Virus record (IMG/VR): IMGVR_UViG_3300012016_000001 | Span: 1 to 64,000 of that record | Length of the DNA stretch: 64,000 bases | Strand: one strand, 5' to 3' | Source: a virus | Taxonomy: Duplodnaviria > Heunggongvirae > Uroviricota > Caudoviricetes | In this document: one piece after another, positions 1-64,000 of the stretch | How the letters are laid out: each line of letters opens with the position of its first letter | Position numbering within the stretch: the stretch's first letter is position 1 | Position numbers and translations under genes: made by a program | Notes under the pieces: model-generated | Database searches by the model: none | The model's input: the letters and a program-made list of their open reading frames with translations, nothing else | What the model was told of the DNA's origin: nothing

Positions 1-2
1 CA

Positions 3-809
3 GATGTTAAAAGTTTGTATCCAAAAACTTATCAAAGAGAATTGGTTAATAAACAATTTAATCAACTCATTGATGTAGCTAAACAGGATATGAATCGTCA
101 AACTGGCTTTATAGTGGCTCTTGATGTTTCAGGGTCAATGACCTCTAAAGCTCCAGGTACAGGACGTTCTGCTTATTCTGTTGGGCGTGCTATGGCATTG
201 TACTTCTCTGAATTATTAAAAGGTAAGTTTGCACATACATTCTTAGCTTTTAGTAATACAGTTGTGATAGATAGATTTGAAGGTAAAACTCCTTTAGAGA
301 AATATTACAATGGATATAGAAAGTATGATGCTTGTAACACTAACTTCTTCCAGATTGCTCAGTTGTTTGTGCAACTAAAGAATAGAGGATACAAAGAAGA
401 AGATTTTCCAACAGGTATCGTATGTATATCTGATGGAGAATTTGATAGACCTGGAGGAGACTGGAATAGTACTGGTGATTCTGATTGGAGATATAGAGGA
501 AAAGAAACCAGAGAGACAGTCTTTGAATCTTTTAAGAATCATTTAAAGAAAAATGGCTTCTCCGAAGAGTATGTTGATAACTTAAAAATGGTTCTTTGGG
601 ATGTTCCAAGCTATTACTATAGTTCTAGTCCAGATGTAAAGTTTGAAGCTCTTGCAGACACTCCAAACATTTTCCACATGAGTGGATATGACCCTGCAGG
701 TATTGCTTTCTTAACAGGAACATCACAAGTACAAGTAATTCCAAAAACTCCAGAGGAGTTATTTGAGGCTGCTATGCAGCAAGAGTTAATCCAATTGCTA
801 AACATTTGA
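3..809 (+). CDS. von Willebrand factor A (vWA) domain protein, 5' end outside window
   Basis: Frame is open to the window edge. MIDAS-like motif VALDVSGSM and downstream ISDGE motif. Confidence 0.6.
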   Translation, partial: DVKSLYPKTYQRELVNKQFNQLIDVAKQDMNRQTGFIVALDVSGSMTSKAPGTGRSAYSVGRAMALYFSELLKGKFAHTFLAFSNTVVIDRFEGKTPLEKYYNGYRKYDACNTNFFQIAQLFVQLKNRGYKEEDFPTGIVCISDGEFDRPGGDWNSTGDSDWRYRGKETRETVFESFKNHLKKNGFSEEYVDNLKMVLWDVPSYYYSSSPDVKFEALADTPNIFHMSGYDPAGIAFLTGTSQVQVIPKTPEELFEAAMQQELIQLLNI

Positions 810-819
810 ACCTTTTTAC

Positions 820-848
820 CCCTCCTGCTGTGAAGTCCGAGGGTTTTT
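820..848 (+). terminator. weak terminator-like hairpin
   Basis: CCCTC (820-824) pairs with GAGGG (839-843), followed by TTTTT. Confidence 0.3.
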
Positions 849-854
849 ACACTT

Positions 855-1259
855 ATGAATCCAGAGAAAATTCCTGTAGAGTTCTTGTTGAAGATGAGTA
901 GGCAAGAATGTGGCGCTTTGAAATCTTACATTCAAGAACTTGAGGATACTATCAAGGAAAAGGATGAAATAATTTTAAAGCAGGAGAAAAAAATTAAGAA
1001 ATTACAGAAAATAAGGCGTCTAAATTCTGTTGTACAACAAGTTGATACTCAAATAAGTAACATTCTTAGCACAAAGAACAGAATAGATGAAGCTCCTGAA
1101 TACAAAAGAGGTAAACGTAAAATTCAACTATATAATAGAATGGCTAAATGTTACAATGTTTGGTATTCGGGCTGTAAGATTCTTATCCCTCTCATGGATG
1201 AACTCGTGCATCCTAAAAAATACGAGAATCCTGAGCCGTCCTCTGAGACTACCACTTAA
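855..1259 (+). CDS. hypothetical protein (coiled-coil-like, Lys/Glu rich)
   Basis: + strand ORF in a packed co-directional array. Confidence 0.5.
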   Translation: MNPEKIPVEFLLKMSRQECGALKSYIQELEDTIKEKDEIILKQEKKIKKLQKIRRLNSVVQQVDTQISNILSTKNRIDEAPEYKRGKRKIQLYNRMAKCYNVWYSGCKILIPLMDELVHPKKYENPEPSSETTT

Positions 1260-1279
1260 CTGGAGCTTAGGAACAAGTT

Positions 1280-1567
1280 ATGCTAGTTTTTGTTACCACT
1301 TCCGCTGAAGATCGATTTGTGATCTTCTTAAAGACTAATGTATGTCAAGTAGTATATAATAAAAGAGAACTTCGGTTTGAATCTACTATAGACAAGTTAG
1401 TTACAATGAAAGATTTCTTGCTTAACTTTGGAGTAAATCAAATAGAATTACGAGAATATTCTTCTCCAGGTAAAGGAGCGATTATTATTAAAGATGATGT
1501 ATATATACAACTAGATGATAAAGATACTATTAGAGGTCTAACTGTTCCAGTGTTTACTATTATATGA
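1280..1567 (+). CDS. hypothetical protein
   Basis: + strand ORF whose stop overlaps the next start (ATGA). Confidence 0.45.
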   Translation: MLVFVTTSAEDRFVIFLKTNVCQVVYNKRELRFESTIDKLVTMKDFLLNFGVNQIELREYSSPGKGAIIIKDDVYIQLDDKDTIRGLTVPVFTII

Positions 1568-2565
1568 AACCTTCAGAATTAATAAAATCTTTAAGTCCTA
1601 ATGGTTATATAGATACTGGGTTAATGTATTCTAGTGGTGAACCATATGCTGTAGATATATGTAATCTTTATAAAGCTGGTGTTCCTATTGATATTTTAGA
1701 TACTCTTAAAGAATACAAGATGTATGATTTATTCTCCGTAGAAAATAATATGTCCTTACTAAAAAAAATAGAACACCCAAGTCAAATTACTGGAGGATTT
1801 GCAATATCTCCAAAATTGGCTGATACAATAACAAGTTTTTATGGTAGGGATAAATTATTAGAAACAGGAAGAGCAGTAAATCAACATGGGTATTATTCTG
1901 AAGAGGAATTAACAAGTTCAGTATTCTTAAAACATGCTTTAGAAAGGTCTTCAGATTATCTACCTTTTACATTGATTAGTAGTTTAGTTAGAACTAATAA
2001 GAATTGTGAAAGAAGTTTAGAAGCTGCTAAAAAGGCATATACCCTTTATAAAGGGAATGTGGACTTGTCCTATTTAAATAGGGAGCATCCATGTGGTACT
2101 GTATTCTTTATGAGAGATAATCTTATATCTTTAGATGCTTTTAGTATTATTGTTAGTATATATGGAAGAGTTGTTAAAGAGAAAATACAACTAAATATCG
2201 ATACTCTTCCAGATATAAATGATGCTTATAAAAAGTACAGGACAGAAAAAGCACCTATTCCTTCAAACTATATAAAGGAATCAGGTAGAAGTATTAATAG
2301 TTTATTTAATGTCTATTCAGAAAATGACTTAGAACCAACTGACTGGGAAATTGTTGATACTACATCTGGTTATCCAATGTATATAGCAAAGAATGGTGAC
2401 AAAACTGTTGCTACTATTGTAGGCAAGACTAATGAAGAAATATTAGAAGATATAAATAAGAAAATTGAAAGGAATAACGAGTTATATGGTGTTAATTTAA
2501 ATCCTGTGTTACTCTCAACTATAGGAGATTTTTTCTTGCCTACTGTCTTTACAGTTCACTGTTAA
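1564..2565 (+). CDS. hypothetical protein
   Basis: 333-aa ORF with ATGA overlap to the upstream gene. Confidence 0.55.
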   Translation: MKPSELIKSLSPNGYIDTGLMYSSGEPYAVDICNLYKAGVPIDILDTLKEYKMYDLFSVENNMSLLKKIEHPSQITGGFAISPKLADTITSFYGRDKLLETGRAVNQHGYYSEEELTSSVFLKHALERSSDYLPFTLISSLVRTNKNCERSLEAAKKAYTLYKGNVDLSYLNREHPCGTVFFMRDNLISLDAFSIIVSIYGRVVKEKIQLNIDTLPDINDAYKKYRTEKAPIPSNYIKESGRSINSLFNVYSENDLEPTDWEIVDTTSGYPMYIAKNGDKTVATIVGKTNEEILEDINKKIERNNELYGVNLNPVLLSTIGDFFLPTVFTVHC

Positions 2566-2638
2566 AGACTGTTAAAGTATTTGATACCAACACATAGAAA
2601 TTATATATTTACAACACCGACTTGGCAAGGAAAATTAA

Positions 2639-2710
2639 AGAGGTCTTACAGCAACTTGAAATCTAACTTATGCTTAATTTAGGAAGAAAGGAGTAGTTTT
2701 TCAGACCTCT
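2639..2710 (+). ncRNA. CAGCAA-box long-range-helix element, copy E1
   Basis: AGAGGTCT (2639-2646) pairs with AGACCTCT (2703-2710). CAGCAA lies at 2649-2654, 2 nt after the 5' arm. Confidence 0.5.
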
Positions 2711-2738
2711 GCTTAATTGAATCTAGCAATAGGTTCAT

Positions 2739-2813
2739 GGGTGGTTAGCTCAGCTGGCTGGTAGCAAATGACTGTTAATCATTAGGCCGTGGGTTCGAGT
2801 CCCACACCGCCCT
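2739..2813 (+). tRNA. tRNA-Asn(GTT)
   Basis: Hand-folded cloverleaf: acceptor GGGTGGT/ACCGCCC, anticodon loop CTGTTAA, T-arm GTGGG-TTCGAGT-CCCAC. Confidence 0.85.
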
Positions 2814-2818
2814 CTTAA

Positions 2819-2931
2819 AGGTGTGCTGCGTCCTTATGGACTACTCAGCAAATTTATTTCCTACGATCATAAATTTGTAAAATTAACACGAATGAAGGGT
2901 AAATGGATCAATCGAGGCAGGAGGCACACCT
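2819..2931 (+). ncRNA. CAGCAA-box long-range-helix element, copy E11 (variant with an extra inserted hairpin)
   Basis: AGGTGTGC (2819-2826) pairs with GCACACCT (2924-2931). CAGCAA at 2846-2851 follows a GTCC-ttat-GGAC hairpin. A second 10-bp helix, GAAGGGTAAA (2894-2903) with TTTACCCTTC (2963-2972), interleaves with it. Confidence 0.4.
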
Positions 2932-2976
2932 GTTAAATCAAAATCTGTATTAGAAAGTGAAGTTTACCCTTCTAAT

Positions 2977-3050
2977 GCTCCTTTAGCTCAGTTGGATAGA
3001 GCAATAGCCTTCTAAGCTATGGGTCGTTGGTTCGAATCCAACAGGGAGTA
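2977..3050 (+). tRNA. tRNA-Arg(TCT)
   Basis: Acceptor GCTCCTT/AGGGAGT, D-arm GCTC..GAGC, loop CTTCTAA, T-arm GTTGG-TTCGAAT-CCAAC. Confidence 0.85.
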
Positions 3051-3055
3051 CTAGT

Positions 3056-3178
3056 ATGAAAGAAAAATTAAGACAATGGTTCTATTCAATTAATGTCAAT
3101 AAGTATAGACATTATTTTGAGGAATGGTATTCCAATTTAACTCCTCAACAATTAAGATGGTATGAAAAAATATTCTAG
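3056..3178 (+). CDS. small hypothetical protein (40 aa) ending in TAG; would extend to 3208 if TAG is read through
   Basis: ATG at 3056, TAG at 3176-3178, next in-frame stop TGA at 3206-3208. Confidence 0.3.
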   Translation: MKEKLRQWFYSINVNKYRHYFEEWYSNLTPQQLRWYEKIF

Positions 3179-3210
3179 ATTAGACGAATTAAAGTAAAAA
3201 ATAAGTGAAA

Positions 3211-3834
3211 ATGAAGAAATTTTTAGTACTCATGTTTGCCTTACTAATGGCTATTAGTTTTTAGAGTTGCACCAACTGTAGTGGTAATCCCAGTCTAAAC
3301 AGTCCTGTTAAAACTGAACTTGTAGTGGATCAAGCTATTAGCTTAGATAACTAGTACATGTTCATGAATTATGGTGAGAACTATCGTTGGTTTGAAACTT
3401 GCGTTCTTATGGACGATTTCCTAGATGAGGAAACTGATGGAAGTGTTAATATGGTTGTTAATATCTATCAGGTTGCAAAAGGTGATGATAAATCTTTCGA
3501 TGTTAAAGTATTCAAGTTTCAACACTTAAAAGATGGAACTGTTTTGAAAGATTCTGTTGCTGGTTTTTGGATAGAAGATAATCCTTTGAATGATTCAACT
3601 ATAAAGATTGATTACAAGGAAGCCTTTAATCTTGTTCAAAAGGTAAATCTACCTAAACCACATACTAGAAATGCTATTCTAAGGAATCCTCTTGGTCCTC
3701 TAGACACTAATCCACAGTGGGTGTTCGGAAATATCCGTGAACAAATATGGGTGGATGCAACCACAGGAGAAATTAGAAAATCAAATCCAGCATTTCCTGA
3801 TGAATTAAAAATGCCTCTTGGTGAATGGCCCTGA
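3211..3834 (+). CDS. putative lipoprotein containing two in-frame TAG codons (3262-3264 and 3352-3354)
   Basis: ATG at 3211 encodes MKKFLVLMFALLMAISF-TAG-SC, a signal peptide plus Cys. It is in frame with track ORF 3358-3834, and the only interruptions are two TAGs. Confidence 0.55.
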
Positions 3835-3919
3835 TTTCACTCTTTGAGCTAGTTGGGAAACTAGCATGTAAAACCGATATTTTTCATAAATTATTAGGAG
3901 CTACGAGTTAGCTCCATTT

Positions 3920-3993
3920 GGGGGTAGTGGTGTAAATGGCTAACACATAATCCTTGCAAGATTAAATTTAGGGTTCGAGTCCCTCTACTTCCA
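3920..3993 (+). tRNA. tRNA-Ala(TGC)
   Basis: Acceptor GGGGGTA/TACTTCC with a G3:U70 wobble (Ala identity), loop CTTGCAA, T-loop TTCGAGT. Confidence 0.8.
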
Positions 3994-3997
3994 CATA

Positions 3998-4065
3998 CAG
4001 AAGACACACAGCAAGTGCTTTATAATAAAAAATTTTAGGGAAATTTAATAATTATAAGTCTTCTG
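3998..4065 (+). ncRNA. CAGCAA-box long-range-helix element, copy E2
   Basis: CAGAAGAC (3998-4005) pairs with GTCTTCTG (4058-4065). CAGCAA at 4009-4014. Confidence 0.5.
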
Positions 4066-4070
4066 ATTTT

Positions 4071-4146
4071 GGCTTGTTGAGCCCACTGGAGTGGGAACTT
4101 GACTGTCACTCAAGTAAAACAAAGGGATCGATACCCTTGCAGGCCG
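4071..4146 (+). tRNA. tRNA-Asp(GTC), atypical D-arm and T-loop
   Basis: Acceptor GGCTTGT/GCAGGCC, anticodon arm CTTGA-CTGTCAC-TCAAG, T-arm AAGGG-ATCGATA-CCCTT with A at position 54. Confidence 0.55.
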
Positions 4147-4203
4147 CTAAATCAAAACTAATGAGTCTCTAAAGTATTTTTAAACAATTAAAGTGTAACC
4201 TGT

Positions 4204-4461
4204 ATGATTAACTCGATTCCTATAATGGACCAGAAGATTATTGATAAGTATTTTCCTGGCCAAGCAGTCAAGTCAATCATGCGTACACCGTTAAAGTCTG
4301 TGAGAGGCTATTCACTTGAAGGAAACAAAGGATTGCTTATAAGCACTCCGAAACTTAAACACCTTCTTGCTCTTTATGCTTCTCAGATAGCGTTACAAAC
4401 AAAATGGAATACTTCCCTTAATAAGGAAGGAGACCATTTGATTTGTCTCTTGTACCCTTAA
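4204..4461 (+). CDS. hypothetical protein (85 aa) between tRNA genes
   Basis: Track ORF. It is preceded by the 15-mer AACAATTAAAGTGTA, which recurs at 8315. Coding status is uncertain. Confidence 0.3.
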   Translation: MINSIPIMDQKIIDKYFPGQAVKSIMRTPLKSVRGYSLEGNKGLLISTPKLKHLLALYASQIALQTKWNTSLNKEGDHLICLLYP

Positions 4462-4472
4462 ATGGGTAATAC

Positions 4473-4543
4473 TGGTCCTTAGTTTAGTGGTAAAACGATG
4501 GTCTCCAAAACCATTGTCATCTGTTCGATTCAGATAGGGCCTG
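4473..4543 (+). tRNA. tRNA-Trp(CCA)
   Basis: Anticodon arm ATGGT-CTCCAAA-ACCAT, T-arm ATCTG-TTCGATT-CAGAT. The acceptor has one mismatch in either register. Confidence 0.7.
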
Positions 4544-4576
4544 CAATCACTAAAGGGAAAAGAAACTGTAGTTTAT

Positions 4577-4647
4577 GGGCAATTGTCCGAGCGATTAGGT
4601 GGCGGACTGCAAATCCGTCTAGACAGGTTTGACTCCTGTATTGCCTT
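4577..4647 (+). tRNA. tRNA-Cys(GCA)
   Basis: Acceptor GGGCAAT/ATTGCCT, anticodon arm GCGGA-CTGCAAA-TCCGT, T-arm ACAGG-TTTGACT-CCTGT. Confidence 0.75.
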
Positions 4648-4685
4648 CATCAAATGATGTTGATTTTTTGCATATTAATGACTTT

Positions 4686-4713
4686 AGTGTCTGGTTCGTG
4701 AGAATAGGACACT
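4686..4713 (+). ncRNA. conserved-loop hairpin H1 (loop TGGTTCGTGAGAATAG), 9 nt upstream of a tRNA
   Basis: Stem AGTGTC/GACACT. The loop is shared with H2-H4 while the stems differ. Confidence 0.5.
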
Positions 4714-4721
4714 TTTTACAT

Positions 4722-4793
4722 CGCAGGGTAGAGCAGTGGTAGCTCGCAAGTTTCATAAGCTTGAAGTCGTTAGTTCGAATCTAACCCCTGCAA
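4722..4793 (+). tRNA. initiator-like tRNA-fMet(CAT)
   Basis: CGCAGGG..CCCTGCA gives a C1-A72 mismatch as in bacterial tRNA-fMet, and overall similarity to E. coli tRNA-fMet in the acceptor and D-arm. The anticodon stem CAAGT/GCTTG lacks the three G-C pairs. Confidence 0.75.
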
Positions 4794-4799
4794 CAAATT

Positions 4800-4883
4800 G
4801 GGAGTTTATTCCGTAAGTGGTAGCGGGGCTGACTGTAAATCAGCTTGCTTTTGCATCGGGGTGTTCGACTCACTCAGCTCCCA
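4800..4883 (+). tRNA. tRNA-Tyr(GTA), long variable arm
   Basis: Acceptor GGGAGTT/AGCTCCC, anticodon arm GCTGA-CTGTAAA-TCAGC, long variable arm, T-arm GGGTG-TTCGACT-CACTC. Confidence 0.8.
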
Positions 4884-4887
4884 CTTT

Positions 4888-4959
4888 GGCCTTATAGTTC
4901 TAATGGTAAAACACCGCACTTGTAATGCGGATTTCTCAGTTCGATTCTGGGTAGGGCCT
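4888..4959 (+). tRNA. tRNA-Thr(TGT)
   Basis: Acceptor GGCCTTA/TAGGGCC, anticodon arm CCGCA-CTTGTAA-TGCGG, T-arm CTCAG-TTCGATT-CTGGG. Confidence 0.8.
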
Positions 4960-5027
4960 CTATGCATCGGCTTAGGACTGTTGCGTTACGCTTCCTCATG
5001 GTGATACCTTTAAGGTAGAGGAAGAAA

Positions 5028-5086
5028 GGAGTACACACAGCAATGTTTTTATACAGTTATGATATTGCAGAGTTGTTTTGTACTCC
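5028..5086 (+). ncRNA. CAGCAA-box long-range-helix element, copy E3
   Basis: GGAGTACA (5028-5035) pairs with TGTACTCC (5079-5086). CAGCAA at 5038-5043. Confidence 0.5.
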
Positions 5087-5090
5087 GTAT

Positions 5091-5116
5091 GAGGTTGGCT
5101 TTGTCCAACCTCTTTT
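5091..5116 (+). terminator. terminator-like hairpin abutting the next tRNA
   Basis: GAGGTTGG (5091-5098) pairs with CCAACCTC (5105-5112), followed by TTTT. It could instead be a processing hairpin. Confidence 0.4.
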
Positions 5117-5205
5117 GCCCTCATCGTATATCGGTCAGTGCTGGAAACAGACGATTACCCCTGCCTTTTAAGCAGGTAAGCATGGTTCGACTCCATGTGG
5201 GGGCA
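5117..5205 (+). tRNA. tRNA-Lys(TTT) with about 17-nt expansion of the D-arm (89 nt)
   Basis: Acceptor GCCCTCA/TGGGGGC, anticodon arm CCTGC-CTTTTAA-GCAGG, T-arm CATGG-TTCGACT-CCATG. The D region is GTA-T-ATCG...CTG-GAAA-CAG...CGAT-TAC, an extended helix carrying a GAAA-capped hairpin. Confidence 0.6.
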
Positions 5206-5244
5206 CTATAAAAATCAAGACAATAAAAGTAGTTTTTAAGAAAT

Positions 5245-5376
5245 AAAGAAGTCTTACAGCAATAACAATTAATCTAAGTTTACCAAAAAGCGCTGAACTT
5301 GTAGTTCAATGGTAGAATACCTTTTTATTAAAAAGGAGATGACGGTTCGAATCCGTGTGGCAAAAAAGACTTCTTT
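5245..5376 (+). ncRNA. CAGCAA-box element, copy E4, enclosing a tRNA-like core without a conventional acceptor stem
   Basis: AAAGAAGTCTT (5245-5255) pairs with AAGACTTCTTT (5366-5376). CAGCAA at 5257-5262. Inside are a D-arm GTTC-AATGGTA-GAAT, the hairpin CCTTT-TTATTAA-AAAGG, and a T-arm ACGG-TTCGAAT-CCGT. Confidence 0.5.
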
Positions 5377-5379
5377 TAT

Positions 5380-5452
5380 AGAGCTATCCTCTAATAGGTT
5401 AGGAGACGTGACTGATAATCACGCAATCCCAGTTCAAGTCTGGGTAGCTCTA
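5380..5452 (+). tRNA. tRNA-Ile(GAT)
   Basis: Acceptor AGAGCTA/TAGCTCT, anticodon arm CGTGA-CTGATAA-TCACG, T-arm CCCAG-TTCAAGT-CTGGG. Confidence 0.85.
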
Positions 5453-5526
5453 CAATCGTCCAAACAAAAAGTAATACAAACAAACATTTATCAAACTAAA
5501 CATTCAGCAAAACACAATAAGAATAT

Positions 5527-5550
5527 TTCTGCTTAGGCAGAAGTGTTTTT
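5527..5550 (+). terminator. small rho-independent terminator-like hairpin
   Basis: TTCTGC-ttag-GCAGAA followed by GTGTTTTT. Confidence 0.45.
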
Positions 5551-5558
5551 AGTGTAAA

Positions 5559-5595
5559 CTCCTGGAGTACGTGTACTCTGGGAGGGTTTTGTTTT
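5559..5595 (+). terminator. rho-independent terminator
   Basis: 12-bp stem CTCCTGGAGTAC/GTACTCTGGGAG (with G-U pairs) followed by GGTTTTGTTTT. Confidence 0.65.
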
Positions 5596-5601
5596 GGACT
5601 C

Positions 5602-5631
5602 AGCCTCATCTAGTTGCAAATAGGTGAGGCT
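5602..5631 (+). ncRNA. conserved-loop hairpin H4 (loop TCTAGTTGCAAATAGG), 4 nt upstream of a tRNA
   Basis: Stem AGCCTCA/TGAGGCT. The loop is related to those of H1-H3. Confidence 0.4.
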
Positions 5632-5634
5632 TTA

Positions 5635-5709
5635 GGGGCAGTAGCGCAGGTGGTCAGTTCGCGCCAGTCTGAAAAACTGGAGATCGTGGTTCAACTCCAC
5701 GCTGCCCCA
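5635..5709 (+). tRNA. tRNA-Phe(GAA)
   Basis: Acceptor GGGGCAG/CTGCCCC, D-stem GCGC/GCGC, anticodon arm CCAGT-CTGAAAA-ACTGG, T-arm CGTGG-TTCAACT-CCACG. Confidence 0.85.
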
Positions 5710-5729
5710 CAGAATAGTATATTACTATA

Positions 5730-5798
5730 AAGAGGGCTCACAGCAAATTCATTCTAATTTTTTTCGCCATTATAAGTTTGATTAGCTAAAGCCCTCTT
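5730..5798 (+). ncRNA. CAGCAA-box long-range-helix element, copy E5
   Basis: AAGAGGGCT (5730-5738) pairs with AGCCCTCTT (5790-5798). CAGCAA at 5741-5746. Confidence 0.5.
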
Positions 5799-5805
5799 AA
5801 ATATA

Positions 5806-5869
5806 CAGGGTACAGACAGCAAACTTTATTTTAGGTTCGAACTTTTAACTCGATGTGTCTAGTACCCTG
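5806..5869 (+). ncRNA. CAGCAA-box long-range-helix element, copy E6
   Basis: CAGGGTAC (5806-5813) pairs with GTACCCTG (5862-5869), extended by AGAC/GTCT across a 1-nt bulge. CAGCAA at 5817-5822. Confidence 0.5.
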
Positions 5870-5874
5870 CCTAT

Positions 5875-5947
5875 AAAGGAGTCCTACAGCAAATTTGTCT
5901 TACATTCCGAATTGTCATTTCAGAAGAAAAAGAAAATGGACTCCTTT
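5875..5947 (+). ncRNA. CAGCAA-box long-range-helix element, copy E7
   Basis: AAAGGAGTCC (5875-5884) pairs with GGACTCCTTT (5938-5947). CAGCAA at 5887-5892. Confidence 0.55.
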
Positions 5948-5979
5948 TTAAATGAATAACCAATTATAAAATATATTAA

Positions 5980-6043
5980 GGAGGGCATGCAGCAAAAAGT
6001 TTGTAAATAGCGTGTCTGTGTAACATACTTAACAGTGCCCTCC
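5980..6043 (+). ncRNA. CAGCAA-box long-range-helix element, copy E8
   Basis: GGAGGGCA (5980-5987) pairs with TGCCCTCC (6036-6043). CAGCAA at 5990-5995. Confidence 0.5.
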
Positions 6044-6081
6044 GTTTTTATGAAAATGTTTTAACTATTTAAATAGTAACT

Positions 6082-6876
6082 ATGCAAAAATTAAATGTTT
6101 TATTAGCTCTTAGAGAGAAGTTAGCTAATCGTTATGCCCAAATGAACGGTGACTATACTTCATTCTTTAAGAACAAGCAAGGAGCGTTTCAAGGTACGCT
6201 CAAGACACACTCTCCTTTAGATGGGTATGCAGTAGATTCTACTAAAGTAGCTAATGTGAGAGTTATTACCACAGTCAATGAAAAAATGGATTGGTGGTTG
6301 AAAGAAGCTCTAGACTATTTTAACACAGCTTTGGCTATTGAAGCATCTAATGGGCAAGGTGCTCCTACAGTTGAACTAGAATTCGATGGAAGAACTTACG
6401 GTCCTTTCCCAGCTACTGTGTTATTAAGGCTTCGTGGCATTATAGAGAACGATAAGTTCGCTACAATGCTTGGTAATATTCCTGTTAGAGAGGAGACCAA
6501 AGTTTGGTTGCCTATTGATCAGGATGAAGATTACAAGAGAAGAGGTAATATCTTCCAAACAGAAAGACAAGAAGGTGAGACTCGTACTACAGAAACACAT
6601 GATGAAATCTTGAAAGATCCTAACTTAGATCCAGCTCATCTTCCTTCTAATTACCGTGCTCAAGTAACTCAAGTTAAGAGAACAGTTAAGACTGGAGATT
6701 ATACTACTCAGTCATTTACTGGTGAATGGACACATCAGCAACGTGCTAATCTTTTAAAAAGAAGAAGTGCATTGCTCGATGCTATCAATGTTGCCTTACA
6801 AAAAGTCAATGACCGTGAGGCAATTGAGTGTAAAGTAGATGATCTATTCAGACATCTCATTTATGGACAAAATTAA
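6082..6876 (+). CDS. hypothetical protein embedded in the tRNA array
   Basis: 264-aa ORF with no recognised motif. Confidence 0.55.
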   Translation: MQKLNVLLALREKLANRYAQMNGDYTSFFKNKQGAFQGTLKTHSPLDGYAVDSTKVANVRVITTVNEKMDWWLKEALDYFNTALAIEASNGQGAPTVELEFDGRTYGPFPATVLLRLRGIIENDKFATMLGNIPVREETKVWLPIDQDEDYKRRGNIFQTERQEGETRTTETHDEILKDPNLDPAHLPSNYRAQVTQVKRTVKTGDYTTQSFTGEWTHQQRANLLKRRSALLDAINVALQKVNDREAIECKVDDLFRHLIYGQN

Positions 6877-7010
6877 ACTTTAAATATTGACCCTAGCTTT
6901 AGCTTCACACTTTAGCTTTACAGAATCCTAGATAGTAAGCATCAATGTTGTGGTCAAAAGCTTTAGCGAAGTTGATTACAGTGTATTACTTACCTTGACG
7001 ACTATTATCG

Positions 7011-7154
7011 CTCGGTAATCGCGGGTTCAAATCCCGTCCCGCCCTCAAACAGAGTTCTTCTGAACTCTGCCCTTTCATGTTACTTTAGTCATTGCTTGTG
7101 AAAGTAGTGACTATATGGGCGGGTCGTCTAGTGGTTAAGACTCCGGGTTTTTAA
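7011..7154 (+). tRNA. circularly permuted tRNA-Lys(UUU)-like gene: 3' half (7011-7045) lies upstream of the 5' half (7117-7154)
   Basis: The 3' half is CTCGG-TAATC-GCGGG-TTCAAAT-CCCGT-CCCGCCC-T. The 5' half is GGGCGGG-TC-GTCT-AGTGGTTA-AGAC-T-CCGGG-TTTTTAA. Acceptor and anticodon stems are complementary only between the two halves. Neither half has a partner in the normal gene order. Confidence 0.55.
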
Positions 7155-7228
7155 GCATCAGCATTATAGGGTAAAATGTAATACGCAAAAGTTCATGGAT
7201 TAGTAAGACGGATTTGTCGCTAATCCTA

Positions 7229-7301
7229 GGGAGAGTAGCTCAGTGGTTAAAGCAATAGTCGCTAAAACTATCGATCGAGGGTTCGAATCCCTCCTCTCCT
7301 G
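7229..7301 (+). tRNA. amber-suppressor tRNA, anticodon CTA (reads UAG), with G at position 33
   Basis: A 73-nt canonical cloverleaf: acceptor GGGAGAG/CTCTCCT, anticodon arm ATAGT-CGCTAAA-ACTAT, T-arm GAGGG-TTCGAAT-CCCTC. Confidence 0.75.
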
Positions 7302-7364
7302 CTTATGTTACCATATTATATTATTTTTTCGTTAGTATCTGTCTGTGAAGATCGATACTAAGTC

Positions 7365-7459
7365 AGCGGGTTATGCAAATGGTAAAGCAGTAGTTTATCT
7401 ATGTGAGTACGTATAGTTCTAGGCCAGTACTCTTGGGAGTTCGAGTCTCTCACCCGCTA
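7365..7459 (+). tRNA. 95-nt tRNA-like gene, anticodon undetermined
   Basis: Perfect acceptor AGCGGGT/ACCCGCT, D-arm TGC-AAATGGTAAA-GCA, T-arm GGGAG-TTCGAGT-CTCTC. The 44-nt central region has no canonical 5-7-5 anticodon arm. Its best helices are GAGTAC/GTACTC and CTATG-(8 nt)-TATAG. Confidence 0.4.
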
Positions 7460-7498
7460 CAAATTAATTTAAAACAAATTGGGTAAAAAATAACCTAT

Positions 7499-7646
7499 AA
7501 AGGAGACGAACAGCAATTTCAACGTTTTGCATTTTGGTTGCCGAAGTTAGGGTTCGAATCCCTAGTCCTCCCTAATGGGAGGATTAGTGTAACTGGTAAG
7601 TGTGAAGTTAAGCACACGATAGCACGCGTTTTTGTTGGTCTCCTTT
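7499..7646 (+). ncRNA. CAGCAA-box element, copy E9, enclosing tRNA-Ser-like pieces in permuted order
   Basis: AAAGGAGAC (7499-7507) pairs with GTCTCCTTT (7638-7646). CAGCAA at 7511-7516. Inside, the T-arm TAGGG-TTCGAAT-CCCTA and GTCCTCC are followed after 6 nt by GGAGGAT, the same acceptor as the tRNA-Ser at 7851. Confidence 0.45.
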
Positions 7647-7850
7647 TAAAATATTTTCCCTCTTAAAGGTTTTGCTAGGAATCTAGCTTATCAGGGTATG
7701 CTCTAAGCTCTTAGTTACGGTGCACACGTTCTGAGTTTGAGTAGTGTATTATAAGTTCACCCATAACTGCAGATAAAAGTGAATGAAATTTACACGTCCT
7801 TAGGATTACTAAGAGGGATAAGGGAGAGATTTATTAATCTCTCCCCGAAT

Positions 7851-7940
7851 GGAGGATTAAGCCTAATTGCTAAGGCAGCGGTCTTGAAAACCGCCAGTAG
7901 TCGGTAAAACGACGTGTGGGTTGGAGTCCCACATCCTCCT
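7851..7940 (+). tRNA. tRNA-Ser(TGA), long variable arm
   Basis: Acceptor GGAGGAT/ATCCTCC, anticodon arm GCGGT-CTTGAAA-ACCGC, long variable arm, T-arm GTGGG-TTGGAGT-CCCAC. Confidence 0.85.
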
Positions 7941-7942
7941 CT

Positions 7943-8233
7943 ATGAGTAAATGTAAGACAAGTAAATGTAATGCAGCATGTTGTTACAACATCTGCTTTA
8001 AAGAGAATGAGCTTGAACGATTTTCTGTACGTATTGTAAATCCTGTTATAGATACTATTCCACTTCCTTGGGGAACTATGGCTAAAACTAATGAGAATAT
8101 GGATTTAAATAAATGTCCATTTCTTAGAAAGGATTTAAAGTGCAATATATACGAAAATCGTCCAGAGGTGTGTAGGTTGATGGGAGTTATTCCTAAGATG
8201 CCATGTAAGTATTTAAAGGAGAGTAAACCTTGA
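7943..8233 (+). CDS. YkgJ-like CxxCxxCC zinc/iron-chelating domain protein
   Basis: Motifs KCNAACCY and CPFL..KCNIYENRPEVCR. ATG at 7943; the track ORF N-terminus (7916) overlaps the tRNA-Ser. Confidence 0.6.
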   Translation: MSKCKTSKCNAACCYNICFKENELERFSVRIVNPVIDTIPLPWGTMAKTNENMDLNKCPFLRKDLKCNIYENRPEVCRLMGVIPKMPCKYLKESKP

Positions 8234-8303
8234 GGGTGATAGGGGCTGTTTGCTAAACAGTACGCTCGCTTCGGCGGGTGCGGATCGAGACCGCTGCTCT
8301 CCT
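8218..8303 (+). tRNA. tRNA-Ser(GCT), long variable arm; overlaps the last 16 nt of the upstream CDS
   Basis: Acceptor GGAGAGT/GCTCTCC, anticodon arm GCTGT-TTGCTAA-ACAGT, variable arm containing CGC-TTCG-GCG, T-arm TGCGG-ATCGAGA-CCGCT (49-65 mismatch). Confidence 0.65.
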
Positions 8304-8328
8304 CGCTAACTTTTAACAATTAAAGTGT

Positions 8329-8445
8329 ATGGAAGATTTAAATTACAAGTATGAAAAACCTGATAAACCAATTCAGGTTAATGTTCCAAGTAAACCACGA
8401 TTTAAAGTCAACCAAGAAGGTGGCGACACGCGTTGGTATACATGA
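8329..8445 (+). CDS. possible 38-aa ORF (coding status doubtful)
   Basis: ATG directly after the repeated 15-mer AACAATTAAAGTGTA. The region downstream looks structured rather than coding. Confidence 0.2.
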   Translation: MEDLNYKYEKPDKPIQVNVPSKPRFKVNQEGGDTRWYT

Positions 8446-8669
8446 ACTCCGACCATCCACAATGTCGTAAACTTAGGTGGCGTAGGAAAAGAAACTACTT
8501 TCCTGTTAGGTACGAGAACCTAATTTAGCTTTGTCAGTTTCGCTGAGGAAGAAACGACTATGTGACCTAGTCAGAAAATTAGGCAGAACTGTGGACGCAC
8601 AGCGAATAGAAGGTGGGTAAGATTGCGACTTGAGAACTCTATATGTCTTATAAACCTGCCTTCTCTTTA

Positions 8670-8743
8670 GGGCCTCTAGCACAATAGGTTAGTGCAACAG
8701 ACTCATAATCTGTAGGTTCCGAGTTCAAGCCTCGGGGGGCCCA
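8670..8743 (+). tRNA. tRNA-Met(CAT), either elongator or tRNA-Ile2 type
   Basis: Acceptor GGGCCTC/GGGGCCC, D-stem GCAC/GTGC, anticodon arm ACAGA-CTCATAA-TCTGT, T-arm CCGAG-TTCAAGC-CTCGG. Confidence 0.85.
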
Positions 8744-8759
8744 CTAAACACCTTTAAAT

Positions 8760-9554
8760 ATGAAATTAATAAGTAAAGAACGGACTGGCGGAAATCCAGC
8801 TATTGAAATTGAAATGGACAAGGTGGATAACCTAAGAGTTTTAGATATTATCCATTCTTTGGTTGATGCTCAAGGTAGAATCTATCCAATACCATTCTCC
8901 TTTATAAAGAATGATAATGAGGATACCTTGAACGTGGTAATGCAAGTGTTAGGTTTGTATACCTTTCCAACTCTTGAACTAACTGAATGGTTAGAAGAAC
9001 AAATAGATGAATACACTGAAGGTTACGAGCCTGCTATAGAAATATGTGCAGGAAGTGGATGGATAGGTAGACAACTTCAAATACCTACTACTGATGCCAA
9101 AATCCAAGAAGATCCTAAAGTGCGGAATCTATATTTAATGAGTAGTCAAATTCCTATGATATATCAGGATGATGTTGAAAAGATAGAAGCTCTTGAGGCA
9201 GTTAAAAAGTATAATCCTGAATATGTAATAGGTAGCTACGTTACTTCTACTGAAAGAATTAAGAAAAATAATAAAAGAAAGACTATCTATTTAAATATAC
9301 CTTTACCAAGCGGAGGATTTATAAAACAAAATATGATGGAGCTTGCAGAAAAGGAGATTCCGTTTTTTGGAGTTAATGTTCAAGCTATAATAAGGAGAGT
9401 GCATAAGACTTTCTTAGTTATAAATGAAAGAACCCATTATAACGAATCTTACTTGAGTATGCCACATAAGTCATATAAGTTTCCTTGGCTTGTAACTAGA
9501 GGTGATATTAAAAAAGGTCGTGTTTTAATATATGAGAACAAAGGATGGACTTGA
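8760..9554 (+). CDS. hypothetical protein, possible SAM-dependent methyltransferase fold
   Basis: AIEICAGSGWIG resembles methyltransferase motif I (weak). Confidence 0.45.
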   Translation: MKLISKERTGGNPAIEIEMDKVDNLRVLDIIHSLVDAQGRIYPIPFSFIKNDNEDTLNVVMQVLGLYTFPTLELTEWLEEQIDEYTEGYEPAIEICAGSGWIGRQLQIPTTDAKIQEDPKVRNLYLMSSQIPMIYQDDVEKIEALEAVKKYNPEYVIGSYVTSTERIKKNNKRKTIYLNIPLPSGGFIKQNMMELAEKEIPFFGVNVQAIIRRVHKTFLVINERTHYNESYLSMPHKSYKFPWLVTRGDIKKGRVLIYENKGWT

Positions 9555-9775
9555 AGTTTAGACGTTGCAAATGTTCACTTTCTCCAAAGGATATGGTTTT
9601 TACTTTTAAAACTCCAGTTAAACTCTGCGAGTATGAAGGTAAACAGTATATCATTATGGGGAGATTGAAAGAAACAAATAGAGAAAGTAAGAAATTATTA
9701 GAATTTCTATTTGGAGACGAAATTGTGTATACAAAACAATTAATATTAGTTCCAAGAGATTTCTTTTTCATCTAA
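9545..9775 (+). CDS. hypothetical protein
   Basis: 76-aa ORF overlapping the upstream stop by 10 nt. Confidence 0.4.
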   Translation: MDLKFRRCKCSLSPKDMVFTFKTPVKLCEYEGKQYIIMGRLKETNRESKKLLEFLFGDEIVYTKQLILVPRDFFFI

Positions 9776-9834
9776 GGGAGATGTGTCAGCAATTATTAAC
9801 TTTCTTATTGGTTTTAGTTTTTGGTTAGTCTCCC
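9776..9834 (+). ncRNA. CAGCAA-box long-range-helix element, copy E10
   Basis: GGGAGA (9776-9781) pairs with TCTCCC (9829-9834). CAGCAA at 9787-9792. Confidence 0.4.
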
Positions 9835-9841
9835 GTAACCT

Positions 9842-9879
9842 GGGGATAGGGTAAATGTTTACCCTTCCCCTATAATTTT
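9842..9879 (+). terminator. terminator-like hairpin
   Basis: GGGGATAGGGTAA pairs with TTACCCTTCCCC (one bulge), followed by tataatttt. Confidence 0.45.
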
Positions 9880-9886
9880 CTTAATA

Positions 9887-10696
9887 ATGTTAAATTTTGG
9901 TTTAAAACATTGTCATTCTTCTAATTGGCACAAGAAGTTTCCAAGAAAGAAGATTGAACATGAGGACCCAAAGCATCTAGGGATGCATCAACACCTTAGA
10001 CTACGTAATGAGTGGTTTGAGGGAAGACAAGGTTTTCTTTCCATTAAAGAGATTCGTAAGTTCTTGGAAGCAAATCTTGGTAAGAATGTAGATGAAGTAT
10101 TCTCTGAATTTGTTAAACGTGCTAAAAGATATAAGCATGATGTTAGTCTTAGAGAAAGATTCTTTGCACAGTTAGACCCAGACACTAGGTATGGTTCTGG
10201 TTATACTTTAGATATACAAAACAAAATAGTAAAGGTTAAAGAAATTAAAGTTCACAGGATACGTGACAACGAAGCTCGTGTATTTAATGAAGTAGCTTAT
10301 CCTTATAATATTAATCAGTATTTAAGAGAAACGGAACTTACTTATATAGGAGATTTTTATCTAAGAACTAGACATTGGAATTGGGTAAAAGCACCTGTGT
10401 ATGTATGTAGTAAGGAATGGTATAACTTAGTACTGACATATGGAGTAGGCAAGAAATATACTAAAATGAATGAAATGCAAAGGATACATATATTCTTTAA
10501 TAAGTATATTGCTGTAGGAGTTCCAAAGAAAGGATATGCTACTCGTGCTGAACCTACTGGTAATACTATATGTATCTGTAATCACGAAATGCGAGAGTAT
10601 AAACACGTTAAGTATCCATATACAACAATGGATTGCGAGTCTGATTATATCTTCCTTACTAAGGGAGGAGAAGATACTAATTGGTACGTATATTAA
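9887..10696 (+). CDS. hypothetical protein
   Basis: 269-aa ORF. Confidence 0.55.
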   Translation: MLNFGLKHCHSSNWHKKFPRKKIEHEDPKHLGMHQHLRLRNEWFEGRQGFLSIKEIRKFLEANLGKNVDEVFSEFVKRAKRYKHDVSLRERFFAQLDPDTRYGSGYTLDIQNKIVKVKEIKVHRIRDNEARVFNEVAYPYNINQYLRETELTYIGDFYLRTRHWNWVKAPVYVCSKEWYNLVLTYGVGKKYTKMNEMQRIHIFFNKYIAVGVPKKGYATRAEPTGNTICICNHEMREYKHVKYPYTTMDCESDYIFLTKGGEDTNWYVY

Positions 10697-10704
10697 ATAG
10701 ATTA

Positions 10705-11063
10705 GGGCCTGACCGGATTTGACGGCTTCTGAAGGTAAATCACTCACTCATGACTGATGGAAAGACATCAAAAAAATTAAACGGAGAAAATAACACAACT
10801 CCCCGCGCTAAAGTTGTTAGCATCGTTTATAGAGCTGCAGCTTGATCGACGCCTGGTAAAAGGGTAACCAAGGAACATAATACCCTTAATTTCTTTATTT
10901 TTAGCCAATAATATTCTGCGCCTATCGGAGATATAACTAAATAGGCTGGTGGAAAGTCAGACAACAGTCTGCCCCAGAGAAGGAAACTCTTATAAAACCT
11001 ATGAGTGTAAGAATGTGATGAGAATAGGATTCGCGGACGAGGGTTCGACTCCCTCCAGGTCCA
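10705..11063 (+). ncRNA. ssrA: tmRNA (SsrA), one-piece
   Basis: The 5' end GGGCCTGACCGGATTTGACGG and the 3' end GGACGAGGGTTCGACTCCCTCCAGGTCCA closely resemble bacterial tmRNA termini. Acceptor GGGCCTG/CAGGTCC has a G3:U70 pair. Internal tag ORF at 10783-10845. Confidence 0.88.
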
Positions 11064-11317
11064 CTTGTTAAATAATGTTAAATTTATTGTGGATTTATAT
11101 TGTTATTTATATATTTAATCCTGTAAAAACGTTCATTATAGTAAAGATAAAATGTTCCAGCACTCACGGCTACAAACTGAGTGACTAGTGTTCAACAAGA
11201 GCGCAGTATTACTATCACAGCTGAACTATAGAGGCAGTGAAGACTTTATGGTCGAACTGAGGGCAGTTTAGTCTGGAACAATCTAAGCTGTTCTCTTTAC
11301 TTGTGAAATTCATAAAT

Positions 11318-11345
11318 ACCTTTCGGTTCGTGAGAATAGAAAGGT
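11318..11345 (+). ncRNA. conserved-loop hairpin H2 (loop GGTTCGTGAGAATA), 4 nt upstream of a tRNA
   Basis: Stem ACCTTTC/GAAAGGT. The loop core is identical to H1. Confidence 0.5.
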
Positions 11346-11348
11346 TAT

Positions 11349-11421
11349 GGCGGAATGATGTTTAATGGTAGCATGCTACTTTTGGGAAGTAGTCGAGTCG
11401 GTTCGAGTCCGGTTTCTGCCA
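11349..11421 (+). tRNA. tRNA-Pro(TGG)
   Basis: Acceptor GGCGGAA/TTCTGCC, anticodon arm CTACT-TTTGGGA-AGTAG, T-loop TTCGAGT. Confidence 0.8.
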
Positions 11422-11429
11422 CTATTGTT

Positions 11430-11502
11430 GCAACGTTAGTGTTAATGGTTAGCAAGAGGCCTTGCCAAGGCTTAAGAGTGAGTTCGAATCTCATACGCTG
11501 CT
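11430..11502 (+). tRNA. tRNA-Gly(GCC)
   Basis: Acceptor GCAACGT/ACGCTGC (one A-C mismatch), anticodon arm AGGCC-TTGCCAA-GGCTT, T-arm GTGAG-TTCGAAT-CTCAT. Confidence 0.75.
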
Positions 11503-11646
11503 CTCCACCGTCGAAATGGCTGAGACGTTAAGTAATTGCCAGACAGATACCCTTACTAAAGCAACAAGGGCGTGAATTATAGGTAACCAACGAGAAGAGA
11601 ACCTTTTGAAAGAGCCCCAACCCTAAGTGGAACTGGGTGGGGACCT

Positions 11647-11717
11647 GCGGGATTCGTTCAATGGTAGGACACTAGCCTTCCAAGCCTGTGATGTCGGTTC
11701 GATTCCGGTATCCCGCA
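11647..11717 (+). tRNA. tRNA-Gly(TCC) with a weak anticodon stem
   Basis: Acceptor GCGGGAT/ATCCCGC, loop CTTCCAA. The stem CTAGC/GCCTG has two central mismatches. Confidence 0.6.
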
Positions 11718-11887
11718 CCTACAGACTATTATTGCTGCAGAAGTAATAGTATCGAAGCAGCCCATACCCTCCGTCCGGCTGGGAGAAATCGTTCGTTCCG
11801 TACCTGAGCACCGAGGTATCTGTAGAAGCGTTAGTTAGAGTTACCTATGAGGGACGAGATGCCCTGTTGAAACTCGAAGGTGTACAT

Positions 11888-11961
11888 GGTGTAGATGGCC
11901 GAGTGGTTTAGGCGCAAGTTTGTGGCACTTGTTTACGCAGGTTCGAATCCTGTTCTACACC
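11888..11961 (+). tRNA. tRNA-His(GTG) with a G-1:C73 pair
   Basis: G-1 plus acceptor GTGTAGA/TCTACAC plus C73. Anticodon arm CAAGT-TTGTGGC-ACTTG, T-arm GCAGG-TTCGAAT-CCTGT. Confidence 0.85.
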
Positions 11962-11979
11962 CAATTAAATATTTTAATT

Positions 11980-12183
11980 ATGAAAGAAAGAATAAGAAAG
12001 ATTATTGAAAGAATTACTGAACGTAAAATTACAAATGATGATGAGCCTATAGAGATGGATAGTATAGACACTATGGAAGTTATAGTAAGTCTAGAGTATG
12101 AATATGACATCCATATAGATACTATTATAAAGGAGGATTTATCATTAAATGATTACGTTGAGTTAGTTAGGAGCATGGTGTAA
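11980..12183 (+). CDS. acyl carrier protein-like small protein
   Basis: 67 aa with EMDSIDTMEVIVSLEYEY, which matches the ACP DSLD phosphopantetheine-site helix. The track ORF N-terminus overlaps tRNA-His. Confidence 0.55.
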   Translation: MKERIRKIIERITERKITNDDEPIEMDSIDTMEVIVSLEYEYDIHIDTIIKEDLSLNDYVELVRSMV

Positions 12184-12252
12184 TGGTAGCACATCTGACT
12201 TTGACTCAGAAGGGAGCGTGAGCCACTGCAGGTTCGAGTCCTGCTGCTCCTA
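12169..12252 (+). tRNA. tRNA-Gln(TTG) with a 17-nt variable region; overlaps the last 15 nt of the ACP-like CDS
   Basis: Acceptor AGGAGCA/TGCTCCT, anticodon arm TCTGA-CTTTGAC-TCAGA, variable region AGGGAGCGTGAGCCACT (GC-GTGA-GC mini-hairpin), T-arm GCAGG-TTCGAGT-CCTGC. Confidence 0.7.
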
Positions 12253-12290
12253 CTTGTCTCCATTAAGGAGAATTTTAAAGGTGTTTGTTC

Positions 12291-12320
12291 AACTCACTGG
12301 TTTGCGAAAATAGGTGAGTT
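12291..12320 (+). ncRNA. conserved-loop hairpin H3 (loop TGGTTTGCGAAAATAG), 6 nt upstream of a tRNA
   Basis: Stem AACTCAC/GTGAGTT. Confidence 0.5.
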
Positions 12321-12325
12321 TAAAT

Positions 12326-12410
12326 GCTGCGTTCGACTAGTGGCTTAGGTCACAAGACTTTCAATCTTGTAGGATGAAAATCCTCAGGGGTTCGAATCCC
12401 CTACGCAGTA
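12326..12410 (+). tRNA. tRNA-Glu(TTC) with a 16-nt variable arm
   Basis: Acceptor GCTGCGT/ACGCAGT, anticodon arm CAAGA-CTTTCAA-TCTTG, variable arm T-AGGAT-GAAA-ATCCT-C, T-arm AGGGG-TTCGAAT-CCCCT. Confidence 0.75.
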
Positions 12411-12414
12411 CTAA

Positions 12415-12488
12415 GGGAGCTTAGTTCAGTGGTTTAGAACACTGCCCCTACAAGGCAGGAGTCGATAGTTCGAATCTATCAGTTCCCA
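12415..12488 (+). tRNA. tRNA-Val(TAC) with C at position 33
   Basis: Acceptor GGGAGCT/AGTTCCC, anticodon arm CTGCC-CCTACAA-GGCAG, T-arm GATAG-TTCGAAT-CTATC. Confidence 0.8.
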
Positions 12489-12515
12489 CGACAACTTTGT
12501 AAATCAACTGGGAAA

Positions 12516-12556
12516 AGCCTGGACAGTGCGAAATATCATTGTCTAGGCTTTTATTG
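12516..12556 (+). terminator. rho-independent terminator closing the tRNA array
   Basis: AGCCTGGAC (12516-12524) pairs with GTCTAGGCT (12541-12549), followed by TTTTATT. Confidence 0.65.
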
Positions 12557-12591
12557 TGTTATGTTTATCTTAATATTAGTACTTTGCCTTG

Positions 12592-12627
12592 TTTGGTTTA
12601 TTTACCAATTATTAGAGATTAGATTTG
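12592..12627 (+). promoter_or_regulatory. possible Bacteroidota-type promoter (-33 TTTG, -7 TAGATTTG)
   Basis: TAGATTTG at 12620-12627 matches TAnnTTTG. An upstream TTTG lies at 12592-12595, a spacing somewhat longer than the consensus. Confidence 0.25.
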
Positions 12628-12688
12628 ATATGCCTTTTATATGGTTTACATGGAAAGGTAATAGAAATTATATTAGATTATTTTAACT

Positions 12689-13108
12689 ATGTTAGATTAT
12701 GAGATTTACACTGATGGTGCTTATAGCAACACCAGAAATCAAGGCGGAATTGGAATTGTAATAATTAAAGATGGAGAATACGTATATAAGTATTCTAAAG
12801 GCTTTGAGAATACAACCAATAATCGAATGGAAATGATGGCAGTAATGGCAGCATTAAATGCTATTAAAAATCCAATCAATTCTTTAGTTATCTATACAGA
12901 TAGTCAGTATGTTATAGGATGTGCTACTCTTGGATGGAAACGTAAAAAGAATGTAGAATTGTGGATGAAGTTCGATAAGGTATTTGAGCAGGCTACGAAG
13001 CTTGTCAAAACTCCAATTCGTTTTGAGCATGTAAAAGGTCATGCTGATAACGTTTATAATAATCTTTGTGACGAGATAGCAGTAAATGCTTCTCACGAGG
13101 TATTATAA
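12689..13108 (+). CDS. rnhA: ribonuclease HI
   Basis: YTDGA...MEMMAVMAAL...IYTDSQYV...VKGHADNVYN, the RNase H DEDD-type motif order. Confidence 0.85.
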   Translation: MLDYEIYTDGAYSNTRNQGGIGIVIIKDGEYVYKYSKGFENTTNNRMEMMAVMAALNAIKNPINSLVIYTDSQYVIGCATLGWKRKKNVELWMKFDKVFEQATKLVKTPIRFEHVKGHADNVYNNLCDEIAVNASHEVL

Positions 13109-13150
13109 ACGGGGGTGCCAGGAAAATCCTGGTGCCCCCGTCAACTTTTG
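13109..13150 (+). terminator. rho-independent terminator-like hairpin
   Basis: 15-bp stem ACGGGGGTGCCAGGA/TCCTGGTGCCCCCGT followed by a weak T-run. Confidence 0.55.
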
Positions 13151-13154
13151 TTAA

Positions 13155-13364
13155 ATGGCAAAATTTATTATGAAACAATACATAGACAAAGACGCTTTAG
13201 TAGCGGAGATAAAAAGAAGAATGGATGAGAACCGAGAAAAACAGTCATTACCTCAATATTTTGGTATGATTGAAGAAGATTTAAACATTCTTTCTTTCCT
13301 TGACACCCTCGAAGTGAAAGAGGTAGACTTAGAGGAAGAAAATAAAAAAGTATATAAAAGATAA
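13155..13364 (+). CDS. hypothetical protein
   Basis: 69-aa ORF. Confidence 0.45.
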   Translation: MAKFIMKQYIDKDALVAEIKRRMDENREKQSLPQYFGMIEEDLNILSFLDTLEVKEVDLEEENKKVYKR

Positions 13365-13380
13365 TACTTGTGGTTACTGT

Positions 13381-13611
13381 GTGCCAGGAACTGAAGAATC
13401 TTCCAAATATTTTTTTGAACTTGGGCTTCAAACAAGAATTGATAAAGAACTTGTTAAAGAATTATATTCTCATATTGATAGTATTAAAGATACTGCCGAT
13501 AGAATGACAAGTGGTAATTTTATGCACAATAGAGCAGCAATCAAGTTTTCAGCAAACACTATTGCAAAAGTATTAGAACTGATGGGTCTTAAAGTACAGA
13601 AAGGAGAATAA
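13381..13611 (+). CDS. hypothetical protein (GTG start)
   Basis: 76-aa ORF with no ATG start available. Confidence 0.35.
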   Translation: MPGTEESSKYFFELGLQTRIDKELVKELYSHIDSIKDTADRMTSGNFMHNRAAIKFSANTIAKVLELMGLKVQKGE

Positions 13612-13614
13612 GTT

Positions 13615-13812
13615 ATGAAACAAGATAATAAAGATTTATGTAAAACTTGTAAACATTATTGGAAAGATTTTCCATTACCTTTAGATAGGGTTATATCTCA
13701 TTGTGAAATTCTCGATGAAAAATATGGATTATCTATAAACATGGATGATAAAGTTCCATATCCTTGTTTAAAATGCCCATTTAATTCATATATTAAAAAT
13801 GAAAAGTTATGA
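13615..13812 (+). CDS. small Cys-rich (zinc-binding-like) protein
   Basis: CKTCKHY...CEILD...CLKCPF. Confidence 0.45.
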   Translation: MKQDNKDLCKTCKHYWKDFPLPLDRVISHCEILDEKYGLSINMDDKVPYPCLKCPFNSYIKNEKL

Positions 13813-14264
13813 ACCAAGAAGATAAAAAACTATTACTGAAAGACCTTTGTGCAAGATTGCCATATAGAGTAATTGTAGATTATGCTTATAATACCTTCAA
13901 AAATGGGTTAAAAGAGGGTAAATTAACTATTCTTACTTGTAATCTATTAAGCACATTCATATCACCTAGAATGAATGAGACTAATGAATATATTAAGCCA
14001 TATCTCCGTCCAATGTCTTTAATGACTGAAGGAGAATTTAAAAAACTAAAAGAGTATAGTGGATTGAAATATGAACAACTTGATTTAGCTTCATTTCAAA
14101 ATGGTACATATAAATGCCTTGATTTCTATTTATCAGAAGTGCCATCTTATATTGTAATATTAGTATTTGATTGGCTCAATGCACACCATTTTGACTATAG
14201 AGATCTGATTAAGCGTAATTTAGCAATTGCTGTAACAGAAGAGAATAACCCTTATGAGAATTAA
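13809..14264 (+). CDS. hypothetical protein, paralog family A (copy 1)
   Basis: Shares MxQEDKxLLLKDLxARLPY and NxHHFDYRxLI with ORF 14484-14873. Confidence 0.55.
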   Translation: MNQEDKKLLLKDLCARLPYRVIVDYAYNTFKNGLKEGKLTILTCNLLSTFISPRMNETNEYIKPYLRPMSLMTEGEFKKLKEYSGLKYEQLDLASFQNGTYKCLDFYLSEVPSYIVILVFDWLNAHHFDYRDLIKRNLAIAVTEENNPYEN

Positions 14265-14487
14265 AATTGGACACGGAACAAATGGCTATATTTTTGAAGA
14301 GATAGAAAAAGTAAAAGCTTGTAATTATTGTATACATTTTAAAGGTTATGGTTTACATGCTTGCAGTGGTCATTGTTCCAAGTTTGGTAAAGATGTTAAT
14401 GGAGGTTATATTGGTGTTTACTCTGAAACAGCAATAGAGTGTGGTGATTTTGAAGTAAGACCTGAACTATTAAAAATAAATATATGA
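14254..14487 (+). CDS. hypothetical protein
   Basis: 77-aa ORF. Confidence 0.4.
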   Translation: MRIKIGHGTNGYIFEEIEKVKACNYCIHFKGYGLHACSGHCSKFGKDVNGGYIGVYSETAIECGDFEVRPELLKINI

Positions 14488-14873
14488 AACAAGAAGATAA
14501 AGAACTACTATTAAAAGACCTTAGTGCAAGATTACCTTATGGAGTAAAGGTACAAGTCGGCGAGGATATGTGTATGACACTTAGGCAAATTGATTCTAAT
14601 TGTTTTTGCGAGTGTTGGGGAAATGAAGATTTTAAATGTCATTCAAGGTGGATGCTTCCATTCCTCCGCCCAATGTCAAGCATGACTGAGGAAGAAAAAG
14701 AAGAATATATTAGTATTAAACAAGGAGAATGCAATGGTTGTGTTCTTACAGGAAAAGGTGACCAGAATACAGAATTTTTATTGGTAGATTTTTTCAATTC
14801 TCATCATTTTGACTATCGTGGTCTAATTGAGAAAGGTCTTGCGTTAGAAGCACCTGAAGGAATGTATAAATGA
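14484..14873 (+). CDS. hypothetical protein, paralog family A (copy 2)
   Basis: See 13809-14264. Confidence 0.55.
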   Translation: MKQEDKELLLKDLSARLPYGVKVQVGEDMCMTLRQIDSNCFCECWGNEDFKCHSRWMLPFLRPMSSMTEEEKEEYISIKQGECNGCVLTGKGDQNTEFLLVDFFNSHHFDYRGLIEKGLALEAPEGMYK

Positions 14874-15046
14874 TTGTTATGATTACAATAATTAAAAATT
14901 ATATTCAATGTGATGAGTGTAATACACACTTATCTTATGATAATAAAGATACTTATATTTCTTACAATTGGAATCATACACATCAGGTCTTATATGTAGA
15001 CTGTCCGAAATGTGGTAATACAATTGCAATAAAACGAATTGAATAA
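14870..15046 (+). CDS. small zinc-ribbon-like protein (58 aa, below track cutoff)
   Basis: ATGA overlap with the upstream gene. CDEC...CPKC motif pair. Stop lies 2 nt before the next ATG. Confidence 0.4.
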   Translation: MIVMITIIKNYIQCDECNTHLSYDNKDTYISYNWNHTHQVLYVDCPKCGNTIAIKRIE

Positions 15047-15048
15047 CT

Positions 15049-15396
15049 ATGGCAACAATTAAGAAAGAAGAATATCCAATAAAAAATAATGGATTTTATT
15101 GTTTAGGTAAATACTATGACTGTAAATTTGCAATTAAGCGGGATATTAAAATGATTCTGCAAGAAGCCAAAGCGTCTCATAAAGATACTTTTGATGAACT
15201 TTATGACAGGAGTACATTAAAGGCAAATAAAATTCAAATATTTGTAGATGAAGATGATGTTCCTATTTATGGAATGATTGTATATCTTATAGACTATAGC
15301 AACGGAAAAAATAGTAGGTATGCTTGTGGTGGATATTACCCATTTTGGGATGATAAACTTTTTCCGCATCCATATCAAGAAAGCATTTGTTGGTAA
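15049..15396 (+). CDS. hypothetical protein
   Basis: 115-aa ORF. Confidence 0.5.
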   Translation: MATIKKEEYPIKNNGFYCLGKYYDCKFAIKRDIKMILQEAKASHKDTFDELYDRSTLKANKIQIFVDEDDVPIYGMIVYLIDYSNGKNSRYACGGYYPFWDDKLFPHPYQESICW

Positions 15397-15411
15397 TAAA
15401 ATAGAATAATT

Positions 15412-15843
15412 ATGACAACAATTAAATCATATACAGATATAGAGCAAAGCTGTAAATTAGCAAAATTTCTGCCAATAGAAAGTGCAGATATGAAAATATT
15501 ACCTTTTACAGAGGAAGAGTATAGAGTGGTATTAATTAAAGATATCGCTGTATGTAATAGAGAGGATGAAATTCCATGTTGGTCACTCGCTGCATTACTA
15601 AATTTATTGCCAAGTGAGTTTACAGAAAAAGGTAAATATTCTACAACCACATATAAAATTAATATACGTAAATATAAGTTTACTGATGAAGTAGATTTAC
15701 ATCAAATTGCTTATGGTAGTTATAAATGGTATGAAGATGGCGGCTATACATGGAAAGATATGATAAACACTGGCGAAAAAGAAAATTTAATTGATGCTGC
15801 ATTTCAAATGATTTGTTGGTTAAAAGAAAATAATAAGTTATGA
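15412..15843 (+). CDS. hypothetical protein, paralog family B (copy 1)
   Basis: Shares KSYTDIEQSxKLAxxLPIESADM and PCWSLAxLL with 15840-16184. Confidence 0.55.
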   Translation: MTTIKSYTDIEQSCKLAKFLPIESADMKILPFTEEEYRVVLIKDIAVCNREDEIPCWSLAALLNLLPSEFTEKGKYSTTTYKINIRKYKFTDEVDLHQIAYGSYKWYEDGGYTWKDMINTGEKENLIDAAFQMICWLKENNKL

Positions 15844-16184
15844 AAAGTTATACAGACATAGAACAATCAAAGAAACTTGCAGAAATTTTACCAATTGAAA
15901 GTGCAGACATGTACTACCGTAACAATGGAATAGATGCAAAACTTATGTGGGAACACAATACTCCAGAGGTGAAATATCCTTGTTGGAGTCTTGCTGTACT
16001 ACTTAGTATTTTACCAGATTCAATATATAACAATACAAATGAGTTTAGTCAGCTGGAATTTTCAAAAAGAAGTGTTGCCTATCACGATATGAATGATGGA
16101 ATTAAAGTTGGTTCAATTAAAGACAATTTAGTTGATGCATGCTATGAAATGATTATCAAGCTACATAAATTAAATTTATTGTGA
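15840..16184 (+). CDS. hypothetical protein, paralog family B (copy 2)
   Basis: See 15412-15843. Confidence 0.55.
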   Translation: MKSYTDIEQSKKLAEILPIESADMYYRNNGIDAKLMWEHNTPEVKYPCWSLAVLLSILPDSIYNNTNEFSQLEFSKRSVAYHDMNDGIKVGSIKDNLVDACYEMIIKLHKLNLL

Positions 16185-17311
16185 TTATGGAAGAACTTAC
16201 TATAGAACAGAAAGCAAAAGCCTATGATGAGGCTTTAGAAAGGGCAAGAAAAGAACTACATATATGTGGTTCCATTGATTGTGATGCAACAAGACAAATA
16301 TTCAGATTTTTCCCCGAACTCAAAGAGAGCGAGGATGAGAAGATAAGAAAGTCATTACTTGAATATCTACATACGCTTCCAAATCATTATGCTCATAATG
16401 GTGTTTGTGCCCCTGAATGGATTGCTTGGCTTGAAGAGCAAGTTCCAGTTCATCTAAGTCATGATGATGAAATCATGATTAGGCAACTCACTGAGTATTT
16501 TACAACAGGTAAAGGATTGCAAAATACTAATGACACTGTTGTAGAATGGCTTACAGATATTAAAAGGAAACTTGAAAAGCAAGGCAAGCAGAAATCTATT
16601 GATGACTTAACTCAACAAGAGGCTATGGATATTGCTGTTGGCAAATGCTTTGAACAAGGTGAACAGAAAACTACAGACAAGGTCGAACCAAAGTTTAAGG
16701 TTCGTGATTGGGTAGTAGATAAGAATGGAATAGTTAAACAAATCTTATCTTATAAGGATGGTGTATATAGGCACACAGACGGCTATTCTGCAACAATATT
16801 TGAAGATGAGTGGAGAATGTGGGACATTATCCAAGACGCAAAAGATGGGGATATACTTGTTACTATGGATGATGAACGTCCATTTATATATAAAGGTTGT
16901 CTTGATTCTAACCATCCAGATTCACCTGTTGCATATTGCGGAATTAACAGTGAAGGACATTTTCAAATAGGTGGAGATAAGTTTGCCACTTGGTGGACAG
17001 ATAGAAAAGTTCAACCAGCAACTAAAGAACAGTGTGATACTCTACTTAAAGCAATGGCTAATGCAGGATATACATTTGACTTTGAAAAGAAAGAGTTGAA
17101 GAAGATTGAACAAAGTTCTACTTGGAGTAAAGAAGATAAACAATACTTCAATTTTCTTGAAAAACTATTAGAAAATCTACAAGTAAAATCAACAGAAAAT
17201 GAGATTAAAAAAGGAACTGTTAATAATAGCGAATATTATTATAAAGTCATACAATGGCTAAAATCTATCAAAGATAGATATACTTGGAAGTCTGACAAGA
17301 CTTTAAAATAA
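16181..17311 (+). CDS. hypothetical protein
   Basis: 376-aa ORF. Confidence 0.55.
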   Translation: MIMEELTIEQKAKAYDEALERARKELHICGSIDCDATRQIFRFFPELKESEDEKIRKSLLEYLHTLPNHYAHNGVCAPEWIAWLEEQVPVHLSHDDEIMIRQLTEYFTTGKGLQNTNDTVVEWLTDIKRKLEKQGKQKSIDDLTQQEAMDIAVGKCFEQGEQKTTDKVEPKFKVRDWVVDKNGIVKQILSYKDGVYRHTDGYSATIFEDEWRMWDIIQDAKDGDILVTMDDERPFIYKGCLDSNHPDSPVAYCGINSEGHFQIGGDKFATWWTDRKVQPATKEQCDTLLKAMANAGYTFDFEKKELKKIEQSSTWSKEDKQYFNFLEKLLENLQVKSTENEIKKGTVNNSEYYYKVIQWLKSIKDRYTWKSDKTLK

Positions 17312-17312
17312 C

Positions 17313-17537
17313 ATGCCAAAACAATTAACTTTTTTCCCAGAACTAGCTTTGAAACTAGTAACAGATTTAGATGAACTTGCAACTAAGTATTCTTCTAACA
17401 TTCCTATTCCACCTGAAATAGAAGATATAGCTGCTTGGAAAAAGAACACAGAGGAGCATTTTAAAGATGGTGCTAAGATGGTTCTTGCAGATGTTATAGA
17501 TTTGTTAAAAAAGTACACTAATTTACACGAAGTATGA
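17313..17537 (+). CDS. hypothetical protein
   Basis: 74-aa ORF. Confidence 0.45.
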   Translation: MPKQLTFFPELALKLVTDLDELATKYSSNIPIPPEIEDIAAWKKNTEEHFKDGAKMVLADVIDLLKKYTNLHEV

Positions 17538-17647
17538 AGTACAAGAAAATGGAGGCTTATTTAGAAGGTAAGCAAGCATGGTTTGATAAATTACCACAGA
17601 GTGTCAAGAACGGATTGAAAAGACCTGGTTCAGTAAAAACAAGATGA
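17534..17647 (+). CDS. small hypothetical protein (37 aa)
   Basis: ATGA overlaps at both ends fill the gap between track ORFs. Confidence 0.3.
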   Translation: MKYKKMEAYLEGKQAWFDKLPQSVKNGLKRPGSVKTR

Positions 17648-18072
17648 TAAACAGAGTTAAGAATACTATTACCCCTGGATTTACAAAGGAGAATCGAAGC
17701 TCTTTTACATATTGGTTTGCCCACTGGTGTGCTTTCCAAATGACTGCTCTTAATCTTAAAAAATGGAAACCTAAGTATCTCTTTCATGATTGGGAAAAGC
17801 CTTGGATGCGATTATTCTGTAGTTATTCTACGGTACAGAAATGGCATCGATATCATAGAAGGCATCATCCAGAATATGGATTAAAAAATGGATGGGATAA
17901 AGTAGATTGGGACGAAATGATTATAGATTGGGAATCTTGTCATTATACAAAAATAGCGCAACCCTTAAATGTTATAGAAACTTTGAATTCTTTATATTGG
18001 GATAAGCCATATTTTTATATAATGCAAGATAATATTCTACCACGAGTAAAGAAACTAATAATTAATAATTAA
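17644..18072 (+). CDS. hypothetical protein (His-rich WHRYHRRHHPEY segment)
   Basis: 142-aa ORF. Confidence 0.5.
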   Translation: MINRVKNTITPGFTKENRSSFTYWFAHWCAFQMTALNLKKWKPKYLFHDWEKPWMRLFCSYSTVQKWHRYHRRHHPEYGLKNGWDKVDWDEMIIDWESCHYTKIAQPLNVIETLNSLYWDKPYFYIMQDNILPRVKKLIINN

Positions 18073-18074
18073 AT

Positions 18075-18275
18075 ATGAAATTAACTTGGACAAACGCTGT
18101 CTATTTACTAATATGGTTTGTATTAGTTATATTAGGTTTAGATTTAGCACTAGGATGGTTAAACCTTCCTAGTACTTTGGCTAACATCGGAGGATTATTC
18201 CTAATTTTCTCTATAGTTTTTATCTCTGTTAAAACAAAATTATTTACAAATTTTAAAAACCTATTTAAAAAATGA
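18075..18275 (+). CDS. small membrane protein
   Basis: Two hydrophobic segments. Confidence 0.45.
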   Translation: MKLTWTNAVYLLIWFVLVILGLDLALGWLNLPSTLANIGGLFLIFSIVFISVKTKLFTNFKNLFKK

Positions 18276-19057
18276 AGAAAATTTTAATTGGTGTAGTCAT
18301 GGCCTTAATGGCCTTAACTAGTTTAACTAGTTGTGAGCGTGTTGACGCTGGTTGTGAAGGTATCAAGGTATCTCTTTATGGAGATGATCGTGGTATCGGT
18401 GATGTAAATCTGTGTACTGGATGGGTATTCTATAACCCTTGGACAACTCAGATTTACGAGTATCCTACTTATGTCCAGACCGTTGATTATGAACCGTTTC
18501 AAATCAATGCGAAGGATGGATCTAAATTTACAATTGATCCGAATATTAACATTAAAATTGAGGATGGTAAGAGTCCACAAGTCTTCAAAAAGTATCGAAA
18601 AGAGTTAGTTGATGTCATTAATGGGCCTGTACTCAAGTACATTAAAGATGCTTGCCGTATTGAAATCAATAAATTCACTACTGATGAAATTGTATCTAAT
18701 AGAGAATCAGTTGAGAATGCTATTGAAAGAAGATTGGCTGCATCTTTAGTTAAGGAAGGTTTCATTCTTGACCAGTTTACTTCAGGACTGCAATATCCAG
18801 AAACTATCGTTGAGGCTATTAATGCAAAGAACAAAGCTGTACAAGAAGCACAAAAGGCTGAAAACGAAGTAAAGGTTGCAGAAGCTGAAGCTCGTAAGTT
18901 GGTTGTAGCAGCTCAAGCAGAAAAAGAAGCTAATGAACTGAGACAGCAAGCTCTAACTCCGGAGATATTGCAAAAGATGTGGATTGAAAAATGGGATGGC
19001 AACTTACCTACTACTTTAGCAGGTCAGAGTTCTGTTCTATATATTCCCACAAAGTAA
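18272..19057 (+). CDS. SPFH/band-7 (prohibitin/HflC-like) domain lipoprotein
   Basis: Signal peptide with lipobox LTSC. C-terminal Ala/Glu/Lys-rich coiled coil typical of the SPFH family. Confidence 0.6.
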   Translation: MKKILIGVVMALMALTSLTSCERVDAGCEGIKVSLYGDDRGIGDVNLCTGWVFYNPWTTQIYEYPTYVQTVDYEPFQINAKDGSKFTIDPNINIKIEDGKSPQVFKKYRKELVDVINGPVLKYIKDACRIEINKFTTDEIVSNRESVENAIERRLAASLVKEGFILDQFTSGLQYPETIVEAINAKNKAVQEAQKAENEVKVAEAEARKLVVAAQAEKEANELRQQALTPEILQKMWIEKWDGNLPTTLAGQSSVLYIPTK

Positions 19058-19080
19058 CTATTTAAAAAGGAAAATTAGGA

Positions 19081-19314
19081 ATGATAATTAGTTTGGTTAT
19101 TTCAATCATATTGCTTCATATAGCAAATAATACCAAGATAGATGGACAACCACTTCCTTATTGGGCTATGGTTTGCATGGTAGCAATTAGCTTAGCCTCT
19201 TGGCAATCAGCTATTGTAATGCTCTTTATTGCAATTGTAACCCTTTATAAAGGTATTAAAACCGGAGAGATTAGTACTTTAGAATGGATTGAAGACCTTG
19301 TAAATGATCGATGA
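19081..19314 (+). CDS. small membrane protein
   Basis: Two transmembrane-like segments. Confidence 0.45.
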   Translation: MIISLVISIILLHIANNTKIDGQPLPYWAMVCMVAISLASWQSAIVMLFIAIVTLYKGIKTGEISTLEWIEDLVNDR

Positions 19315-19726
19315 TTTTGTTATTCTATCTAGTACCGAAATAGTAAGGTACAAAAATAAACCTTGGTTCAATACAGAAGTTTTCAAACTAACTAGCTTTT
19401 GTGGATACGAGAGTTATATAGTTCCAAAATCAAGACTGGAAGAAAAAGATCCAGAACTTATTGATGAGCTTATTGAAGATTTCGATTGGAACAAGGTAAA
19501 AAGAATAATGGAAGAGTTAAATTGGACATGGTGGGGTAGTGATAATCCTCCTACTATTGAAGAAATGCAAGAGATGGTTCGTAGTTTATATTCTAGTATA
19601 AAAAATAGAGTAGAAAATAACGAATATTGTTTTTGCTCTTCAGGAGGATTTAATCTTACTTTTAATCCAGATAATGAACTTTCTTTAGTTTTTGAAGCTG
19701 TAACAGGCGCAGTCTATAAAGAGTAA
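19304..19726 (+). CDS. hypothetical protein
   Basis: 140-aa ORF. Confidence 0.5.
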   Translation: MIDDFVILSSTEIVRYKNKPWFNTEVFKLTSFCGYESYIVPKSRLEEKDPELIDELIEDFDWNKVKRIMEELNWTWWGSDNPPTIEEMQEMVRSLYSSIKNRVENNEYCFCSSGGFNLTFNPDNELSLVFEAVTGAVYKE

Positions 19727-19727
19727 T

Positions 19728-20204
19728 ATGAGCCTCTCGAAAAGACAGGAGTATAAAAGATTGAAGACTAGTCTTGATAGACTATTTGTATTTCTTCACA
19801 AAAACTATAATATTAATTATGGTGGATGTTGCTGGCTGTCATATTGTTTAGCAAATAATTTAGAAAGATTAGGCATTAATTACGATCTTATTTTATATAC
19901 AGACGAGGATTATACAGAAAAAGATGCTTACTACAACATTAAAGATAGAGTTGAAAATGAATTTCCTACTGGGGATGAAACAACTAATCACTATACTCTT
20001 AGGGTAAGAGGTATGGGAATCCTTAACAAGGACCCAGGTGAACCCTTTATTGTTGTACATGGTATTGATTCTGAAGACCTTAAATGGATATATGATAATG
20101 GAGATTGGAATAAATGCTACAACCCAAAGATTAATTATGAAATTAAAAACTTAGTAGACATAACCTTCAGAATTTATGAAGAAGAAACCAGAGAAATTGC
20201 TTGA
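19728..20204 (+). CDS. hypothetical protein
   Basis: 158-aa ORF. Confidence 0.5.
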   Translation: MSLSKRQEYKRLKTSLDRLFVFLHKNYNINYGGCCWLSYCLANNLERLGINYDLILYTDEDYTEKDAYYNIKDRVENEFPTGDETTNHYTLRVRGMGILNKDPGEPFIVVHGIDSEDLKWIYDNGDWNKCYNPKINYEIKNLVDITFRIYEEETREIA

Positions 20205-20205
20205 C

Positions 20206-20412
20206 ATGCAATGTAAGCGTTGTGGGAAAGTGACCCACCACTACCTCTCTAAAAATGGAGAGATTGGCGAGTACAAATGTGTACGTTGTCAAACAACTAA
20301 TAAAACAATTAAAGTGAAGCCTGAACGTAAAGTTGTCTTTGAAATGGATGCTGAATTTGAGGCTGAACTTAACGCTGGACAAGCTAATGTCAATAATCCC
20401 AGTTCAATCTAA
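20206..20412 (+). CDS. small zinc-ribbon protein
   Basis: CKRCG...CVRCQ. The internal ATG at 20206 follows the upstream stop. Confidence 0.45.
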   Translation: MQCKRCGKVTHHYLSKNGEIGEYKCVRCQTTNKTIKVKPERKVVFEMDAEFEAELNAGQANVNNPSSI

Positions 20413-20423
20413 ATTTACAAAGT

Positions 20424-20909
20424 ATGATTAACAACTCGAATTCTCCTGCTCCTAAAGTAGTTCGGGCAGATGATGAAGATCGTTGGATTGATATCCACGA
20501 TCACGACCTGATGGTATCCCTAGGTATACAACAGCCTTTTTATGAAGGACGTGACCCTTCTGTATGGAGTAAGACTCCAGATGAAAAGGAAAAACTCAGA
20601 GTCTTAAAAGACCGTTGTACTACTATATTACCACGTCCTTGGCCCTATATAGAGCCAAGAGTACCCTTCTATGGTAAGCTTATTGTTCGTATTCGTCCTA
20701 GCAATAAGTTTAAATTCTTCGATAAGCACAAGAACGAACAGAAGAAGACCTACTTCTCTCATAAGCACGTGTGCATATCAGACATTCCTAACATACTGGC
20801 TCAATACTATGTATGGAAGGACAAAGCCCGTCAGACGTTGGTAATATCGTATACTTGGAATGGCAAAACCTACTCCTACAACGAGTTACCTAACTCCAGA
20901 TGGAAGTAG
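20424..20909 (+). CDS. hypothetical protein (TAG stop)
   Basis: 161-aa ORF. Confidence 0.5.
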   Translation: MINNSNSPAPKVVRADDEDRWIDIHDHDLMVSLGIQQPFYEGRDPSVWSKTPDEKEKLRVLKDRCTTILPRPWPYIEPRVPFYGKLIVRIRPSNKFKFFDKHKNEQKKTYFSHKHVCISDIPNILAQYYVWKDKARQTLVISYTWNGKTYSYNELPNSRWK

Positions 20910-21195
20910 AATTTATCCAGCTTCATTCTTTCTTTATGAAGTAGTAACATACAAATTTTTTAATGAAAAGCAGATTAAAGGTAGAGTGGAGTTGGTCAAT
21001 TCTAAATTCTTTAAATCTTCCAAGCCCCTAAAACTAGGGTATAAGATTAAAAGAGAAAAAGATTACTCATTGGAAATGTCTATAGTTTGGGTAGGCGCAC
21101 CAATGGAATATATCAGAGATAATGATTTAAAAATTTATGATCCAAAGAAAAATGAAAAAGGACGTCGTAATGTATCAAAAAGGAGTCATCACTGA
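20860..21195 (+). CDS. hypothetical protein
   Basis: 111-aa ORF overlapping the upstream gene by 50 nt. Start is uncertain. Confidence 0.35.
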   Translation: MAKPTPTTSYLTPDGSRIYPASFFLYEVVTYKFFNEKQIKGRVELVNSKFFKSSKPLKLGYKIKREKDYSLEMSIVWVGAPMEYIRDNDLKIYDPKKNEKGRRNVSKRSHH

Positions 21196-21748
21196 CTTCA
21201 AGGGTGTAGAACATCCATTTATTGTTTGTGCTCTTAGCACTAGTTCATTTAACGAAGACCCCGACTATGATGTCGCACTGACAGTCTATGATGAGGAGTT
21301 GGCAGATTACTGTGCAGATGCTCCTCTTCCTCGTGCTGTGTTCCTTGGAGTTGCAGTGTGTAATCCTGGATCTGATACGAAGGCTGGAGATGAATGGGAT
21401 GAAGAAAAAGGTAAGATGATTGCTCTTGCAAAGGCTAAGGGATTTAAGTTTCTCAAGCCAGAGAAAGCTGCAGCTATCTTCGCCACTCGTCCTGGACTTA
21501 TCAGTGAAATTCTTGTGTCCGCTCTCCTTACTAAGGAGGTCGAACATATAAAGGATTCCCCAGAAAGTGTGATTCCTGGTTACAATCAAATGAAGGCGCG
21601 TTGGGAGCAACAACAAGCTGCTAAGAAGTATCTGAGTGAAACCCCAGAACCACTCTTAGAGCTTGGAGATAAACTCTCTTCCCTCAAAGGAGACGAGGTT
21701 GAGAGAGTAATCAACGTTGCTCTAATTAAGTCTAATGAACAGCAATAA
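21170..21748 (+). CDS. hypothetical protein
   Basis: Track ORF 21137-21748. The internal ATG at 21170 reduces the overlap. Confidence 0.5.
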   Translation: MYQKGVITDFKGVEHPFIVCALSTSSFNEDPDYDVALTVYDEELADYCADAPLPRAVFLGVAVCNPGSDTKAGDEWDEEKGKMIALAKAKGFKFLKPEKAAAIFATRPGLISEILVSALLTKEVEHIKDSPESVIPGYNQMKARWEQQQAAKKYLSETPEPLLELGDKLSSLKGDEVERVINVALIKSNEQQ

Positions 21749-22097
21749 GTTCGTTATAGGCACTTTCATATGTAGTTTCATAGTCTTAGGATGCCTATAT
21801 TATTGGGTAGTCAACTTTTCTCCATGTGTAGTAACTCCAGAGGATATACTACTGAGGAAGGTTGACTCCCTCACTATTAAAGTAGACTCTATAAATAGAG
21901 CTAATGATAGTATAAAAGTAATTATAGACACTACTGAAATTGAAATTCAACATACATATGAAAAGTATATCGAAATTCGTGATCGCATTACTTATCAGTC
22001 TGTCTATTCCGATTGTATGTTCTTCTCAAATTACTTATCCCAGGATAGTCAACGATTCATTGATACTATTAACTTCCAGACAGTTGAAGCATACTAA
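21735..22097 (+). CDS. membrane-anchored protein (N-terminal transmembrane segment)
   Basis: FVIGTFICSFIVLGCLYYWVV hydrophobic segment. Confidence 0.45.
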   Translation: MNSNKFVIGTFICSFIVLGCLYYWVVNFSPCVVTPEDILLRKVDSLTIKVDSINRANDSIKVIIDTTEIEIQHTYEKYIEIRDRITYQSVYSDCMFFSNYLSQDSQRFIDTINFQTVEAY

Positions 22098-22365
22098 TCT
22101 TATATTTGCTGAACATGAAATGCTGTTAAAAAAAGTTGACCTATTAGAAAGTCAAAATCGGCAATTTAGGGTTCTTATGTTCAACTATGAACAACAAGAT
22201 TCTTTAAAAAATAATCTTATTGAAGTTAATAAAGAGTTATACGAAAGTACCATTTATAAGTTAAATGAAAACCTAAAAAAAGAAACTCGTAAGAGAAAAC
22301 TTAGTCAATTAGGTTTATATGGAACTATTGTGGCTGCTTTAGCAACTCTTTTAATTATTAAATGA
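21958..22365 (+). CDS. putative lipoprotein with a C-terminal transmembrane segment (unimolecular-spanin-like topology)
   Basis: MKSISKFVIALLISLSIPIVC lipobox-like signal, central coiled-coil-like region, C-terminal LGLYGTIVAALATLLII. Overlaps 21735-22097 by 140 nt in another frame. Confidence 0.4.
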   Translation: MKSISKFVIALLISLSIPIVCSSQITYPRIVNDSLILLTSRQLKHTNLIFAEHEMLLKKVDLLESQNRQFRVLMFNYEQQDSLKNNLIEVNKELYESTIYKLNENLKKETRKRKLSQLGLYGTIVAALATLLIIK

Positions 22366-22517
22366 AATATACTCGATTAGATAGGGATTCTGAAGGAGTA
22401 CATTATAAGTATCTCGATAGGTCTTGTAAGCAATGCATACGCTATCCATGTTTTGAAGGTATAGAGAATTGTAAGTCTGACTTTGCCAAATACGGTTGTA
22501 AAGATTATAAGGAATGA
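22362..22517 (+). CDS. small Cys-rich protein (51 aa)
   Basis: ATGA overlaps at both ends. Confidence 0.35.
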   Translation: MKYTRLDRDSEGVHYKYLDRSCKQCIRYPCFEGIENCKSDFAKYGCKDYKE

Positions 22518-22819
22518 CTACTATTCTTGCTATATTAGAGGACAAGCTCGACGAAGGTATGGGCTATACCACCTATATATTTAGAAATCTAGAAGAAAAT
22601 AAATGGAATCTAAAATATAAGATGGTAACACGATGCCCTAACTGGGACCATCGTGCAATTAATATAGGCGAGGAAGGGTTTTTAACTTATCAGGACTGCA
22701 AGGCAGGTGAGACTACTTGGTATGATGGAAAAGATTTCCATTATTATAAAACCACTATGTCTCAATTCATGAAATTTATTGCTAGACCTAAACAAGTTAG
22801 TACAGATTACGTAATGTGA
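22514..22819 (+). CDS. hypothetical protein
   Basis: 101-aa ORF. Confidence 0.5.
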   Translation: MTTILAILEDKLDEGMGYTTYIFRNLEENKWNLKYKMVTRCPNWDHRAINIGEEGFLTYQDCKAGETTWYDGKDFHYYKTTMSQFMKFIARPKQVSTDYVM

Positions 22820-22882
22820 GTAAGGACTCACTTAAAAAATAAAGATTATGAAAAATTAAAAAATTGAAAATGTAAGAATTTA

Positions 22883-23773
22883 ATGGGAATTTTAGGTGAC
22901 AAATTGACAGCAGCTAAGGAAGCAAAAAGTAATAACATCAATACTTTCGTTTGGAAAGGTCCTAAGAAAGAGGTTGATGGTAAAGTAGTACAGGAAGAGG
23001 TGATGTTGAAAGACGCCACCGAGGCACAACTGAGAGAGTTCTATGCCCACTGTATGTCAATGTTACATAGCCAAGACAAGGTTAATCCCGGAAGATATAC
23101 ACTTCTTGGTATTATTAAAGAACAAAGAGATTGTTGTAATGCTGAACTTTTCGTGAGATGGCTTGAGAACAAGTATAAGAAAGATAATCCTGTGCGTAAG
23201 GAGTATCATAGATATTTGTATCTTCAGGATTTGCGCACTATCCTTAATAACAATAGGGAACAGTTTGATCTTAGCCATCTAGACCAGTATGCTATTGAGA
23301 CAGTTACGCAGGGAGCTCCAATGGAGTTTCGTGATGTAACTATAGCTAAGGCACAAAGTGCTTGTCTGGACACTCTTGGAGAGTTTAATAAGAAGCATCT
23401 TTCTCTTAACTTTATTACCAAGTTAGGATTGTGGTTTACTCCCGCTGAAATCAAAGACCTTACGGAAAAAGATGAAAACGGAAAGACCAAGGATAGATTA
23501 GCAGTTATTCGTGAACGTCACGGGTTGAAGGCTAGTATTAAGCTTTATATCAATCCAAAGGGACTCAACTATACAGAACTTCGTGCTATGCTTAATTTAA
23601 AGAGCAAGAGTCGTAAGTATTCTGACCTCACTACAGACCAGCTTGTTACTTTACGTGACAAGGTGTTGTTCCGTTTTGAGGAAGAGGTTGATTTCCACAT
23701 CCAGCAATGGGAAGAGCGTATCGAACAGCTCAAGAAAGTTGCTGAAATGAAAGGAATAAATTTGGATGAATAG
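22883..23773 (+). CDS. hypothetical protein
   Basis: 296-aa ORF. Confidence 0.55.
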   Translation: MGILGDKLTAAKEAKSNNINTFVWKGPKKEVDGKVVQEEVMLKDATEAQLREFYAHCMSMLHSQDKVNPGRYTLLGIIKEQRDCCNAELFVRWLENKYKKDNPVRKEYHRYLYLQDLRTILNNNREQFDLSHLDQYAIETVTQGAPMEFRDVTIAKAQSACLDTLGEFNKKHLSLNFITKLGLWFTPAEIKDLTEKDENGKTKDRLAVIRERHGLKASIKLYINPKGLNYTELRAMLNLKSKSRKYSDLTTDQLVTLRDKVLFRFEEEVDFHIQQWEERIEQLKKVAEMKGINLDE

Positions 23774-23842
23774 AGTTCAGCTGGGAGAGGTTCTTTTGAA
23801 TCTCTCCCTTAATCTGCCCCTTGAGACGTTAGTATATTTGCT

Positions 23843-25132
23843 ATGCGGAGTGGGACAGATGATTTGTTTGTAATAGCTGATAGAACAGCACGACAAGAAG
23901 AATGTAGAAGAAAATGGATACAACATAAATGTGTTGGAACTATAGTTGCAGCAACTGGCTTTGGTAAAACCAGAGTTGGAATGAACTGCATAGAAACTAT
24001 AGTAAAGCATTATCCTAACTTCCGTTGTTTAGTAGTAGTTCCTACAGACACACTACAGAAACAATGGAAGAGTCAACTAGATGAAAAAGGTTTAGGTCTT
24101 AACTGTGATGTATTAGTAATAAACACAGCTGTAAAAGAGAAAAGGCAATATCATTTAGTTGTTCTGGATGAAGTACATAGATATGCTAGTGATGTATTTT
24201 CTCAAATATTTAAGCAAGTGGGATTTAAATACATTTTAGGTTTAACTGCAACCTTTGAAAGACTAGATGGAAAGGAAATATTACTATCCAAACATTGTCC
24301 TGTAATAGATTCTATTACTTTGCAGGATGCTATAATGAATGGATGGGTATCTCCTTTTACAGAGTATGAGGTGCTTTTACAAGTAGATAATATAGAAGAA
24401 TATGAACTCCTTAATAAGGAATTCACTGAACACTTTGAATTCTTCAATTTTGATTTTAATTTAGCTATGCTCATGGTTGGTAAAGATGGATGGAAGAATC
24501 GACAGGCGTATCGTGATAAAATATGCCCTAAAGATGCTTCAGCCTCAGACAAAAAATTCCTTTTGTCTAATATAACATATCACGCAATGGGATTTATGAG
24601 GACCATACAAGCCAGAAAGAAATTTATAAATGAGCATCCTAAAAAGATTGAAATTGCTAATAAGATTATTGAAGCAAGAATGGATAAGAAAATAGTTACT
24701 TTTTCAAAGAAAGTATCTATGGCTGAACAGATAAAATATGGTGAAGTATATACAGGAAAAACTTCTAAGAAAAGGAGTGCTACAGTACTTGAAGACTTCA
24801 ACCAATATGCTACAGGAGTACTCAATACTTGTGAAAAAGTAAATGAAGGACTTGATGTACATGGTTTATCTGTCGCTATCATCCTAGGACTAGATTCGGC
24901 ACACCTTAAGGCTATTCAAAGAGTAGGAAGAGTAATTAGACATGAAGCCGGAAAGAAAGCGGAAATATTTAATCTTATCATTGACAAGACTGTTGAAACA
25001 AAGTGGTTTAGTACTTCCCATCCCGAAGGGAGTTATAAAGTCATAGATGAACAAGGACTAGAAAAAGTGTTAAGAGGAGAAGATCCTGGAGAATATGTCA
25101 GACCAGCAACTAAATTCGTATTTAGGTTCTAA
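23843..25132 (+). CDS. superfamily 2 DEAD/DEAH-box helicase
   Basis: Walker A ATGFGKT, motif II LDEVH, later helicase motifs (TATF, QRVGRVIR). Confidence 0.75.
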   Translation: MRSGTDDLFVIADRTARQEECRRKWIQHKCVGTIVAATGFGKTRVGMNCIETIVKHYPNFRCLVVVPTDTLQKQWKSQLDEKGLGLNCDVLVINTAVKEKRQYHLVVLDEVHRYASDVFSQIFKQVGFKYILGLTATFERLDGKEILLSKHCPVIDSITLQDAIMNGWVSPFTEYEVLLQVDNIEEYELLNKEFTEHFEFFNFDFNLAMLMVGKDGWKNRQAYRDKICPKDASASDKKFLLSNITYHAMGFMRTIQARKKFINEHPKKIEIANKIIEARMDKKIVTFSKKVSMAEQIKYGEVYTGKTSKKRSATVLEDFNQYATGVLNTCEKVNEGLDVHGLSVAIILGLDSAHLKAIQRVGRVIRHEAGKKAEIFNLIIDKTVETKWFSTSHPEGSYKVIDEQGLEKVLRGEDPGEYVRPATKFVFRF

Positions 25133-25163
25133 TTTTTGGAAAATAGTTTCAGAAGTCTCTATC

Positions 25164-25301
25164 ATGTTAGCCATAGGAGGCAAATGGTTTTGGAGAGTAG
25201 AACCTAGAGATGGTGCATTAGAATTTTCAGATAAATATTTTATAAGTGCAGCAGATGCAGAACAAGATTTAATAACTTTTCTAAAAAATAAGGTAGTATG
25301 A
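25164..25301 (+). CDS. YegP/DUF1508-like small protein
   Basis: GKWFWRVEPRDGALEFSDKYFISAADAEQDL resembles the DUF1508 repeat. Start chosen at an internal ATG. Confidence 0.4.
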   Translation: MLAIGGKWFWRVEPRDGALEFSDKYFISAADAEQDLITFLKNKVV

Positions 25302-25480
25302 AAGGTTCGGAAATGGTGGAATTGCTTATTCTTGAGCAAATAGTATCAACATATCAAAGTGCACAATTTAAGGGTTTATATGACAAAATGTATGATATGG
25401 AAAAGTTATTAGCTAGATACAATGAGCTATCCATGCTCTTTATGAAACCCTATGTAAAGAATTCCGACTCGGGAGAGTAA
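25298..25480 (+). CDS. hypothetical protein
   Basis: 60-aa ORF. Confidence 0.4.
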   Translation: MKGSEMVELLILEQIVSTYQSAQFKGLYDKMYDMEKLLARYNELSMLFMKPYVKNSDSGE

Positions 25481-25534
25481 TACATCTTTTACAGTAAGAG
25501 ATTAGAACTTCAAAAATCTTAATCTTGAACTGTT

Positions 25535-26152
25535 TTGAATAAATATAACTTAAACATTGATGAGGAGATAGCTATGCTAGAGAAGTATCAGCTAACTCCT
25601 AATGAACTTTTTGTAGTTAGATTGATACTGGTTACCAAAGAAGGTTATCCAGAAAATTATCTCTTTAAGTTTCTTCAAATTAATGATTGTAAGGAAGGTT
25701 TTAGACCAACTTTAGTATCTCTTCAGAACAAAGGAGTAATTCTAAAGAGTTATAAGATTCCTGATAAAGGACAATCTTTTGACCCAGCTGCTATACCTTT
25801 TAGTAAGAACTTTGAAACTGCTTTATATAGGTCAGCTTTTGATATGGGTCAAGAACTCTACGAAGCATATCCAATGTTTGCAGAGATACAAGGTGCTACA
25901 GTTTCTATAAGAGGAATATCTAAAAAGTTTAATACTCTTGAAGATGCTTTTCGTTATTATGGAAAACAAATTAGATGGAATCAAGATACGCACAAGCATA
26001 TTCTTGAACTTCTAGATTGGGCACAAAACAATACTTCTTTCATTAACTTCTCTCTTGCTACATTTTTAGTAGATAGGAAATGGGAAGAGATAGAAGCTTT
26101 GAAGAATGGAGATATTACCAATGTAAACTATAACTCTATGCGCTCCATATGA
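25535..26152 (+). CDS. hypothetical protein (upstream of the replicative helicase)
   Basis: 205-aa ORF with a TTG start or an ATG at 25574. Confidence 0.5.
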   Translation: MNKYNLNIDEEIAMLEKYQLTPNELFVVRLILVTKEGYPENYLFKFLQINDCKEGFRPTLVSLQNKGVILKSYKIPDKGQSFDPAAIPFSKNFETALYRSAFDMGQELYEAYPMFAEIQGATVSIRGISKKFNTLEDAFRYYGKQIRWNQDTHKHILELLDWAQNNTSFINFSLATFLVDRKWEEIEALKNGDITNVNYNSMRSI

Positions 26153-26298
26153 TTACCGAATCAGTATTGGAGTTGATTAAAAGAGGACGTGAAGGGCATA
26201 ACCAAGGTATATCTATAGGTATGCCTAAGTTAGAAAGCATAATAGATGGACTTACTAGGTCTACCTATTATCTACTCTTTGGAGGCACTGGTAGTGGT
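26149..26298 (+). CDS. DnaB-like replicative helicase, exon 1
   Basis: ATGA overlap with the upstream gene. The reading frame ends LLFGGTGSGK-R-stop, so it breaks inside the Walker A loop. Confidence 0.65.
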
Positions 26299-27551
26299 AA
26301 ACGTTAAAATTTCTTAAGGACTGGTTTTGATGATTCATATTTTCTATATTAGTTATAATAAAATTATAACAATATGGAAATTAATGAAAAAATTGAAACT
26401 GGAGTCAAAATGTACCTGAATGGTGATGGCACATTAACACAATTACAGAGTATACTTGGAATTAGTAAAGATTTAATAGTAGCTAGATTAAAGGAATTAG
26501 GATATACAATTAAAAGAGGCTATAAACTATCTACAGTAATAGGGTTAAAGGCTGCTACTGAAGAATATTTAGCTAATTATAATAATAATCCTAGTTTGAC
26601 TCAAATAGCTGCTAAACATGGAATAAAAAGACAAACTCTTTCTTCACACGTTAAAGAATTAGGTTATGAAGTTATTAATCATCAAGATAGATTGAAATTT
26701 GATAACACTATATTTGATAGCATTGATACAGAAGAAAAGGCTTATTGGTTAGGATTTATATTTGCAGATGGATATGTAAGTGATAATAATGATTTTGAAG
26801 TATCTTTAAGTATTAAAGATTTTACTCACTTAAATTTATTGCATTTATTTATGAAGACTGAAAAGCCTGTCGGATTTAATGAGACTAGATGTAGACTATG
26901 TGTGAGAGATACTCACTTAGTAAATACTCTTAAGTCTTATGGTTGTATACCAAGAAAATCCTTAGTCTTAGAATTTCCAGAAGAAAAAATCTTTAAAGAT
27001 ATTAAACTTATAAGACATTTTATAAGAGGATTTGTTGATGGGGATGGATGCATTACTTACATCAATAAGGAACATACAAAGCCTCAACTCTCTATTTTAG
27101 GAACAGAGCAATTTCTAAATAAACTTCAGGAGTATTTACCTATTGATTTTATACATCAATTAGGATATAATAATAAATCTAAGAGTTTAGTAACTAGAGT
27201 TTTATCCTTTAATGGAAGTACTGCTTACAATGTTTGTAAGTTTCTATATCAAAATTCTAAAGTGTACCTAGATAGAAAATATGAGAAATTTTTAGAAATT
27301 TGCCGTTCAGAGGAGGAATCTTCTGAATTATTACTGGGCAAAAACGGTGAAGGCTGTGATGCTCCCGCCGTGGTAAATTCAGAAATTGCGAAAGGTTCTG
27401 AATCACCGTACAGCGTAGAGAGTGAATAAATATAATCTCTCCAAGAGTGCCTGGCACCCCAACTGAAATAAGTGGGTGAAAACGTACGCGGGACTTAAGC
27501 AAATAAGAAGCTTAAGAAACTAAGATAAAAAGCTTAGTGGTAACAAAATCG
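26299..27551 (+). mobile_element. group I intron carrying a LAGLIDADG homing endonuclease gene
   Basis: Splicing GGT|...tcG|AAG ACT ACC restores GGTGSGKTTF. The 5' exon ends in T and the intron ends in G. GC-rich paired segments occur near the ORF 3' end and downstream of it. Confidence 0.6.
26374..27429 (+). CDS. LAGLIDADG homing endonuclease (double motif) with N-terminal HTH-like repeats
   Basis: YWLGFIFADGYV and IRGFVDGDGCI motifs. Confidence 0.8.
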   Translation: MEINEKIETGVKMYLNGDGTLTQLQSILGISKDLIVARLKELGYTIKRGYKLSTVIGLKAATEEYLANYNNNPSLTQIAAKHGIKRQTLSSHVKELGYEVINHQDRLKFDNTIFDSIDTEEKAYWLGFIFADGYVSDNNDFEVSLSIKDFTHLNLLHLFMKTEKPVGFNETRCRLCVRDTHLVNTLKSYGCIPRKSLVLEFPEEKIFKDIKLIRHFIRGFVDGDGCITYINKEHTKPQLSILGTEQFLNKLQEYLPIDFIHQLGYNNKSKSLVTRVLSFNGSTAYNVCKFLYQNSKVYLDRKYEKFLEICRSEEESSELLLGKNGEGCDAPAVVNSEIAKGSESPYSVESE

Positions 27552-28490
27552 AAGACTACCTTTGCCTTATATTCCTTTATATATAGGCCTTTAGTCGAAA
27601 ATTTAGACAATGACGACTTTCGAGTCATATACTATTCATTAGAGATGTCTGCTGATATGTTGTTCTTAAAACTATTATGCATGCATATATGGGATGAATA
27701 TCATATTGAAGTATCTCCTAAAGAATTAATGTCTAGAAAGAAAAACTATATTCTTGATGAAGACCTATATAAAATAGTGCTAGAATGTCAACCTTGGCTA
27801 ACTAAAGTAGAACAGAAAATTACTGTCTATGATAGAGCATTAAATGCACAAGTTCTCTATGCTAATTTACATAGTGAATTAGAAAAAGAAGGAGAATTTA
27901 TCAATACTGATAAGCGTATCCTTTTTAAAGCAAAGAATCCAGATAAAATCATTCTTGTATGTATGGACCATATTGGTCTAGTTCGTCCAGGACAAGGATC
28001 TACTCTTAAAAATGAGATAGATTTATGTAGTAAGTATCTCTTAACCTTTAGAAACATATGTGGTATTAGTCCACTTGTTCTAATGCAAATCAATAGAGAT
28101 TCTACTTCTACTGATAGACGAAAACTAGATATGATTGACCTCAAGTTGAGTGATATCAAAGATAGTGGTAATCCATCTCAGGATGCTGAAGTTATTCTAG
28201 GTATTCTTTCTCCACATAGAGAGCAACTAAATAAGTACAGAAAATATGATATTACTCAACTAGAGGACAAGTTTAGAAGTATTTCTATTCTTAAATCTAG
28301 GTATGGTGAATCTGAAATACAAATTGGAAGTGCATTTTATGGTAAGGCTGGATTATTTAAGGAATTACCAAAGGGTGAGCAGATAACTTGTTATGACCCT
28401 TATATGGACGTTAGTTATATGTTGTCAGATGAAATTACACAAAATGAAAGAATAGATGAAAACGTAGTCAATTTTAATTTTACGATGTAA
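27552..28490 (+). CDS. DnaB-like replicative helicase, exon 2
   Basis: Continues KTTFALYSF...YYSLEMS...DHIGLV...QINRD, a RecA-like helicase core. Confidence 0.65.
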   Translation, partial: KTTFALYSFIYRPLVENLDNDDFRVIYYSLEMSADMLFLKLLCMHIWDEYHIEVSPKELMSRKKNYILDEDLYKIVLECQPWLTKVEQKITVYDRALNAQVLYANLHSELEKEGEFINTDKRILFKAKNPDKIILVCMDHIGLVRPGQGSTLKNEIDLCSKYLLTFRNICGISPLVLMQINRDSTSTDRRKLDMIDLKLSDIKDSGNPSQDAEVILGILSPHREQLNKYRKYDITQLEDKFRSISILKSRYGESEIQIGSAFYGKAGLFKELPKGEQITCYDPYMDVSYMLSDEITQNERIDENVVNFNFTM

Positions 28491-29189
28491 ATGGCTGAAT
28501 TAATCGCTATTGTTGGTGAATCTGGAAGTGGTAAGACCACTTCAATTAGAAATTTAAATCCAGAAGAGACATTTATTATTTCTACTACAGGTAAAAGACC
28601 TGGTATTAAAGGTGCTAAGAAAAAGTATCCAGATTTTAAGGTAGATAAAGAAACTAAGCAAATGAGTGGCAACTTTTATACTTCTTCAAACATCGACTCT
28701 ATAAAGCAGATGATGAAGATAGTTAATTTAAGAATGCCTAATGTTAAAGTTCTTATTATAGATGATTTTCAGTATTTGCAAGCGTTTGAGGCAATGGCTC
28801 GTGTAGACGAGAAAGGCTATGGTAAGTTTACTGACATGGCTAAACATGCTTATGAAGCGCTTAAGACTGGTATGGATATGAGAGATGACTTGTTCATTGT
28901 AGTATCCACTCATAGTGAAAATACTGGAGATAATCTAAATCCTTACTATAAGATTAAGACACAGGGCAAGATGTTGGATTCTGTGATTACTCTTGAGGGT
29001 CTTTTTACTTATGTATTCTTTACTAGAGTAGTTAATGATGATTCTGCTGGAGTTCAGTATAAATTTCTAACTAACTCAGATGGAACCTGCACAGCTAAAT
29101 CCCCGATGGGACTATTTGAAGATCTACTTATTGACAATGATTTAGATTATGTTATTAAGAAAATCACTGAATATAACGAAGGAGAATGA
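28491..29189 (+). CDS. AAA ATPase (AAA_24/Sak4-like)
   Basis: N-terminal Walker A IVGESGSGKTT and Walker B LIIDDF. Confidence 0.6.
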   Translation: MAELIAIVGESGSGKTTSIRNLNPEETFIISTTGKRPGIKGAKKKYPDFKVDKETKQMSGNFYTSSNIDSIKQMMKIVNLRMPNVKVLIIDDFQYLQAFEAMARVDEKGYGKFTDMAKHAYEALKTGMDMRDDLFIVVSTHSENTGDNLNPYYKIKTQGKMLDSVITLEGLFTYVFFTRVVNDDSAGVQYKFLTNSDGTCTAKSPMGLFEDLLIDNDLDYVIKKITEYNEGE

Positions 29190-29773
29190 TTCAGACATTC
29201 AAGGTGCTCTTTACATATGAGCAAGACGATGAGACCGGTGAAGTGAAGGTAGTAAATAGAGAGGTTGTCAATGACGACCTTCCTAAGGCTAAGAAGACAA
29301 GTAGTAAAACTACTAAGAAAACAGATGAAGACCCAGAACCAAAGGTTACTCTTGAAGATAATAAATATAGTCTGAATGCTGCTGCACTTACTTTGTTAGG
29401 TGTAGAAGCTGATGATCGTATTGATATTAAATTCGAAAAGAGAGAAAAGGGCAGAGTTCCTGTAATAGGGAATAATGTTTACTTTGGAACCCAGGGAGGT
29501 AATAGATTAACTAAATCTGGAACTGTAAGTTATAGAGGTAAAAATCATGACTTGCTAGAAGAATATGGCACAGTATTCACTCTCAAGGCAACTGATAAAG
29601 AAGGTATCTTTGAGATGATTGGTGACAAACCTATTCCAGAAGAAAAGAAAGATGAAAATGTTAAGATTGAAGATGAAGAGGTAGAGGAAATCGGAAGACC
29701 AGAAGATTTAATCGGACTGGTTGATGGTGATGCTACTGAAGCAAATGCAGAAGATCTTGATTTCAATTTCTAA
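29186..29773 (+). CDS. hypothetical acidic protein
   Basis: 195-aa ORF. Confidence 0.5.
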   Translation: MIQTFKVLFTYEQDDETGEVKVVNREVVNDDLPKAKKTSSKTTKKTDEDPEPKVTLEDNKYSLNAAALTLLGVEADDRIDIKFEKREKGRVPVIGNNVYFGTQGGNRLTKSGTVSYRGKNHDLLEEYGTVFTLKATDKEGIFEMIGDKPIPEEKKDENVKIEDEEVEEIGRPEDLIGLVDGDATEANAEDLDFNF

Positions 29774-29791
29774 TTCAAATTTGGTTAAATT

Positions 29792-30523
29792 ATGGCAAAT
29801 GGATTTGTTTTTGGTCCGATAGACAAAGTACAAGCAACAGCTGGTGGTAATCGTCGTTTACGTCCTTGGGATACATATGAAGTTAAGTTTGTAGATGTAA
29901 AGTATGATACTATTAAAGGTAAGAAAGATGAGACTAAGACCTATGAAATGCTGATAGTAAGGTTTGAAAGTGAAGATGGTTACTATGAAGAGCGTATCTT
30001 CAATCCTGGAGAAAAGGGAAATGAAAGATTTGAGAACACGAATAAGGAAGGTCATAAGTACTATTCCGCATCTCCAATGGAGAGACTTCGTATTTTCATT
30101 GCTCAGATGTTGACCGTCCTCAATCCTGATGGAATGAAAAAGATGGTAAAGTTAGCTCCGAAAATCGGCAGCTTTAAGCAATTATGTGAAGTATTTGCTA
30201 AGCTGATGGAGCCAGCTAAGGGTAAAACCACACATCTAAAGTTGGTGGGTCGTACCAATTCTCAGACCAATCGGGTAGAACCTTGTCTTCCAAAATTTGC
30301 TGGTGTCAGCAAGAATGGAGACTTGTTTACTGCAGATAACTTTATAGGAGATAAACTTTTCTTCTCTCCGTATGAGGAAGAGCAGAAGCAGAAGTATTTA
30401 GCTGCTAAGCCTACCAATATGGATGCTGTAGAACCTCCGGTGGAAGCAAGTGTTGACGAACTACCTGCAACAGAAGCTCCCAAAGAGGAAATAGACGACT
30501 TTGAAGGTCTACTAAACAATTGA
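29792..30523 (+). CDS. possible single-stranded DNA-binding protein
   Basis: Sits in the replication module and has an acidic C-terminal tail EEIDDFEGLL. Confidence 0.35.
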   Translation: MANGFVFGPIDKVQATAGGNRRLRPWDTYEVKFVDVKYDTIKGKKDETKTYEMLIVRFESEDGYYEERIFNPGEKGNERFENTNKEGHKYYSASPMERLRIFIAQMLTVLNPDGMKKMVKLAPKIGSFKQLCEVFAKLMEPAKGKTTHLKLVGRTNSQTNRVEPCLPKFAGVSKNGDLFTADNFIGDKLFFSPYEEEQKQKYLAAKPTNMDAVEPPVEASVDELPATEAPKEEIDDFEGLLNN

Positions 30524-30534
30524 TTACGTTTCCT

Positions 30535-30562
30535 GCAGAGGGCCTAGTGCCCTCTGCTTTTA
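30535..30562 (+). terminator. rho-independent terminator
   Basis: GCAGAGGGC-ctagt-GCCCTCTGC followed by TTTT. Confidence 0.8.
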
Positions 30563-30605
30563 TATTAAAGAAAAAAGTCTTATATTTGGGTGTCAATAAG
30601 AATTT

Positions 30606-31631
30606 ATGAGTATGGATTTTAGTTTTTATCTTGAACCTAAAATTACTAAAGACTTTCTTCTTTCTTATAATAAAGAAGAAGTTTACATGTCCTTCTACTT
30701 AGGTATTCCTATTAAAAAGGGATTATTTTGTTCTCCGTTAAGAAAGGATAATACTCCAACTTGTTCTTTCTATAGGAATAAACAAGGTGATTTAATCTTT
30801 AAGGATTTTAATGGTTCTTTTTATGGTAACTTTATTTCAGTAGTAATGTACAAGTACAGCATTGGTTATAATGAGGCTTTAAGAACTATAGCCAATGATT
30901 TTAGCCTTATACATACTCCTGGATATGTAAAGCATAAGGGAATTGTTCGTGATAATATTCCGACTTTTGAAACTCCAGAAACTGCACTCATTCAAGTAGA
31001 AATACAAGAATTTCTTGATTCTGAACTTGAGTGGTGGGCAAGTTATGGAATTACTTCTAAGTTGTTGAAGAAGTATCATGTATACTCTTGTAAGAATATC
31101 TTTTTAAATGGGAATTACTTTATGGCCTCAACCAAATCATGTCCTGCGTATGGTTATTATGGAGGCAAAGAAGACAATGTAGAACTTTGGAGAATATACT
31201 TTCCAAAGAAAAAACAGTATAGATTCCTCACTAATTGGAAAGCTAAACAAGTACAAGGTTATCAGCAATTACCTAAAGAAGGAAAGTTATTAGTAATTAC
31301 AAAATCAATGAAAGATGTAATGTGTCTTGCAGGACTAGGCATTAAAGCTATTGCCCCAAATAGTGAAAATTTATTTATACCAGATAAAATGTTAGAAGAA
31401 TTAAAACAGCGTTTTTCATATATAGCCGTACTATATGATAACGATCTTCCAGGCATTAGTAATATGAATAAGATTAAAAAACAACACCCTGAACTTAAAT
31501 ATCTATGGATTCCTCGTAAGTATGGGGCTAAAGATATTTCTGATTTTAGAAAGAAGTACGGTGAGAAAGTTACTAAACAATTTATTAAAGAAACTATTAT
31601 TAAGGTATGGAAGAGCTCTTTGAAACTGTAG
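30606..31631 (+). CDS. DNA primase (zinc finger plus Toprim)
   Basis: CSPLRKDNTPTCSF zinc-finger-like segment and Toprim LYDNDLPG. Confidence 0.65.
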   Translation: MSMDFSFYLEPKITKDFLLSYNKEEVYMSFYLGIPIKKGLFCSPLRKDNTPTCSFYRNKQGDLIFKDFNGSFYGNFISVVMYKYSIGYNEALRTIANDFSLIHTPGYVKHKGIVRDNIPTFETPETALIQVEIQEFLDSELEWWASYGITSKLLKKYHVYSCKNIFLNGNYFMASTKSCPAYGYYGGKEDNVELWRIYFPKKKQYRFLTNWKAKQVQGYQQLPKEGKLLVITKSMKDVMCLAGLGIKAIAPNSENLFIPDKMLEELKQRFSYIAVLYDNDLPGISNMNKIKKQHPELKYLWIPRKYGAKDISDFRKKYGEKVTKQFIKETIIKVWKSSLKL

Positions 31632-31849
31632 AGTTAATGAATAGTTCTAGCTATAAAGACAGATTTATAGCTGAATACTGGCAGAATAAGATAAGGTATG
31701 ATAAATTGCAGAATATGGTAAATAATTGGGACAGCTTAAAGTTTAAGCCTACGTGTCCGTTATCTATTTATCTATTGCAGTTAGAATATATGGAAAAGTA
31801 TATTGCTATACTTGAAATGAGAGCAGTTGCAGAAGGCATTGTATTATGA
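31607..31849 (+). CDS. hypothetical protein
   Basis: 80-aa ORF. Confidence 0.4.
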   Translation: MEELFETVELMNSSSYKDRFIAEYWQNKIRYDKLQNMVNNWDSLKFKPTCPLSIYLLQLEYMEKYIAILEMRAVAEGIVL

Positions 31850-31860
31850 AAAAGTAGGAA

Positions 31861-32397
31861 ATGAATACTTCCTGTAGAGCTACATTTAAAAATGGCACTA
31901 CTAAAGACTTCGCTTCCATTGAAGAAGCGGCACAGGAAACAGGACTCACTGTTGCGTCAATCAAAATCAGATGTAACAAACCTGGATGTGGAGGAAAAGA
32001 CAAAACCACATTCGAATGGTTAGATGAACACACTAAACGTTCCTATCAAGCAAAGAAATCTAGAAGTAAAGGAGCTTCTTGGGAACGTGAAGTTATAAAT
32101 AGGTTAAAAGAAATAGGATTTACTGGTTGTGTAACCTCCAGAGGAGAATCTAAAAAGGTTGATAATAACAAAATTGACATAATAGATACTGAAGGAAAGT
32201 TACCAATTAATATACAATGTAAACAGTATCAAAATACTCCTTCTTATTTTACTATAAGAGATGCTTGTACTGATAAGTCAAAACCTTTTGTAGTCATGTG
32301 GAAGAAATCACCTGAAGGTGGTGAAAATAGTAAAGGAGCTATTGCTATGGTAGATGCAGATTATTTCTATTATCTTTTATCCCTAACAAATAAATGA
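31861..32397 (+). CDS. possible Holliday-junction-resolvase-like nuclease with an N-terminal DNA-binding module
   Basis: GASWEREVINRLKEIGF...DIID...IQCK resembles the archaeal Hjc/PD-(D/E)XK pattern (weak). Confidence 0.35.
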   Translation: MNTSCRATFKNGTTKDFASIEEAAQETGLTVASIKIRCNKPGCGGKDKTTFEWLDEHTKRSYQAKKSRSKGASWEREVINRLKEIGFTGCVTSRGESKKVDNNKIDIIDTEGKLPINIQCKQYQNTPSYFTIRDACTDKSKPFVVMWKKSPEGGENSKGAIAMVDADYFYYLLSLTNK

Positions 32398-32609
32398 GTA
32401 ACTATGTTTATGCTGTAGCTTATGACGATAACGTCATGAGAAGTATCTCTGCAAGTTCTATAAGAAATGCAGAAGACAAAATTATAGATAGGTTTAGAGA
32501 CGATTACGAGATTGAAAAAGAATTTAATAATTATCGTGAATTTAAGGATTACATGTGGGATAACTATGAAGTATTAGTTTCTAACCCACAAGATATTGAA
32601 GCCCTATGA
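32394..32609 (+). CDS. hypothetical protein
   Basis: 71-aa ORF. Confidence 0.45.
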   Translation: MSNYVYAVAYDDNVMRSISASSIRNAEDKIIDRFRDDYEIEKEFNNYREFKDYMWDNYEVLVSNPQDIEAL

Positions 32610-33124
32610 GAATTGGATTAGATTTAGATGGAACTATAGATGATTTCATGAATCCTTATTTAAAAAGGTTTGGATATCCTAAAAAGAGTGATTCTGAAAT
32701 AACACATAATGTACAACGTATACTTTCTAAAGATAAGAATTTCTGGTTATCTCTTCCAGTACTTAGGACTATAGATTTTATTCCAGAACTATATTGTACC
32801 AAACGAGTGAATCCAAAACAATGGACTCGTAAATGGTTAATATCTAATGGTTTTCCAAATCGTCCTATATATCAAATGTATTATCAACATGGCAATAAAG
32901 CAACTATGATTAAAGGACGGGTGGATGTATTCGTGGATGATTCTATATCTAACTTTATAAAGTTAAATTTATCTGGAGTTCCATGTCTACTGATAGACCA
33001 GCCTGATAATCAAGAATGGGGGCCTATAGGTAGAATCTTTACCCTTAATAAAGAAGAAATAATAGATGCATACAATTTACTTATAGATACTGGAATGTTC
33101 GATAACTTTAAGAACCTGTTATGA
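32606..33124 (+). CDS. HAD-family 5'(3')-deoxyribonucleotidase-like protein
   Basis: N-terminal DLDGT (DxDxT) motif. Confidence 0.5.
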   Translation: MRIGLDLDGTIDDFMNPYLKRFGYPKKSDSEITHNVQRILSKDKNFWLSLPVLRTIDFIPELYCTKRVNPKQWTRKWLISNGFPNRPIYQMYYQHGNKATMIKGRVDVFVDDSISNFIKLNLSGVPCLLIDQPDNQEWGPIGRIFTLNKEEIIDAYNLLIDTGMFDNFKNLL

Positions 33125-34194
33125 TAGACGTATATAGTGCAGTCAAATTAAAGCCCCTAACTGATTCCATCATTATAAAGGATATTTCTGATGCAGAATA
33201 TTTCTCCAAATCTTATAGCGATTATATCAGTAATTCTAGATTAAAACTTATCAATCCAGATGAAAAAGGCACTCCAAAGAAATTCTTTGAAGGATTAAAT
33301 AATAATAAGATATATTCTGATGCTCTTATATTCGGTAGCGCTGTACATGAACTTACATTACAGCCTACCGAATTTGTTTTATCTGATATAGATAGACCTA
33401 CAGCAAAAGCTGGATTCATGGCTGACTATATATATGACAACTACATAGGACCCTGCGGAGATAATGTGGGAGAAGTAATAGCAGCTCTTGAGGATTCTGT
33501 ATTTATAGAGGCTTCTGATGAAGTTGACTATTATAAAGGAAAAATGAATGAAGATAAGATTAGTGCACTAAGAGAAAAATGTGAACTATATTGGGTTAAT
33601 AGAGCACTTTTTGAAGAAGACTATACGGGCCCAACTCCAATATATCTCCCATCTAAAATGAGAGAGCAGTTAAATTCTGTTCTCGAATCCTTTAATAAAA
33701 ACAAGAGATTTAAAGAATTATTACATCCTACTGGTCTATTAGAAGATCCTATATCTATGAATGAGACCACTATCTTAATGGACATGGAATATACAGTAAC
33801 ACTACCTGAAGGTCAACAGGAAGGAATACTACATCTAAAGTCCAAGTTAGATAATTTTACTATAGACAATGAAAATAACACTATTACTGTAAATGATGTT
33901 AAGACTACTGGAAAGTATATTACTGAGTTTGCTAGTAGTGCTTTTAATTTCTTTCATTATTATAGAGAGTTAGGAATGTATACTTGGTTGCTTAGACATG
34001 CAGCTGCTAAATATTATAACATATTTAACCCTATTATTAAGAGTAATTGCTTAGTAATAGAAACTTTCCCAGGATATTTTACTAAGACTTATGAACTTAC
34101 TAAAATGGACTTGGCAAGAGGTATGCAAGAATTTGGTTGGTTGTTACGTCAAGTAGCTTATTTCAAGGCTAAATATGACTTACAAGGAGCTTGA
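33121..34194 (+). CDS. PD-(D/E)XK family nuclease
   Basis: GSAVHELTLQP and VNDVKTT motifs. Confidence 0.5.
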   Translation: MIDVYSAVKLKPLTDSIIIKDISDAEYFSKSYSDYISNSRLKLINPDEKGTPKKFFEGLNNNKIYSDALIFGSAVHELTLQPTEFVLSDIDRPTAKAGFMADYIYDNYIGPCGDNVGEVIAALEDSVFIEASDEVDYYKGKMNEDKISALREKCELYWVNRALFEEDYTGPTPIYLPSKMREQLNSVLESFNKNKRFKELLHPTGLLEDPISMNETTILMDMEYTVTLPEGQQEGILHLKSKLDNFTIDNENNTITVNDVKTTGKYITEFASSAFNFFHYYRELGMYTWLLRHAAAKYYNIFNPIIKSNCLVIETFPGYFTKTYELTKMDLARGMQEFGWLLRQVAYFKAKYDLQGA

Positions 34195-34501
34195 AGCAAT
34201 TTATAATAAATATTTTAGCTTAGGAAACTTAAATATTAATATAAACAATAAGTTTGCACTTATATCTTTGATATGTTATATAACTACTTCGATGCAAAAA
34301 AAGAAACCTGATGTTACTTATTATCAAGTAGTATATAAGATATGCGATACACTCGGATTTGAGGAAGACTTTATAAAAGGATTAGCAATAATGTGTGAAA
34401 ATTTTGGATATGGTTGTAAAGACTTTCCTACATTCAATATTGCTCCAAAAGATATGGTTCAAACTTGTCGTGACATATTAAAAACTTATATGCCATTTTG
34501 A
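34175..34501 (+). CDS. hypothetical protein
   Basis: 108-aa ORF. Confidence 0.45.
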   Translation: MTYKELEAIYNKYFSLGNLNININNKFALISLICYITTSMQKKKPDVTYYQVVYKICDTLGFEEDFIKGLAIMCENFGYGCKDFPTFNIAPKDMVQTCRDILKTYMPF

Positions 34502-34640
34502 CCGAAAACGAATTGTTAAAAATTGTAAAATTTTGGCAATTCATTTGAGATTAGAACTAGAAGTTAGTAGATTTGTTTCACCAACCTTCGGGAAGGAGAA
34601 AGTTCAAAGATGAACTTAATTTTAGATTAATTAACATTCA

Positions 34641-34676
34641 TTTAGTTGTCCGTTAGGATGAGCAAATGTATATTTG
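34641..34676 (+). promoter_or_regulatory. Bacteroidota-type promoter candidate (-33 TTTAGTTG, -7 TATATTTG)
   Basis: TATATTTG at 34669-34676 matches TAnnTTTG. A TTG ends at 34648, 20 nt upstream. Lies in a 223-nt intergenic region ahead of 34725. Confidence 0.4.
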
Positions 34677-34724
34677 TTTAGATGAAGATGATTAATACGA
34701 ATTAATGTTAAAACTAATTGAATT

Positions 34725-35273
34725 ATGGAAACAAAAGTAATTAATTTCAAGAAACTAGAAGTTACAGGTGCTACAAAAGAAGAGGCTATAGCAAAGGCTC
34801 CATTCCAGATTATAGGTGATGCTACTCAGGCTTTCAAGAATTGGAAGAAGAAACAGACTGATGGTATTACAGATGCAATGATTAAGGCTTTCTGTCTTGA
34901 GTATATCGAGAAGAAGTCTAAGAGTGCCGCTGGTATTGGATATTCGATTACCGTCGAAGCTGCTGTTGCTGACACTCGCGAGCGTCCTTACAAGATCAAT
35001 GATGTCAAGAATGAGAAGGGTAAGAGAAAGTACGTTACTACATATGAGCTTGTTGATGATGTGACAGGTGAGGTAGTAGGTATGACTCAAGAGACAAAGG
35101 CTGTTGCTAAAGAGCAGGCAAAGGAACTTTACAAGAAAGGCTTTAAGCATAATATTACTTGTAAGTACACCAAGCAAGTTCTAGATGGCGAACCCATTGC
35201 ATTCACTGCCGAGTATACTCCCTCAAAGAGTTCTAAGGTAGGTACATATATGGTCTTTGGCGTCGAGGCCTAA
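34725..35273 (+). CDS. hypothetical protein (stand-alone unit with its own promoter and strong terminator)
   Basis: 182-aa Lys/Glu-rich ORF. Confidence 0.6.
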   Translation: METKVINFKKLEVTGATKEEAIAKAPFQIIGDATQAFKNWKKKQTDGITDAMIKAFCLEYIEKKSKSAAGIGYSITVEAAVADTRERPYKINDVKNEKGKRKYVTTYELVDDVTGEVVGMTQETKAVAKEQAKELYKKGFKHNITCKYTKQVLDGEPIAFTAEYTPSKSSKVGTYMVFGVEA

Positions 35274-35297
35274 TAACTTCTAACATATAAGTTTTGT

Positions 35298-35337
35298 TGG
35301 GAGTCTGCTTTAACGAGCGGGCTCCCATTTTTTTTTT
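35298..35337 (+). terminator. rho-independent terminator
   Basis: TGGGAGTCTGC pairs with GCGGGCTCCCA, followed by T10. Confidence 0.85.
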
Positions 35338-35348
35338 CTATTCCAACA

Positions 35349-35930
35349 GTGGAAACTGTCTCAATGAAAGTAAGCAATTTTATTCATGTTAATGGTCTAG
35401 AGATACTAGACCAAATATTTGACGAAGAACATAACGATTTTGAACTGGAAGAGGTAATTGAAGATGTATATAAGATGATGACTTATAAAGCTAGTAATAT
35501 GCAAATTATGACCGTCAAAAAAGGTTTCTATAAATCTAGAGAAAAGACTGATGGTTATATGAATTTTGGAGATAATTTTTATGGACTGCAAGAAGTCAAA
35601 AGAAAAGTAACCAATACTAAGAACCAATATAAAAAGCAATTATTACAATCTCTTAGGTATTTATGGTTATATAGGAATGACCCTTCTATAAAGGTATTTA
35701 TACTAAATTCTGAGAAATTTTATGTATATGTACTTAGAGAGGATATAGAGGATTTAATAAATGCTCTTGCTCCTTTATTTGCTAAGTCTACTAAGTCAGC
35801 TTGTAGAACTTGGGATGATATAGATTTAAGAGTTACAATTCAGAAATGGAATGTCCCTTTTCATTCTGTATTATTAAGGGATTTATCTTTAGATACTACA
35901 CTAAAAGAAATTTGTAAACAAATAGCATGA
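35349..35930 (+). CDS. hypothetical protein
   Basis: 193-aa ORF (GTG start or ATG at 35364). Confidence 0.5.
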   Translation: METVSMKVSNFIHVNGLEILDQIFDEEHNDFELEEVIEDVYKMMTYKASNMQIMTVKKGFYKSREKTDGYMNFGDNFYGLQEVKRKVTNTKNQYKKQLLQSLRYLWLYRNDPSIKVFILNSEKFYVYVLREDIEDLINALAPLFAKSTKSACRTWDDIDLRVTIQKWNVPFHSVLLRDLSLDTTLKEICKQIA

Positions 35931-36637
35931 TTACTAGAGATGAAGTACTGATTAGAGCAAGTATGGATTGCTTAAAAGATCTTTATAAGTTAGCACAACC
36001 ATCCGTAGATTGGGATGACTTTATGCAAGAGAATAAAGAATATGCTATAAAGTATAAAGAGTGGGATGATTGGAAAATTAAGAAAGTACCTCATCCAGAA
36101 TGGGAAGGCAAGTCTATGATAGAAATTCTTGGACCTCGTCCTTATGAGTTTCATTACCTTCCCAAAGATATAATGAAAGAAATAACAGACTCTTATGTTA
36201 GAGCTTATAGAATAGATACACAACAAGAACTTCTTAATACAATAGAAATCTTGAAAAGTTATTGTAAAGATACTATCATAGATAAATATATAGATGAACA
36301 TATTGATGAAAGTGGAAATTGGCATCCTGGATATAGAGGTTATGAACATCCTGATAATTTAGAAAAAGAACTATATCAAGTGCTTAAAGAATATTTTGAT
36401 GATTCTGAAACCGATACAAATGTTGTTGCTAAAGAATTACAAGATAAATTCTTTGGATTTCTTGATATGGCAGGGAAGTTTTATAGTTGGAATAGAGACT
36501 TGAATGCCTTTAATACTACTGTTTACTTAGGTCCAAGTCCAAGTTCTAACAAACAAGCTGTTATAGATAATTGGAAGAAATATAGAAATAAAGATATTAC
36601 TATAGATGACTCTATTTATGAAAATGAAGAGGAATAA
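35927..36637 (+). CDS. hypothetical protein
   Basis: 236-aa ORF. Confidence 0.55.
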   Translation: MITRDEVLIRASMDCLKDLYKLAQPSVDWDDFMQENKEYAIKYKEWDDWKIKKVPHPEWEGKSMIEILGPRPYEFHYLPKDIMKEITDSYVRAYRIDTQQELLNTIEILKSYCKDTIIDKYIDEHIDESGNWHPGYRGYEHPDNLEKELYQVLKEYFDDSETDTNVVAKELQDKFFGFLDMAGKFYSWNRDLNAFNTTVYLGPSPSSNKQAVIDNWKKYRNKDITIDDSIYENEEE

Positions 36638-37416
36638 TGGAAGTAACTATTGAACAACTATTACAGGGAAAAGGAACCCTTATTAAGAACAAGGAGTATT
36701 GGCCTACTGAGGCTTATGTATCTCCCTTTATAAAGAGATTACAACCTATAATAAAGAAATTTGAAATAAAGGTGGAAACTCCATCTCAAATTACTCTTAC
36801 TCAGGATGGTCAAATAAATACTAAAGATATAACCTATAATAGAGTTTGGATTCAAGGTGTACTTCCAGATGAATATCAAATTGATAACCATGATGATGTA
36901 ATTGGTATGGTTTATGGTCTTGATGTTCGTAAACCTGTCGTTAAGTTTTATAGAGGAGGACTTAACAGGGCTTGTACCAACTTATGTGTATTTAATCCAG
37001 ATTCGTTAGTAGTTAGAGAACTTAAAAATGAAGAAGCAATAGACTTTAGACCTGTAGATGCCCTTATTAAGCAAGCTAATGAACTAAAGGTATTTTTACA
37101 GAAATTACATAGTACAACATTCTCTAGAGATCCTCAGAACCTTAACGAGCACCTGGGTCTATGGATGAGAAGGTCTTGGTCTATGGAATATAATAATGGA
37201 GTATCTAAAGCGTCTCTTGCATCTAGTGTAGTAGAAGGAGCATTTAAACTTTTGTTTGAGAAAGAAGACTCTGATTACTTTGTTTCTCCAAATGAAAATA
37301 CTAATATGTTTAATGTTTATAATGCTTTTACTCAACTTATATCTAATGACAGAGACAAGGATATAATGAATAAAGTAGAGAAGACTTTATTACTTAAAAG
37401 CATTCTGGATGTATGA
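36637..37416 (+). CDS. hypothetical protein
   Basis: 259-aa ORF. Confidence 0.55.
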   Translation: MEVTIEQLLQGKGTLIKNKEYWPTEAYVSPFIKRLQPIIKKFEIKVETPSQITLTQDGQINTKDITYNRVWIQGVLPDEYQIDNHDDVIGMVYGLDVRKPVVKFYRGGLNRACTNLCVFNPDSLVVRELKNEEAIDFRPVDALIKQANELKVFLQKLHSTTFSRDPQNLNEHLGLWMRRSWSMEYNNGVSKASLASSVVEGAFKLLFEKEDSDYFVSPNENTNMFNVYNAFTQLISNDRDKDIMNKVEKTLLLKSILDV

Positions 37417-37733
37417 TTAACTTTCTTATTCTTTACTTTTGCAATTTAGTCTTAGATTATCCCTTACAAGGTACTTTCTTAGCTGAGTATAAATGTAAAA
37501 ACAATTATATTTTGTTTGTACATTGTGCCATATGGGCATTAGGACTATCCATAGTTCTTATTCCACTTGGATTATTTGCTTGGTGGAAAGTGGTAATGTT
37601 ATTAGTAGGTCATTATGTTATTGACTATTGGAAATGTAGAGGACTTTATAAAAAATGGAATATAAAAGATTGGACATCATTGTATATTGATCAAGCATTA
37701 CACGTAGGACAACTCCTATTGTGTTTATTTTGA
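37413..37733 (+). CDS. small integral membrane protein
   Basis: Three hydrophobic segments. Confidence 0.5.
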   Translation: MINFLILYFCNLVLDYPLQGTFLAEYKCKNNYILFVHCAIWALGLSIVLIPLGLFAWWKVVMLLVGHYVIDYWKCRGLYKKWNIKDWTSLYIDQALHVGQLLLCLF

Positions 37734-37782
37734 TCTTGAGAATTACATAATTATTTATTATATTTAATATCTTGTGTTAAAT

Positions 37783-39474
37783 ATGGAAATAATGAAAGTA
37801 ATTAAACGTGATGGAAAATTGGAGGAATTTGATGCCTCTAAAATAAAGGCAGCTATTAGGGCTGCCTTTAAAAGTGCAGATGAAGAATTTGACGAAGAAT
37901 TAATAGATGATATATTCAATGATCTTCCTTTATGGGATGAAATGACTATTGATTCTATAGAAGATCAAATAATTGAAGTTCTGAATGACTTTAACTATGA
38001 AAATGTAGCTAGAGAGTATCTATTCTATAAATGGGAACACCAGAAAGCTCGTAATTTAGCAGAGAGCAAGAGGTCCTTTATAGAAAGATATAAAGAAGCT
38101 ACTAATACTGCAAATGCTACTATAGATGACAATAGTAATGTCGGGAATAAGAATATAGGTATACTTAATGCAGAAGGCCACAAGACTGAGAATATTTTAG
38201 TTAGTAGGGCAATGATAAAGAGTAAACTTAAAAGCTTGTTTCTTGACTTTGATGCTAAACAGTATGTAAGAGACTTGAAAAGTCATATAATTTATAAGCA
38301 TGACGAGTCTAGTTTTATGGGTGCTATTGCTCCTTACTGCTGTTCTATATCTATGTATCCTTTCCTCATAGGAGGAATAAAGGGTATAGGTGGTCTTTCT
38401 GCAGCTCCTAAGAATCTTGATAGTTATTGTGGAATGTATGTTAATCTTATATTTGCAATAGCTGGGCAGTTTGCTGGAGCAGTTGCTACTCCTGAATTTT
38501 TATTGTATTTTGACTATTTTGCACGTAAACAATGGGGAGATTTATATTATCAAAAACCTAATGTTCAGACTACCAGTGATTATGTACTACGTAAAATGAC
38601 AATACAAAAGGAAATACATCAATATTTTCAACAAGTTATTTATAGTATTAATCAACCAGCAGCTGCAAGAGGTATGCAATCTGCATTTGTGAACTTTGCA
38701 TATTTTGATAAACCATTTTTTGAAGCAATGTTTGGAAATTTTGTATTTCCAGATATGTCTACTCCTAAGTGGGAATCTCTAAATTGGTTACAAAAAGAGT
38801 TTATGCGATGGTTTAATTCAGAAAGATGTAAATGTATTCTAACTTTCCCTGTAGAATCTTTTGCTCTTATTTATAAAGATGGTAAGTTCTTAGATGAGGA
38901 AAATGCAAAGTTTGTTGCAGAAGAATACTCTAATGGTCATAGCTTTTTTACATATATTTCTGATACTGCTGATAGTTTGTCTTCTTGTTGCCGCCTCAAA
39001 AACAAAGTGGATACAAAAGAATTTAACTTTACCAATGGAAACATGGGTGTGGAGACGGGCTCAAAGAGTGTTATAACTCTTAATTTAAATAGGATTATAC
39101 AAGATTGGTGTAAGTTTATAGGAGGAGTTCCGAAAGTGGGAAATCAATATGACAGTTTACGTCTTTATTTAAGAAATATTCTTCAAAGAGTATATAAATA
39201 TCATATAGCATATAATGAATGCTTATGGGATATGTATGATGCTGGATTACTTCCAGTTTATTCCAATGGATTTATATCTCTTAACAAGCAATATCTAACT
39301 ATCGGACTTAATGGACTTAACCAGGCAGCAGAATTCTTAGGCATTGAGTGTAATGTAAATCAAGAATATCAAGACTTCTGCCAAGCTGTATTCTCTATCA
39401 TAAAGGAAGCTAATTCTGAAGCTAATGGAAAATACTTTGGACACAAAGTTACATTTAATACTGAATGTGTCCCT
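37783..39474 (+). CDS. nrdD: anaerobic ribonucleoside-triphosphate reductase NrdD, exon 1
   Basis: N-terminal ATP-cone (VIKRDGKLEEFDASKI) and class III RNR core ending FNTECVP at the predicted 5' splice site. Confidence 0.8.
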
Positions 39475-40504
39475 AGACTCAGTGGGGACGTTAAACCTCT
39501 ATTGATTGACTTGGAAGCCCCTAGAGGGCAACAGGGCGCAAGCAGAAGCGTTTGTAAGTTTCGTGCAGCGTGAACGACTAAGTATAGAGGCTCCTTAAGT
39601 TACTGCAGTGATGCAGTTCTTTTGGGAGATGCGATAGTCTGAACTCTATGGTAACATAGAGAGGAAATTTGAAGAAATTTCCCATCCAAACTTGTTTTCT
39701 CATAAAACACTTATTAAGTTTGTTCTATGTAATAAATGAAAATGTTATTTAAAATTTTTATGAAAATGGAACAAGAAGTACGTAAGTGTTGTATTTGTGG
39801 AGCGTCAGTAGGAAATGGAACTGACAAAGTTTACAAATTTTCAGATGGAAATATGTATTGCAAGAAGCACTATCTTCAGATGTATAGACATGGACATATA
39901 ATAGAAAGAACTATATATGATCCAAATGAATATATAGAATATGAAGATTATGCAGAATGTATATGTTATGATAAATCTGGAAATGAGAAAGGAAGAGTAA
40001 AAATAGATCTAGATAAAGTTTCTTTAATAAAAAAGCATAAAGTGTACATAAGAAAACAAAATGACAAAATTTATGCAGCGATTTCCATTGATAATAAAAA
40101 GGTAATGCTCCATAGATATTTAATGGAAATAATTAATGAAGAATATTCTATTAATAAAGTTGTTGATCATATAAATGGAGATTCTTTAGATAATAGGATT
40201 TCTAATTTAAGAATTTGTACACATAAACAAAATATGCAAAATATAAGAAAGAAAAATAAAATAGTAGGAGTATCTAAAAGTCCTAATAAAAATAATAGAT
40301 GGATTGCAAGAATAATGCATAATTATAAAACTATTAATTTAGGATATTTTGATACTTATGCAGAGGCCACTTTAGCTCGTATACAAAAAGAAAAGGAAAT
40401 CTGTGGAGAGTATGGGCCTAACAAGGATTTATTTTACGTTTTGGATCTCCCTTCTCCATTGGAAGAATTACAAAAATTTGTTCCAGAAGGGGTGTAACAG
40501 AATG
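39475..40504 (+). mobile_element. group I intron carrying an HNH-AP2 homing endonuclease gene
   Basis: Splicing CCT|...aatG|GCT GAA restores the conserved VPAE. The 5' exon ends in T and the intron ends in G. A GC-rich structured 260 nt, including GATAGTCTGAAC (group I core-like), precedes the ORF. Confidence 0.65.
39736..40497 (+). CDS. HNH homing endonuclease with an AP2-like DNA-binding domain
   Basis: VDHINGDSLDNRISNLRICTHKQN (HNH) and NRWIARIMHNYKTINLGYFDTYAEA (AP2-like). Confidence 0.75.
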   Translation: MKMLFKIFMKMEQEVRKCCICGASVGNGTDKVYKFSDGNMYCKKHYLQMYRHGHIIERTIYDPNEYIEYEDYAECICYDKSGNEKGRVKIDLDKVSLIKKHKVYIRKQNDKIYAAISIDNKKVMLHRYLMEIINEEYSINKVVDHINGDSLDNRISNLRICTHKQNMQNIRKKNKIVGVSKSPNKNNRWIARIMHNYKTINLGYFDTYAEATLARIQKEKEICGEYGPNKDLFYVLDLPSPLEELQKFVPEGV

Positions 40505-40978
40505 GCTGAAAGTTTAGCTGCTAAGAATTATAATTGGGATAAAGAAGATGGATATTGGGTACCTGAAGATACTAATCTATACGCATCTTATATATTTAAG
40601 CCTAATGATAAGTCTGTAAGTATTCTAGATAAAATTACATTACATGGTTCTAATTATATAGGAGATTATTTAGACGGAGGAAGTGCTGCACATATTAATC
40701 TAGCAGACCATCCTTCTTTCTTCCAAGCCTGGAAAATTCTAAATTTTGCAGCAGAACAAGGATGTCAGTATTTTACTTTTAATGTTCCTAATTCTGAGTG
40801 TCAAGATTGTGGATGGATAGGTAAAAAACCAGTAAAAGTATGTCCTAGATGTGGTTCTACGCATATAGATTACTATGATAGAATTATTGGTTATTTAACT
40901 AAAATACGTAATTGGGCAGATTGCCGTAAAATTGAACAAAAAACTAGAGTTTATGAAAAATTCGAAGATAGAGCCTGA
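40505..40978 (+). CDS. nrdD: NrdD, exon 2 (zinc ribbon and glycyl-radical motif)
   Basis: CQDCG...CPRCG zinc ribbon and DRIIGYL glycyl-radical-type C-terminus. Confidence 0.8.
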   Translation, partial: AESLAAKNYNWDKEDGYWVPEDTNLYASYIFKPNDKSVSILDKITLHGSNYIGDYLDGGSAAHINLADHPSFFQAWKILNFAAEQGCQYFTFNVPNSECQDCGWIGKKPVKVCPRCGSTHIDYYDRIIGYLTKIRNWADCRKIEQKTRVYEKFEDRA

Positions 40979-41004
40979 AGGAAAAACTCCTCCAGGCTTT
41001 TTTA
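40972..41004 (+). terminator. rho-independent terminator
   Basis: AGCCTGAAGGA pairs with TCCTCCAGGCT (one mismatch), followed by TTTTTT. Confidence 0.75.
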
Positions 41005-41070
41005 TTGGATGTCCAGAACAAGAGTTCTATTTAGAGATGAATAAAAGTAAAGCTAATAAAATAGAAGAAT

Positions 41071-41337
41071 ATGTTAACAGCTAAAGAAGCTAAGGATATA
41101 TCTGAAAATCCTATTTCTTGGTTAGAATCTCATATATTAAAAGAAGCTAGAAAAGGAAGAACTTCATTAGTTCTAGATTTTTCAATACCTCCGGAATATG
41201 AGAGTCTGCTAGGGAAACTAGGTTATACTGTTACACAAATTCAAGAAGATATATTTGGAGAAACTCCCTATGGATACACAGATGAAGTGATTAGTTGTAA
41301 ATTTAAAACAATTATACAATGGACGGATCCGAAGTAA
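41071..41337 (+). CDS. hypothetical protein
   Basis: 88-aa ORF. Confidence 0.5.
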   Translation: MLTAKEAKDISENPISWLESHILKEARKGRTSLVLDFSIPPEYESLLGKLGYTVTQIQEDIFGETPYGYTDEVISCKFKTIIQWTDPK

Positions 41338-41660
41338 AGAGAAGAAGAAAGGAACTTGAACAATACTTTGAATCTCTTTATGATAAAGACAAAATCTTTA
41401 TAATAGAGAAAGCTAAAGAGTATTCCAACGGAAATAAAGAAATTGCTCAAGCATATCTAGATGGATATAAAGAGTCCATTAGAAATCCTCATACTCGTAT
41501 AATACGTTTAATAGTAATGTATACTCTTGACTATATTCCTTACTATAGAAAGATTCCTACTATTAAACATATAACTACTTGTATAAGAGATATATTTAGA
41601 AACAAACTGTACCCTAAGGAATCATTTAACGAAACAAATGAAGATTCTGATAATTCCTGA
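41319..41660 (+). CDS. hypothetical protein
   Basis: 113-aa ORF. Confidence 0.45.
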   Translation: MDGSEVKRRRKELEQYFESLYDKDKIFIIEKAKEYSNGNKEIAQAYLDGYKESIRNPHTRIIRLIVMYTLDYIPYYRKIPTIKHITTCIRDIFRNKLYPKESFNETNEDSDNS

Positions 41661-42375
41661 TGTACATGGCCGGAGATTCTGGAGAGAACCATGTGAAGAC
41701 ATGTCCCAATGGGATAAAGTAATATTCTTAGGAGATTATGTTGATCCTTATGAAGGAGAAGCTACTAAAAAAGATACTGTAGAAGAGCTTAAATCTATTA
41801 TAGCTCTTAAAGAGATATATAAGGATAAAGTAATATTACTCTGGGGAAATCATGACTTATTTTATTGGTGTAAACCGTACAGGGAAATGCTTGAGTACTG
41901 GTCCAGGCATGACTATAACAGACACGACGAGATACAAACCATTTTTAACCAAGCAAACAGCCTCTTTCAGTTTGCCTATTCGGAAGGTGACATATTATTT
42001 ACTCATGCAGGAGTAAACAATTCTTTTGCACGTTTCTTGGTAGATGATTGTGGATATGACTGTATAAATGCAAAGCATATTAATGATTACTTTGGTAAGG
42101 AAGAAAATCAAAAAGAACTTGCTAAAGTATCTATGTATAGGTGGGGACCAGATAGATATGGAAGTATAGTATGGAGTGATATTCGTGAAATTTATGGGCA
42201 AACCCCTTGTCTAGATTTAGAAGGTATATTCCAAATATTTGGGCATACATATGCAAAAACTTATATTATGACTAAATATTTCGCTATGCTTGACATGGGA
42301 AGAGAGTGGTTTCAACTGTTAGATGGAGTATTATTAGATAAGGATAATAATTTACTAAAAATTACAAAACTATGA
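41638..42375 (+). CDS. metallophosphoesterase (Ser/Thr phosphatase-like)
   Basis: IIPDVHGR, GDYVDPY, GNHD, GHT motifs. Confidence 0.7.
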   Translation: MKILIIPDVHGRRFWREPCEDMSQWDKVIFLGDYVDPYEGEATKKDTVEELKSIIALKEIYKDKVILLWGNHDLFYWCKPYREMLEYWSRHDYNRHDEIQTIFNQANSLFQFAYSEGDILFTHAGVNNSFARFLVDDCGYDCINAKHINDYFGKEENQKELAKVSMYRWGPDRYGSIVWSDIREIYGQTPCLDLEGIFQIFGHTYAKTYIMTKYFAMLDMGREWFQLLDGVLLDKDNNLLKITKL

Positions 42376-42743
42376 TTACTGGTATTGAAAATCTTCCACG
42401 TACAAAACAGAAGGCTGTTTTAGAATTTATTTCTTCAGAATTTGATCTTGATGAGGCTATAAAAATAGATGAAGAAGATGATGATATTATCTTAATTAAT
42501 GATAACAGATATTTTGTTATTCATCCTTATGAAGAAAATGAGTTAATAGATGATGTTAACGATAATAGATTTGAAGCTGCTTTTGAAAATCTATCTGAAG
42601 AACAAAGAAGTTATGTAGACAAAGATAAATGGATAGAGGACAAAGGTTTACAAGATTTTATAGACTACCTTAAATATGAACTAGATGAAATGCCATCTAA
42701 AGATTACTTAGTATTTGGTGGTTATCATTTCTATGAACTTTAA
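42372..42743 (+). CDS. hypothetical acidic protein
   Basis: 123-aa ORF. Confidence 0.5.
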   Translation: MITGIENLPRTKQKAVLEFISSEFDLDEAIKIDEEDDDIILINDNRYFVIHPYEENELIDDVNDNRFEAAFENLSEEQRSYVDKDKWIEDKGLQDFIDYLKYELDEMPSKDYLVFGGYHFYEL

Positions 42744-43204
42744 TGAAGTTTACTGAATATGAAGTCGTTTTAAGGGAAATTCCTGACGAAATAACTTTAG
42801 CTATTAACATAAGTAATTGTCCTTTCCATTGTGAGGGTTGTCATAGCCCTCACTTATGGGAGGATGTAGGAATGAAACTAACTGCCCCTCTTTTATATCA
42901 AATGATTAAGAGGAATAATGGTATTACTTGTGTATCATTTATGGGAGGCCCATTTAAAGAAGTTAGTGTATGGTCGGACTGGATTCACAAAGTGTTTCCT
43001 GATTTAAAAACTGCATGGTATACTGGAGATTCTACTCTTCCCATATTTGAAAATTCATTAGATTATATAAAAGTAGGAAAATATATAAAAGACTTAGGTC
43101 CACTTAATAGTCCTACTACTAATCAAAGACTATATAAGATAGTTAAACTAGAAAGTGGATTTAAAGGAGTTATGAATATTACTCCACGTTTATGGAAAAA
43201 TTAG
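42743..43204 (+). CDS. nrdG: anaerobic RNR activating protein NrdG (radical SAM)
   Basis: CPFHCEGC (CxxxCxxC) motif. Located near nrdD. Confidence 0.75.
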   Translation: MKFTEYEVVLREIPDEITLAINISNCPFHCEGCHSPHLWEDVGMKLTAPLLYQMIKRNNGITCVSFMGGPFKEVSVWSDWIHKVFPDLKTAWYTGDSTLPIFENSLDYIKVGKYIKDLGPLNSPTTNQRLYKIVKLESGFKGVMNITPRLWKN

Positions 43205-43524
43205 AAATGCGATTAATTAAGCCTCTATATGTAAGTTCAAGATATGGATGGCATGAATTCATTCCATTTACAAATAGATGGGATGGACTTGGCGAAGAAA
43301 AACTTCGTCCTGACCAGCAAGAATTTATGATTCCAGAATCTTATTATAGGATAATAGGAGAAGATTTCACTGCTCCTGAATCTTTAGACTTAGACGGAGG
43401 CCCATTTATATCTATAGGAAGTATAATAGAAGATATATTTTATTCAAAAGATAATAGATACAGAATAGATAAATTTGATTGCCGTGGTAAATATCCAATA
43501 CTTATATGCAGCAAATTGCAGTAA
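43192..43524 (+). CDS. hypothetical protein
   Basis: 110-aa ORF. Confidence 0.45.
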   Translation: MEKLEMRLIKPLYVSSRYGWHEFIPFTNRWDGLGEEKLRPDQQEFMIPESYYRIIGEDFTAPESLDLDGGPFISIGSIIEDIFYSKDNRYRIDKFDCRGKYPILICSKLQ

Positions 43525-43673
43525 TTGACTATACATTAGGATGTATAGATATATATACTATTCCAAGGGAAGAAGATCCTCAAGAATGGTTAGACAAGAA
43601 TAATAAATGGAATCCTAGTAGTTGTGAATGGATAGGACACGATGGTATTTTACCTATTACTATTCATGCTTGA
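43506..43673 (+). CDS. small hypothetical protein (55 aa)
   Basis: Fills the gap between track ORFs. Its stop overlaps the helicase start. Confidence 0.3.
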   Translation: MQQIAVIDYTLGCIDIYTIPREEDPQEWLDKNNKWNPSSCEWIGHDGILPITIHA

Positions 43674-45072
43674 TTTTACTAAATTAACTGAAGAACTTAA
43701 GAAACCTAAAAGAGAATTTGAGCTTGGAGAAGAACAACTCCAGGCTCTTTCCCTTATTAAGGACTTTATAAAGAATAGTAAAGATATTGCTTTTTCCTTA
43801 TGTGGTTCTGCAGGAACTGGAAAAACAACGTTGGAAAAAGAAATAATAGATTTTCTAAATGATGAATGGATTGATTATTCATTATGCGCTCCAACACATA
43901 AAGCTGCATTAGTTATGCGTCAAACTACAAAAGAAGATGCTATTACTTTGCATAAGTTATTAGCATTATCTCCTAATGTTGAAATACTTGATTTAGACTT
44001 TAGAGAGTTACAATTTAAAACTTCTAGAGTAGTTAATGCTATAATTCCAAAAAGTGTAGTTATATGTGATGAAGCTTCAATGATTAATGATGATTTATTC
44101 GATCTTCTTATTCAAAAATGTTCAGATAAGAAAGCTAAGATTATATTTTTAAGTGATAGTAAGCAACTTAACCCTGTTAAAAGTAGAAAGTGTTCAAAAG
44201 TATATGATTTACCTAACCAGTTTGAGTTGACTCATATATATAGGCAAGCCCAGGAAAGTGCCCTTACACCGCTTCTAGCAAGGCTCAGAGAGCATAAACT
44301 AGGTCACCTGGACAGTAAGCAAGGTGAGGCAGGAAACCTCATTGTAACCTCTAATATGAAGGAATTTTTAGAGGCAGCTAAAGTGCAATTTTTGGAAGCA
44401 ATTGATACACGAAATATATTGCAAACTAAAATTGCTGCCTATACTAATACGAGAGTATCTCTCTTTAATCAAGCTATTCGTAACTTTTTATGGAATGATG
44501 AAGAGCCCTATCATAAGGGTGAATTTTTAACTTCTTACGAAAATGCTGATTTTGAAGGTACAATGTTCTATAACTCAATGGATTACGTAGTTGCAAATGA
44601 ACCTGAAGAAGTTACTACTGAACTTCCTCACTTCTATGCAAAGGTAAAAGGTTATCTTTTAGATTTATGGGATGCCTATGATAAATACACAAAAGAGTGT
44701 TTTATTCTATCTAAAGATAATCCAGAAATTGTTTTTGAACAATTAGCATCTATCCTTGAAGCGATAAGATTCAAAGCAATTGAATCCAAACAAACTAGTT
44801 CCTTTAAAGCCTCTTTATATTGGAAACAATATTATGAATTACTTCATAGTTTTGTGACTCCTATACCATTGGTTTATGAAGGGAGAGTTGTTAGAAAGAA
44901 GTCTTTTGATTACGGTTATGCTTCTACTTCACATAAGTTACAAGGTTCCACTTATAATACGATATTCGTAGATTTAAGGAATATTAATACTTGTACTGAT
45001 GAAGCTGTTAAAAAACAATTACAATATGTAGCTTTATCTAGGACTAGAACTGATGCTTATGTATTACAATGA
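43666..45072 (+). CDS. Dda/RecD-like superfamily 1 DNA helicase
   Basis: GSAGTGKTT, CAPTHKAA, VICDEASMI, SHKLQGSTY, YVALSRTR motifs. Confidence 0.8.
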   Translation: MLDFTKLTEELKKPKREFELGEEQLQALSLIKDFIKNSKDIAFSLCGSAGTGKTTLEKEIIDFLNDEWIDYSLCAPTHKAALVMRQTTKEDAITLHKLLALSPNVEILDLDFRELQFKTSRVVNAIIPKSVVICDEASMINDDLFDLLIQKCSDKKAKIIFLSDSKQLNPVKSRKCSKVYDLPNQFELTHIYRQAQESALTPLLARLREHKLGHLDSKQGEAGNLIVTSNMKEFLEAAKVQFLEAIDTRNILQTKIAAYTNTRVSLFNQAIRNFLWNDEEPYHKGEFLTSYENADFEGTMFYNSMDYVVANEPEEVTTELPHFYAKVKGYLLDLWDAYDKYTKECFILSKDNPEIVFEQLASILEAIRFKAIESKQTSSFKASLYWKQYYELLHSFVTPIPLVYEGRVVRKKSFDYGYASTSHKLQGSTYNTIFVDLRNINTCTDEAVKKQLQYVALSRTRTDAYVLQ

Positions 45073-45254
45073 TAGCTACTATTAATGTAAGTGAAGACAT
45101 ATTAAAAAGATTTAAAGGTTTTGAAATTCACTCATACTATGATAACTTTAGTATACCTATAGCTTATATAGAAGAAGCTGGACAGATAAAATTCATAATT
45201 TACAATGCCGATTATGATAGAATTAGTGCTTGTATCAAAAAACTTAGAGGATGA
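45069..45254 (+). CDS. hypothetical protein
   Basis: 61-aa ORF. Confidence 0.4.
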   Translation: MIATINVSEDILKRFKGFEIHSYYDNFSIPIAYIEEAGQIKFIIYNADYDRISACIKKLRG

Positions 45255-45495
45255 ACAGAAAGTCTTGTCTAGAGAATCTCCTAGCGGGTATTATTTTTCT
45301 TTTCTTGATCTTGGCTCTAAGTTATGCAGGACTGATGCTTTTGCATTAAAAAGTGAGTGGGGAGCAAGAGAAGACCCGTTTGCCTTAGTAAAAGATAAAG
45401 ATAAAGTACTTAGATGTTTTTATAGCGAAAAAGGTAATAATGTAATAGATGAGGCTTTAGAATTTATAAAATGTTTACAGGAAAGTTATGATTGA
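45205..45495 (+). CDS. hypothetical protein (start uncertain)
   Basis: 96-aa ORF overlapping the upstream gene by 50 nt. Confidence 0.4.
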
Positions 45496-45919
45496 AGTTC
45501 TTGTTAAAAAAGATGACTCTATTGAGTATCCAAAGTATGAAACTCCTCAAAGTGCTGGAGCTGATCTTAGAAGTAAAATAGATACAATCGTACCTGCTAA
45601 TGGCAGAGTATTAATTCCAACTGGACTATTTATTACTTTGCCAAATGGTTATGAAGCACAAGTAAGACCTCGTAGTGGCTTAGCTCTTAAAAAAGGAATT
45701 ACAGTACTTAATACTCCAGGTACTATAGATGCTGATTATAGAGGAGAAGTAGGAGTTATTCTATTTAATACTACAAATAAAGATTTCCCTGTAGCAAAAG
45801 GAGATAGAATTGCTCAATTAGTCCTTAATAAGGTAGAACAGATTAAATGGATTGAAGTGAACGAACTGGATAAAACAGAACGTGGAGATGGTGGTTTTGG
45901 TTCAACTAAAATTAAGTAA
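45488..45919 (+). CDS. dut: dUTP pyrophosphatase
   Basis: [46 protein letters not shown] motifs. Confidence 0.9.
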
Positions 45920-45921
45920 TT

Positions 45922-46278
45922 ATGAAAAAGTTTCAAGAATTAATTTCGGATAATACAAGTGCCTCACTAAAGCGTCGTGCTGCTCAAATTTCAACAAGTG
46001 CTGAAATTGCACAACAAAACTTAGTCAATGCTTTAAAGCAAGAAAAAACTAATGTAGAATTAAAGATTGCTAGTCTTACTGATTTAGCTCCAGATTCAAC
46101 TGAGTCATTACGTCCAGGTTCAAAGGACTGGGATGCAGTAACTTGGGTAAAGAATCTACAAAATGCCAAACAAGAACTTTATCAAATTGAGATTCAACTT
46201 AAGCTTGCCCAAGAAACATTTGACGAATATTTTACTGATAAAGAATGGATGGTATATCTTGTCAAGAAGAACTCATAA
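45922..46278 (+). CDS. hypothetical protein
   Basis: 118-aa ORF. Confidence 0.5.
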   Translation: MKKFQELISDNTSASLKRRAAQISTSAEIAQQNLVNALKQEKTNVELKIASLTDLAPDSTESLRPGSKDWDAVTWVKNLQNAKQELYQIEIQLKLAQETFDEYFTDKEWMVYLVKKNS

Positions 46279-46709
46279 CTGAACGTTATGATTATCTTAA
46301 AAAGAATATGACTCCAGACTCCCATCTTTCTATATTCAGTATAGCAAACTGGAAAGACCCATGGGGGTTTGGAAGAGATAATGTAGTAAAAGCTGATGAC
46401 TTATACGCTGAAGTATTACTTTCACTTGGATACGTATCTAATCTTAATGAATGTAATACTTTAAGTGAAGACGAAGATAGTGGTCTTATATTTATTACAT
46501 TAAAATCAAAAGATCAATTTGGAATAGTATATATAGTTGATAGTTATTCAGATCTTCCAGAGTATATTGAGGATTTGTTTAATCACGTTGCTGTTCAAGT
46601 TCCTAATAAAGTTCCAGTTCAACTTAAACAAGTATCTAAACCTAATAAACCAGATAATCTTGTTATTAACAGAATGAAATTATTCAATAATGACTTACCA
46701 ACTCTTTAG
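46245..46709 (+). CDS. hypothetical protein (alternative start at 46308; TAG-TAA tandem stop)
   Basis: 154-aa ORF. Confidence 0.45.
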   Translation: MDGISCQEELITERYDYLKKNMTPDSHLSIFSIANWKDPWGFGRDNVVKADDLYAEVLLSLGYVSNLNECNTLSEDEDSGLIFITLKSKDQFGIVYIVDSYSDLPEYIEDLFNHVAVQVPNKVPVQLKQVSKPNKPDNLVINRMKLFNNDLPTL

Positions 46710-46989
46710 TAAGGGTATTAAAAAATACCAAGATTTCAATGAAATCTTGGATAAATTGGATGACTTAGGTCTTCATTTAGTTGAATCTAATCTGATAGAA
46801 GATGCATATTCAATATTTGATATTTGGATAGAAAGTATTCTTAATGAAGAAGGTCAAGATTTAATCTATTGGTGGTTATTTGAAGATGTAGAAAAGATTA
46901 TATATGAAGATGGAAAGTCTGATATTAATGTTGAAAAACTAGAAGACTTATATACATATATGCACTCTTTAAATATGTTTAAGTTATAA
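46690..46989 (+). CDS. hypothetical protein
   Basis: 99-aa ORF. Confidence 0.45.
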   Translation: MTYQLFSKGIKKYQDFNEILDKLDDLGLHLVESNLIEDAYSIFDIWIESILNEEGQDLIYWWLFEDVEKIIYEDGKSDINVEKLEDLYTYMHSLNMFKL

Positions 46990-47002
46990 CAATGGGAGAA
47001 AA

Positions 47003-47503
47003 TTGAATATGCTAGACATTGATAACATACATGTTGATTTAGATATAGTATTATCTAAAAAGACTACATTAAAGCAGTTACTTAATCCAACTGAGTTAGC
47101 TTCTTTAAAGTCTAAAGCTATTAAAAACCACTATGATGATGCAGCCATAATGGAAGCAGCTCATAGGCTTATTAAAGAGAACATTGCAGATTACTTAGAT
47201 AATTCTGATTTTCTTGATGCTAATGTAATATTAGAAACAGACCCTTATATAATTAAGGCTATGGAACTAATGCAAGCTAGTCAACGAGACGCTGGAATAT
47301 TACTTGTAGAAAAAGAGTATAAATATCCGGGATGTTGGGTAAATGATATAGCTAATGCATTAAGAGAACTTAAATGTAGTAGTGATATGTATAACACATT
47401 GGTATGGGATGCTTATTATGTACATAATTATACTAATAATGAAAATATCCCGGGATGGAAAAACCTTCAAGATGTGTTAGAAGATTACTATGACACACTA
47501 TGA
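47003..47503 (+). CDS. hypothetical protein
   Basis: 166-aa ORF (TTG start or ATG at 47009). Confidence 0.5.
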   Translation: MNMLDIDNIHVDLDIVLSKKTTLKQLLNPTELASLKSKAIKNHYDDAAIMEAAHRLIKENIADYLDNSDFLDANVILETDPYIIKAMELMQASQRDAGILLVEKEYKYPGCWVNDIANALRELKCSSDMYNTLVWDAYYVHNYTNNENIPGWKNLQDVLEDYYDTL

Positions 47504-48708
47504 CATTAGTTACTAGAGACAGTAAAGGTAAAATCAGAGTCGTTGATATATGGACGAATCACGACTCTGATTCCTCTACTATATGTAGAGAGACTTACCA
47601 ATATCTAGGAAAACATACAAGACAACCTGATATTGTAATAGAAGCTGGAAAAGCTGGGCGTGATATTGCAGCACAATGTGAATTACAATTTATGTCTCAG
47701 TTAAAAAGTTATAAAGATAAAGGTTATAAAGAATTAGAAAAAGACATATCTAAGTATACAGAAAAAGAACTAAATGAAATAGTTGGAGATACTATTACTA
47801 ATCAGCATGGTGTACAAAAACCCATGTTAGCTAAGCAAGCTGACAAAGTGTCTCAAAAGGCTATTGATAAAGTTCCTTACTGGTACGCGAGCAGAAAAAT
47901 AGATGGAGTACGCTGTTCTTTCTATTTAGATGGGGATACTATAAGAACATCTAGTAGAGGAGGAGAGGACTACGATTGTGCTTGTATGCACTTTATAAAT
48001 AATGAAAAATTAAAGAAATTCTATGAAAGGCATCCTGGAATAGTCTTAGATGGTGAACTATATAAACACGGACGGAGCCTTCAACAAATCTCAGGCGCTG
48101 CAAGACTTGAAAAGAATGCTGTAGACTGTGACTGGCTAGAATATTATATTTATGACATCGTAGACACTAACAGAACGTTTGAAGAAAGACTTAAAGTGTT
48201 GGCTGCAATTAAATATGAACTTGGACTCGGATTCAATCCAGAAAGAGAATGGAAAGAAGGAGAACTACAGTTCCAAATGGTTCCACAACAAAAGGTGTCT
48301 GGCTTCAAGAATATAAATATACTTCACGATATTTATGTATCAGAAGGATGGGAAGGAGTCGTTATCAGAGACCCATCTAAAGTGTATAGACCTAATGGGC
48401 GTACCAATGATATGATAAAATTTAAGAAGTATAAAGATGCAGAATTTTTAGTTATAGATTATGAACTAGGTCTTAGAGGTACTGAAGATATGACCTTTAC
48501 TTGTACTACTCCTGCTGGACTAGAGTTTAAGGCTAAGCCTTGGGGAGATAGAGCTATTAAAGAGGAATATGTAAAGAACTTTAAAACTAAGTATCAATAT
48601 AAGTTAGCAAAGATTAAGTTTTTCTATTATTCTAACGGAAATAATGAAAAGACTGGAGTTCCACTTCAACCATCACTTATATGTTTCCGTGATAAATCTG
48701 ATATGTAA
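47500..48708 (+). CDS. ATP-dependent DNA ligase
   Basis: Nucleotidyltransferase motifs: I SRKIDGVRC, III LDGELY, IV EGVVIRD, V MIKFKKYKD. Confidence 0.7.
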   Translation: MTLVTRDSKGKIRVVDIWTNHDSDSSTICRETYQYLGKHTRQPDIVIEAGKAGRDIAAQCELQFMSQLKSYKDKGYKELEKDISKYTEKELNEIVGDTITNQHGVQKPMLAKQADKVSQKAIDKVPYWYASRKIDGVRCSFYLDGDTIRTSSRGGEDYDCACMHFINNEKLKKFYERHPGIVLDGELYKHGRSLQQISGAARLEKNAVDCDWLEYYIYDIVDTNRTFEERLKVLAAIKYELGLGFNPEREWKEGELQFQMVPQQKVSGFKNINILHDIYVSEGWEGVVIRDPSKVYRPNGRTNDMIKFKKYKDAEFLVIDYELGLRGTEDMTFTCTTPAGLEFKAKPWGDRAIKEEYVKNFKTKYQYKLAKIKFFYYSNGNNEKTGVPLQPSLICFRDKSDM

Positions 48709-48890
48709 TGTTTATAACTATTAGTGATTTTGATGGAAATGTTATAAAGTTAAATAAATCTTTAATAAATAGATTGTTTCCTAATGCCTGTGTAGATATT
48801 AATAGTTATGAAAAAGCTATGGAAACTCTAGGTATTGAATCTTTTGATAAGGTTATAGACGGAAAAATAAAATTACATATTAGAAAATGA
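48708..48890 (+). CDS. hypothetical protein
   Basis: 60-aa ORF. Confidence 0.4.
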   Translation: MFITISDFDGNVIKLNKSLINRLFPNACVDINSYEKAMETLGIESFDKVIDGKIKLHIRK

Positions 48891-49162
48891 TTCCTTCTAA
48901 GTTTAAAATTGGAGCACAGTGGTTTACTGTAGAATTTGTAGATGAATTAGATGAAGAATATGGAGAATTTAGCTATACTCCTCCTATTATAAAGATAGCG
49001 AAAACATTAGACGGAGAGGAAATTCCTCAAAACCAGCTAGAAGCAACTTTCTGGCATGAATTTTTTCATGCTTTTCAGTACATGTTTAATTGTGAGACCG
49101 ATGAAACACAAGCTCAATGTTTTTCTAACTTTATGATGGAGTTTTTAGAAACTAGACAATGA
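48887..49162 (+). CDS. small HExxH motif protein (metallopeptidase-like)
   Basis: FWHEFFHAF. Confidence 0.4.
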   Translation: MIPSKFKIGAQWFTVEFVDELDEEYGEFSYTPPIIKIAKTLDGEEIPQNQLEATFWHEFFHAFQYMFNCETDETQAQCFSNFMMEFLETRQ

Positions 49163-50553
49163 AATTACAAGTAAGTAAAAATGCAAACGTAAACTACCTT
49201 TCTAAGGTAATAGAAATAAAAGAATTTGTTAAGCATCCAGATCCCAAAGTTGAAAGAATTAAGTGTGCCGTAGTAGATGGATTTATAATTACAATAGGAA
49301 TAGATAGTCAGCCTGGTAAATATGTCTATTTTCCTGTGTTATCACAGATAAATCCTAATCTATTACAATATCTTAATTTATATAGGAATGCTGAAAAGAA
49401 TAAAGACCCAGAGAAAACTGGATATTTTGAAGATAAAGGAATAGTAAAAGCAATCAACTTAAGAGGTGTAAAATCGGAAGGTTTCCTACTTCCCTTAGTA
49501 GACTTACAAAACTTTATTATAGACCAAGTTAATGTTGATTTAGGAGATGTAGAGGCTAATGTTGAATTTGATGAAGTAGAACATGAAGGTAAAACGTTCT
49601 GGATATCGAAAAAGTACGTCGTCCCTGTTAGAGGTGAAGGAACTCAATCACAAGGTGGAAAAGTACGCAAGCAAAAGAAAGGACTCGATAAAATTATTGA
49701 CTCCCAATTTAGATTCCATTATGACACAGTTATTCTTAAGAAATGTCCTTACGTAATTCAACCCGATGACCTTATACACATTAGCAGCAAGTGGCACGGC
49801 ACTTCTGGTATATCTGCTTACGTGCTATGTCATAAGAAACTTAACTGGAAAGAACGCATCGCTAGATGGTTAACTGGAGAATCATTTGATACTTATGACT
49901 ATATATATGCTTCTCGTACTGTAATTAAAAATAAATATTACAATGAGGGAGTAACGTCAGGTTATTATGATTGCGATGTATGGAAATACGCAGATGAATA
50001 TATTAGACCTTTTCTAGATAAAGGAATGACTGCCTATTATGAAATAGTCGGCTATCTTCCTAATGGAAAAATGATACAAAAAGATTATGATTATGGATGT
50101 GTTCCTCCTGTAAAAATAATTGACCCAAATACAGGTAAAGAGGTAGTTCAATATAAACAAGGAAAACAATTTAAGGTATATGTTTATAGAATAACTCTTA
50201 CTAATGTAGATGGTAAAGTACACGAATTTTCTGCACATGAAGTACAAATATGGTGTAAACAGAGGAGCATTATGCCAGTTCTAGAATACTATTATGGTTA
50301 TGCCAGGGATTTATATCCAGATGCTGTCGGAGATAATTGGTCTGTTAATTTCATGGATAATCTTGCCAATGATAAGAATTTTCATATGGAGCAGAATTCG
50401 CCTGAGTGCATTAATAAAGTTCCTCATGAAGGATTAGTCATTAAGAAAGAATCTATGAAATCAGAGGCTTGGAAAGTTAAGTGTTTTAAATTCTTAGGTA
50501 AAGAACAAGACGCTGCTCTTGCTGGAGAGACTAATATTGAGGACAATGCGTGA
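49159..50553 (+). CDS. RNA ligase (Rnl2-like nucleotidyltransferase)
   Basis: Motif I-like SSKWHGTSG (compare KxHGxN of T4 Rnl2), motif IV HEGLVIK, motif V WKVKCFKF. Confidence 0.5.
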   Translation: MKLQVSKNANVNYLSKVIEIKEFVKHPDPKVERIKCAVVDGFIITIGIDSQPGKYVYFPVLSQINPNLLQYLNLYRNAEKNKDPEKTGYFEDKGIVKAINLRGVKSEGFLLPLVDLQNFIIDQVNVDLGDVEANVEFDEVEHEGKTFWISKKYVVPVRGEGTQSQGGKVRKQKKGLDKIIDSQFRFHYDTVILKKCPYVIQPDDLIHISSKWHGTSGISAYVLCHKKLNWKERIARWLTGESFDTYDYIYASRTVIKNKYYNEGVTSGYYDCDVWKYADEYIRPFLDKGMTAYYEIVGYLPNGKMIQKDYDYGCVPPVKIIDPNTGKEVVQYKQGKQFKVYVYRITLTNVDGKVHEFSAHEVQIWCKQRSIMPVLEYYYGYARDLYPDAVGDNWSVNFMDNLANDKNFHMEQNSPECINKVPHEGLVIKKESMKSEAWKVKCFKFLGKEQDAALAGETNIEDNA

Positions 50554-51395
50554 AACAAATAACGATTAAACAAAGTATTACCAATAGAGATAGGGATTCT
50601 GTTAATCTTTATCTCAAGGATATTGGTAAAGTAAAGCTCTTATCTGCTGAACAAGAAAAAGAAATAGCTCGTAAGGCTAAGGCAGGAGATAAGAGAGCAA
50701 GAGATAGACTTATTGCAGCTAATACTAGATTTGTTATTACAGTAGCTAAACAATATCAAGGACAAGGTCTAGATTTAGAAGATTTAATAAGTGAAGGTAA
50801 TATAGGTCTTATTAAGGCAGCTGATAAATTTGACCCAGATAAAGGATATAAATTTATTTCCTATGCTGTATGGTGGATAAGACAATCTATATTACAAGCA
50901 TTATCAGATAAATCTAGAACTATAAGATTACCTTTAAATCAAGTGGCTATGCTTAATAAAGTAAGAAAAGCTATTTCTGAATTTGCAGGTAAAAATGAAA
51001 GAGACCCTTCAATGAAGGAACTTTCTGAAATTACTGGTATAAATGAATCTAAAATTACTAGTATTCTTAATATGTCAGTACATATGTTATCTGTAGATTC
51101 TCCATTTAAAGATGAAGAAGAAGGTACTCTTATTGATATTATCCCAAATAATAATAGTCCAAAAGCTGATGCAGCACTTATAAAAGCATCTAAAGAGCAT
51201 GACCTTGTTAAGATATTATCTATACTTGGTCCACGTTCTCATGATATAATTCGTATGTACTTTGGACTGGGGGTTAGAGAAATGACTCTAGATGAAATAG
51301 GAAATAAATTTGGAGTTACTAGTGAAAGAATAAGACAGTTAAAGGAAAAAGCGTTAGATGCTATTAAACCAAATGTTCAAAAATATCTAAAGTGA
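50550..51395 (+). CDS. sigma-70 family RNA polymerase sigma factor
   Basis: Region 2 (FVITVAKQYQGQGLDLEDLISEGNIGLIKAADKFDP...YAVWWIRQ) and region 4.2 (TLDEIGNKFGVTSERIRQL). Confidence 0.85.
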   Translation: MKQITIKQSITNRDRDSVNLYLKDIGKVKLLSAEQEKEIARKAKAGDKRARDRLIAANTRFVITVAKQYQGQGLDLEDLISEGNIGLIKAADKFDPDKGYKFISYAVWWIRQSILQALSDKSRTIRLPLNQVAMLNKVRKAISEFAGKNERDPSMKELSEITGINESKITSILNMSVHMLSVDSPFKDEEEGTLIDIIPNNNSPKADAALIKASKEHDLVKILSILGPRSHDIIRMYFGLGVREMTLDEIGNKFGVTSERIRQLKEKALDAIKPNVQKYLK

Positions 51396-51598
51396 GATTC
51401 TTAGTCGAATTTGAAGAAAATATAACTACTCGTAGAATGGTAAGAGCTATAATAGAAGCTGATTCAGAGAAGGATATCAAAGATGAGATATTTGAAGGTA
51501 ACTATGAAGTAGATGATTGTTTTGATTGTTATGATACAGATTGGGAATTCATAAATATAAATAGTATTAAACCTTATGATAAAAACGTGGAAAGTTAA
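51392..51598 (+). CDS. hypothetical protein
   Basis: 68-aa ORF with GTGA overlap. Confidence 0.4.
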   Translation: MRFLVEFEENITTRRMVRAIIEADSEKDIKDEIFEGNYEVDDCFDCYDTDWEFININSIKPYDKNVES

Positions 51599-51914
51599 AA
51601 TTTATTGTCCTTACGGAGAGGAAGTTTTTGTTGCTTATGCAGAAGAAAACCCAATAGATAATGAATTAATTTCTTGGGATGAACTGAGGGAGATATATCA
51701 AGAATTATGGGATAGTTATGGATATATAGTAACAGACCATACTGATGCAGATCCAGATGAAGAAGCTTATGAAGAAGAGTGTGAACAACTGTATGAAGAC
51801 TTTATGTGTGATACAGGAGCATCTGCAGAAGAAATGCCTATAGAGAAGATTAAATTATATACATCTAATGGTTCTGACCCAGAAATAATTTACGACGAAC
51901 GAAATGAAAAGTAA
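51576..51914 (+). CDS. hypothetical acidic protein
   Basis: 112-aa ORF. Confidence 0.45.
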   Translation: MIKTWKVKIYCPYGEEVFVAYAEENPIDNELISWDELREIYQELWDSYGYIVTDHTDADPDEEAYEEECEQLYEDFMCDTGASAEEMPIEKIKLYTSNGSDPEIIYDERNEK

Positions 51915-52584
51915 TTTTATCCATGTTTGCTTTATTATTGATGAAAGTTCATCAATGTACAACTCTGTAAGTGACGTAAAAGGAGGATTCAAGAAGATTA
52001 TAGATGAACAAAAAGCTAATAAAGAAGGTTCTTGTGCTATCTCTATATTTAGATTTGCAACAACTCCAAAAGAGGCTGACTTTATAATGAAAGATGTTAA
52101 CGAAATAGAAGGAAATATAGAATATAATCCTTCTGGTTGTACAGCAATGTATGATGGAATAGGAGTAGCTATAGATGAAATTGGAGAACGTTTAGCCACT
52201 ATGCCTGAAGATGAACGTCCTGAAAAGAACCTTATAGTTATTATGACTGATGGAGAAGAGAACTCTTCCCATATTTATCAACCTTCTAAAGTACATGAGA
52301 TGATTAAGCACCAAGAGCAAAAGTATAATTGGACATTCCTTTATATAGGCACTGATATTACTAATGCTAATGATGCTGATAGAGTAGGAATTGGACGTAA
52401 ATTTGCCACTACAAGAAATAAGATGTATAAAGGTTATAATACTATAAGTAGTATGACTTCTTGTTATAGAGCTACTAAGGGAATGGCAGAAAACAGATAT
52501 GCTGTTATGGACATGTATCTTGATGCTGCAGTTACTGATAGTAATGCGGAATATAAAGCTGATACTGGAATTGAAATAAAATGA
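51904..52584 (+). CDS. vWA domain protein
   Basis: MIDAS-like FIIDESSSM and MTDGEEN. Confidence 0.65.
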   Translation: MKSNFIHVCFIIDESSSMYNSVSDVKGGFKKIIDEQKANKEGSCAISIFRFATTPKEADFIMKDVNEIEGNIEYNPSGCTAMYDGIGVAIDEIGERLATMPEDERPEKNLIVIMTDGEENSSHIYQPSKVHEMIKHQEQKYNWTFLYIGTDITNANDADRVGIGRKFATTRNKMYKGYNTISSMTSCYRATKGMAENRYAVMDMYLDAAVTDSNAEYKADTGIEIK

Positions 52585-52760
52585 CCTACAGAGTTCATTG
52601 TCACGAGCTAGTCTGGATGAACACTATATATGAAGTAGAAGCAGATTCTCCAGAAGATATAGAAGATATAATACTCTCAGGAGAGGCAAACGAAGTTCAA
52701 GCAGATTTTGATTGTTTAGATCAATGTGATATAGAAAGTATAATACCTATTGATGAATAA
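52581..52760 (+). CDS. small acidic protein (59 aa)
   Basis: ATGA overlap. Fills the gap between track ORFs. Confidence 0.3.
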   Translation: MTYRVHCHELVWMNTIYEVEADSPEDIEDIILSGEANEVQADFDCLDQCDIESIIPIDE

Positions 52761-53649
52761 AATTATATTATGTCAAGGCATTCAAGGCTCAGGTAAATCT
52801 ACCTGGGCCAAAGCCTGGGCTAAGGAAAACCCAGAGCATAGAGTAAGACTCAATTATGATGACCTACGTAACATGTTAGGAGTTTATTGGGTACCATCTA
52901 GGGAAGATATGCTTAAAGCTATAGAAGAAGCCTTTCTTACTAAGGCTGCAACAAAGAATTGGGATATTGTTATAGATAATATGAACTTGAATCCAAAAAC
53001 TATTGCTAAATATGAGGAATGGGCAGCAGTTAATGGTTATCAACTTGAAAAGGTTCTATTTGATACTCCAGTAGAAGAATGTATAAGAAGAGATGCTATG
53101 CGCCCTAATCCTATTGGTGAAGTAGTTATCAAACGTACTTGGAATACCTATAGAAACTATATAATACAAGAGAGTATTAAAAAGATGAAAGAAAGAGAAC
53201 TTAAACAAGATCCTAATCTTCCACACTGTATTCTTGTAGATATGGATGCTACTCTCTTTTTAAATACTAGTGGGCGTCCTTTTTATGGAGATAATTTGGA
53301 ACCTACTGATATATTAAAAGATGAACCTATTCCAGGTACTATAGCCTTAGTAAAGGCTTATCAAGCTAGTGGTAATCTAGTATTTGGATTAAGTGGGCGC
53401 GAAGATATACAAGGTATTCGTTTGAACACTGAAAAACAATGTGCTAACCAAGGAATATATCTTGATAAATTATTCTTACGTCCAAAAGGTTCTCGTAAAA
53501 AGGGAGACGAGCAAAAGAAAGAACTATTTGAAAAATACATTAAAGGGCAGTTTTATGTAGACTTTGTTCTTGAGGATTCTTCTAAAGTAGTTAAAATGTA
53601 TAGAGATTTAGGACTTACTGTTCTACAACCAAATGAAGGAAAGTTCTAA
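52753..53649 (+). CDS. polynucleotide 5'-kinase/3'-phosphatase (T4 Pnkp-like)
   Basis: N-terminal IILCQGIQGSGKSTWAKAW closely matches the T4 Pnk P-loop. C-terminal HAD motif LVDMDATL. Confidence 0.8.
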   Translation: MNKIILCQGIQGSGKSTWAKAWAKENPEHRVRLNYDDLRNMLGVYWVPSREDMLKAIEEAFLTKAATKNWDIVIDNMNLNPKTIAKYEEWAAVNGYQLEKVLFDTPVEECIRRDAMRPNPIGEVVIKRTWNTYRNYIIQESIKKMKERELKQDPNLPHCILVDMDATLFLNTSGRPFYGDNLEPTDILKDEPIPGTIALVKAYQASGNLVFGLSGREDIQGIRLNTEKQCANQGIYLDKLFLRPKGSRKKGDEQKKELFEKYIKGQFYVDFVLEDSSKVVKMYRDLGLTVLQPNEGKF

Positions 53650-53660
53650 ACCAATCTATC

Positions 53661-53789
53661 ATGAATAAGATCTATCAAGGATTTATAAATAAAGGATACA
53701 ATAAGGCTCTTAAAGAACTTTTAGAGATTGCTGAGGATATTGATGATACCTATATGATAGAAATTATAAAAAATAAGTTAAAATGGTAG
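53661..53789 (+). CDS. small hypothetical protein (42 aa, TAG stop)
   Basis: Fills the gap between track ORFs. Confidence 0.25.
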   Translation: MNKIYQGFINKGYNKALKELLEIAEDIDDTYMIEIIKNKLKW

Positions 53790-54370
53790 TTATTAAATCA
53801 CAAAGTCAGGTATTCGATAACGGAGCACTTGATATGGCAATGAACCTTTTACACGTACAACAAGGTGAATGGAGTAATTGTCCAAAAGAAAATCTATTTC
53901 TAGACTTTAGAGGAAATCTCTATAAAGATGAAAAAGATAAGTGGAAAATTACGGGATTTGAACTTGATGAAGAGTTTGTAGAAAGAGACTATAAAACTAA
54001 TGAAGTTAAAGGTCCAGCCCACGAATTAGATATGTTTCCAATTGAGAAACTTATTAAATGGGACTTAGACGGTTATATAAAATATCCTCTTATCAATATA
54101 AAATCTATCAAATTCTATTCAGATACATGTAAGAGTTGGAGAGAAAATATTCCTTGTATTACTATAGAAATTGAATCTGATAATGATGAAGCTATAAGAG
54201 AAATCTTTACAATGCTAGCAGGTCTTGCTAATGGTGGTCACTGCTGTGGAGGATATATTAGAGTTAATAAAGATCAAATGTTACATGGTGGGCATGTAGC
54301 TAACTTTGGACTAGATGGAGACGGTTCAGATAGAATATATTATGTCGATGATAAAGAAATGCCCTTATGA
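53783..54370 (+). CDS. hypothetical protein
   Basis: 195-aa ORF. Confidence 0.5.
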   Translation: MVVIKSQSQVFDNGALDMAMNLLHVQQGEWSNCPKENLFLDFRGNLYKDEKDKWKITGFELDEEFVERDYKTNEVKGPAHELDMFPIEKLIKWDLDGYIKYPLINIKSIKFYSDTCKSWRENIPCITIEIESDNDEAIREIFTMLAGLANGGHCCGGYIRVNKDQMLHGGHVANFGLDGDGSDRIYYVDDKEMPL

Positions 54371-54636
54371 AAAATACAGTAACCATTGAACAAGTAAAAG
54401 AAAATATGCAAGATGTAATAGTACGTACTTTAGATGACTTTGGTAAGCCTTGTACTTATGTAACAGTACGTATGAAGAATGGATTTACACTACGTGAATC
54501 TACTACTTGTGTAGATCCAGCTAACTATAACGAAGAAATCGGAAAAGAAATTTGTTTAAGAAAAATTGAAGATAAGATTTGGTTTTTACTTGGATACCAA
54601 CTTCAAGAAGACTTATACCGTAGTGGAGTACTATGA
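54367..54636 (+). CDS. N4 Gp49/Sf6 gp66-like phage protein
   Basis: NGFTLRESTTCVDPANYNEEIGKEICLRKIEDKIWFLLGY fits that family's pattern. Confidence 0.5.
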   Translation: MKNTVTIEQVKENMQDVIVRTLDDFGKPCTYVTVRMKNGFTLRESTTCVDPANYNEEIGKEICLRKIEDKIWFLLGYQLQEDLYRSGVL

Positions 54637-54764
54637 AAATGAGAAATTGCTTCGGATGTGGTTATCATAGAATAGAAAAAGATGAGAATGGAATACCATA
54701 TCATTACTGTCACGATAGAGATTGTAGAGTAAACCCACATGAGCCTGAATGTAATTACGACTAA
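54633..54764 (+). CDS. small Cys/His-rich protein (43 aa)
   Basis: CFGCG...HYCHDRDC...C. Confidence 0.3.
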   Translation: MKMRNCFGCGYHRIEKDENGIPYHYCHDRDCRVNPHEPECNYD

Positions 54765-54783
54765 AGGAAACTTATTGAAGAAG

Positions 54784-55134
54784 ATGACTAAAGAAGAATT
54801 TTTATCTAAACGTACACCAGTATTTGTAGACCCAGAGATTGGGACTATAACACTGGTTAATAATTCTAATTTGAAAGATAAAGATTTTGCAGAAATATTT
54901 TCAAATATAAAAATTAGTTGGCTAGACACAACAAGAGGATACCTACTAGATGATTTTCTGATGTTGTATATAAACGATTATGAAATTCCACGTTTTCATA
55001 TAGGTTGTTGTACTTACTTTTTCAATATGTTTCCTAATATAAACTGGTTAGGATTAGGGTGCAATAAAGGTAAACCTGGAGAAATATGGATACCAAAATT
55101 AATAGTTAGTAAAGGTGATATATGTAGTCTCTAA
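54784..55134 (+). CDS. hypothetical protein
   Basis: Track ORF 54739-55134. The internal ATG at 54784 avoids overlap. Confidence 0.45.
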   Translation: MTKEEFLSKRTPVFVDPEIGTITLVNNSNLKDKDFAEIFSNIKISWLDTTRGYLLDDFLMLYINDYEIPRFHIGCCTYFFNMFPNINWLGLGCNKGKPGEIWIPKLIVSKGDICSL

Positions 55135-57388
55135 TCAAACATCTTTCTATTCTAGATTTTCTAGAATTTCTATAAAAGAATCTTTAGATATTATAAAACA
55201 ATGGGAAAGTATTCAATATGACTCTGAGACTCTTGGTAAGGATGCTCACTGTGGTAAACCTCTTTCTGCGCAATTTGGTTCTCCTAAAAAGGATATTCAA
55301 ATTGTAGTTGATTGGACAACAGTAGATGCTCGTAATTATAAGGAAGTTTTAGAAAGTAAACTAATTGTAGGTCAGAATTTAAAGTTTGATTTACAATGGT
55401 TATATAACTATAGTATTACTCCCTTAAGAGTATATGATACTATGATTGCTGAGCAACTCATTTATTTAGGATTTCCTCCTGCAGGTAAACCAGGAGGAAT
55501 ATCCTATGCTTTGAATGAAATTGCGATGCGTTATCTTGGTAAGTATATTGATAAAACTGTTAGAGGTCAGATTCAGTGGAGAGGATTAGATGATGACGTA
55601 ATAGAATATGCAGCAAACGATGTAGTAGACCTAGTAGATATAGCTAAAAAGCAAATAGAGATATGTAAAGAACGTAAATGTATGCGAGCTCTTCAAATTG
55701 AAATGTCTTTTGTTCCTGTTATAGCTTACTTAGAGTGGTGTGGAATTAAATTAGACGTTACTAAATGGAAAGCTAAGATGCAAAAAGACGAAAATAATAG
55801 ACTTAATAGACTTGAAAAATTAAATCAATTCCTTGTTAAATGGTATCAAGATAATAATGGAAAAGATAATATGGTTAGTGTTCCGTATATAGTATCTTCC
55901 TTTATAAAGGAGAATATACAAGAACCTCCACCTAATGCTAAACCTACTTCTCGCCCATATAAAAAGGAGGGAAATGAAGACGATCTTTTCCAGAATTATT
56001 CTATTCCATTCTATATTACAAATAAAAGTGGAAAGATAATCCCATTTATAAAAATAGATTTACAAGGTGATTTATTTCTAGGTTTTAATACCGGTCCACA
56101 ATGTGTACTTAATTGGGATAGTTCTGACCAAGTTATTTATTTCTGTCAACTACTAGGATTTAATACTAAAGTAGAAGATAAAGTTACTGGTGAAGATAAA
56201 GATTCTGTAGTGGAAAAGGCTCTAAAAGTCCAAAAAGGAATAAATGATGAATTTTTAAATCTATATTTTGATTATAAAGAAGCATCTAAAGTGTGTAGTA
56301 CTTATGGTCAAACATATCTAAATGCAATTAATCCTAATACAGGAAGAATTCATACTAACTTTAAGCAATTAGGAGCTTCATCAGGAAGAATGGCATGTGG
56401 AAGTAAACAAGCTAATGATGATTTAGCTAAACTTAAACACGAAGAACTTTCTAAACTACCTTCTAAATTAAGAAAATGTGGTTATCCACAATTACAAAAT
56501 CTTCCAGCTGACCATGATACTAGAGGGGCATTTGTACCTGAAAAAGGAAATCTAATGTGTTCTTGTGATTATTCTGCTCTAGAAAGTAGACTTGGTGCAG
56601 ATATATATCAAGAACAATCTATGATAGATGAATATCTATATGGTACTGGAGATATTCATTCTTTAACAGCTAAACATTGTTTTCCTAAAGAACTAGAAGG
56701 TATTGAAATTAAAGATATTAAGAAACTTAGACCTGATTTGAGAAGTAGAGCTAAGCCAGTAGAATTTTCTCAACAATTTGGAGGAAGTGCAAAAGCTATT
56801 CAAAGTGCTTTAGGTTGTACTGCAGCAGAGGCAAAAGAAATAGCAGAAGCATATAACAGTGGTTTTGCTGGTATAGCACGCTTCAAAGATATAGGGTTTA
56901 AGAAAGTATGTAGAGATGGTTATGTTCTTATATGTAAATATACTGGACATAGAACTTATATGCCAGATTGGCCAGAGTGGAGAAAGGCTATGGATGATGA
57001 AGAATTTTGGGATGAATATGATGCTGCTAAAGACACTTTACCATATAAAGAGTTTAGTAAAACAGCAGTCTATCATAAAGCTTCTGAATTAAGAAAAACT
57101 TCTTCTAAATGGTCTAGACTAGCTCTTAATTCTCCTACTCAAGGTACTGGCATTATCATTTTAAAAGATGCTATGTCTAACTTCTTTAAATGGATAATTG
57201 ATAATAAGTTATTCAATATAGTTAAAATATGTGATTTAGTACATGATGAAGCTGTAATCGAATATCCAAAATCTATGCCAGAAGTAGCTAACATTCTCAA
57301 GGATATAATGGAAAAGTCCGCAGAAAAATTCTGTAAGGCTTTACCTATTCCTGCTGCTCCAGAAGTTGGAATGTGCTGGTTGCATTAA
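55115..57388 (+). CDS. family A DNA polymerase with 3'-5' exonuclease domain
   Basis: Exo motif YDSETLG. Polymerase motifs DYSALESRL (A), RSRAKPVEFSQQFGG (B), LVHDEAV (C). Confidence 0.85.
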   Translation: MIYVVSNQTSFYSRFSRISIKESLDIIKQWESIQYDSETLGKDAHCGKPLSAQFGSPKKDIQIVVDWTTVDARNYKEVLESKLIVGQNLKFDLQWLYNYSITPLRVYDTMIAEQLIYLGFPPAGKPGGISYALNEIAMRYLGKYIDKTVRGQIQWRGLDDDVIEYAANDVVDLVDIAKKQIEICKERKCMRALQIEMSFVPVIAYLEWCGIKLDVTKWKAKMQKDENNRLNRLEKLNQFLVKWYQDNNGKDNMVSVPYIVSSFIKENIQEPPPNAKPTSRPYKKEGNEDDLFQNYSIPFYITNKSGKIIPFIKIDLQGDLFLGFNTGPQCVLNWDSSDQVIYFCQLLGFNTKVEDKVTGEDKDSVVEKALKVQKGINDEFLNLYFDYKEASKVCSTYGQTYLNAINPNTGRIHTNFKQLGASSGRMACGSKQANDDLAKLKHEELSKLPSKLRKCGYPQLQNLPADHDTRGAFVPEKGNLMCSCDYSALESRLGADIYQEQSMIDEYLYGTGDIHSLTAKHCFPKELEGIEIKDIKKLRPDLRSRAKPVEFSQQFGGSAKAIQSALGCTAAEAKEIAEAYNSGFAGIARFKDIGFKKVCRDGYVLICKYTGHRTYMPDWPEWRKAMDDEEFWDEYDAAKDTLPYKEFSKTAVYHKASELRKTSSKWSRLALNSPTQGTGIIILKDAMSNFFKWIIDNKLFNIVKICDLVHDEAVIEYPKSMPEVANILKDIMEKSAEKFCKALPIPAAPEVGMCWLH

Positions 57389-57418
57389 CTTGTTTTAACA
57401 CATTAAACTTTAAATATT

Positions 57419-58009
57419 ATGAACAAAAGATGTAGATTACTTTTAACAGCTAAGTGTCCTAACAACTGTCCATTATGTTGCAATAAGCAATTCAATTTGG
57501 AAAAGGACGTTCCCGTCATTGATAGATGGGATTACGATGAATTTATCCTTACGGGTGGAGAACCTTTACAATTCCCTATTTCAGTTATTGAAACTATTCA
57601 TAACATTAGTGCTGTAACTGATTATATGGGAATTAACCCTAAGTTTTATCTGTATACGTCAATTTGTAATCCTATAGTATGGAATGAATTACTTTCATAT
57701 TTAAATGGGATTACTTATACGACTCATACTAGGGCTAATGCTAAAGAACTGATTCAATTGATTGGAGTATTTAAGAATCTTAATGCCGGTTATGATGAAG
57801 TTCTTCCAAACCTCTGTAACATTCAAAATAAGTCTGTATGGTTAAATCTATTCCCAGAAGCCAAAGACTTAATTGATACAGAATTAGCTATGACCTCATA
57901 TAGTTGGGATGACATATCCAGGTATTTTCGTATTAAACCAATGGAATGGCTAGAAAACTGTCCAGTTCCTGAAGGTGAAGACTTTAGAAGAATTAATAAT
58001 CTTTGGTAA
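57419..58009 (+). CDS. small radical SAM protein (second one in the window)
   Basis: CPNNCPLC (CxxxCxxC) and LTGGEPLQF. Confidence 0.55.
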   Translation: MNKRCRLLLTAKCPNNCPLCCNKQFNLEKDVPVIDRWDYDEFILTGGEPLQFPISVIETIHNISAVTDYMGINPKFYLYTSICNPIVWNELLSYLNGITYTTHTRANAKELIQLIGVFKNLNAGYDEVLPNLCNIQNKSVWLNLFPEAKDLIDTELAMTSYSWDDISRYFRIKPMEWLENCPVPEGEDFRRINNLW

Positions 58010-58012
58010 AAT

Positions 58013-58222
58013 ATGTGGATAGCACGTGATTATGATGGTAGTCTTTACATGGGTAAAGATAAACCTACCAGAGGTACTAGAAAAATGTGGCTGTGGAAGG
58101 ATCAACCTTCCCAGTCTATTCTAATGGAAGGTTTTCCTTTTGAAGATCTTCCTAACTTTATAAAAGAGTTAGAATGGAAAGATGCTCCTATCCAAGTTAA
58201 ATTTGAAATCAAGAAAAAATGA
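58013..58222 (+). CDS. hypothetical protein
   Basis: 69-aa ORF. Confidence 0.45.
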   Translation: MWIARDYDGSLYMGKDKPTRGTRKMWLWKDQPSQSILMEGFPFEDLPNFIKELEWKDAPIQVKFEIKKK

Positions 58223-58344
58223 CAGTACAAGTCATCATTAGTAAAGATATTGAAGATACTTCTGTAGAAGAAATATCTGAATACTTGGATCTGAGATATT
58301 TAATTACACATGGTTGGATTATAGATAATATTAGTTCTATATGA
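58219..58344 (+). CDS. small acidic protein (41 aa)
   Basis: ATGA overlap. Confidence 0.3.
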   Translation: MTVQVIISKDIEDTSVEEISEYLDLRYLITHGWIIDNISSI

Positions 58345-58496
58345 TAAATATAATTTTAACTATCATTGGGATACTACTAATCATTAATTTAGTATCGTTT
58401 GCTTGGGCTATATATAAAGCCCCATATATGGAAGATTATGAAGATTATCTTATTAGGACAGAATCTAATTATTTAGGACAACGGATTAAAGAATGA
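58341..58496 (+). CDS. small membrane protein (51 aa)
   Basis: IILTIIGILLIINLVSFAW hydrophobic segment. ATGA overlaps at both ends. Confidence 0.35.
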   Translation: MINIILTIIGILLIINLVSFAWAIYKAPYMEDYEDYLIRTESNYLGQRIKE

Positions 58497-59458
58497 ATTT
58501 TATTGAACCTTCTGTTGAAATTATCCAGCAAGAGCCTGGAATTGATGGAATGATGAAGATTATTGAATTAGCAGGTAGAACTGCTTATAAGTCAGAAGAT
58601 CATATAACAGAAGATTCAGCAATAAAATTCGTTAAGATGTTAAAGCAAAGAGACCATGGTGCTGCTTTAGAACATGGTACTTGTTATCTTGCTATTCCAA
58701 GAGATAAATGGAAAGAAATTGTAGATGATTTTAAAACTCCATATAAGTGGAATGGATTTGATCATAGAAACTCAGATTTCGTTTATCTAACTACTAATTA
58801 TAGAGTATTAGTAGAGAATAATCATGAACAATTACTAGATTTTATAGTAACTCCAACTGAAGATGAATTCCAATGGAATGATGGTGTGTATCAGCATTTT
58901 CATAGGAGAATTACTGTAAAGTTTATATGTGATAGAGGAGTAAGCCATGAATTTGTTAGACATCGTGTATTTAGTTTCCTACAAGAAAGTACTAGATACT
59001 GTAATTATAGTAAAGATAAGTTTGGAGGAGTGACATATGTTATTCCTAGATGGATACATGATTTGCAACAAGAAGAGGCTAAATATGTAGATTCTCTTAC
59101 TGGAGTACCAAGAGATCATGTATTAAATGAGGAAGGAATTGCTCTCGTAATGACTCTAGCAGTATTAGATAGAACAGGTGCTGACTTTGTAAATGCATTA
59201 GAACAAGCAGAACGTTCTTATCTAAATATGTTAGGAGGATATGACGGGTATAAGTTAACTCCTCAACAAGCTCGCCAGGTCCTTCCTAATGCTCTTAAAA
59301 CTGAACTAATAATGACAGGTACTATAGAACAATGGGAAGGATTTTTCAAGCTAAGATGCGCACCTAATGCACATCCTGATGCTAGATATTTAGCTATGCA
59401 ACTACGTACTATGTTTGAAGAAAATGGTTATATTAAAAAATTACCTGAACAAGATTAA
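58493..59458 (+). CDS. thyX: flavin-dependent thymidylate synthase ThyX
   Basis: RHRVFSFLQESTRY (RHRxxSxxxxSxR). Confidence 0.85.
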   Translation: MNFIEPSVEIIQQEPGIDGMMKIIELAGRTAYKSEDHITEDSAIKFVKMLKQRDHGAALEHGTCYLAIPRDKWKEIVDDFKTPYKWNGFDHRNSDFVYLTTNYRVLVENNHEQLLDFIVTPTEDEFQWNDGVYQHFHRRITVKFICDRGVSHEFVRHRVFSFLQESTRYCNYSKDKFGGVTYVIPRWIHDLQQEEAKYVDSLTGVPRDHVLNEEGIALVMTLAVLDRTGADFVNALEQAERSYLNMLGGYDGYKLTPQQARQVLPNALKTELIMTGTIEQWEGFFKLRCAPNAHPDARYLAMQLRTMFEENGYIKKLPEQD

Positions 59459-59693
59459 ATGGTGGTGGAGAAATCATAAGTGGATAGACAAAAGAAAATT
59501 TTACGTATTGCCTAAGGAGTATGACGTATTTTGGTTAAATTCTTGGCAGAAGGAAAAAGCAAAAAGTTTTAAAAAAGAACATAAATCCAACTTCTACCAG
59601 TATAGATTTACTCCTGGACCAATAGGTGTAGGCTGTAGTATTTGGTGTGAAGATTGTGACCCTTATGATATAACTGATTATGATATATGGTAA
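59415..59693 (+). CDS. hypothetical protein (start uncertain)
   Basis: 92-aa ORF overlapping thyX by 44 nt. Confidence 0.4.
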   Translation: MKKMVILKNYLNKIKWWWRNHKWIDKRKFYVLPKEYDVFWLNSWQKEKAKSFKKEHKSNFYQYRFTPGPIGVGCSIWCEDCDPYDITDYDIW

Positions 59694-59929
59694 ATGAAGA
59701 AAAACAACAAAAAGTAGAAGCAATGCAGGAACTTCTTGAAAATGAAGATATTAAAAGAATGTGGCTGAAAATGCACACTCCTTGGATACATACAGATAAA
59801 AAGGTAGGACGTAATGAAATATGTCCCTTCTGTGATTCAGGAAAGAAGTATAAGCATTGTGAATGCTATAAGAAGAAAGATGTAGCTAAATTCAGATTAG
59901 ATACAAAACATACAAAAGGATGGAACTAA
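59687..59929 (+). CDS. SEC-C motif small protein
   Basis: NEICPFCDSGKKYKHCEC. Confidence 0.5.
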   Translation: MVNEEKQQKVEAMQELLENEDIKRMWLKMHTPWIHTDKKVGRNEICPFCDSGKKYKHCECYKKKDVAKFRLDTKHTKGWN

Positions 59930-60537
59930 TAAAGAAATATGAGAATGGGGACAACCTGTTCTTTACATCTGATACCCACTTCTATCATGCCAACATTATA
60001 AAGTTTTGTGGTCGTCCATTTGAAGACGTAGAAGAAATGAATAAAACTTTAATAGACAACTGGAACAAAACTGTTGGAAAGAATGATATTGTTTATCATC
60101 TTGGAGACTTTTGCTTTGCAGGTTCAGCTGCATGGTACTCTTTACTTAGTCAATTAAATGGAAGAATTCACTTAATAGTTGGAAATCATGATGAAAAGAA
60201 TCTTAGGCAGGGTTATTCCCAAATGTTTGAGTCAACATCCTATCAGCAGCGCTTACTTATTGAAGGTTATAATGTGTACCTTAATCATTATCCTTATCTG
60301 TGTTATCCAGGGTATAAGCCCTATACAATGCAGCTTTTTGGTCATATTCATAGTAGCCACAATAAGTTTGATGGAATGGACGCTCAAATTGCGAAAGCTC
60401 AGTTACAACCATCTCAATATGATGTGGGAGTAGATTGGAATAACTTTACTCCCATTAGTTGGGAAGAGATAAAACAAAAGATTATTAAACAAAAAGAAGA
60501 AAATGTTAATATGTACGGTAAATCCAAAAAATTATGA
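59920..60537 (+). CDS. metallophosphoesterase
   Basis: FFTSDTHF, LGDF, GNHD, GHIH motifs. Confidence 0.7.
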   Translation: MELIKKYENGDNLFFTSDTHFYHANIIKFCGRPFEDVEEMNKTLIDNWNKTVGKNDIVYHLGDFCFAGSAAWYSLLSQLNGRIHLIVGNHDEKNLRQGYSQMFESTSYQQRLLIEGYNVYLNHYPYLCYPGYKPYTMQLFGHIHSSHNKFDGMDAQIAKAQLQPSQYDVGVDWNNFTPISWEEIKQKIIKQKEENVNMYGKSKKL

Positions 60538-61103
60538 ACAAAACTCTAATTATCGTAGACCCACAGTATGACTTTATAGAAGGTGGAAAACTTCCAGTAG
60601 AAGGAGGTAAACAAGCGTTAGACAATGTTGTTGATTACCTTAATTCTGGAGAGGTATCTTTAGTCATCATCACACAAGATTGTCATAATGGAATGCATTG
60701 CTCATTTAAAGAGCAAGGAGGACCATGGCCAGAACATTGTGTTGAAGGAACTCATGGAGCAGAAATTTATAAACCTATATTAGATGCTATAGAGAAAAAC
60801 CATATTATGGTCTATTATCTACAGAAAGGACATTACTTAGAAGAGTATTCTGCTTTTCGTAGACAAACAGAAGGATATGCTCACTGGAAAGAGTATTCTA
60901 CAGAAGATGATAGAGAACCTTATATTCAGTTCCATGAAGATGAAATAGTTCAAATTTGTGGATTAGCTGGAGATGTTTGTGTTATGAGGACTGCTATAAT
61001 CCTTAAAGATATCAAACCCGTAATCATTGAAGATTTAACTGCTTCTTTAAATGCTGATAACTTTAGGAAACTTGCAGACATAAATGGAATTACAATAGTA
61101 TGA
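60534..61103 (+). CDS. pncA: nicotinamidase (isochorismatase family) PncA
   Basis: IIVDPQYDF (Asp), QDCHNGMHCSF (metal-site D-x-H...H-x-SF pattern), ICGLAGDVCV (catalytic Cys). Confidence 0.7.
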   Translation: MNKTLIIVDPQYDFIEGGKLPVEGGKQALDNVVDYLNSGEVSLVIITQDCHNGMHCSFKEQGGPWPEHCVEGTHGAEIYKPILDAIEKNHIMVYYLQKGHYLEEYSAFRRQTEGYAHWKEYSTEDDREPYIQFHEDEIVQICGLAGDVCVMRTAIILKDIKPVIIEDLTASLNADNFRKLADINGITIV

Positions 61104-61915
61104 TTAATAATCCAGTTTTAGGAGCAATCATAGGGGACATAATAGGTGTTCCCTATGAGTTCCTTCGAGTGCCTGGGACTAGTATTCCTAAGAATTTCCC
61201 ATTGTTCAAGAAAGATAGTCATTATTCAGATGATTCTGTAATGACTCTAGCTGTAGCAAGATGGTTATTAGAAAAAGATTTAAGTTCATCTGCCTTAATA
61301 AAGTGCATGCAGGAAGTTGGACAAGCACATCCAAATGCAGGTTATGGTGGAATGTTCAGAAGATGGCTATGGGATGAAAATCCAGTCCCATATAATAGTT
61401 GGGGAAATGGCTCAGCTATGCGTGTCAGTCCAGTTGCCTGTGCTTTTGATACAGAACAAGATGTCTTGAAATATGCAAAAATATCAGCTGATGTGTCACA
61501 TAATCACCCAGAAGGTGTAAAGGGTGCACAAGCTATTGCTTTTGCTATTTGGGCAGCACAAGATTGTTGGGGAAAAGATCCTATTAAATTTGAAGTAAGA
61601 GATTTTACTCAGTATGATTTAAATAGGACTCCTAGAGAAATCATAGATTCTGGATATTCTTTTGAAGTAAGTTGTCAAAAGTCTGTGCCTGAAGCAATAT
61701 GCTGTTTCTTAGATAGTAATTCTTATGAGGAGACTGTAAGAAAGGCTGTCTTACTTAAAGGAGATACAGATACTCAAGCTTGTATGGCTGGAGCTATAGC
61801 TGCAGCTTATTGGGGAATTCCAGAAGATATTGCAAGAAAAGGTATTGACTTACTTCCTGGAGACCTATTTGATATTTTGTATGATTTTAGTGACGAATTT
61901 AATTTACCATTATGA
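61100..61915 (+). CDS. ADP-ribosylglycohydrolase family protein
   Basis: GAIIGDIIGVPYEF, SDDSVMT, GDTDT motifs. Confidence 0.7.
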   Translation: MINNPVLGAIIGDIIGVPYEFLRVPGTSIPKNFPLFKKDSHYSDDSVMTLAVARWLLEKDLSSSALIKCMQEVGQAHPNAGYGGMFRRWLWDENPVPYNSWGNGSAMRVSPVACAFDTEQDVLKYAKISADVSHNHPEGVKGAQAIAFAIWAAQDCWGKDPIKFEVRDFTQYDLNRTPREIIDSGYSFEVSCQKSVPEAICCFLDSNSYEETVRKAVLLKGDTDTQACMAGAIAAAYWGIPEDIARKGIDLLPGDLFDILYDFSDEFNLPL

Positions 61916-63093
61916 TTTTAAGTATTTTAGACACTGATTTGTATAAGTTTACGACATCGTATGCTTATCAAAAGTTATACCCTAAAGCAATGGGTACGTT
62001 TGAGTATGTAGACAGAAATAACAACGTCTATGAGGATTCTTTTTTAATAGCCTTGAAAGAACAAATTAATATCCTAGAGACTATTAAATTAACACCTTCT
62101 GAATTCTTCAGTATACTTAATAATAAGTGGTTATCTAGATTTATTCCAACTTCTTATTGGGAATGGTTAAAGCAATTTAACTTTGAACCTAATAAGATTA
62201 AAGTCTGGCTTGATGAAAATAAACATTTACATATTACAGTTACTGATTACTTATATAAGGTGACTCTATATGAAGTTCCGTTACTTTATACAGTATCTGA
62301 ATGCTACTATAAGTACTATAATAAGTTAGCTAATTATGATTTGATGTTTGATAATTTAAAACAGAAAATCACTTTTGCTAATGAAGAAAATCTAATATTT
62401 TCTGAATTTGGCACTAGAAGAAGGTATTCTTCTAATATACATGAACAAGTTATTAAATATCTAAAAGATCATTCTAAAACTTGTGTAGGAACTTCTAATG
62501 TTTACTTTGCATTAAAATATGATATGATGCCCTGTGGTACTTTTCCACATGAATGGGTAATGTTCCATGGTGCAGTATGGGGATTTCAACAAGCTAATGA
62601 ACTTGCTATGAGAGACTGGGTAAGATGCTATGATGGAGATTTAGGAACTGTACTTGTAGATACATACACTACTAAATTTTTCTTAAAGCAATTCTCACGT
62701 AAGTATAGTAAGTTGTTTGATGGTCCTCGTATTGACTCTGGAGATGAAAGAGAGCTTGGAGATTTATTCATAGAGCATTATAAAGCTCTTAATATAAATC
62801 CACTTACTAAAACTTTAGTAATGAGTAATGCTCTTACATTTCCTAAGTTTAAAGAGATTAGAGATTATTTTGCTGGACGTATTAATGTTGTCGCTGGAAT
62901 AGGCACTAATCTTACCAATGACTGTGGAGTTGTACCACTCAATGAAGTTATGAAACTTATAGAATGCCAAGAATATGAAGGAGCACCTAAACTCCCTTGT
63001 ATTAAACGTTCTGATGATAAAGGTAAACGTCTGGGCAATGCTGTACAACATGATATCTTAGACCATATTTTATTAAATGCCTCGCAAGTCTAA
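61912..63093 (+). CDS. pncB: nicotinate phosphoribosyltransferase PncB
   Basis: N-terminal LDTDLYKFT, EFGTRRR, and C-terminal phosphoribosyltransferase core. Confidence 0.7.
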   Translation: MILSILDTDLYKFTTSYAYQKLYPKAMGTFEYVDRNNNVYEDSFLIALKEQINILETIKLTPSEFFSILNNKWLSRFIPTSYWEWLKQFNFEPNKIKVWLDENKHLHITVTDYLYKVTLYEVPLLYTVSECYYKYYNKLANYDLMFDNLKQKITFANEENLIFSEFGTRRRYSSNIHEQVIKYLKDHSKTCVGTSNVYFALKYDMMPCGTFPHEWVMFHGAVWGFQQANELAMRDWVRCYDGDLGTVLVDTYTTKFFLKQFSRKYSKLFDGPRIDSGDERELGDLFIEHYKALNINPLTKTLVMSNALTFPKFKEIRDYFAGRINVVAGIGTNLTNDCGVVPLNEVMKLIECQEYEGAPKLPCIKRSDDKGKRLGNAVQHDILDHILLNASQV

Positions 63094-63358
63094 TAAAAAG
63101 GAAAAGGTGGTTATGCCTACTAGACCAGTAGGTGTACCACCCAAGCCTAAAGAAAAGTTGACTCCTGGACAAGTCTTGTATTGTTGGTATCCTCCAACTA
63201 ATGAATTCTATAAGAGGGTATATTTAAGAGATTATAAGGGAGAAGATGAAATCTTATGCGCAGATCCAGATACTAAGCAGCAATGGATTTTAAATCAATC
63301 TCATTTACATAGTACAATTTTAACTGAAAAAGAGTATGTGGAACAAATGGATAAATGA
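63077..63358 (+). CDS. hypothetical protein
   Basis: 93-aa ORF. Confidence 0.45.
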   Translation: MPRKSNKKEKVVMPTRPVGVPPKPKEKLTPGQVLYCWYPPTNEFYKRVYLRDYKGEDEILCADPDTKQQWILNQSHLHSTILTEKEYVEQMDK

Positions 63359-64000
63359 ATCTGTAGAGTGCCTTAAATGGTATATAGAAAGAAACAAACT
63401 TAAGAGTGTAGTTCTAGGATTAAGTGGAGGTATTGATAGTACTGTATCTGCAGTAATTTGTCATCTAGCTACTAAAGATAATCCTAACTGTACGTTTATC
63501 GGTAGAAGTCTCCCAATTAAAAATGAAGGAGATGATACATCGATAGCTAAAAAGCTTGGACAAGTTCTTTGTAACGATTTTGCAGAAGTGAATTTGTATG
63601 ATTCTTATAAGTTCTTTAGAGATTCATTCTATAAAGAGGAAGAGGAATCAAAGGCTACTCCAATTTCAGATGGAAACATAATGGCTCGTATCCGTATGAT
63701 ATATCTTTATCAACTTGCTTCCCTTTATAAAGGAATGGTTATAGATACGGATAATTTAAGTGAACATCTTTTAGGTTTCTATACACTTCATGGAGATGTT
63801 GGTGACTATAACATAGGAATCAGATACCTCTATAAGCATGAAATATGGGAACTTGCAAAAGAACTGACTAGTTGGGTTCCAAATGCAAAGAAGTTCATAG
63901 AGGAATCTATGGCTCTTGATCCTACAGATGGTAATGTTGGTGGTACAGATATGGACCAGATTGCTCCTGGAATGACATATGCTGATGTTGATTACGTACT
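63336..64000 (+). CDS. nadE: NAD+ synthetase NadE, 3' end outside window
   Basis: ATG at 63336. GLSGGIDS PP-loop motif. Frame stays open to the window end, which is why it is absent from the ORF track. Confidence 0.7.
   Translation, partial: MWNKWINESVECLKWYIERNKLKSVVLGLSGGIDSTVSAVICHLATKDNPNCTFIGRSLPIKNEGDDTSIAKKLGQVLCNDFAEVNLYDSYKFFRDSFYKEEEESKATPISDGNIMARIRMIYLYQLASLYKGMVIDTDNLSEHLLGFYTLHGDVGDYNIGIRYLYKHEIWELAKELTSWVPNAKKFIEESMALDPTDGNVGGTDMDQIAPGMTYADVDYV

Follow-up and report, generated by a model that had tools for sequence, protein, structure and literature searches.

A probable amber suppressor tRNA with G33, apparently derived from a Trp-like paralogue, in a phage with TAG-recoded late genes

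We analysed a window of 64 kb of phage DNA (the whole stretch, 64,000 nucleotides) that encodes a tRNA with anticodon CUA at 7229-7301. This tRNA is probably a functional amber suppressor, which would read UAG as Gln and would have arisen from a Trp-like paralogue by a C35-to-U change. Its main features are as follows.

7229-7301, plus strand: tRNA(CUA), candidate amber suppressor, 73 nt (ARAGORN and Rfam RF00005)
7261, plus strand: G33, replacing the near-universal U33 (direct sequence reading)
7262-7264, plus strand: anticodon CTA, which reads UAG (sequence and structure)

ARAGORN called the anticodon cta at 7229-7302, and the Rfam search of the whole window matched RF00005 end to end at 7229-7301 (60.2 bits, E 1.5e-10). 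The two tools thus agree with the original prediction of a tRNA with anticodon CUA at this place, and base 7261 bears out its G33. The acceptor stem (GGGAGAG/CUCUCCU) begins with a G1.U72 wobble and includes G2-C71 and G3-C70, and the discriminator base is G73. A 5-bp anticodon stem (AUAGU/ACUAU) closes a 7-nt loop, C32 G33 C34 U35 A36 A37 A38 (CGCUAAA), followed by a variable loop of 5 nt and the T arm GAGGG-UUCGAAU-CCCUC. The D stem consists of three Watson-Crick pairs and a C13.A22 mismatch, and GG is present in the D loop. All four arms had been described as canonical; this description holds for the cloverleaf, but not for the C13.A22 mismatch in the D stem or the G.U at 1-72. The body determinants of the Trp/Gln type (G73, a weak first pair, G2-C71, G3-C70 and G10) are all present.

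The name Pyl is given by ARAGORN by default to any CUA anticodon, which is a convention and not a finding. A reading as tRNA-Pyl was rejected, given the 5-bp anticodon stem, the 5-nt variable loop, the GG in the D loop and the TTCGAAT T loop, and no pyl genes were found among the Pfam matches for the region. A tRNA-Pyl would have a 6-bp anticodon stem, a 3-nt variable loop, a reduced D loop and a non-canonical T loop, and would be accompanied by pylS and pylBCD. The exact 73-nt sequence had no match in IMG/VR, megablast of positions 6000-9000 against GenBank phages gave no match, and the tRNA matched nothing in E. coli genomes by blastn.

About 22 further tRNAs and a tmRNA lie alongside the suppressor in a tRNA array, of which the following three are relevant here.

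4473-4543, plus strand: canonical tRNA-Trp(CCA), loop CUCCAAA with U33 (ARAGORN and Rfam)
12169-12252, plus strand: tRNA-Gln(UUG) with an inserted variable arm and A73 (Rfam; 12169-12253, 85 nt, in ARAGORN)
12415-12488 (or 12489), plus strand: tRNA-Val(UAC) with C33, loop CCUACAA (Rfam, 65.4 bits)

The C33 that had been noticed earlier in tRNA-Val(UAC) is seen in its loop, CCUACAA. Among relatives, tRNA-Val(UAC) has C33 in loci L265 and L310, but U33 in L264. The claim that all other tRNAs of the array have U33 is correct for every confident call, but not for a doubtful Val(gac) of 90 nt at 5117-5206, which has A33, was called by ARAGORN only and is absent from the window's Rfam matches at the gathering threshold. 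The phage's own tRNA-Gln(UUG) was excluded as the source of the suppressor, as it showed little similarity in the alignment.

The window, which contains early, replication and tRNA genes, is intact under the standard code, and there is no recoding inside the 64 kb. Its plus strand is densely coding under code 11, with 51 TGA, 43 TAA and 8 TAG stops. Five early ORFs ending in TAG were identified, each of them followed within 0-12 codons by a TAA or TGA as a back-up stop.

20424-20909, plus strand: early ORF ending in TAG (stop-codon analysis)
22883-23773: early ORF ending in TAG
30606-31631: early ORF ending in TAG
42743-43204: early ORF ending in TAG
46245-46709: early ORF ending in TAG

About 2.3 kb beyond the end of the window, on the same 194-kb contig, there are two giant minus-strand ORFs that are open only if TAG is translated. 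One encodes 1,535 aa with 30 in-frame TAGs and the other at least 710 aa with 10, while code 11 splits both into pieces of at most 245 aa. These late ORFs were taken from locus L001, which is identical to positions 51912-64000 of the window. Hence, genes that are full-length only under TAG translation, as foreseen in the original prediction, do occur on the same contig, just outside the window. Nearly all of 80 related IMG/VR loci had 11-55 in-frame TAGs in the giant late gene, and none of them needs TGA. Recoding of TGA or TAA was rejected, since read-through of TGA lengthens no late ORF and in-frame TGA and TAA are entirely absent there. TGA is a common stop of the early genes. A comparison of the giant late ORF with PHROGs yielded no family. 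A tRNA scan of 82 loci around the giant late gene detected no tRNAs, so that suppressor and recoding status cannot be linked contig by contig.

The amino acid at TAG was assessed at the codon level and not from database proteins, because the latter come from TAG-recoded relatives and had been entered with TAG translated as Q. In 556 close sequence pairs, 69% of the TAG-to-sense substitutions were to Gln codons (40% CAA, 29% CAG), while Lys accounted for 13%, Glu for 5%, Trp for 0.2% and Tyr for 0.1%. In the closest homologue, with an aa identity of 81%, 10 of the TAGs are shared and 14 of the 20 remaining ones are CAA or CAG; in the reverse comparison, six of eight TAGs stood opposite Gln codons. 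The late ORFs themselves use CAA 47 times, CAG twice and TAG 40 times. Judged from these codon comparisons, TAG stands for Gln in the late genes, in line with the reassignment of TAG to Gln that had been expected to accompany the suppressor.

The phage is probably a large crAss-like gut phage of the Zeta type, with a genome of ~194 kb. Its complete contig is stored in ENA, as ERZ28656410 scaffold_8 or ERZ964482 k127_265521. The best matches of its PolA are to crAss-like phages (34-55%), and its NrdD is interrupted by an intron-like HNH insertion. Both the recoding of TAG to Gln and suppressor tRNAs are on record for crAss-like phages of the Zeta, Beta and Delta groups (PMC7886860), with the suppressors located in early modules that use the standard code (bioRxiv 10.1101/2021.08.26.457843). 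The Pfam matches in the ~84 kb examined include neither a release factor nor an aminoacyl-tRNA synthetase; further suppressors, an RF2 or a synthetase may be encoded elsewhere in the genome, in the other ~110 kb. A record look-up for the helicase at 43642-45072 gave nothing.

By alignment and synteny, the suppressor is orthologous to a second tRNA-Trp(CCA)-like gene that is conserved in related phages, which keep a normal tRNA-Trp with U33 as well. G33 was invariant in the eight aligned orthologues, which come from distinct phage contigs and different samples, whereas the anticodon was CUA in the window, CCA in six of the eight and UGA in one. Across the alignment, 98.2% of the cells in the cloverleaf were paired, with double changes in 12 of 21 pairs, and this pairing was matched by none of 500 shuffles. 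Both the cloverleaf and G33 are under purifying selection. Syntenic orthologues have the loop CGCCAAA or UGCCAAA together with G73 and U72, and CCA occurs on the same scaffold in syntenic orthologues from at least seven other contigs. Two loci, L264 and L265, contain both a CUCCAAA and a CGCCAAA tRNA(CCA). The best annotated look-alikes of the suppressor are tRNA-Trp genes of Cellulophaga phages. The CUA version was found in one phage lineage only, in near-identical assemblies. By parsimony, the direction of change was presumably from CCA to CUA, through the single C35-to-U substitution, and comparison of the orthologues indicates that G33 was inherited from the CCA-anticodon lineage and is not special to the suppressor.

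Pattern searches yielded no further members of this lineage. The 17-mer of the anticodon arm had six matches in IMG/VR, all by chance and none at a tRNA, and the pattern CAATAGTCGNNNAAACT had at least 119 matches, with tRNAs only in contigs that were already known. A stricter pattern gave one chance match in JGI metagenome contigs. Furthermore, a similar pattern gave only three chance matches, and no tRNA, in 185,579 species genomes; hence, the G33 lineage appears to be restricted to phages.

The suppressor would be made early, together with the array tRNAs and the tmRNA, from the standard-code block, and would let the ribosome read UAG as Gln, which would open the late minus-strand genes with in-frame TAG. 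We infer its expression as well as a division of labour with a second CUA gene nearby, described below. Trp identity in bacteria depends on CCA in the anticodon, on G73 and on the first pair of the acceptor stem; for Gln identity, what counts is U35 in the anticodon, pair 10-25, pairs 1-72 and 3-70 of the acceptor stem, and the discriminator (PMC9976931). The C35-to-U change would remove the main TrpRS determinant (C35) and at the same time introduce the main GlnRS determinant (U35). Since the body already had G73, a weak 1-72 pair, G2-C71, G3-C70 and G10, the host GlnRS likely charges the suppressor, by analogy with the E. coli suppressor su+7; the GlnRS identity rules are those of E. coli, and the A36 and A38 of the suppressor deviate from tRNA-Gln. 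G33 itself would be a selectively kept trait of the paralogue and not an adaptation to the reading of UAG as such. Most likely, it would alter how the loop is seen by host anticodon nucleases or synthetases that grip it, or would damp decoding efficiency. A point against the proposed suppressor function is that, in other systems, purines at this position distort the U-turn and make decoding less efficient, as in the tRNA-Ser(CAG) of Candida (PMC4695839).

The second gene, 64 nt downstream of the suppressor, was not mentioned in the original prediction.

7365-7459, plus strand: non-canonical tRNA-like gene of 95 nt with a UUCUAGG loop (Rfam tRNA, 33.0 bits, E 5e-5)

Its E value stems from a local search, and its score passes the Rfam tRNA threshold. 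The UUCUAGG loop, in which CUA is preceded by U, is invariant, while the anticodon arm is irregular and extended. The gene has ~20 extra nt after the D arm, and its homologues measure 76-93 nt in the alignment. The UUCUAGG motif with a T arm occurs in 50 of 88 syntenic loci, in all sub-groups, with stems that vary in sequence yet pair. This gene may be the main amber suppressor of the whole clade, for which it is a candidate. It could then be argued that the real decoder of TAG is the UUCUAGG gene, or another suppressor elsewhere in the genome, and that the G33 tRNA(CUA) is a minor, redundant or recent by-product of a locus whose anticodon switches. Besides its wide occurrence, the perfect 7-bp acceptor stem of the window copy speaks for this explanation. 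So does the retention of CCA in the G33 gene of close relatives; as these closest relatives are TAG-recoded, they must decode TAG by other means. Locus L264 has yet another CUA tRNA, which is Gln-like, and non-canonical suppressors that are missed by standard tools are expected in the literature (PMC7886860; bioRxiv 10.1101/2021.08.26.457843). Conversely, only three of the first 10 loop-flanking positions of the window copy pair in register, and the 20-nt insertion and irregular anticodon arm make its function less certain than that of the tRNA at 7229-7301, which shows no degenerative changes. Moreover, both genes may act together. We regard the demotion of the G33 tRNA to a by-product as unlikely.

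The suppressor occupies a position that is itself variable among relatives, just downstream of a conserved ORF.

6082-6876, plus strand: DUF7873 ORF of 264 aa, the anchor just upstream of the tRNA slot (Pfam PF25283, E 1.7e-32)

The DUF7873 ORF has 107 homologues, and its synteny with the tRNA slot is conserved in relatives, while the anticodon of the tRNA in the slot differs between them. Near-identical scaffolds carry different loops, many of them with G33 or A33 (CGUUUAA, CGGUUAA, CAGUUAA, CGCCAAA and CGUGAAA), and U33 versions of the same scaffold were also found. A tentative and rather doubtful extension of our reading is that Zeta-type phages keep a dedicated, evolvable tRNA slot in which G33 is functionally required, and that the suppressor has been caught while a code change was being gained or renewed. 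On a scaffold that usually has G73 and often a purine at position 33, the anticodon would have been rewritten repeatedly, to CCA, CUA, UCA-like, UUU, GUU, UUC, CUU and UGA. Because the Trp, Gln, Asn, Lys and Glu synthetases read mainly the anticodon, one scaffold could switch its identity with the anticodon. Such a slot, if real, could readily supply the phage with spare tRNAs that resist nucleases and with new suppressors of stop codons. The tRNA of the window would then exemplify how changes of the code are gained or renewed in a phage lineage, and the required G33 would have evolved convergently with that of the reassigning tRNA in Candida. The G33 copy might also serve for escape, if a host defence were aimed at the conserved UUCUAGG suppressor of the phage itself.

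Escape from anticodon nucleases had already been put forward, tentatively, in the original prediction. The slot tRNAs, the suppressor of the window included, could be nuclease-resistant spares, or decoys that shield phage translation from host enzymes attacking the anticodon loop, and not mainly decoders. Cleavage would then be prevented by the purine at position 33, and the anticodon would follow the choice of tRNA that the local host attacks. The frequent G33 or A33 among the differing loops would suit this role, as would Lys(UUU) and Asn(GUU), which are the classical targets of PrrC and colicin E5 (PMC10264068). The phage also encodes an end-healing enzyme of a kind that helps to repair nuclease-cut tRNA in T4 (PMC10264068).

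52753-53649, plus strand: Pnkp-like polynucleotide kinase/phosphatase (Pfam HAD_PNKP, E 6e-25; AAA_33, E 2e-17)

Furthermore, ~14% of the tRNAs called by ARAGORN in these arrays lacked U33, compared with ~5.5% in other viral contigs. The U33 versions of the scaffold argue against such a role, as does the bias that the search patterns brought into this background set. In addition, no host tRNA with CUA needs replacing, so that the window variant makes sense mainly as a decoder. We therefore consider it quite improbable that the slot tRNAs serve chiefly as spares or decoys.

With the tRNA of the window taken as a decoder, the inserted residue might be other than Gln, namely Trp through residual recognition by TrpRS, or Lys. 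The body of the tRNA is Trp-like (G73, U72, G2-C71, G3-C70), a plant tRNA-Trp(CUA) is mischarged by LysRS (PMC9976931), and Lys is the second commonest partner of TAG. In contrast, the major TrpRS determinant C35 has been lost, and Gln predominates among the substitutions while Trp is almost absent; moreover, most of these Gln codons are CAA, and two mutations separate CAA from TAG. Insertion of a residue other than Gln is thus very improbable. Finally, cellular tRNAs very rarely have G33, and CUA was found in one lineage only, which could point to a pseudogene or to an error of assembly or sequencing; these readings are effectively refuted by the orthologue alignment (G33 in all eight, with compensatory stem changes) and the shuffle test, besides the high Rfam score and the identity of the window with an independently stored ENA contig.

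The phage resembles the recoded crAss-like phages (Zeta, Beta and Delta) and the Lak phages in that its CUA tRNA lies in a standard-code early region, in-frame TAG is confined to late genes and TAG is aligned with Gln. It also shares with them a large low-GC genome, many tRNAs and intron-split genes (PMC7886860; bioRxiv 10.1101/2021.08.26.457843; PMC9523058). The published origins of such suppressors are a UUG-to-UUA mutation of tRNA-Gln and capture from bacteria (PMC7886860), in contrast to the Trp-like paralogue proposed here. We found no report of G33, an anticodon-switching slot or a tandem second CUA gene for the suppressors of recoded phages.

The anticodon loop of E. coli su+7 (supU) is presumably identical to that of the phage suppressor (C-N-CUA-AA) except at position 33. 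As proposed for the phage tRNA, su+7 derives from tRNA-Trp by the same single change from CCA to CUA, and it is charged with Gln (PMC9976931); by analogy, the same loss of Trp and gain of Gln identity would be expected in the phage, on a body that likewise has G73, a weak first pair, G2-C71 and G3-C70. Unlike su+7, the phage tRNA occurs naturally, is carried by a phage and has become fixed in a genome with recoding, and it has G33 and G1.U72 where su+7 has U33 and A1-U72.

The tRNA-Ser(CAG) of Candida (CTG clade) is likewise a code-reassigning tRNA with a conserved G33 that replaces a pyrimidine (PMC4695839, PMC8645108). Its reassignment is a eukaryotic one, from sense to sense, and its G33 lowers leucylation and decoding efficiency, whereas the G33 of the phage apparently predates the reassigning anticodon. 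The nuclease-escape tRNAs of van den Berg et al. 2023 offer another parallel, with a tRNA-rich phage, deviations in the anticodon loop and a Pnkp-type repair enzyme. That study set phage tRNAs against those of the host at cleavage sites already known, and position 33 is not discussed in it; moreover, in contrast to its cases, the phage CUA tRNA is without a host counterpart.

How phage lineages acquire suppressors, and which host enzyme charges them, is poorly understood. The proposed route, in which one mutation turns a spare Trp-type tRNA into a Gln-inserting amber suppressor, would mirror that of su+7, and the phage tRNA would join that of Candida as the second natural case of G33 in a tRNA that changes the code. 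The slot and the non-canonical CUA gene, mislabelled by standard finders, may help to explain why suppressors seem to be 'missing' in ~60% of recoded phage genomes. That gut phages recode stop codons was already known; what is new here is the likely Trp-like origin of the suppressor, its conserved G33, the putative switching slot and the neighbouring UUCUAGG gene.

The CUA tRNA of the original prediction was confirmed at 7229-7301 on the plus strand, where ARAGORN assigned the anticodon cta and the Rfam tRNA model matched end to end (60.2 bits, E 1.5e-10). In the drawn structure, the acceptor stem comprises 7 bp with a G1.U72 wobble as its first pair and G73 as discriminator, and the D stem has three pairs and a C13.A22 mismatch. 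The anticodon stem of 5 bp (AUAGU/ACUAU) carries the 7-nt loop C-G-C-U-A-A-A, the variable loop has 5 nt, and the T arm is canonical. The unusual G33 was likewise present (base 7261 in the drawn structure), as was C33 in tRNA-Val(UAC) at 12415-12489 on the plus strand (loop CCUACAA). The further claim that all other tRNAs have U33 held for every other confident call; the exception is a 90-nt 'Val(gac)' with A33 at 5117-5206 (plus strand), called by ARAGORN only and absent from the window's Rfam gathering-threshold matches. Several normally short tRNAs contain 10-15-nt hairpin insertions in the variable region, which bring them to 82-91 nt, like class II tRNAs.

7262-7264, plus strand: anticodon CUA of tRNA(CUA), from the drawn structure
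12169-12253 and 12326-12411, plus strand: hairpin-inserted tRNAs Gln(UUG) and Glu(UUC)
Related loci, including L264 7104-7188, 7703-7787 and 8266-8351: hairpin-inserted tRNAs for Trp, Thr, Lys and Glu

The array also contains tRNA-like debris at 5117-5206, 5302-5357 and 7540-7600 (plus strand). Besides the 'Val(gac)' call, this includes a partial Rfam tRNA match covering model positions 8-63 (35.8 bits), and a T-arm-like element with a 5'-half-like element behind it.

Whether genes reach full length only when TAG is translated depended on where we looked. Within the window, every long ORF is on the plus strand and stays intact under the standard code, and reading TAG added no more ORF length than reading TGA. 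Among window ORFs of at least 60 aa, stop usage was TGA 51, TAA 43 and TAG 8; of the ORFs ending in TAG, three are nested or spurious, and each of the five real ones has a TAA or TGA 0-12 codons further downstream. Just beyond the window, the picture changes. Gene direction flips ~2.3 kb beyond base 64000 on the same contig, and two giant minus-strand late ORFs (1,535 aa and at least 710 aa) are open only with TAG translated. Code 11 splits them into pieces of at most 245 aa, all except the last ending in TAG, and they contain 30 and 10 in-frame TAGs without any TGA or TAA. The larger ORF has 11-55 in-frame TAGs in nearly all of 80 related IMG/VR loci, none of which needs TGA. TAG reassignment is therefore upheld by the late ORFs of the same contig and by the related loci.

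Because database proteins have their TAGs already written as Q, they are useless for TAG identity, which we therefore assessed by codon-level comparison of homologues. In the closest relative (81% amino acid identity), 10 TAGs were common to both phages and 14 of the remaining 20 faced CAA or CAG; in the reverse comparison, 6 of 8 did. Over 556 homologue pairs at 75-99.5% identity, which are not phylogenetically independent, TAG was partnered by CAA (40%), CAG (29%), Lys codons (13%), Glu (5%), Trp (0.2%) and Tyr (0.1%). Since CAA is two mutations away from TAG, this pattern points to protein-level equivalence rather than mutational proximity. In the late ORFs, TAG almost replaces CAG (CAA 47, CAG 2, TAG 40). 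These comparisons show that TAG is glutamine in the late genes, in agreement with the crAss-like phage literature (PMC7886860) and with proteomic validation reported for two crAss-like phages (PMC9523058).

The tRNA(CUA) gene lies 350 nt downstream of an ORF with a DUF7873 domain (6082-6876), and syntenic loci were fetched via homologues of this ORF from IMG/VR, ENA and Logan assemblies. In nearer relatives (72-90% ORF identity), this slot holds a tRNA with the same scaffold and G33, but with anticodon CCA. Its loop is CGCCAAA in loci L003, L258, L264, L265/266/267 and L269 and UGCCAAA in L268, and all these CCA tRNAs have G73 and U72. An ordinary tRNA-Trp with loop CUCCAAA is also present in L264, L265 and the window (4473-4544), and hence the G33 gene is a second, Trp-like paralogue. 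By parsimony, the CUA of the window would have arisen from CCA via a change of C35 to U. G33 was invariant across an alignment of 8 orthologues, in which 98.2% of the cells pair and 12 of the 21 pairs, in all four helices, changed on both sides. None of 500 shuffles reached these values, and slid controls dropped to ~50% paired. The conserved pairing and the invariant G33 imply that the lineage is under selection as a tRNA, and that G33 reflects neither error nor decay. The best annotated look-alikes among GenBank phages, the tRNA-Trp genes of two Cellulophaga phages, phi17:2 and phi4:1 (75% along 95% of the length), carry U33. A pattern search of 185,579 species representatives found no cellular genome with the G33 stem-loop.

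The slot itself is an anticodon-switching site. In closely related phages (window 6082-7301; L003-L005, L262-L270, L275-L354), the slot starts some 350-450 nt past the DUF7873 ORF, and its near-constant scaffold carries differing anticodons (CCA, CUA, UGA, CUU, UUU, GUU, UUC, AUU or a UCA-like one), frequently with G33 or A33. Other loops in the nearer relatives are CGUGAAA (L005), UUCUUAA (L270, L276) and UUAUUAA (L262). The slot tRNA of L263 (11123-11197) has a 6-nt loop, GUCAAA, which contains UCA, making it a possible opal suppressor. In a distant group (~48% ORF identity), one almost invariant scaffold has its variation concentrated in the loop (CGUUUAA, CGGUUAA, UGUUUAA, CUUUCAU, CUUUUAU, CUCUUAA and others). 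This scaffold also carries G3.U70, the alanine identity pair. The finding would gain considerably in interest if the slot turned out to serve generally for the renewal of tRNA specificities and code changes.

Among the loci compared, the CUA state of the slot occurs in one phage lineage only. Close TAG-recoded relatives keep CCA, and TAG must therefore be decoded there by another tRNA. The obvious candidate is a tRNA-like gene missed in the original prediction, at 7365-7459 on the plus strand (95 nt, 64 nt downstream of tRNA(CUA)), which scores 33 bits against the Rfam tRNA model in a local search. It has an invariant loop UUCUAGG (CUA with U33 and G37), a perfect acceptor stem, an extended, irregular anticodon arm and a ~20-nt insertion after the D arm. 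The motif with its T arm recurs in 50 of 88 syntenic loci, in every sub-group, with homologues of 76-93 nt whose flanking stems diverge in sequence and keep their pairing; ARAGORN mislabels many copies, e.g. as Ser(aga) or 'Stop|Leu'. This gene is a candidate for the conserved amber suppressor of the clade, one that is hard to detect, and the window phage may carry two suppressors. L264 also contains a suppressor-like Gln-like tRNA (8960-9028) with loop CUCUAAA (CUA, U33) and a poorly paired acceptor stem.

Since G33 is older than the suppressor anticodon, it is not in itself an adaptation to decoding UAG. It has three candidate roles, which are not mutually exclusive. Firstly, G33 may shield the tRNA from cleavage or modification of its anticodon loop by host enzymes. 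In the wider slot, G33 or A33 is often combined with the anticodons Lys(UUU) and Asn(GUU), the classical PrrC and colicin E5 targets (PMC10264068). The window also encodes a Pnkp-like kinase/phosphatase (AAA_33 and HAD_PNKP; 52753-53649, plus strand) and an ATP-dependent ligase with a weaker RNA-ligase match (47500-48708), a possible tRNA-repair pair that would hint at anticodon-nuclease pressure. Secondly, G33 may discriminate between synthetases. If position 33 is paired with A37 in the GlnRS complex, as in that of E. coli, a pair G33.A37 might be accepted there or even be an advantage. Synthetase discrimination has been shown for the only well-known G33 tRNA, Candida tRNA-Ser(CAG) (PMC4695839, PMC8645108). 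Thirdly, G33 may damp suppressor strength. According to ARAGORN, U33 was missing from 11 of 198 seven-base loops on unrelated viral contigs, a background set biased by the search patterns used, and from 15 of 107 in this clade's arrays; hence, non-U33 is unusual in phage tRNAs, but not unheard of.

The gene content of the window comprises replication and nucleotide/NAD metabolism (family-A DNA polymerase, anaerobic ribonucleotide reductase, helicases, ligase, sigma-70-like factor, NAPRTase and the Pnkp-like enzyme). The polymerase is closest to crAss-like phages (Kolpuevirus 'frurule' 55%, many others 34-37%), and the phage agrees with the published Zeta group (PMC7886860) in size, tRNA load, intron-like insertions and coding behaviour; the placement is based on this polymerase similarity and on general genome features. 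By exact protein matches, the window belongs to contigs from gut metagenomes (193,962 and 194,556 bp), and the sequence examined covers ~84 of 194 kb. The stored contig is identical to the window except for the window's first 19 bases, and the window probably begins at a junction in the assembly of a genome that is circular or terminally redundant. Both window ends mapped on ENA ERZ28656410 scaffold_8, implying a circle of ~194.6 kb, which exceeds the 193,962-bp record by ~676 bp and is near the length of the second assembly. The anaerobic ribonucleotide reductase is split (profile positions 7-414 at 37783-39573 and 415-560 at 40412-40978, plus strand) around an HNH endonuclease ORF (39736-40497), an arrangement that probably represents an intron carrying a homing endonuclease. 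There is also an ORF of LAGLIDADG type at 26374-27429. A phage tmRNA at 10705-11066 (plus strand; Rfam 68.4 bits) has the predicted tag GENNTTPRAKVVSIVYRAAA, whose start resembles Bacteroidota tags (GENNYALAA), yet it is longer and ends in RAAA. Domain matches begin 5' of the first ATG at 55106-55441 and 50541-50948 (plus strand), and in the stop-to-stop ORFs the polymerase 3'-5' exonuclease domain starts at residue 30 and the sigma-70 regions at residue 19. Public gene calls from the first ATG therefore probably miss the 5' ends of the DNA polymerase and sigma-70 genes, pointing to non-ATG starts.

A suppressor tRNA with TAG-to-Gln recoding of late genes is already well described for large crAss-like phages. 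In the literature on recoded phages (including Yutin and Borges) and on position 33/G33, we did not find the Trp-paralogue (su+7-type) origin, the invariant G33 lineage, the DUF7873-linked variable-anticodon slot or the tandem non-canonical CUA gene; position 33 is absent from the van den Berg paper on phage tRNAs and anticodon nucleases.

We propose that tRNA(CUA) would be transcribed together with the early genes, charged by host GlnRS and used to decode UAG in the late genes, a scheme that matches the early-made suppressor model for recoded phages (bioRxiv 10.1101/2021.08.26.457843). About 1.3 kb past the window, a plus-strand gene of the same contig (L001 13381-13812) encodes a stand-alone YqeY-like protein (143 aa; Pfam PF09424, E 8e-15). 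This gene is the last but one of the standard-code block, just ahead of the TAG-recoded block, and is conserved in relative L211. By analogy, this protein could be an accessory for Gln charging of the suppressor; the YqeY domain raises the tRNA-Gln affinity of Deinococcus GlnRS, only in cis (PMC1865053).

As reviewed in PMC9976931, bacterial TrpRS recognises its tRNA by the anticodon CCA, by G73 and by the first pair of the acceptor stem. For GlnRS of E. coli, the determinants are U35 (with G36), the 10-25 pair, acceptor-stem pairs 1-72 and 3-70, and the discriminator. The window tRNA(CUA) has the weak pair G1.U72, G2-C71, G3-C70, G10, G73, C34, U35 and A37. It appears as a natural counterpart of su+7 (supU), the E. 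coli tRNA-Trp amber suppressor that is charged with Gln. The su+7 loop, CUCUAAA, is the same as the loop of the window tRNA(CUA) except at position 33.

Follow-up and report, generated by a model that had tools for sequence, protein, structure and literature searches.

A 95-nt gene of the tRNA family lies at positions 7365-7459 (+ strand) of a 64,000-nt stretch of phage DNA, referred to below as the window. It is a genuine gene that is conserved in phages. Its membership in the tRNA family is confirmed, and so is the absence of a canonical anticodon arm, which had been pointed out in an earlier reading made from the sequence alone. At the site of a long variable arm, the gene carries a helix with the loop UUCUAGG, which contains the amber anticodon CUA. 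It is tentatively interpreted as the gene of an unconventional, UAG-directed tRNA of the putative amber-suppressor type. Comparison with relatives leaves this interpretation somewhat short of an even chance, and a non-decoding role is a serious rival.

The sequence read back from the window is the one that the sequence-only reading had given. The Rfam tRNA model (RF00005) matches the gene at 33.0 bits (E = 6.6e-5 in a 901-nt search). The gathering score of this model is 29, and the match appears only with relaxed filters; the gene is absent from the default Rfam gathering run. ARAGORN at default settings makes no call at 7365-7459, with or without introns. A covariance model built solely from relatives of 76-80 nt, of which the window sequence is not a part, scores the window copy at 56.5 bits (E about 1e-14). 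Syntenic homologues are found in many phage contigs, and no open reading frame of at least 60 amino acids overlaps the gene.

A detectable amber suppressor tRNA occurs in only about 40% of TAG-recoded phage genomes, and the missing suppressors have been suggested to have non-canonical structures (bioRxiv 10.1101/2021.08.26.457843; PMC7886860). Suppressors of this kind that escape detection have also been predicted (bioRxiv 10.1101/2021.08.26.457843; PMC7886860; PMC12386605). The 95-nt gene provides a concrete case of a conserved CUA-loop tRNA that goes undetected by default tools. Its family can now be searched for with a covariance model or a simple motif, so that the question can be tested across genomes.

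Several parts of a cloverleaf are present: a 7-bp acceptor stem with discriminator base, a D arm with G18G19, and a T arm (Table 1). The acceptor pairing AGCGGGT/ACCCGCT described in the sequence-only reading forms at all 7 positions, and the 3-bp D stem with a GG loop is likewise as described. The T arm, which had been called perfect, is present but consists of four Watson-Crick pairs and one G.U pair. Across the family, the acceptor stem is canonical in 175 of 182 cells, with 2-5 pair types per position, and the T stem in 128 of 130. The D-arm pair 10-25 covaries (U-A, C-G or A-U). None of the 26 distinct family sequences lacks G26 or A73. Every family member has a T immediately 5' of the T stem, and A15 is conserved; U48 can presumably form a Levitt pair with A15, a tertiary contact expected from tRNAs in general.

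Table 1. Positions of the parts of the 95-nt gene and of nearby or related features (window coordinates unless a contig is named).
Feature	Position	Strand	Remarks
Acceptor stem, 5' strand AGCGGGT	7365-7371	+	Pairs 7/7 with 7452-7458
D arm, stem TGC/GCA plus A.A layer	7374-7389	+	Strands 7374-7376 / 7387-7389
D loop AATGGTAA	within 7374-7389	+	G18G19 at 7381-7382
G26	7390	+	Potential partner U7402 (position 44), enclosing the stub
Stub hairpin X, UAG-UUUAU-CUA	7391-7401	+	Anticodon-arm position; weak, 3 bp plus G26.U44
Linker UGU	7402-7404	+	Equivalent to positions 44-46
Arm Y, variable-arm position	7405-7432	+	6-bp stem GAGUAC/GUACUC, 7405-7410 / 7427-7432
Arm Y, irregular flanks	GUAUAG 7411-7416, CCA 7424-7426	+	
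Anticodon-type loop UUCUAGG, 7 nt	7417-7423	+	U33-like U7418, CUA 7419-7421, purine G7422
UU	7433-7434	+	Equivalent to positions 47-48
T arm GGGAG-UUCGAGU-CUCUC	7435-7451	+	Loop TTCGAGT, of the GTTCRANYC type
Acceptor 3' strand ACCCGCU and discriminator A73	7452-7459 (A7459)	+	CCA not encoded
Leader hairpin UUAGUAUC-UGUCUGUGAAGAU-CGAUACUAA	7333-7362	+	Ends 3 nt upstream of the 95-nt gene
Canonical-size tRNA, loop CGCUAAA (anticodon CUA, G33 not U33)	7229-7302	+	ARAGORN and Rfam, 60 bits
DUF7873 gene	6082-6876	+	Pfam PF25283, E = 1.7e-32
ATP-dependent ligase	47500-48705		In the window
Polynucleotide kinase-phosphatase	52753-53646		In the window
Canonical tRNA-Leu(UAG)	L217 5556-5639		3.3 kb upstream of the window start, same contig

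Between positions 26 and 44, where a cloverleaf has a 5-bp stem and a 7-nt loop, the gene has a stub of 3 bp that closes a loop of 5 nt. The 44-nt centre (7391-7434) is as quoted in the sequence-only reading, and both of the helices proposed there exist. It was parsed by comparison with about 30 distinct relatives from contigs of zeta crAss-like phages, some of which were found without sequence bias. Covariation was counted on a manual parse; the covariance-model alignment of the long types placed insertions inconsistently. In the resulting order, G26 is followed by the stub, UGU, the Y helix with its loop, and UU.

The conserved helix of the two is GAGTAC/GTACTC, with its 16-nt loop that includes CTA. 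The other, CTATG-TGAGTACG-TATAG, exists in the window but has not been kept in L194, the closest relative. Between the window copy and this relative the Y stem has changed in a compensatory way, from GAGTAC/GTACTC to GGATAC/GTATTC, and the acceptor stem shows compensatory changes too. The Y stem is also present in the minimum free energy fold of the window copy. An alignment with orthologs, proposed earlier as a check, shows that the centre is not freely diverging: the Y stem is canonical in all 123 cells, with four pair types per position, and its loop is conserved.

The loop is closed by the pair G7416-C7424; next to it come an A.C layer, then a U-A pair, then a bulge of 3 nt (GUA). Of 15 distinct types, 11 form the closing pair (binomial P = 0.005), which switches between close relatives from A-U to G-C and from A-U to G.U. 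The CUA arm varies in length across the family from 6 to 9 or more layers, always with non-Watson-Crick layers or a bulge. The conserved loop has 7 nucleotides, and the 8-nt loop of an expanded-loop decoder, which had been offered as an option, is not present.

The loop reads TTCTAGG in all members that were found independently of the motif. These are the window copy, three relatives found via the neighbouring protein (L001-L003), and three found via distant DUF7873 homologues (L388, L391, L392). In two further relatives (L383 and L384) it reads TTCTAGT. No TCA, TTA or CCA version of the loop was found on the family scaffold, nor any other YYA anticodon.

The hairpins homologous to the stub have 5-7 bp and are canonical in 50 of 50 cells, with compensatory changes (CAATC/GATTG, CAGTC/GACTG, CAGCC/GGTTG, CCCTT/AAGGG); their loop sequences show no conservation across the family. 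In the window copy and all relatives of 92-104 nt, the pair G26.U44 surrounds the stub, and the CUA arm has UG(U) before it and (A)UU after it, like a variable arm. For the long type, RNAalifold joins G26 to the U that comes after the stub in 5 of 7 sequences. The relatives of 76-80 nt have no stub; their CUA arm comes immediately after G26, where a canonical anticodon arm would be, and ARAGORN calls these genes tRNA(cta). Together, the linker UGU and the 3' UU make UGUUU, which is also the variable loop, 5 nt long, that the short relatives have. Judged by these comparisons, the stub is a decayed anticodon arm.

The excess length of the gene is located in the centre, which would also suit a tRNA with a small intron. 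Removal of part of the 44-nt centre after transcription would leave a canonical 5-bp, 7-nt arm, and the phage's own polynucleotide kinase-phosphatase and ATP-dependent ligase, both encoded in the window, might be the agents. Zeta phages are rich in introns (PMC7886860). This explanation is very improbable. The extra nucleotides are spread over three sites, namely either flank of the conserved loop and a hairpin apart from it, so that no single excision suffices, and removal of stub and linker leaves a variable loop of 2 nt. A bulge-helix-bulge cannot be drawn; a second bulge to match the single one of 3 nt is missing. Covariation of the stub stems shows that they function as RNA helices. ARAGORN, run with intron options as had been advised, yields only parses at lowered threshold, one of which would splice out the invariant TTCTAGG, with 'ATC', which is not conserved, as the remaining anticodon. 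The two parses from the intron and low-threshold modes are mutually inconsistent, and both were rejected on conservation.

The distant relatives are type II tRNAs with D arms of the Leu type (GGTAGAC). Two of them (L383 and L384) bear the TTCTAG loop on the variable arm and have a complete 5-bp, 7-nt anticodon arm of their own. In its best-paired reading this arm presents CU-UUA-GA and CU-UCA-GA, respectively. These are stop-type anticodons, and they tie the lineage to stop codons. The best reading of these comparisons is that the 95-nt element is a functional gene of a phage-specific lineage, which occurs in zeta crAss-like phages and was derived from a type II, Leu-like tRNA.

Type II tRNAs comprise those for Leu, Ser and bacterial Tyr. 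Leu-derived amber suppressors, including E. coli supP/su6, are among them, and LeuRS does not read the anticodon. The 95-nt gene resembles type II tRNAs in its extra helix between positions 45 and 48, A73, A14/A15 and U48. It differs from them in that its variable arm bears an anticodon-type loop and its anticodon arm is a stub of 3-5 bp with a loop of 4-6 nt, with no working anticodon arm bearing a Leu, Ser or Tyr sense anticodon. To our knowledge, no other type II tRNA has this combination.

The suggestion of a highly aberrant type II tRNA was therefore close as to architecture, the CUA arm being at the site of the long variable arm, but the gene is not the missing tRNA-Leu. A tRNA that decodes Leu and makes up for its absence from the array is hardly credible, even though it would account for the type II-like architecture, A73 and A15/U48, as well as for the Leu-type D arms of the distant relatives. 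Within one phage, a tRNA-Leu(UAA) is also what the family model matches best outside the family. However, the 5-nt stub loop UUUAU is unconserved, no Leu anticodon is present, and the conserved loop reads CUA. The observation that the array lacks a Leu tRNA holds for the 64-kb window, but the same contig has a canonical tRNA-Leu(UAG) upstream.

Exact-match scans of viral contigs with the 5' half and the 3' half of the gene gave no matches; the relatives were reached via the neighbouring protein and degenerate motifs. BLAST against the GenBank phages of INPHARED, with the 95-nt gene and an 80-nt relative as queries, found no homologues, and the lineage lies outside that collection. The family motif has 0 matches in 185,579 bacterial and archaeal species genomes, so that, as far as shown, the gene is not host-derived. 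The matches listed for a scan with the D arm alone were chance matches and uninformative. The nearest non-family matches of the family model are Pro, Leu, Arg and Lys tRNAs, with no consistent isotype.

Evidence for recoding of TAG in the phage comes from two genes that lie a short way upstream of the window start on its source contig (ENA ERZ28656410 scaffold_8; L217 4227-5546 and 5645-7117). They contain 10 and 9 in-frame TAGs, 19 in all. At two conserved sites, the TAG columns correspond to Gln in 14 of 15 and 15 of 15 homologues. On this alignment the phage reads TAG as glutamine, and it needs UAG decoding. Within the window, the open reading frame at 3205-3834 contains an in-frame TAG that is preceded by a signal peptide. 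TAG accounts for only 6 of 61 stops. A heuristic for TAG-rich open reading frames found none within the window and none in the loci of relatives, which span at most 14 kb around the tRNA block and are too short to judge recoding.

The phage has a second CUA tRNA, at 7229-7302. Its orthologue in four relatives (L194, L001, L156, L157) has the loop CGCCAAA (anticodon CCA), and the CUA of the window copy is thus a recent C-to-U change. E. coli tRNA-Trp(CUA), known as su7, is charged with Gln. The tRNA at 7229-7302 could be the real TAG-to-Gln decoder, which counts against the 95-nt gene in that role.

If the 95-nt RNA decodes UAG, it might do so as follows. Its acceptor, D arm, T arm, G26 and A73 are normal, and the gene would be expected to be transcribed in the tRNA array and its product handled like a tRNA, presumably with processing by RNase P and RNase Z and then CCA addition. 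The original anticodon arm has decayed to the stub. The conserved working end is the UUCUAGG loop, which obeys the whole grammar of an anticodon loop (U33, CUA, purine 37, closing pair) and is carried by an irregular arm with a 6-bp stem and further layers. This loop would pair with UAG, and the RNA would serve as an amber-suppressor-type adaptor that supplies or supplements UAG read-through together with the CUA tRNA at 7229-7302. The loop might reach the decoding centre if the stub swung outwards and the long arm came to stack beneath the D stem.

Phage amber suppressor tRNAs with the anticodon CUA are known from TAG-recoded (code 15) crAss-like and other gut phages (PMC7886860; bioRxiv 10.1101/2021.08.26.457843; PMC9523058). 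Like them, the 95-nt gene stands in the early tRNA block, and its crAss-like phage reads TAG as Gln, with TAG as a sense codon in the genome. As in these suppressors, CUA is placed in a 7-nt loop with U33 and purine 37, here closed by G7416-C7424. Unlike theirs, its CUA arm is irregular, over-long and displaced beside a stub, its body is type II and Leu-like rather than Gln-like, and default finders miss it. The loop lies in the variable-arm position on 9 or more layers, and its distance and orientation from the acceptor end are not the canonical ones. With the arm in this position and G26.U44 around the stub, the geometry is wrong for a conventional decoder.

An anticodon stem of 5 bp is the rule, and 6 bp occur in tRNA-Sec, tRNA-Pyl and mt-tRNA-Ser(UCN). 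These tRNAs, which read stops or derive from reading them, share a stem longer than 5 bp with the 95-nt gene. The gene differs from them by its 7/5 acceptor/T arrangement, its normal GG D loop and T loop, the lack of a compact core, and an arm that is far longer and interrupted. We know of no decoding tRNA whose arm ranges from 6 to 9 or more layers. Another non-standard anticodon-stem architecture alongside stop-codon reassignment is found in the tRNA-Trp(CCA) with a 4-bp stem, which reads UGA (PMC13092985 and work cited there). That tRNA is otherwise canonical, with one top pair unpaired, whereas the stem of the 95-nt gene is longer, irregular and displaced.

It is rather unlikely, though conceivable, that a loop matching a stop codon has moved in this lineage from the anticodon arm to the variable arm. 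The distant relatives would then be 'two-headed', with a UUA or UCA anticodon arm and a CUA loop on the variable arm; the window copy would retain the former as a stub, and the shortest relatives would have lost it. If the loop was relocated, the ribosome may be served by an anticodon in the variable-arm position via helix swapping at the core. Alternatively, the RNA may be a tRNA-shaped riboregulator that recognises UAG or CUAG, with the DUF7873 / Ro60-like / Y-RNA-like module.

A decayed anticodon arm together with a loop of anticodon grammar on a helix in the variable-arm position is unusual for tRNA biology. If the RNA decodes, the rules of anticodon presentation need widening. The gene might further serve genetic-code engineering as a naturally orthogonal scaffold. 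If the RNA has no decoding function, it would represent a new class of tRNA mimic tied to a phage Ro60-like / Y-RNA-like module.

In such a non-decoding RNA, which is a quite possible but less probable reading, the tRNA-like body would serve processing, stability or protein recruitment, and UUCUAGG would be a recognition element. The loop could be a putative protein-binding site in the DUF7873 / Ro60-like / Y-RNA-like module. It could also be a putative partner in RNA-RNA kissing. The CUAG core is palindromic, and UCUAGG can pair with itself over 6 positions; in addition, UUCUAGG could pair, two of the pairs being G.U, with the entire anticodon loop CUUAGGA of the tRNA-Leu(UAG).

Linkage to DUF7873 is tight and deep. 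In 75 of 81 family loci, its gene lies 370-700 nt upstream on the same strand, down to a protein identity of 33%, and this favours a non-decoding role. The DUF7873 gene is in turn found beside Ro60-like DUF2828+DUF7788 genes in distant loci, starting 2 nt after one of them in L388 and lying 1.5 kb upstream of another in L383. Permuted, YrlA-like tRNA mimics stand on both sides of the 95-nt gene in the window. However, a fold search with the predicted DUF7873 model gave no informative match, and the protein link is as yet without mechanistic content.

YrlA-type bacterial Y RNAs are tRNA mimics bound by Ro60/Rsr (PMC4201824; RF02553). The 95-nt gene has similar tRNA-like modules (D arm, T arm and acceptor), lies next to Ro60-like genes, and is flanked by YrlA-like permuted units. 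Unlike YrlA, it is unpermuted, its ends forming an acceptor stem, and it is without a long Ro-binding stem. The Rfam YrlA model (RF02553) has no match to it at E <= 10.

The position of the CUA arm at the variable-arm site, its variable length and the dispensable anticodon arm also suit a non-decoding RNA. So do the missing features of tRNA-Gln identity: A73 and G37 are common to the 95-nt RNA and the tRNA-Gln of these phages, but the U1-A72 and G10 of the latter are absent. The loop of the phages' own tRNA-Gln is TTTTGGT. TAG makes up 22-27% of stops in the loci with the 92-94-nt type, and zeta genomes have been described that carry CTA tRNAs without visible recoding (PMC12386605). Together, these two facts argue against efficient general suppression, and the common use of TAG as a stop fits a non-decoding RNA.

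Several observations favour the UAG-directed tRNA instead. The loop has full anticodon-loop grammar, and its triplet is the amber anticodon in a phage that recodes TAG. The arm of the short relatives is in the true anticodon position, and the two-armed relatives present stop-type anticodons. The acceptor, A73 and the T arm are strictly selected, which a mere scaffold would not obviously need.

The gene might also be a decaying relic, that is, a former suppressor made redundant when the tRNA at 7229-7302 changed from CCA to CUA, and now a pseudogene in the making. The stub has 3 bp here as against 5 bp in four relatives (L194, L021, L097, L392), this lineage alone has a second CUA tRNA, and both ARAGORN and default Rfam miss the gene. 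Such decay is improbable. The acceptor (7/7), Y stem (6/6), T arm, D arm and 7-nt loop are all intact, and the stub loop is unconstrained in every lineage anyway. A pseudogene, as had been suggested, does not fit the covariation either, the acceptor and Y-stem differences from the closest relative being compensatory. The conserved leader hairpin is also kept. Its loop motif occurs on differing stems directly 5' of the family gene in four relatives (L021, L097, L187, L163), and the variant GGTTCGTGAGAATAG is found at the same place in two others (L002, L158).

The 95-nt tRNA-like gene (the element) is present in the region's sequence exactly as the sequence-only reading had described it. Its acceptor stem AGCGGGT/ACCCGCT pairs at 7/7 positions, as claimed, with discriminator A, and its central region is indeed 44 nt long. 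The D arm consists of a TGC/GCA stem and the loop AATGGTAA. The T arm GGGAG-TTCGAGT-CTCTC is also in place, but it is not perfect, since it contains one G.U pair. ARAGORN reports 22 tRNAs and a tmRNA in the window, and the element (7365-7459) is not among them. Rfam at the gathering threshold with default filters does not find it either. With relaxed filters, the Rfam tRNA model gives 33.0 bits (gathering score 29), in an alignment that forces a 27-nt insertion into the anticodon arm. No ORF of at least 60 aa overlaps the element, and its MFE fold retains the acceptor stem, the T arm and the GAGUAC/GUACUC helix.

Relatives can be found through the neighbouring DUF7873 protein, which led to three syntenic loci. 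At the corresponding position, all three carry a tRNA-like gene (77-102 nt) that contains TTCTAGG; scanning viral and metagenome contigs for motifs then yielded 26 distinct members of the family. Common to all 26 are a 7-bp acceptor stem with A73, a D arm matching YGCR-AA(N)TGGTAW-AGCR, G26, a standard T arm, and a 4-6-bp Watson-Crick stem around the 7-nt loop TTCTAGG (the CUA arm). Stem and loop are separated by 1-6 and 1-3 nt, mostly unpaired. Across the family, 123/123 cells of this stem are canonical, and each position shows four pair types. In 11/15 distinct types (P = 0.005) a pair closes the 7-nt loop; it changes from A-U to G-C (L021 vs L187) or to G.U (among 80-nt members). In L194 (100 nt), the closest relative, GGATAC/GTATTC stands in place of GAGTAC/GTACTC, and the acceptor stem has three compensatory changes. 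Thus, of the two helices proposed for the centre, GAGTAC/GTACTC is the conserved one; the hairpin CTATG...TATAG is not conserved and was rejected. A covariance model built exclusively on 76-80-nt members scores the window copy at 56.5 bits.

Members of 92-104 nt carry an additional hairpin directly 3' of G26. Its stem covaries (CAATC/GATTG, CAGTC/GACTG, CAGCC/GGTTG, CCCTT/AAGGG; 50/50 cells canonical) around an unconserved loop of 4-10 nt; the window version, UAG-UUUAU-CUA, is weak. The hairpin is followed by UG, UGU or UGG and then by the CUA arm, with just 2-3 nt left up to the T stem. For both the window and L194, the two linkers combined read UGU+UU, equal to the UGUUU variable loop of short members, and RNAalifold pairs G26 with the U just 3' of the extra hairpin. 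Ordinary tRNA cores follow rules involving a 26.44 pair and positions 45 and 48. By these rules, the G26-U pairing and the linkers place the extra hairpin in the anticodon-arm position and the CUA arm in that of a long variable arm. ARAGORN parses L021 and L097 in the same way, as 'tRNA-???'. In the short 76-80-nt types the CUA arm lies directly 3' of G26, and ARAGORN calls tRNA(cta).

Because motif scans presuppose TTCTAGG, regions downstream of distant DUF7873 homologues (40-49% identity) were examined without any RNA criterion. Family members turned up in L388, L391 and L392; they are 97-104 nt long and have TTCTAGG on their second arm. The genes in L383 (121 nt) and L384 (123 nt) are type II tRNAs: both combine a Leu-type D arm (GGTAGAC and GGTAAAC) with a complete 5-bp/7-nt anticodon arm, and their large variable region includes a hairpin whose loop is UAUUCUAGUCA; the MFE fold of L383 shows this six-arm structure. 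Read in the best-paired register, the anticodon loops of L383 and L384 are CU-UUA-GA and CU-UCA-GA, with ochre- and opal-type anticodons, in the same CU-NNN-GA frame as the tRNA-Leu(UAG) genes of these phages. Shifting the register, at the cost of a C.C mismatch, would give Leu UAG and CAG instead. L390, L387 and L389 hold related long tRNA-like genes without CUA. Given these type II architectures and the members in L388, L391 and L392, the lineage seems to be that of a type II tRNA in which the variable arm gained an anticodon-type CUA loop. In the direction that we infer for the series, the anticodon arm would then have been reduced (window) and finally lost (76-80-nt types).

The source of the window is a wolf-gut metagenome scaffold of 193,962 bp; the related contigs, from IMG/VR and ENA, are 130-190 kb long. 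Contig size, tRNA block and weak DNA similarity to crAss-like phages agree with the 'zeta' group of these phages (PMC7886860, PMC12386605). TAG is recoded as Gln in this phage. Two genes of the source contig L217, 2-4.7 kb upstream of the window start, contain 10 and 9 in-frame TAGs. In the latter, a PF04765/PF01697 glycosyltransferase, homologues have Gln at the TAG columns, in 14/15 and 15/15 of them at the two conserved sites; some of these homologues are encoded on large bacterial contigs. The two genes flank a canonical tRNA-Leu(UAG), and therefore adjoin the 'early' tRNA block on the same strand. Early genes of the window rarely use TAG (6/61 stops), and in one window ORF an in-frame TAG lies downstream of a lipoprotein-type signal peptide.

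The element is probably a tRNA of suppressor type. Suppressor tRNAs of recoded crAss-like phages are already known (PMC7886860), and some have been proposed to escape detection through odd structure (PMC7886860; bioRxiv 10.1101/2021.08.26.457843). The element differs from a canonical tRNA or amber suppressor in anticodon-arm position and geometry. Literature searches found no description of this architecture, and the family was not found in GenBank phage records (BLAST) or in representative bacterial and archaeal genomes.

When the points for and against UAG decoding are weighed, an unconventional amber-suppressor-type tRNA ranks first, though tentatively. In favour of a UAG-directed adaptor are the anticodon grammar of the loop, the reading of TAG as Gln, and the two-armed relatives with stop-type anticodons in their best-paired register. 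The triplet is exclusively CUA; a scan found no TCA, TTA or CCA versions on the family scaffold. A73 and G37 are shared with the phages' tRNA-Gln genes, but U1-A72 and G10 are absent, which speaks against a conventional decoder. So do the variable-arm position of the CUA arm, its variable length and interruption, the use of TAG for 22-27% of stops in loci with the 92-94-nt type, and published zeta genomes with CTA tRNAs but no recoding (PMC12386605). A second CUA tRNA in the window, directly upstream, also counts against it; its orthologue in L194 and elsewhere reads CCA, so this CUA is a recent conversion. In E. coli, tRNA-Trp(CUA) is known to be glutaminylated. On these same points a non-decoding tRNA-like RNA using the CUAG loop ranks second, as a serious rival, with relic, intron and tRNA-Leu readings well behind.

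The element belongs to a conserved gene block. In 75/81 loci DUF7873 is found on the same strand, 370-700 nt upstream of the family gene; its AF2 model is confident (pLDDT 87), with long helices plus a beta-sheet, and structural comparison gave no informative match to a known fold. Between DUF7873 and the family gene is a circularly permuted, YrlA-like tRNA mimic. Such units run from T arm and acceptor 3' strand through a loop to acceptor 5' strand and D arm, enclosed by long stems resembling YrlA-type Y RNAs. Their acceptor strands covary (window CCCGCCC/GGGCGGG vs L194 CTCCCCC/GGGGGAG), the unit at 7497-7650 folds at -56.8 kcal/mol (z = -6.4), and L001 has an Rfam YrlA match of 45 bits, under the gathering score of 69. 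Ro60-like genes (DUF2828 plus vWA_Ro60/DUF7788; PHROG 850, 'RNA-binding protein'), split in two in this phage and fused in relatives, lie beside DUF7873 and the mimic block; the L388 copy ends 2 nt before DUF7873.

A repeated motif, (A)AAGGAG-N4-6-ACAGCAA, opens hairpin-enclosed non-coding units between tRNA genes, which may be further Y-RNA-like genes. In unit 7497-7650, CAGCAA pairs with a 3'-side UUGUUG, leaving a GAA bulge; unit 5250-5375 encloses a partial tRNA match. Several tRNA genes are preceded, at a distance of 3-6 nt, by leader hairpins whose loop is conserved (UGUCUGUGAAGAU or GGUUCGUGAGAAUAG) on variable stems; these may be processing or transcription signals.

Positions of features in the window and in other phage contigs (L numbers; L217 is the source contig)
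Feature	Window	Other contigs
Element	7365-7459 (+)	
DUF7873 gene	6082-6876 (+)	
TAG-recoded genes		L217 4227-5546 (10 TAGs), 5645-7117 (9 TAGs)
tRNA-Leu(UAG)		L217 5556-5639
U33-less neighbour	7229-7302	L001 7252-7323; L021 13036-13112; L003 7099-7172; L166 7374-7448; L005 1837-1910
Permuted tRNA-like units	~6900-7215, 7497-7650	L074 ~5990-6080; L097 ~9850-10050; L001 7681-7792
Ro60-like proteins	15-809 (ORF 90-806)	L217 7980-9239; L388 807-2498; L383 3264-3749
Motif-opened units	~2640, 5030, 5250, 5735, 5810, 5885, 5985, 7500	
Partial tRNA match	5302-5357	
Leader hairpins	7333-7362 (element), 4690-4715 (tRNA-Met 4722), 11322-11348 (tRNA-Pro 11349)	L002, L158, L163, L021, L097 (upstream of family gene)
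Expanded tRNAs	5117-5206, 12169-12253, 12326-12411	
Over-long or odd tRNA-like genes		L177 8218-8343; L158 4373-4496; L002 8600-8709, 11901-12053; L003 9914-10063
Further over-long or odd tRNA-like genes		L380; L338/L348/L358; L340/L347
tmRNA	10705-11064	
ATP-dependent DNA/RNA ligase	47500-48705	
Polynucleotide kinase-phosphatase (T4 Pnk-like)	52753-53646	

The block usually also includes a tRNA without the near-universal U33, directly upstream of the CUA-family gene in every lineage checked. Its loops are CG-CCA-AA (7 distinct sequences), CG-UUU-AA (8), CG-CUA-AA (window), CG-UGA-AA, and UA-AUU-AA or UA-ACU-AA; the anticodon varies while the odd frame is constant. G33 occurs in 17 of 326 distinct tRNAs of these loci, all with the four CG-type loops, and each one whose position was checked is the direct upstream neighbour of a CUA-family gene. 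By analogy with tRNAs proposed in PMC10264068, one possibility is that it resists anticodon nucleases.

Expanded tRNAs also occur elsewhere in the array. One gene of 90 nt, Val(gac) according to ARAGORN, is Lys(UUU) by its clean CCUGC-CUUUUAA-GCAGG arm; ~16 additional nt lie in its D region. The tRNA-Gln(UUG) and tRNA-Glu(UUC) have 17-nt variable arms, unusual for these isotypes. The phage tmRNA encodes the tag GENNTTPRAKVVSIVYRAAA, and the ligase and kinase-phosphatase together suggest an RNA-repair set. Related and unrelated phage contigs hold many further tRNA-like genes that are over-long or odd (100-153 nt): L380 presents CCA on a very long interrupted anticodon arm, and in L340 and L347 G26 is followed by a 4-bp stub whose loop is 2 nt.

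Follow-up and report, generated by a model that had tools for sequence, protein, structure and literature searches.

Phage-encoded tmRNAs have been reported from several groups, including Bxz1-like mycobacteriophages, Bacillus phage G, huge phages, and Melnitz/pelagimyophages, where they are proposed to sustain or exploit host translation (PMC4131195; PMC7162821; PMC9004378). Their genes were present in 402 of 18,146 phage genomes (PMC9004378), and the modal tag length in the tmRNA database is 10 residues (PMC11915505). In the literature cataloguing phage tmRNAs no experimental test of any of them was found, and no description of a crAss-like phage with a tmRNA turned up in a search made mostly of titles and abstracts. 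One-piece tmRNAs typically, if not universally, contain four pseudoknots (PK1-PK4), and in most tmRNAs translation resumes at an alanine codon. Long tags are known from Mollicutes, whose ssrA tags of about 27 residues are degraded by Lon and are thought to be adapted to this protease in organisms without ClpXP; long tags can be functional degradation signals.

The window analysed here is a 64-kb stretch of a ~194-kb metagenomic contig that has one-strand gene blocks and a replication module. The earlier note, made from the sequence, had proposed that it carries a phage-encoded tmRNA with bacterial tmRNA termini, a G3:U70 acceptor pair, and a long, divergent tag. The gene and its neighbours are as follows:

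10705..11063 (+): one-piece tmRNA gene, 359 nt to the discriminator A, CCA not encoded (ARAGORN, Rfam, 19 homologues)
2739..12489 (+): array of 22 tRNA genes around the tmRNA, for 18 amino acids plus an amber suppressor (ARAGORN, Rfam)
7229-7302 (+): amber-suppressor tRNA within the array, anticodon CTA (ARAGORN)
9887..10696 (+): conserved 269-aa ORF ending 8 nt 5' of the tmRNA (44 homologues, synteny)
12513..12552 (+): terminator-like 16-bp hairpin directly 3' of the last tRNA (consensus match only)

The segment from 10705 to 11063 is a tmRNA. ARAGORN placed the gene at 10705..11064 on the + strand, with the tag GENNTTPRAKVVSIVYRAAA followed by a stop and the coding part at positions 79..141 of the gene (10783..10845). 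The Rfam tmRNA model RF00023 scored 68.4 bits (gathering score 47; E 1.6e-24) over 10705..11066, and a score above this threshold over the full model (1-374) excludes a chance match. The two programs thus bore out a full-length gene at 10705-11063 (+), the sequences quoted for its termini are present at the 10705 and 11063 ends, and the G3:U70 pair is formed by G 10707 and T 11060, with A 11063 as the discriminator. Relatives were reached through the neighbouring 269-aa protein and an invariant block at PK3, which together recovered 19 distinct homologous tmRNAs on related contigs, always in the same location; all 16 intact relatives that were scanned reached the RF00023 gathering score (54-79 bits). 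Direct searches were less productive. A blastn search with the tmRNA against 50,697 deposited phage records gave no match, a megablast search with 20 kb of window sequence in the same number of deposited phage genomes gave only trivial matches of ~50-115 nt, and IMG/VR contained no match to exact 21-nt probes taken from the tag region and the 5' end of the tmRNA; the corresponding 3'-end probe found only unrelated phage tmRNAs there.

The proposal that the gene belongs to a phage was upheld by its surroundings. All long ORFs of the window lie on one strand and include a replication module, the PolA protein shares 50.9% identity with its counterpart in a Bacteroides crAss-like phage (the best matches, at 34-51%, are all to Bacteroides crAss-like phages), and IMG/VR lists the relatives as viral contigs, among them one of 192.6 kb. 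Assignment to Crassvirales is provisional, as it is taken from PolA alone and the structural genes lie outside the window; the host is probably a member of the Prevotellaceae or other Bacteroidales, and the virus a phage of rumen or gut. Wherever the contig of a relative spans the syntenic site, the tmRNA is there, even where identity of the neighbouring protein has fallen to 46%, and this synteny is kept in more than 15 contigs. The 269-aa ORF adjoins the tmRNA in all relatives; it had no match in Pfam or PHROG, and its AF2 model (pLDDT 78.8) gave no convincing structural match. Other neighbours are concerned with the maintenance of translation, namely the 22 tRNAs (none of which encodes CCA), a polynucleotide kinase-phosphatase, an RNA ligase, and a Ro60-like RNA-binding protein. 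The hairpin at 12513..12552 may mark the end of a tRNA/tmRNA transcription unit, and a promoter scan with a sigma-70 consensus, which is not of the Bacteroidota type, showed no enrichment.

Integration into tmRNA genes is frequent, and fragments of ssrA are known from prophages (PMC9004378; PMC11915505), so that a host tmRNA or attachment-site fragment joined to phage sequence by prophage integration or misassembly had to be weighed. This origin is effectively refuted, and we give it next to no credence. The gene is full length, sits within a tRNA array between conserved phage ORFs, and is found at the same position in independent assemblies and many relatives; moreover, it has a tag of its own unlike the host tag, and outside the tRNA-like domain and the resume context it is only ~28% identical to host tmRNAs.

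The elements of the RNA, as supported by alignment of the relatives, are:

10705..10711 (+): acceptor stem, 5' strand GGGCCUG with G3 at 10707, pairing with 11056-11062
10723..10750 (+): helix 2, 5' strand (H2a 10723-10729, H2c 10739-10743, H2d 10745-10750), pairing with 11002-11035
10755..10770 (+): hairpin at the PK1 position, UGAUG-GAAAGA-CAUCA (compensatory variants)
10778..10782 (+): frame-setting context UAAAC (U -5, A -4) just 5' of the resume codon (conserved)
10783..10845 (+): tag reading frame GGA...GCU UGA, encoding GENNTTPRAKVVSIVYRAAA, stop at 10843-10845 (ARAGORN, Rfam alignment, codon variation)
10852..10886 (+): pseudoknot 2 (S1 10852-10857 with 10867-10873; S2 10861-10866 with 10881-10886; covariation)
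10914..10946 (+): pseudoknot 3 (S1 10914-10918 with 10926-10930; S2 10920-10925 with 10941-10946; alignment)
10948..10990 (+): PK4-region helices (10948-10952 with 10972-10975; inner hairpin 10958-10962 with 10967-10971; hairpin 10976-10979 with 10987-10990), partly supported
11002..11035 (+): helix 2, 3' strand (H2d 11002-11007, H2c 11015-11019, H2a 11028-11035; alignment)
11039..11055 (+): T arm GAGGG-UUCGACU-CCCUC (compensatory changes in 4 of 5 pairs, 100% of cells paired)
11056..11063 (+): acceptor stem, 3' strand CAGGUCC (U70 at 11060) and discriminator A 11063 (alignment, 3'-end sequence)

The structure was examined in an alignment of 18 sequences with 66 proposed base pairs. Across it 96.3% of pair cells form, compared with 37-48% in slid controls, and compensatory double changes occur at 26 of the 66 pairs; for four of five measures, none of 500 shuffles matched the observed values. 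The tRNA-like domain is complete, with a T arm, no anticodon arm, and a 7-bp acceptor stem built from both RNA ends, in which G3:U70 is invariant (18 of 18 sequences) and positions 4-6 show compensatory changes among the relatives (three pairs). The long helix 2 that links this domain to the ring of pseudoknots and mRNA-like sequence is present and covaries, with double changes in five of the seven H2a pairs and a change of AUCAC/GUGAU to AUUAC/GUAAU in H2c. Within the ring, PK2 shows strong covariation (S2 is paired in 100% of cells, with compensatory changes in five of six pairs, and S1 has one compensatory pair), and it is missing altogether in two relatives (L025 and L027). PK3 is the most conserved block among the relatives and nearly invariant; in L027 its S2 is altered on both sides (GCCCACC/GGUGGGC). 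At the PK1 position the hairpin covaries (UGUUG/CAACA, GAACG/CGUUC, and GAAUG/CAUUC in relatives), and a search for a second pseudoknot stem there found none, so PK1 appears to be reduced to a hairpin. The PK4 region contains supported helices, among them a hairpin in which AGAG/CUCU varies to CGAG/CUCG and GGAG/CUCC. No stable helix 5 was found, the local fold of 10775-10860 being no better than that of shuffled sequence (z -0.7).

The earlier note had placed the tag between GGA 10783 and TGA 10843-10845, and this frame held: ARAGORN gave the same tag, and in the covariance-model alignment the resume codon of the Rfam model falls on GGA 10783. The tag has no start codon and ends in RAAA, with an Ala-Ala terminus. 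In E. coli the tag frame is set by U(-5) and A(-4), which are U85 and A86 (PMC2481249), and here A[AU]UAAA[CU] precedes the resume codon in all tmRNA relatives. Codon variation across relatives gives further backing. Among class G relatives the extra codon states are 10 synonymous and 2 non-synonymous, and the variable states fall 0/2/12 on the three codon positions; nearly all variation within the tag thus sits at third codon positions, which indicates that the long tag is translated and that selection acts on the peptide. A shorter tag of 12 residues, AKVVSIVYRAAA, would result if translation resumed at the internal GCU (10807) and the GENNTTPR codons were untranslated upstream sequence. An alanine codon would be the usual choice for a tmRNA, AKVV opens the tag in class A relatives, and the start chosen by ARAGORN is unstable among relatives and wrong by homology in two of them (L035 and L166). 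The internal start is nevertheless very unlikely, for the A[AU]UAAA[CU] motif with U-5 and A-4 directly precedes GGA, the distance from GGA to the PK1 hairpin equals that of the class A GCU resume codon, Bacteroidota hosts have a Gly resume codon in the same context, and variation in the GEN..TPR part is confined to third positions or N/T exchanges, while the model resume codon aligns to GGA as given above.

Comparison with host tmRNAs supports both the suggested Bacteroidota affinity of the tag start and the divergence of the rest. A degenerate pattern for GENNYALAA followed by a stop was found in at least 120 genomes, nearly all of them Bacteroidota among the matches listed, and ARAGORN called GENNYALAA at 11 of the 12 loci sampled, among them those of Segatella, Prevotella, Parabacteroides, Muribaculaceae, Flavobacterium, and Sphingobacterium. 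A full-text literature search for GENNYALAA found no paper, so the statement on the host tag rests on the genome scan. Relative to Segatella copri, which has this tag, 48 of 53 positions of the tRNA-like domain and 21 of 25 of the resume context are identical, whereas the rest of the phage RNA (helix 2, the pseudoknots, and the middle) is unalignable at ~28% identity. The phage and the Segatella/Prevotella RNAs are both one-piece and share G3:U70, the GGAUUUGACGG segment, the T loop, the A-rich upstream context, the Gly resume codon, the GENN start, and the Ala-Ala end. They differ in size (359 nt in the phage, ~395 nt in the hosts), in that the phage RNA shows only a hairpin at PK1, and in the location of the phage gene in a phage tRNA array. 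The tags share the GENN start and differ in length and end, the phage tag having 20 residues rather than 9, an insert-like core TPRAKVVSIVYR, and RAAA in place of ALAA.

Compared with earlier phage tmRNAs, this one is similar in being a complete ssrA gene in a large phage near tRNA genes (the earlier examples are from lytic phages and are often tRNA-adjacent). It thus adds to what is already known of phage tmRNAs and does not amount to a new kind of system; its long tag is conserved in the clade. It differs in lineage, being crAss-like with a likely Bacteroidales host, and in the clade-wide tag family with peptide-level conservation documented here. Some huge phages carry SmpB, and none was seen in the present window. 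In a sample of unrelated large IMG/VR phages, tmRNAs also lie in tRNA arrays and have odd tags of 8-29 residues. The Mollicutes tags resemble the phage tag in being far above the usual 10 residues; lineage and sequence are unrelated, and Bacteroidota hosts use a short tag.

In the relatives L036/L043 and L027/L028 a group I intron (RF00028, 91 and 84 bits) interrupts the tmRNA gene; these intron forms are in phage genomes, and the gene of the window has no intron. The intron lies between T-loop nucleotides 2 and 3 and conforms at its boundaries to the -1 U and omega G rules. This site corresponds to internucleotide subsite 3, found only in the class Bacteroidia by PMC11915505; the phage introns are 864-865 nt long, while tmRNA introns above 700 bp are absent from that study. 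An intron ORF of 206 aa on the opposite strand had no significant Pfam match, and its candidacy as an HNH endonuclease was not confirmed by Pfam.

In light of these data, the locus very probably encodes a functional one-piece tmRNA of Bacteroidota ancestry that would give a ~194-kb crAss-like rumen or gut phage extra rescue capacity through host-dependent trans-translation, and general ribosome rescue is the most economical reading of its function. The RNA would share a transcript with the tRNAs around it and be trimmed by the tRNA-processing enzymes of the host, after which the CCA end would have to be added because none is encoded. We infer that host alanyl-tRNA synthetase would charge it with alanine through G3:U70, and that host SmpB and EF-Tu would bind it through the tRNA-like domain, which has ~90% identity to the Segatella domain. 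Where a ribosome has stalled at the end of an mRNA that is broken or lacks a stop, the tmRNA would donate its alanine, translation would resume at GGA 10783 (positioned by UAAAC) and stop at UGA 10843, adding (A)GENNTTPRAKVVSIVYRAAA, and the ribosome would be recycled, leaving a product with a C-terminal Ala-Ala, the type of ssrA-tag end that is recognised by host proteases. Dependence on host SmpB is assumed from a window that is about one third of the genome. No SmpB, Clp, or Lon was present among Pfam matches for the ~70 window ORFs of at least 100 aa, and a tblastn search of the window with an approximate E. coli SmpB query, a weak test, found nothing; the host-like tRNA-like domain is consistent with use of the host protein. 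The likely benefit to the phage, added ribosome-rescue capacity during infection, fits the neighbouring translation-maintenance genes described above.

The earlier note had also raised rescue from recoded messages. Under this explanation the suppressor tRNA would read UAG late in infection, and the tmRNA would clear ribosomes that run on to the 3' ends of messages, the stalled ones being host or early mRNAs. The amber-suppressor tRNA lies in the same array, one relative (L037) has a CTA tRNA and another (L024) a TCA tRNA, and recoding is documented in crAss-like phages (bioRxiv 10.1101/2021.08.26.457843; PMC9523058). Tag stops among the relatives are UAA or UGA and never UAG, and in the three suppressor-bearing loci the tag stop differs from the suppressed codon. 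However, at 33% GC the use of UAA and UGA as stops would be expected in any case, and three suppressor loci are an anecdote. ORF coverage of the window is 77% under the standard code and 80% with TAG or TGA as sense, and ~20 kb of flanking sequence is uninterrupted in the standard code, including opposite-strand ORFs of 1535 aa and at least 965 aa. As the 64-kb window and its flanks read well in the standard code, and coverage is alike under the alternatives, the link to recoded messages is unsupported and was not adopted. The suppressor tRNA is circumstantial, and we regard a role in recoding as quite unlikely.

General rescue does leave one feature aside, in that a conserved internal tag (TPR, AKVV) is not explained by a simple model of extra rescue capacity. 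The tags of all relatives are 15-29 residues long, with a common TPR/AKVV core and an Ala-Ala end; in the window, the C-terminal part reads ...TPRAKVVSIVYRAAA. The claim of a long, divergent tag was therefore sound, at 20 residues against 9 in Bacteroidota hosts and with RAAA against their ALAA. N-terminal modules (GENxN, GEIDF, AKVVxM, AKEIDF) are swapped among relatives, and the ...AKVVS...[FY]R[AV]AA core persists despite these swaps. It is conceivable, although on balance unlikely, that the tmRNA is functional and its tag a phage-evolved signal rather than a generic degradation tag or drifted host degron, with the TPR/AKVV core read by a phage adaptor, a particular host protease, or another factor distinct from the standard ssrA-tag proteases. 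The fate or turnover of tagged proteins would then be altered, for example by rapid, adaptor-mediated recycling of amino acids, protection, or sorting. Internal residues under peptide-level selection, with P and R codons that vary only synonymously, point this way, as do the retained core and a length above both the 9 residues of the hosts and the modal 10 (PMC11915505). On the other hand, the C-terminal Ala-Ala, a hallmark of degradation tags, is kept in all tags, a candidate adaptor or protease was not found in the window, and long tags occur in other sampled phage tmRNAs, so that length alone is not special. Re-routing of tagged products, as the earlier note had suggested, is possible, since the conserved core leaves room for it even though every tag still ends in Ala-Ala. 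If the tag were such a signal, the phage would control the fate of proteins tagged during infection, for example through faster or selective destruction of truncated host proteins to recycle their amino acids or through discrimination of phage-tagged from host-tagged products, and this control would be tuned by which N-terminal module a tag carries (the host-like GENN, or AKVV or EIDF in exchange).

For annotation, these relatives show that ARAGORN tag calls can err and that intron-split phage tmRNAs are missed altogether. For the biology of the group, a whole clade of abundant large gut and rumen phages keeps a tmRNA in which the parts that face the host mimic those of the host, while the tag is distinct, longer, and under selection. 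The clade offers a natural series of tag variants and intron-split genes for experiments, and with it a testable case of whether phages merely add rescue capacity or may also redirect protein quality control.

The element at 10705-11063 is called as a tmRNA by two routes. ARAGORN places the gene at 10705..11064(+), with the tag GENNTTPRAKVVSIVYRAAA* encoded by 10783..10845, and the Rfam tmRNA model RF00023 matches 10705..11066 over its whole length (1-374), scoring 68.4 bits (gathering score 47, E 1.6e-24). The acceptor stem, GGGCCUG/CAGGUCC, contains the G3:U70 pair (10707/11060) and is followed by a discriminator A at 11063; an encoded CCA is absent from the tmRNA and from all 22 surrounding tRNA genes. 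The Rfam alignment sets the resume codon of the model on GGA 10783. Given these matches, far beyond chance, and a check of the sequence itself, the coordinates, termini and tag proposed in the earlier note are correct, and its reading of the element as a phage tmRNA with a long, divergent tag is upheld overall.

Features of the gene neighbourhood (L164 is a contig under comparison)
15-809: gene for a Ro60-like RNA-binding protein (DUF2828 + DUF7788/vWA_Ro60; PHROG 850 'RNA-binding protein'), 3' part of a longer gene
2739-12489, + strand: tRNA array of 22 genes, including an amber suppressor, around the tmRNA (ARAGORN, Rfam)
9887-10696: 269-aa ORF, ending 8 nt before the tmRNA
12513-12552: terminator-like hairpin after the last tRNA
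47500-48708, 49159-50553, 52750-53649: RNA-repair set of ATP-dependent ligase, RNA ligase (PHROG 968) and polynucleotide kinase-phosphatase (AAA_33 + HAD_PNKP; coordinates of this last gene from the L164 gene table)
~59920-63093: NAD-salvage/regeneration cluster of metallophosphoesterase, isochorismatase-family (nicotinamidase-like) protein, ADP-ribosylglycohydrolase and NAPRTase
L164 11425-13388: continuation of the NAD cluster, with NAD synthase, nucleotidyltransferase (CTP_transf_like), NUDIX and YqeY

The 269-aa ORF is conserved and lies invariably directly 5' of the tmRNA. Its 44 metagenomic homologues are mostly 46-75% identical to it, with three at ~31-38%, and a tmRNA follows directly in every contig that reaches far enough. 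No family could be assigned to the ORF, and structural comparison yielded nothing convincing, just a weak winged-helix-like resemblance; a functional tie to the tmRNA is possible but unsupported. Further relatives were recovered with the invariant block of pseudoknot PK3 as a probe (12 contigs from JGI metagenomes and two from IMG/VR) and with a tag-derived probe (one more IMG/VR contig), bringing the distinct tmRNAs to 19. All 16 intact relatives scanned passed the Rfam threshold, at 54-79 bits. Contig names (XIEF21, STEW19 and others) suggest a ruminant origin for several.

When the tag is started at the first codon after a conserved A[AU]UAAA[CU], coherent tags are obtained in all members of the family.

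Tags of the family by start and form
Class G (glycine start): GENNTTPRAKVVSIVYRAAA (window), GENTNTPRAKVVSIVYRAAA, GENTNTPRAKVVSIAYRAAA, GENNNTPRAKVVSMSFAYRAAA, GENTNTPRAKVVSMSFAYRAAA, GEIDFTPRAKVVSMSFAYRAAA
Class A (AKVV start): AKVVNMTPRASAVAFRVAA, AKVVNMTPRANVVAFRVAA, AKVVTMTPRAAVAIAA, AKVVVMTPRATMAIAA, AKVVVMTPRATVAIAA, AKVVVMTPRTVAIAA, AKVISIAPRTVAIAA, AKVVVMTPRVSAASVRIAA
Longer form: AKEIDFSKVAGRTAKVVSMNVGFRAAA, AKEIDFKNRMGSGKPATVISMSFSHRMAA

All of these tags end in Ala-Ala, followed by UAA or UGA and never by UAG. In two relatives the resume codon given by ARAGORN is wrong by homology: the program reads AASVRIAA in L035 (2371-2723) and GKTSKQLNGEIDF... in L166 (4443-4839), against AKVVVMTPRVSAASVRIAA and GEIDFTPRAKVVSMSFAYRAAA by the family rule. 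Tag calls made automatically in phage tmRNAs should be checked by comparison. At -5 and -4 the resume context carries U and A, which correspond to U85 and A86 of E. coli; frame choice there depends mainly on A86 (PMC2481249). The variation among codons matches that predicted for a translated frame. Class G has 10 synonymous against 2 non-synonymous extra codon states, with variable states distributed 0/2/12 over the three codon positions; class A has 9 against 7, with a distribution of 5/2/13. Within the internal TPR motif, the proline (CCC/CCU/CCA) and arginine (CGC/CGU) codons change synonymously only. This codon-position pattern speaks against resumption at an internal GCU, which would produce a 12-residue tag; the conserved upstream context sits at GGA, and the hosts too resume at a glycine codon, making such a start very improbable.

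The RNA structure is supported by covariation. A structure of 66 pairs, built from RNAalifold output and manual inspection, was tested on an alignment of 18 tmRNAs, in which 96.3% of pair cells form, compared with 37-48% when partners are slid by 1-3 columns. Changes on both sides occur in 26 of the 66 pairs, and none of 500 shuffles matched the observed value for four of five measures. At least six complementary versions of the acceptor stem and five of the T arm are found across the family, within which G3:U70 is invariant. Covariation is seen in five of seven pairs of helix 2a and in five of six of PK2 stem 2, where all cells are paired; PK2 is absent from two relatives, L025 and L027. PK3 is nearly invariant, with both sides changed in L027. 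The PK1 position holds a covarying hairpin, at which a second stem was sought and not found, and support in the PK4 region is for helices, not for a particular topology. Tag classes and types of tRNA-like domain do not go together in fixed pairs: GGGGACG acceptors, for example, are found with both classes, which points to recombination inside the clade.

The GENN start of the tag had been likened to Bacteroidota tags, and the host data bear this out. A degenerate pattern for GENNYALAA* matched at least 120 genomes; nearly all of the matches listed were Bacteroidota, and ARAGORN confirmed GENNYALAA in 11 of 12 sampled loci, including Segatella copri, Prevotella, Parabacteroides, Muribaculaceae, Flavobacterium and Sphingobacterium. 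Compared with the S. copri tmRNA, the phage RNA is identical at 48 of 53 positions in the tRNA-like domain and at 21 of 25 in the resume context (host AAUUAAUU-GGC GAA AAU AAC, phage AAUUAAAC-GGA GAA AAU AAC), whereas the remaining RNA shows ~28% identity. The RNA resembles that of the host in the parts that would have to fit host AlaRS, SmpB, EF-Tu and the ribosome; the remainder, including most of the tag, is far diverged. Such a pattern favours an old acquisition from Bacteroidota and a Bacteroidales host, probably one of the Prevotellaceae, over recent capture or an assembly artefact.

The window (33.5% GC, with long ORFs nearly all on the + strand) belongs to a metagenomic contig of 194,556 bp, whose ENA record name says gut metagenome (SRR948121); the genome also exists in another assembly, of 193,962 bp. 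Its replication and nucleotide-metabolism module comprises RNase H, two helicases, NrdD, ATP-dependent ligase, PolA, ThyX and dUTPase, together with a sigma-70-type factor, polynucleotide kinase-phosphatase, RNA ligase and NAD-salvage genes. The best tblastn matches of PolA are crAss-like phages of Bacteroides throughout (top, Kolpuevirus 'frurule', 50.9% identity; the rest ~35%), and relatives are filed as viral in IMG/VR, among them a contig of 192,624 bp. Gene context, PolA and these relatives together indicate that the tmRNA is phage-borne, in what appears to be a large crAss-like phage; the family assignment, resting on PolA, is provisional. A host or attachment-site artefact is effectively excluded. 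The NrdD Pfam family matches two separate ORFs, the 599-aa ORF at 37774-39573 and a neighbouring one, and 26374-27429 holds a LAGLIDADG-type ORF; split genes or mobile endonucleases may be the reason. The NAD cluster may counter NAD-depleting host defences.

The Rfam scan of the window gave no group I intron. Such an intron (RF00028, 91 and 84 bits) does interrupt the T loop of the tmRNA in two lineages of relatives.

Intron-split tmRNA genes, outside the window
L036 1497-2730 (= L043)
L027 4712-5938 (= L028)

The insertion lies between T-loop nucleotides 2 and 3 (GGCGGUU|...G|CGAAUCC, with -1 U and omega G). The introns measure 864-865 nt and carry, on the opposite strand, a conserved 206-aa ORF with no significant Pfam match; ARAGORN missed these genes. 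The paper on the 2025 tmRNA database saw introns at this subsite in class Bacteroidia alone and reports none above 700 bp (PMC11915505), a length that the phage introns exceed.

The record of phage ssrA genes goes back to the Bxz1-like mycobacteriophages and Bacillus phage G (PMC4131195). Both tmRNA and SmpB occur in huge phages (PMC7162821), and one survey found tmRNA genes in 402 of 18,146 phage genomes (PMC9004378). Among the tags of the 2025 tmRNA database, those of 10 residues are the commonest (PMC11915505). Unrelated IMG/VR phages that we sampled share the placement of a tmRNA in a tRNA array, with tags of 8-29 residues. Blastn of the window tmRNA against deposited phage genomes returned nothing similar, and among the listed papers that mention both tmRNA and crAss-like phages, judged mostly by title and abstract, none appears to describe a tmRNA in such a phage. 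Phage tmRNA as such is already known; what is added here is a clade-wide, selected family of long tags, with intron-split relatives.

Ordinary trans-translation supplied by the phage is the most likely function, for which we infer charging, SmpB use, proteolysis and a fitness benefit. The tmRNA would be made together with the tRNA array, processed and given its CCA end, then charged with alanine by host AlaRS, with host SmpB as partner; alanine and the 20-residue tag would be added, and the ribosome let go at UGA. The conserved Ala-Ala end suggests degradation of tagged products. No SmpB, Clp or Lon genes were seen in the window, about a third of the genome. Plain rescue does not account for the conservation of the internal core of the tag, and for this reason we keep, as an unlikely reading, that the tag is specialised and recognised by a dedicated partner. 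That the tmRNA is tied to stop-codon recoding is decidedly doubtful: suppressor tRNAs occur in three arrays (CTA, amber, at 7229-7302 of the window and at 2215-2286 of L037; TCA, opal, at 7353-7427 of L024), but no in-frame stop recoding was found in the window and 20 kb of flanks, which would place any recoded genes in other parts of the genome.

Several tRNAs of the window are oversized (Val-GAC, 90 nt, 5117-5206; Gln, 85 nt, 12169-12253; Glu, 86 nt, 12326-12411), relatives have Gln, Glu and Pro tRNAs of 84-91 nt, and two further weak tRNA-like matches lie at 5302-5357 and 7365-7459; long variable arms or small insertions may be responsible. The Ro60-like gene heads the array, with counterparts at L014 1-923 and L165 7980-9955, and Rfam found no Y-RNA-like partner in positions 1-14000. 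The ligase, RNA ligase and kinase-phosphatase are of the type used by phages for mending cleaved tRNAs, which fits translation maintenance. The neighbouring tRNAs, polynucleotide kinase-phosphatase, RNA ligase and Ro60-like protein point to a theme of sustaining translation during infection.
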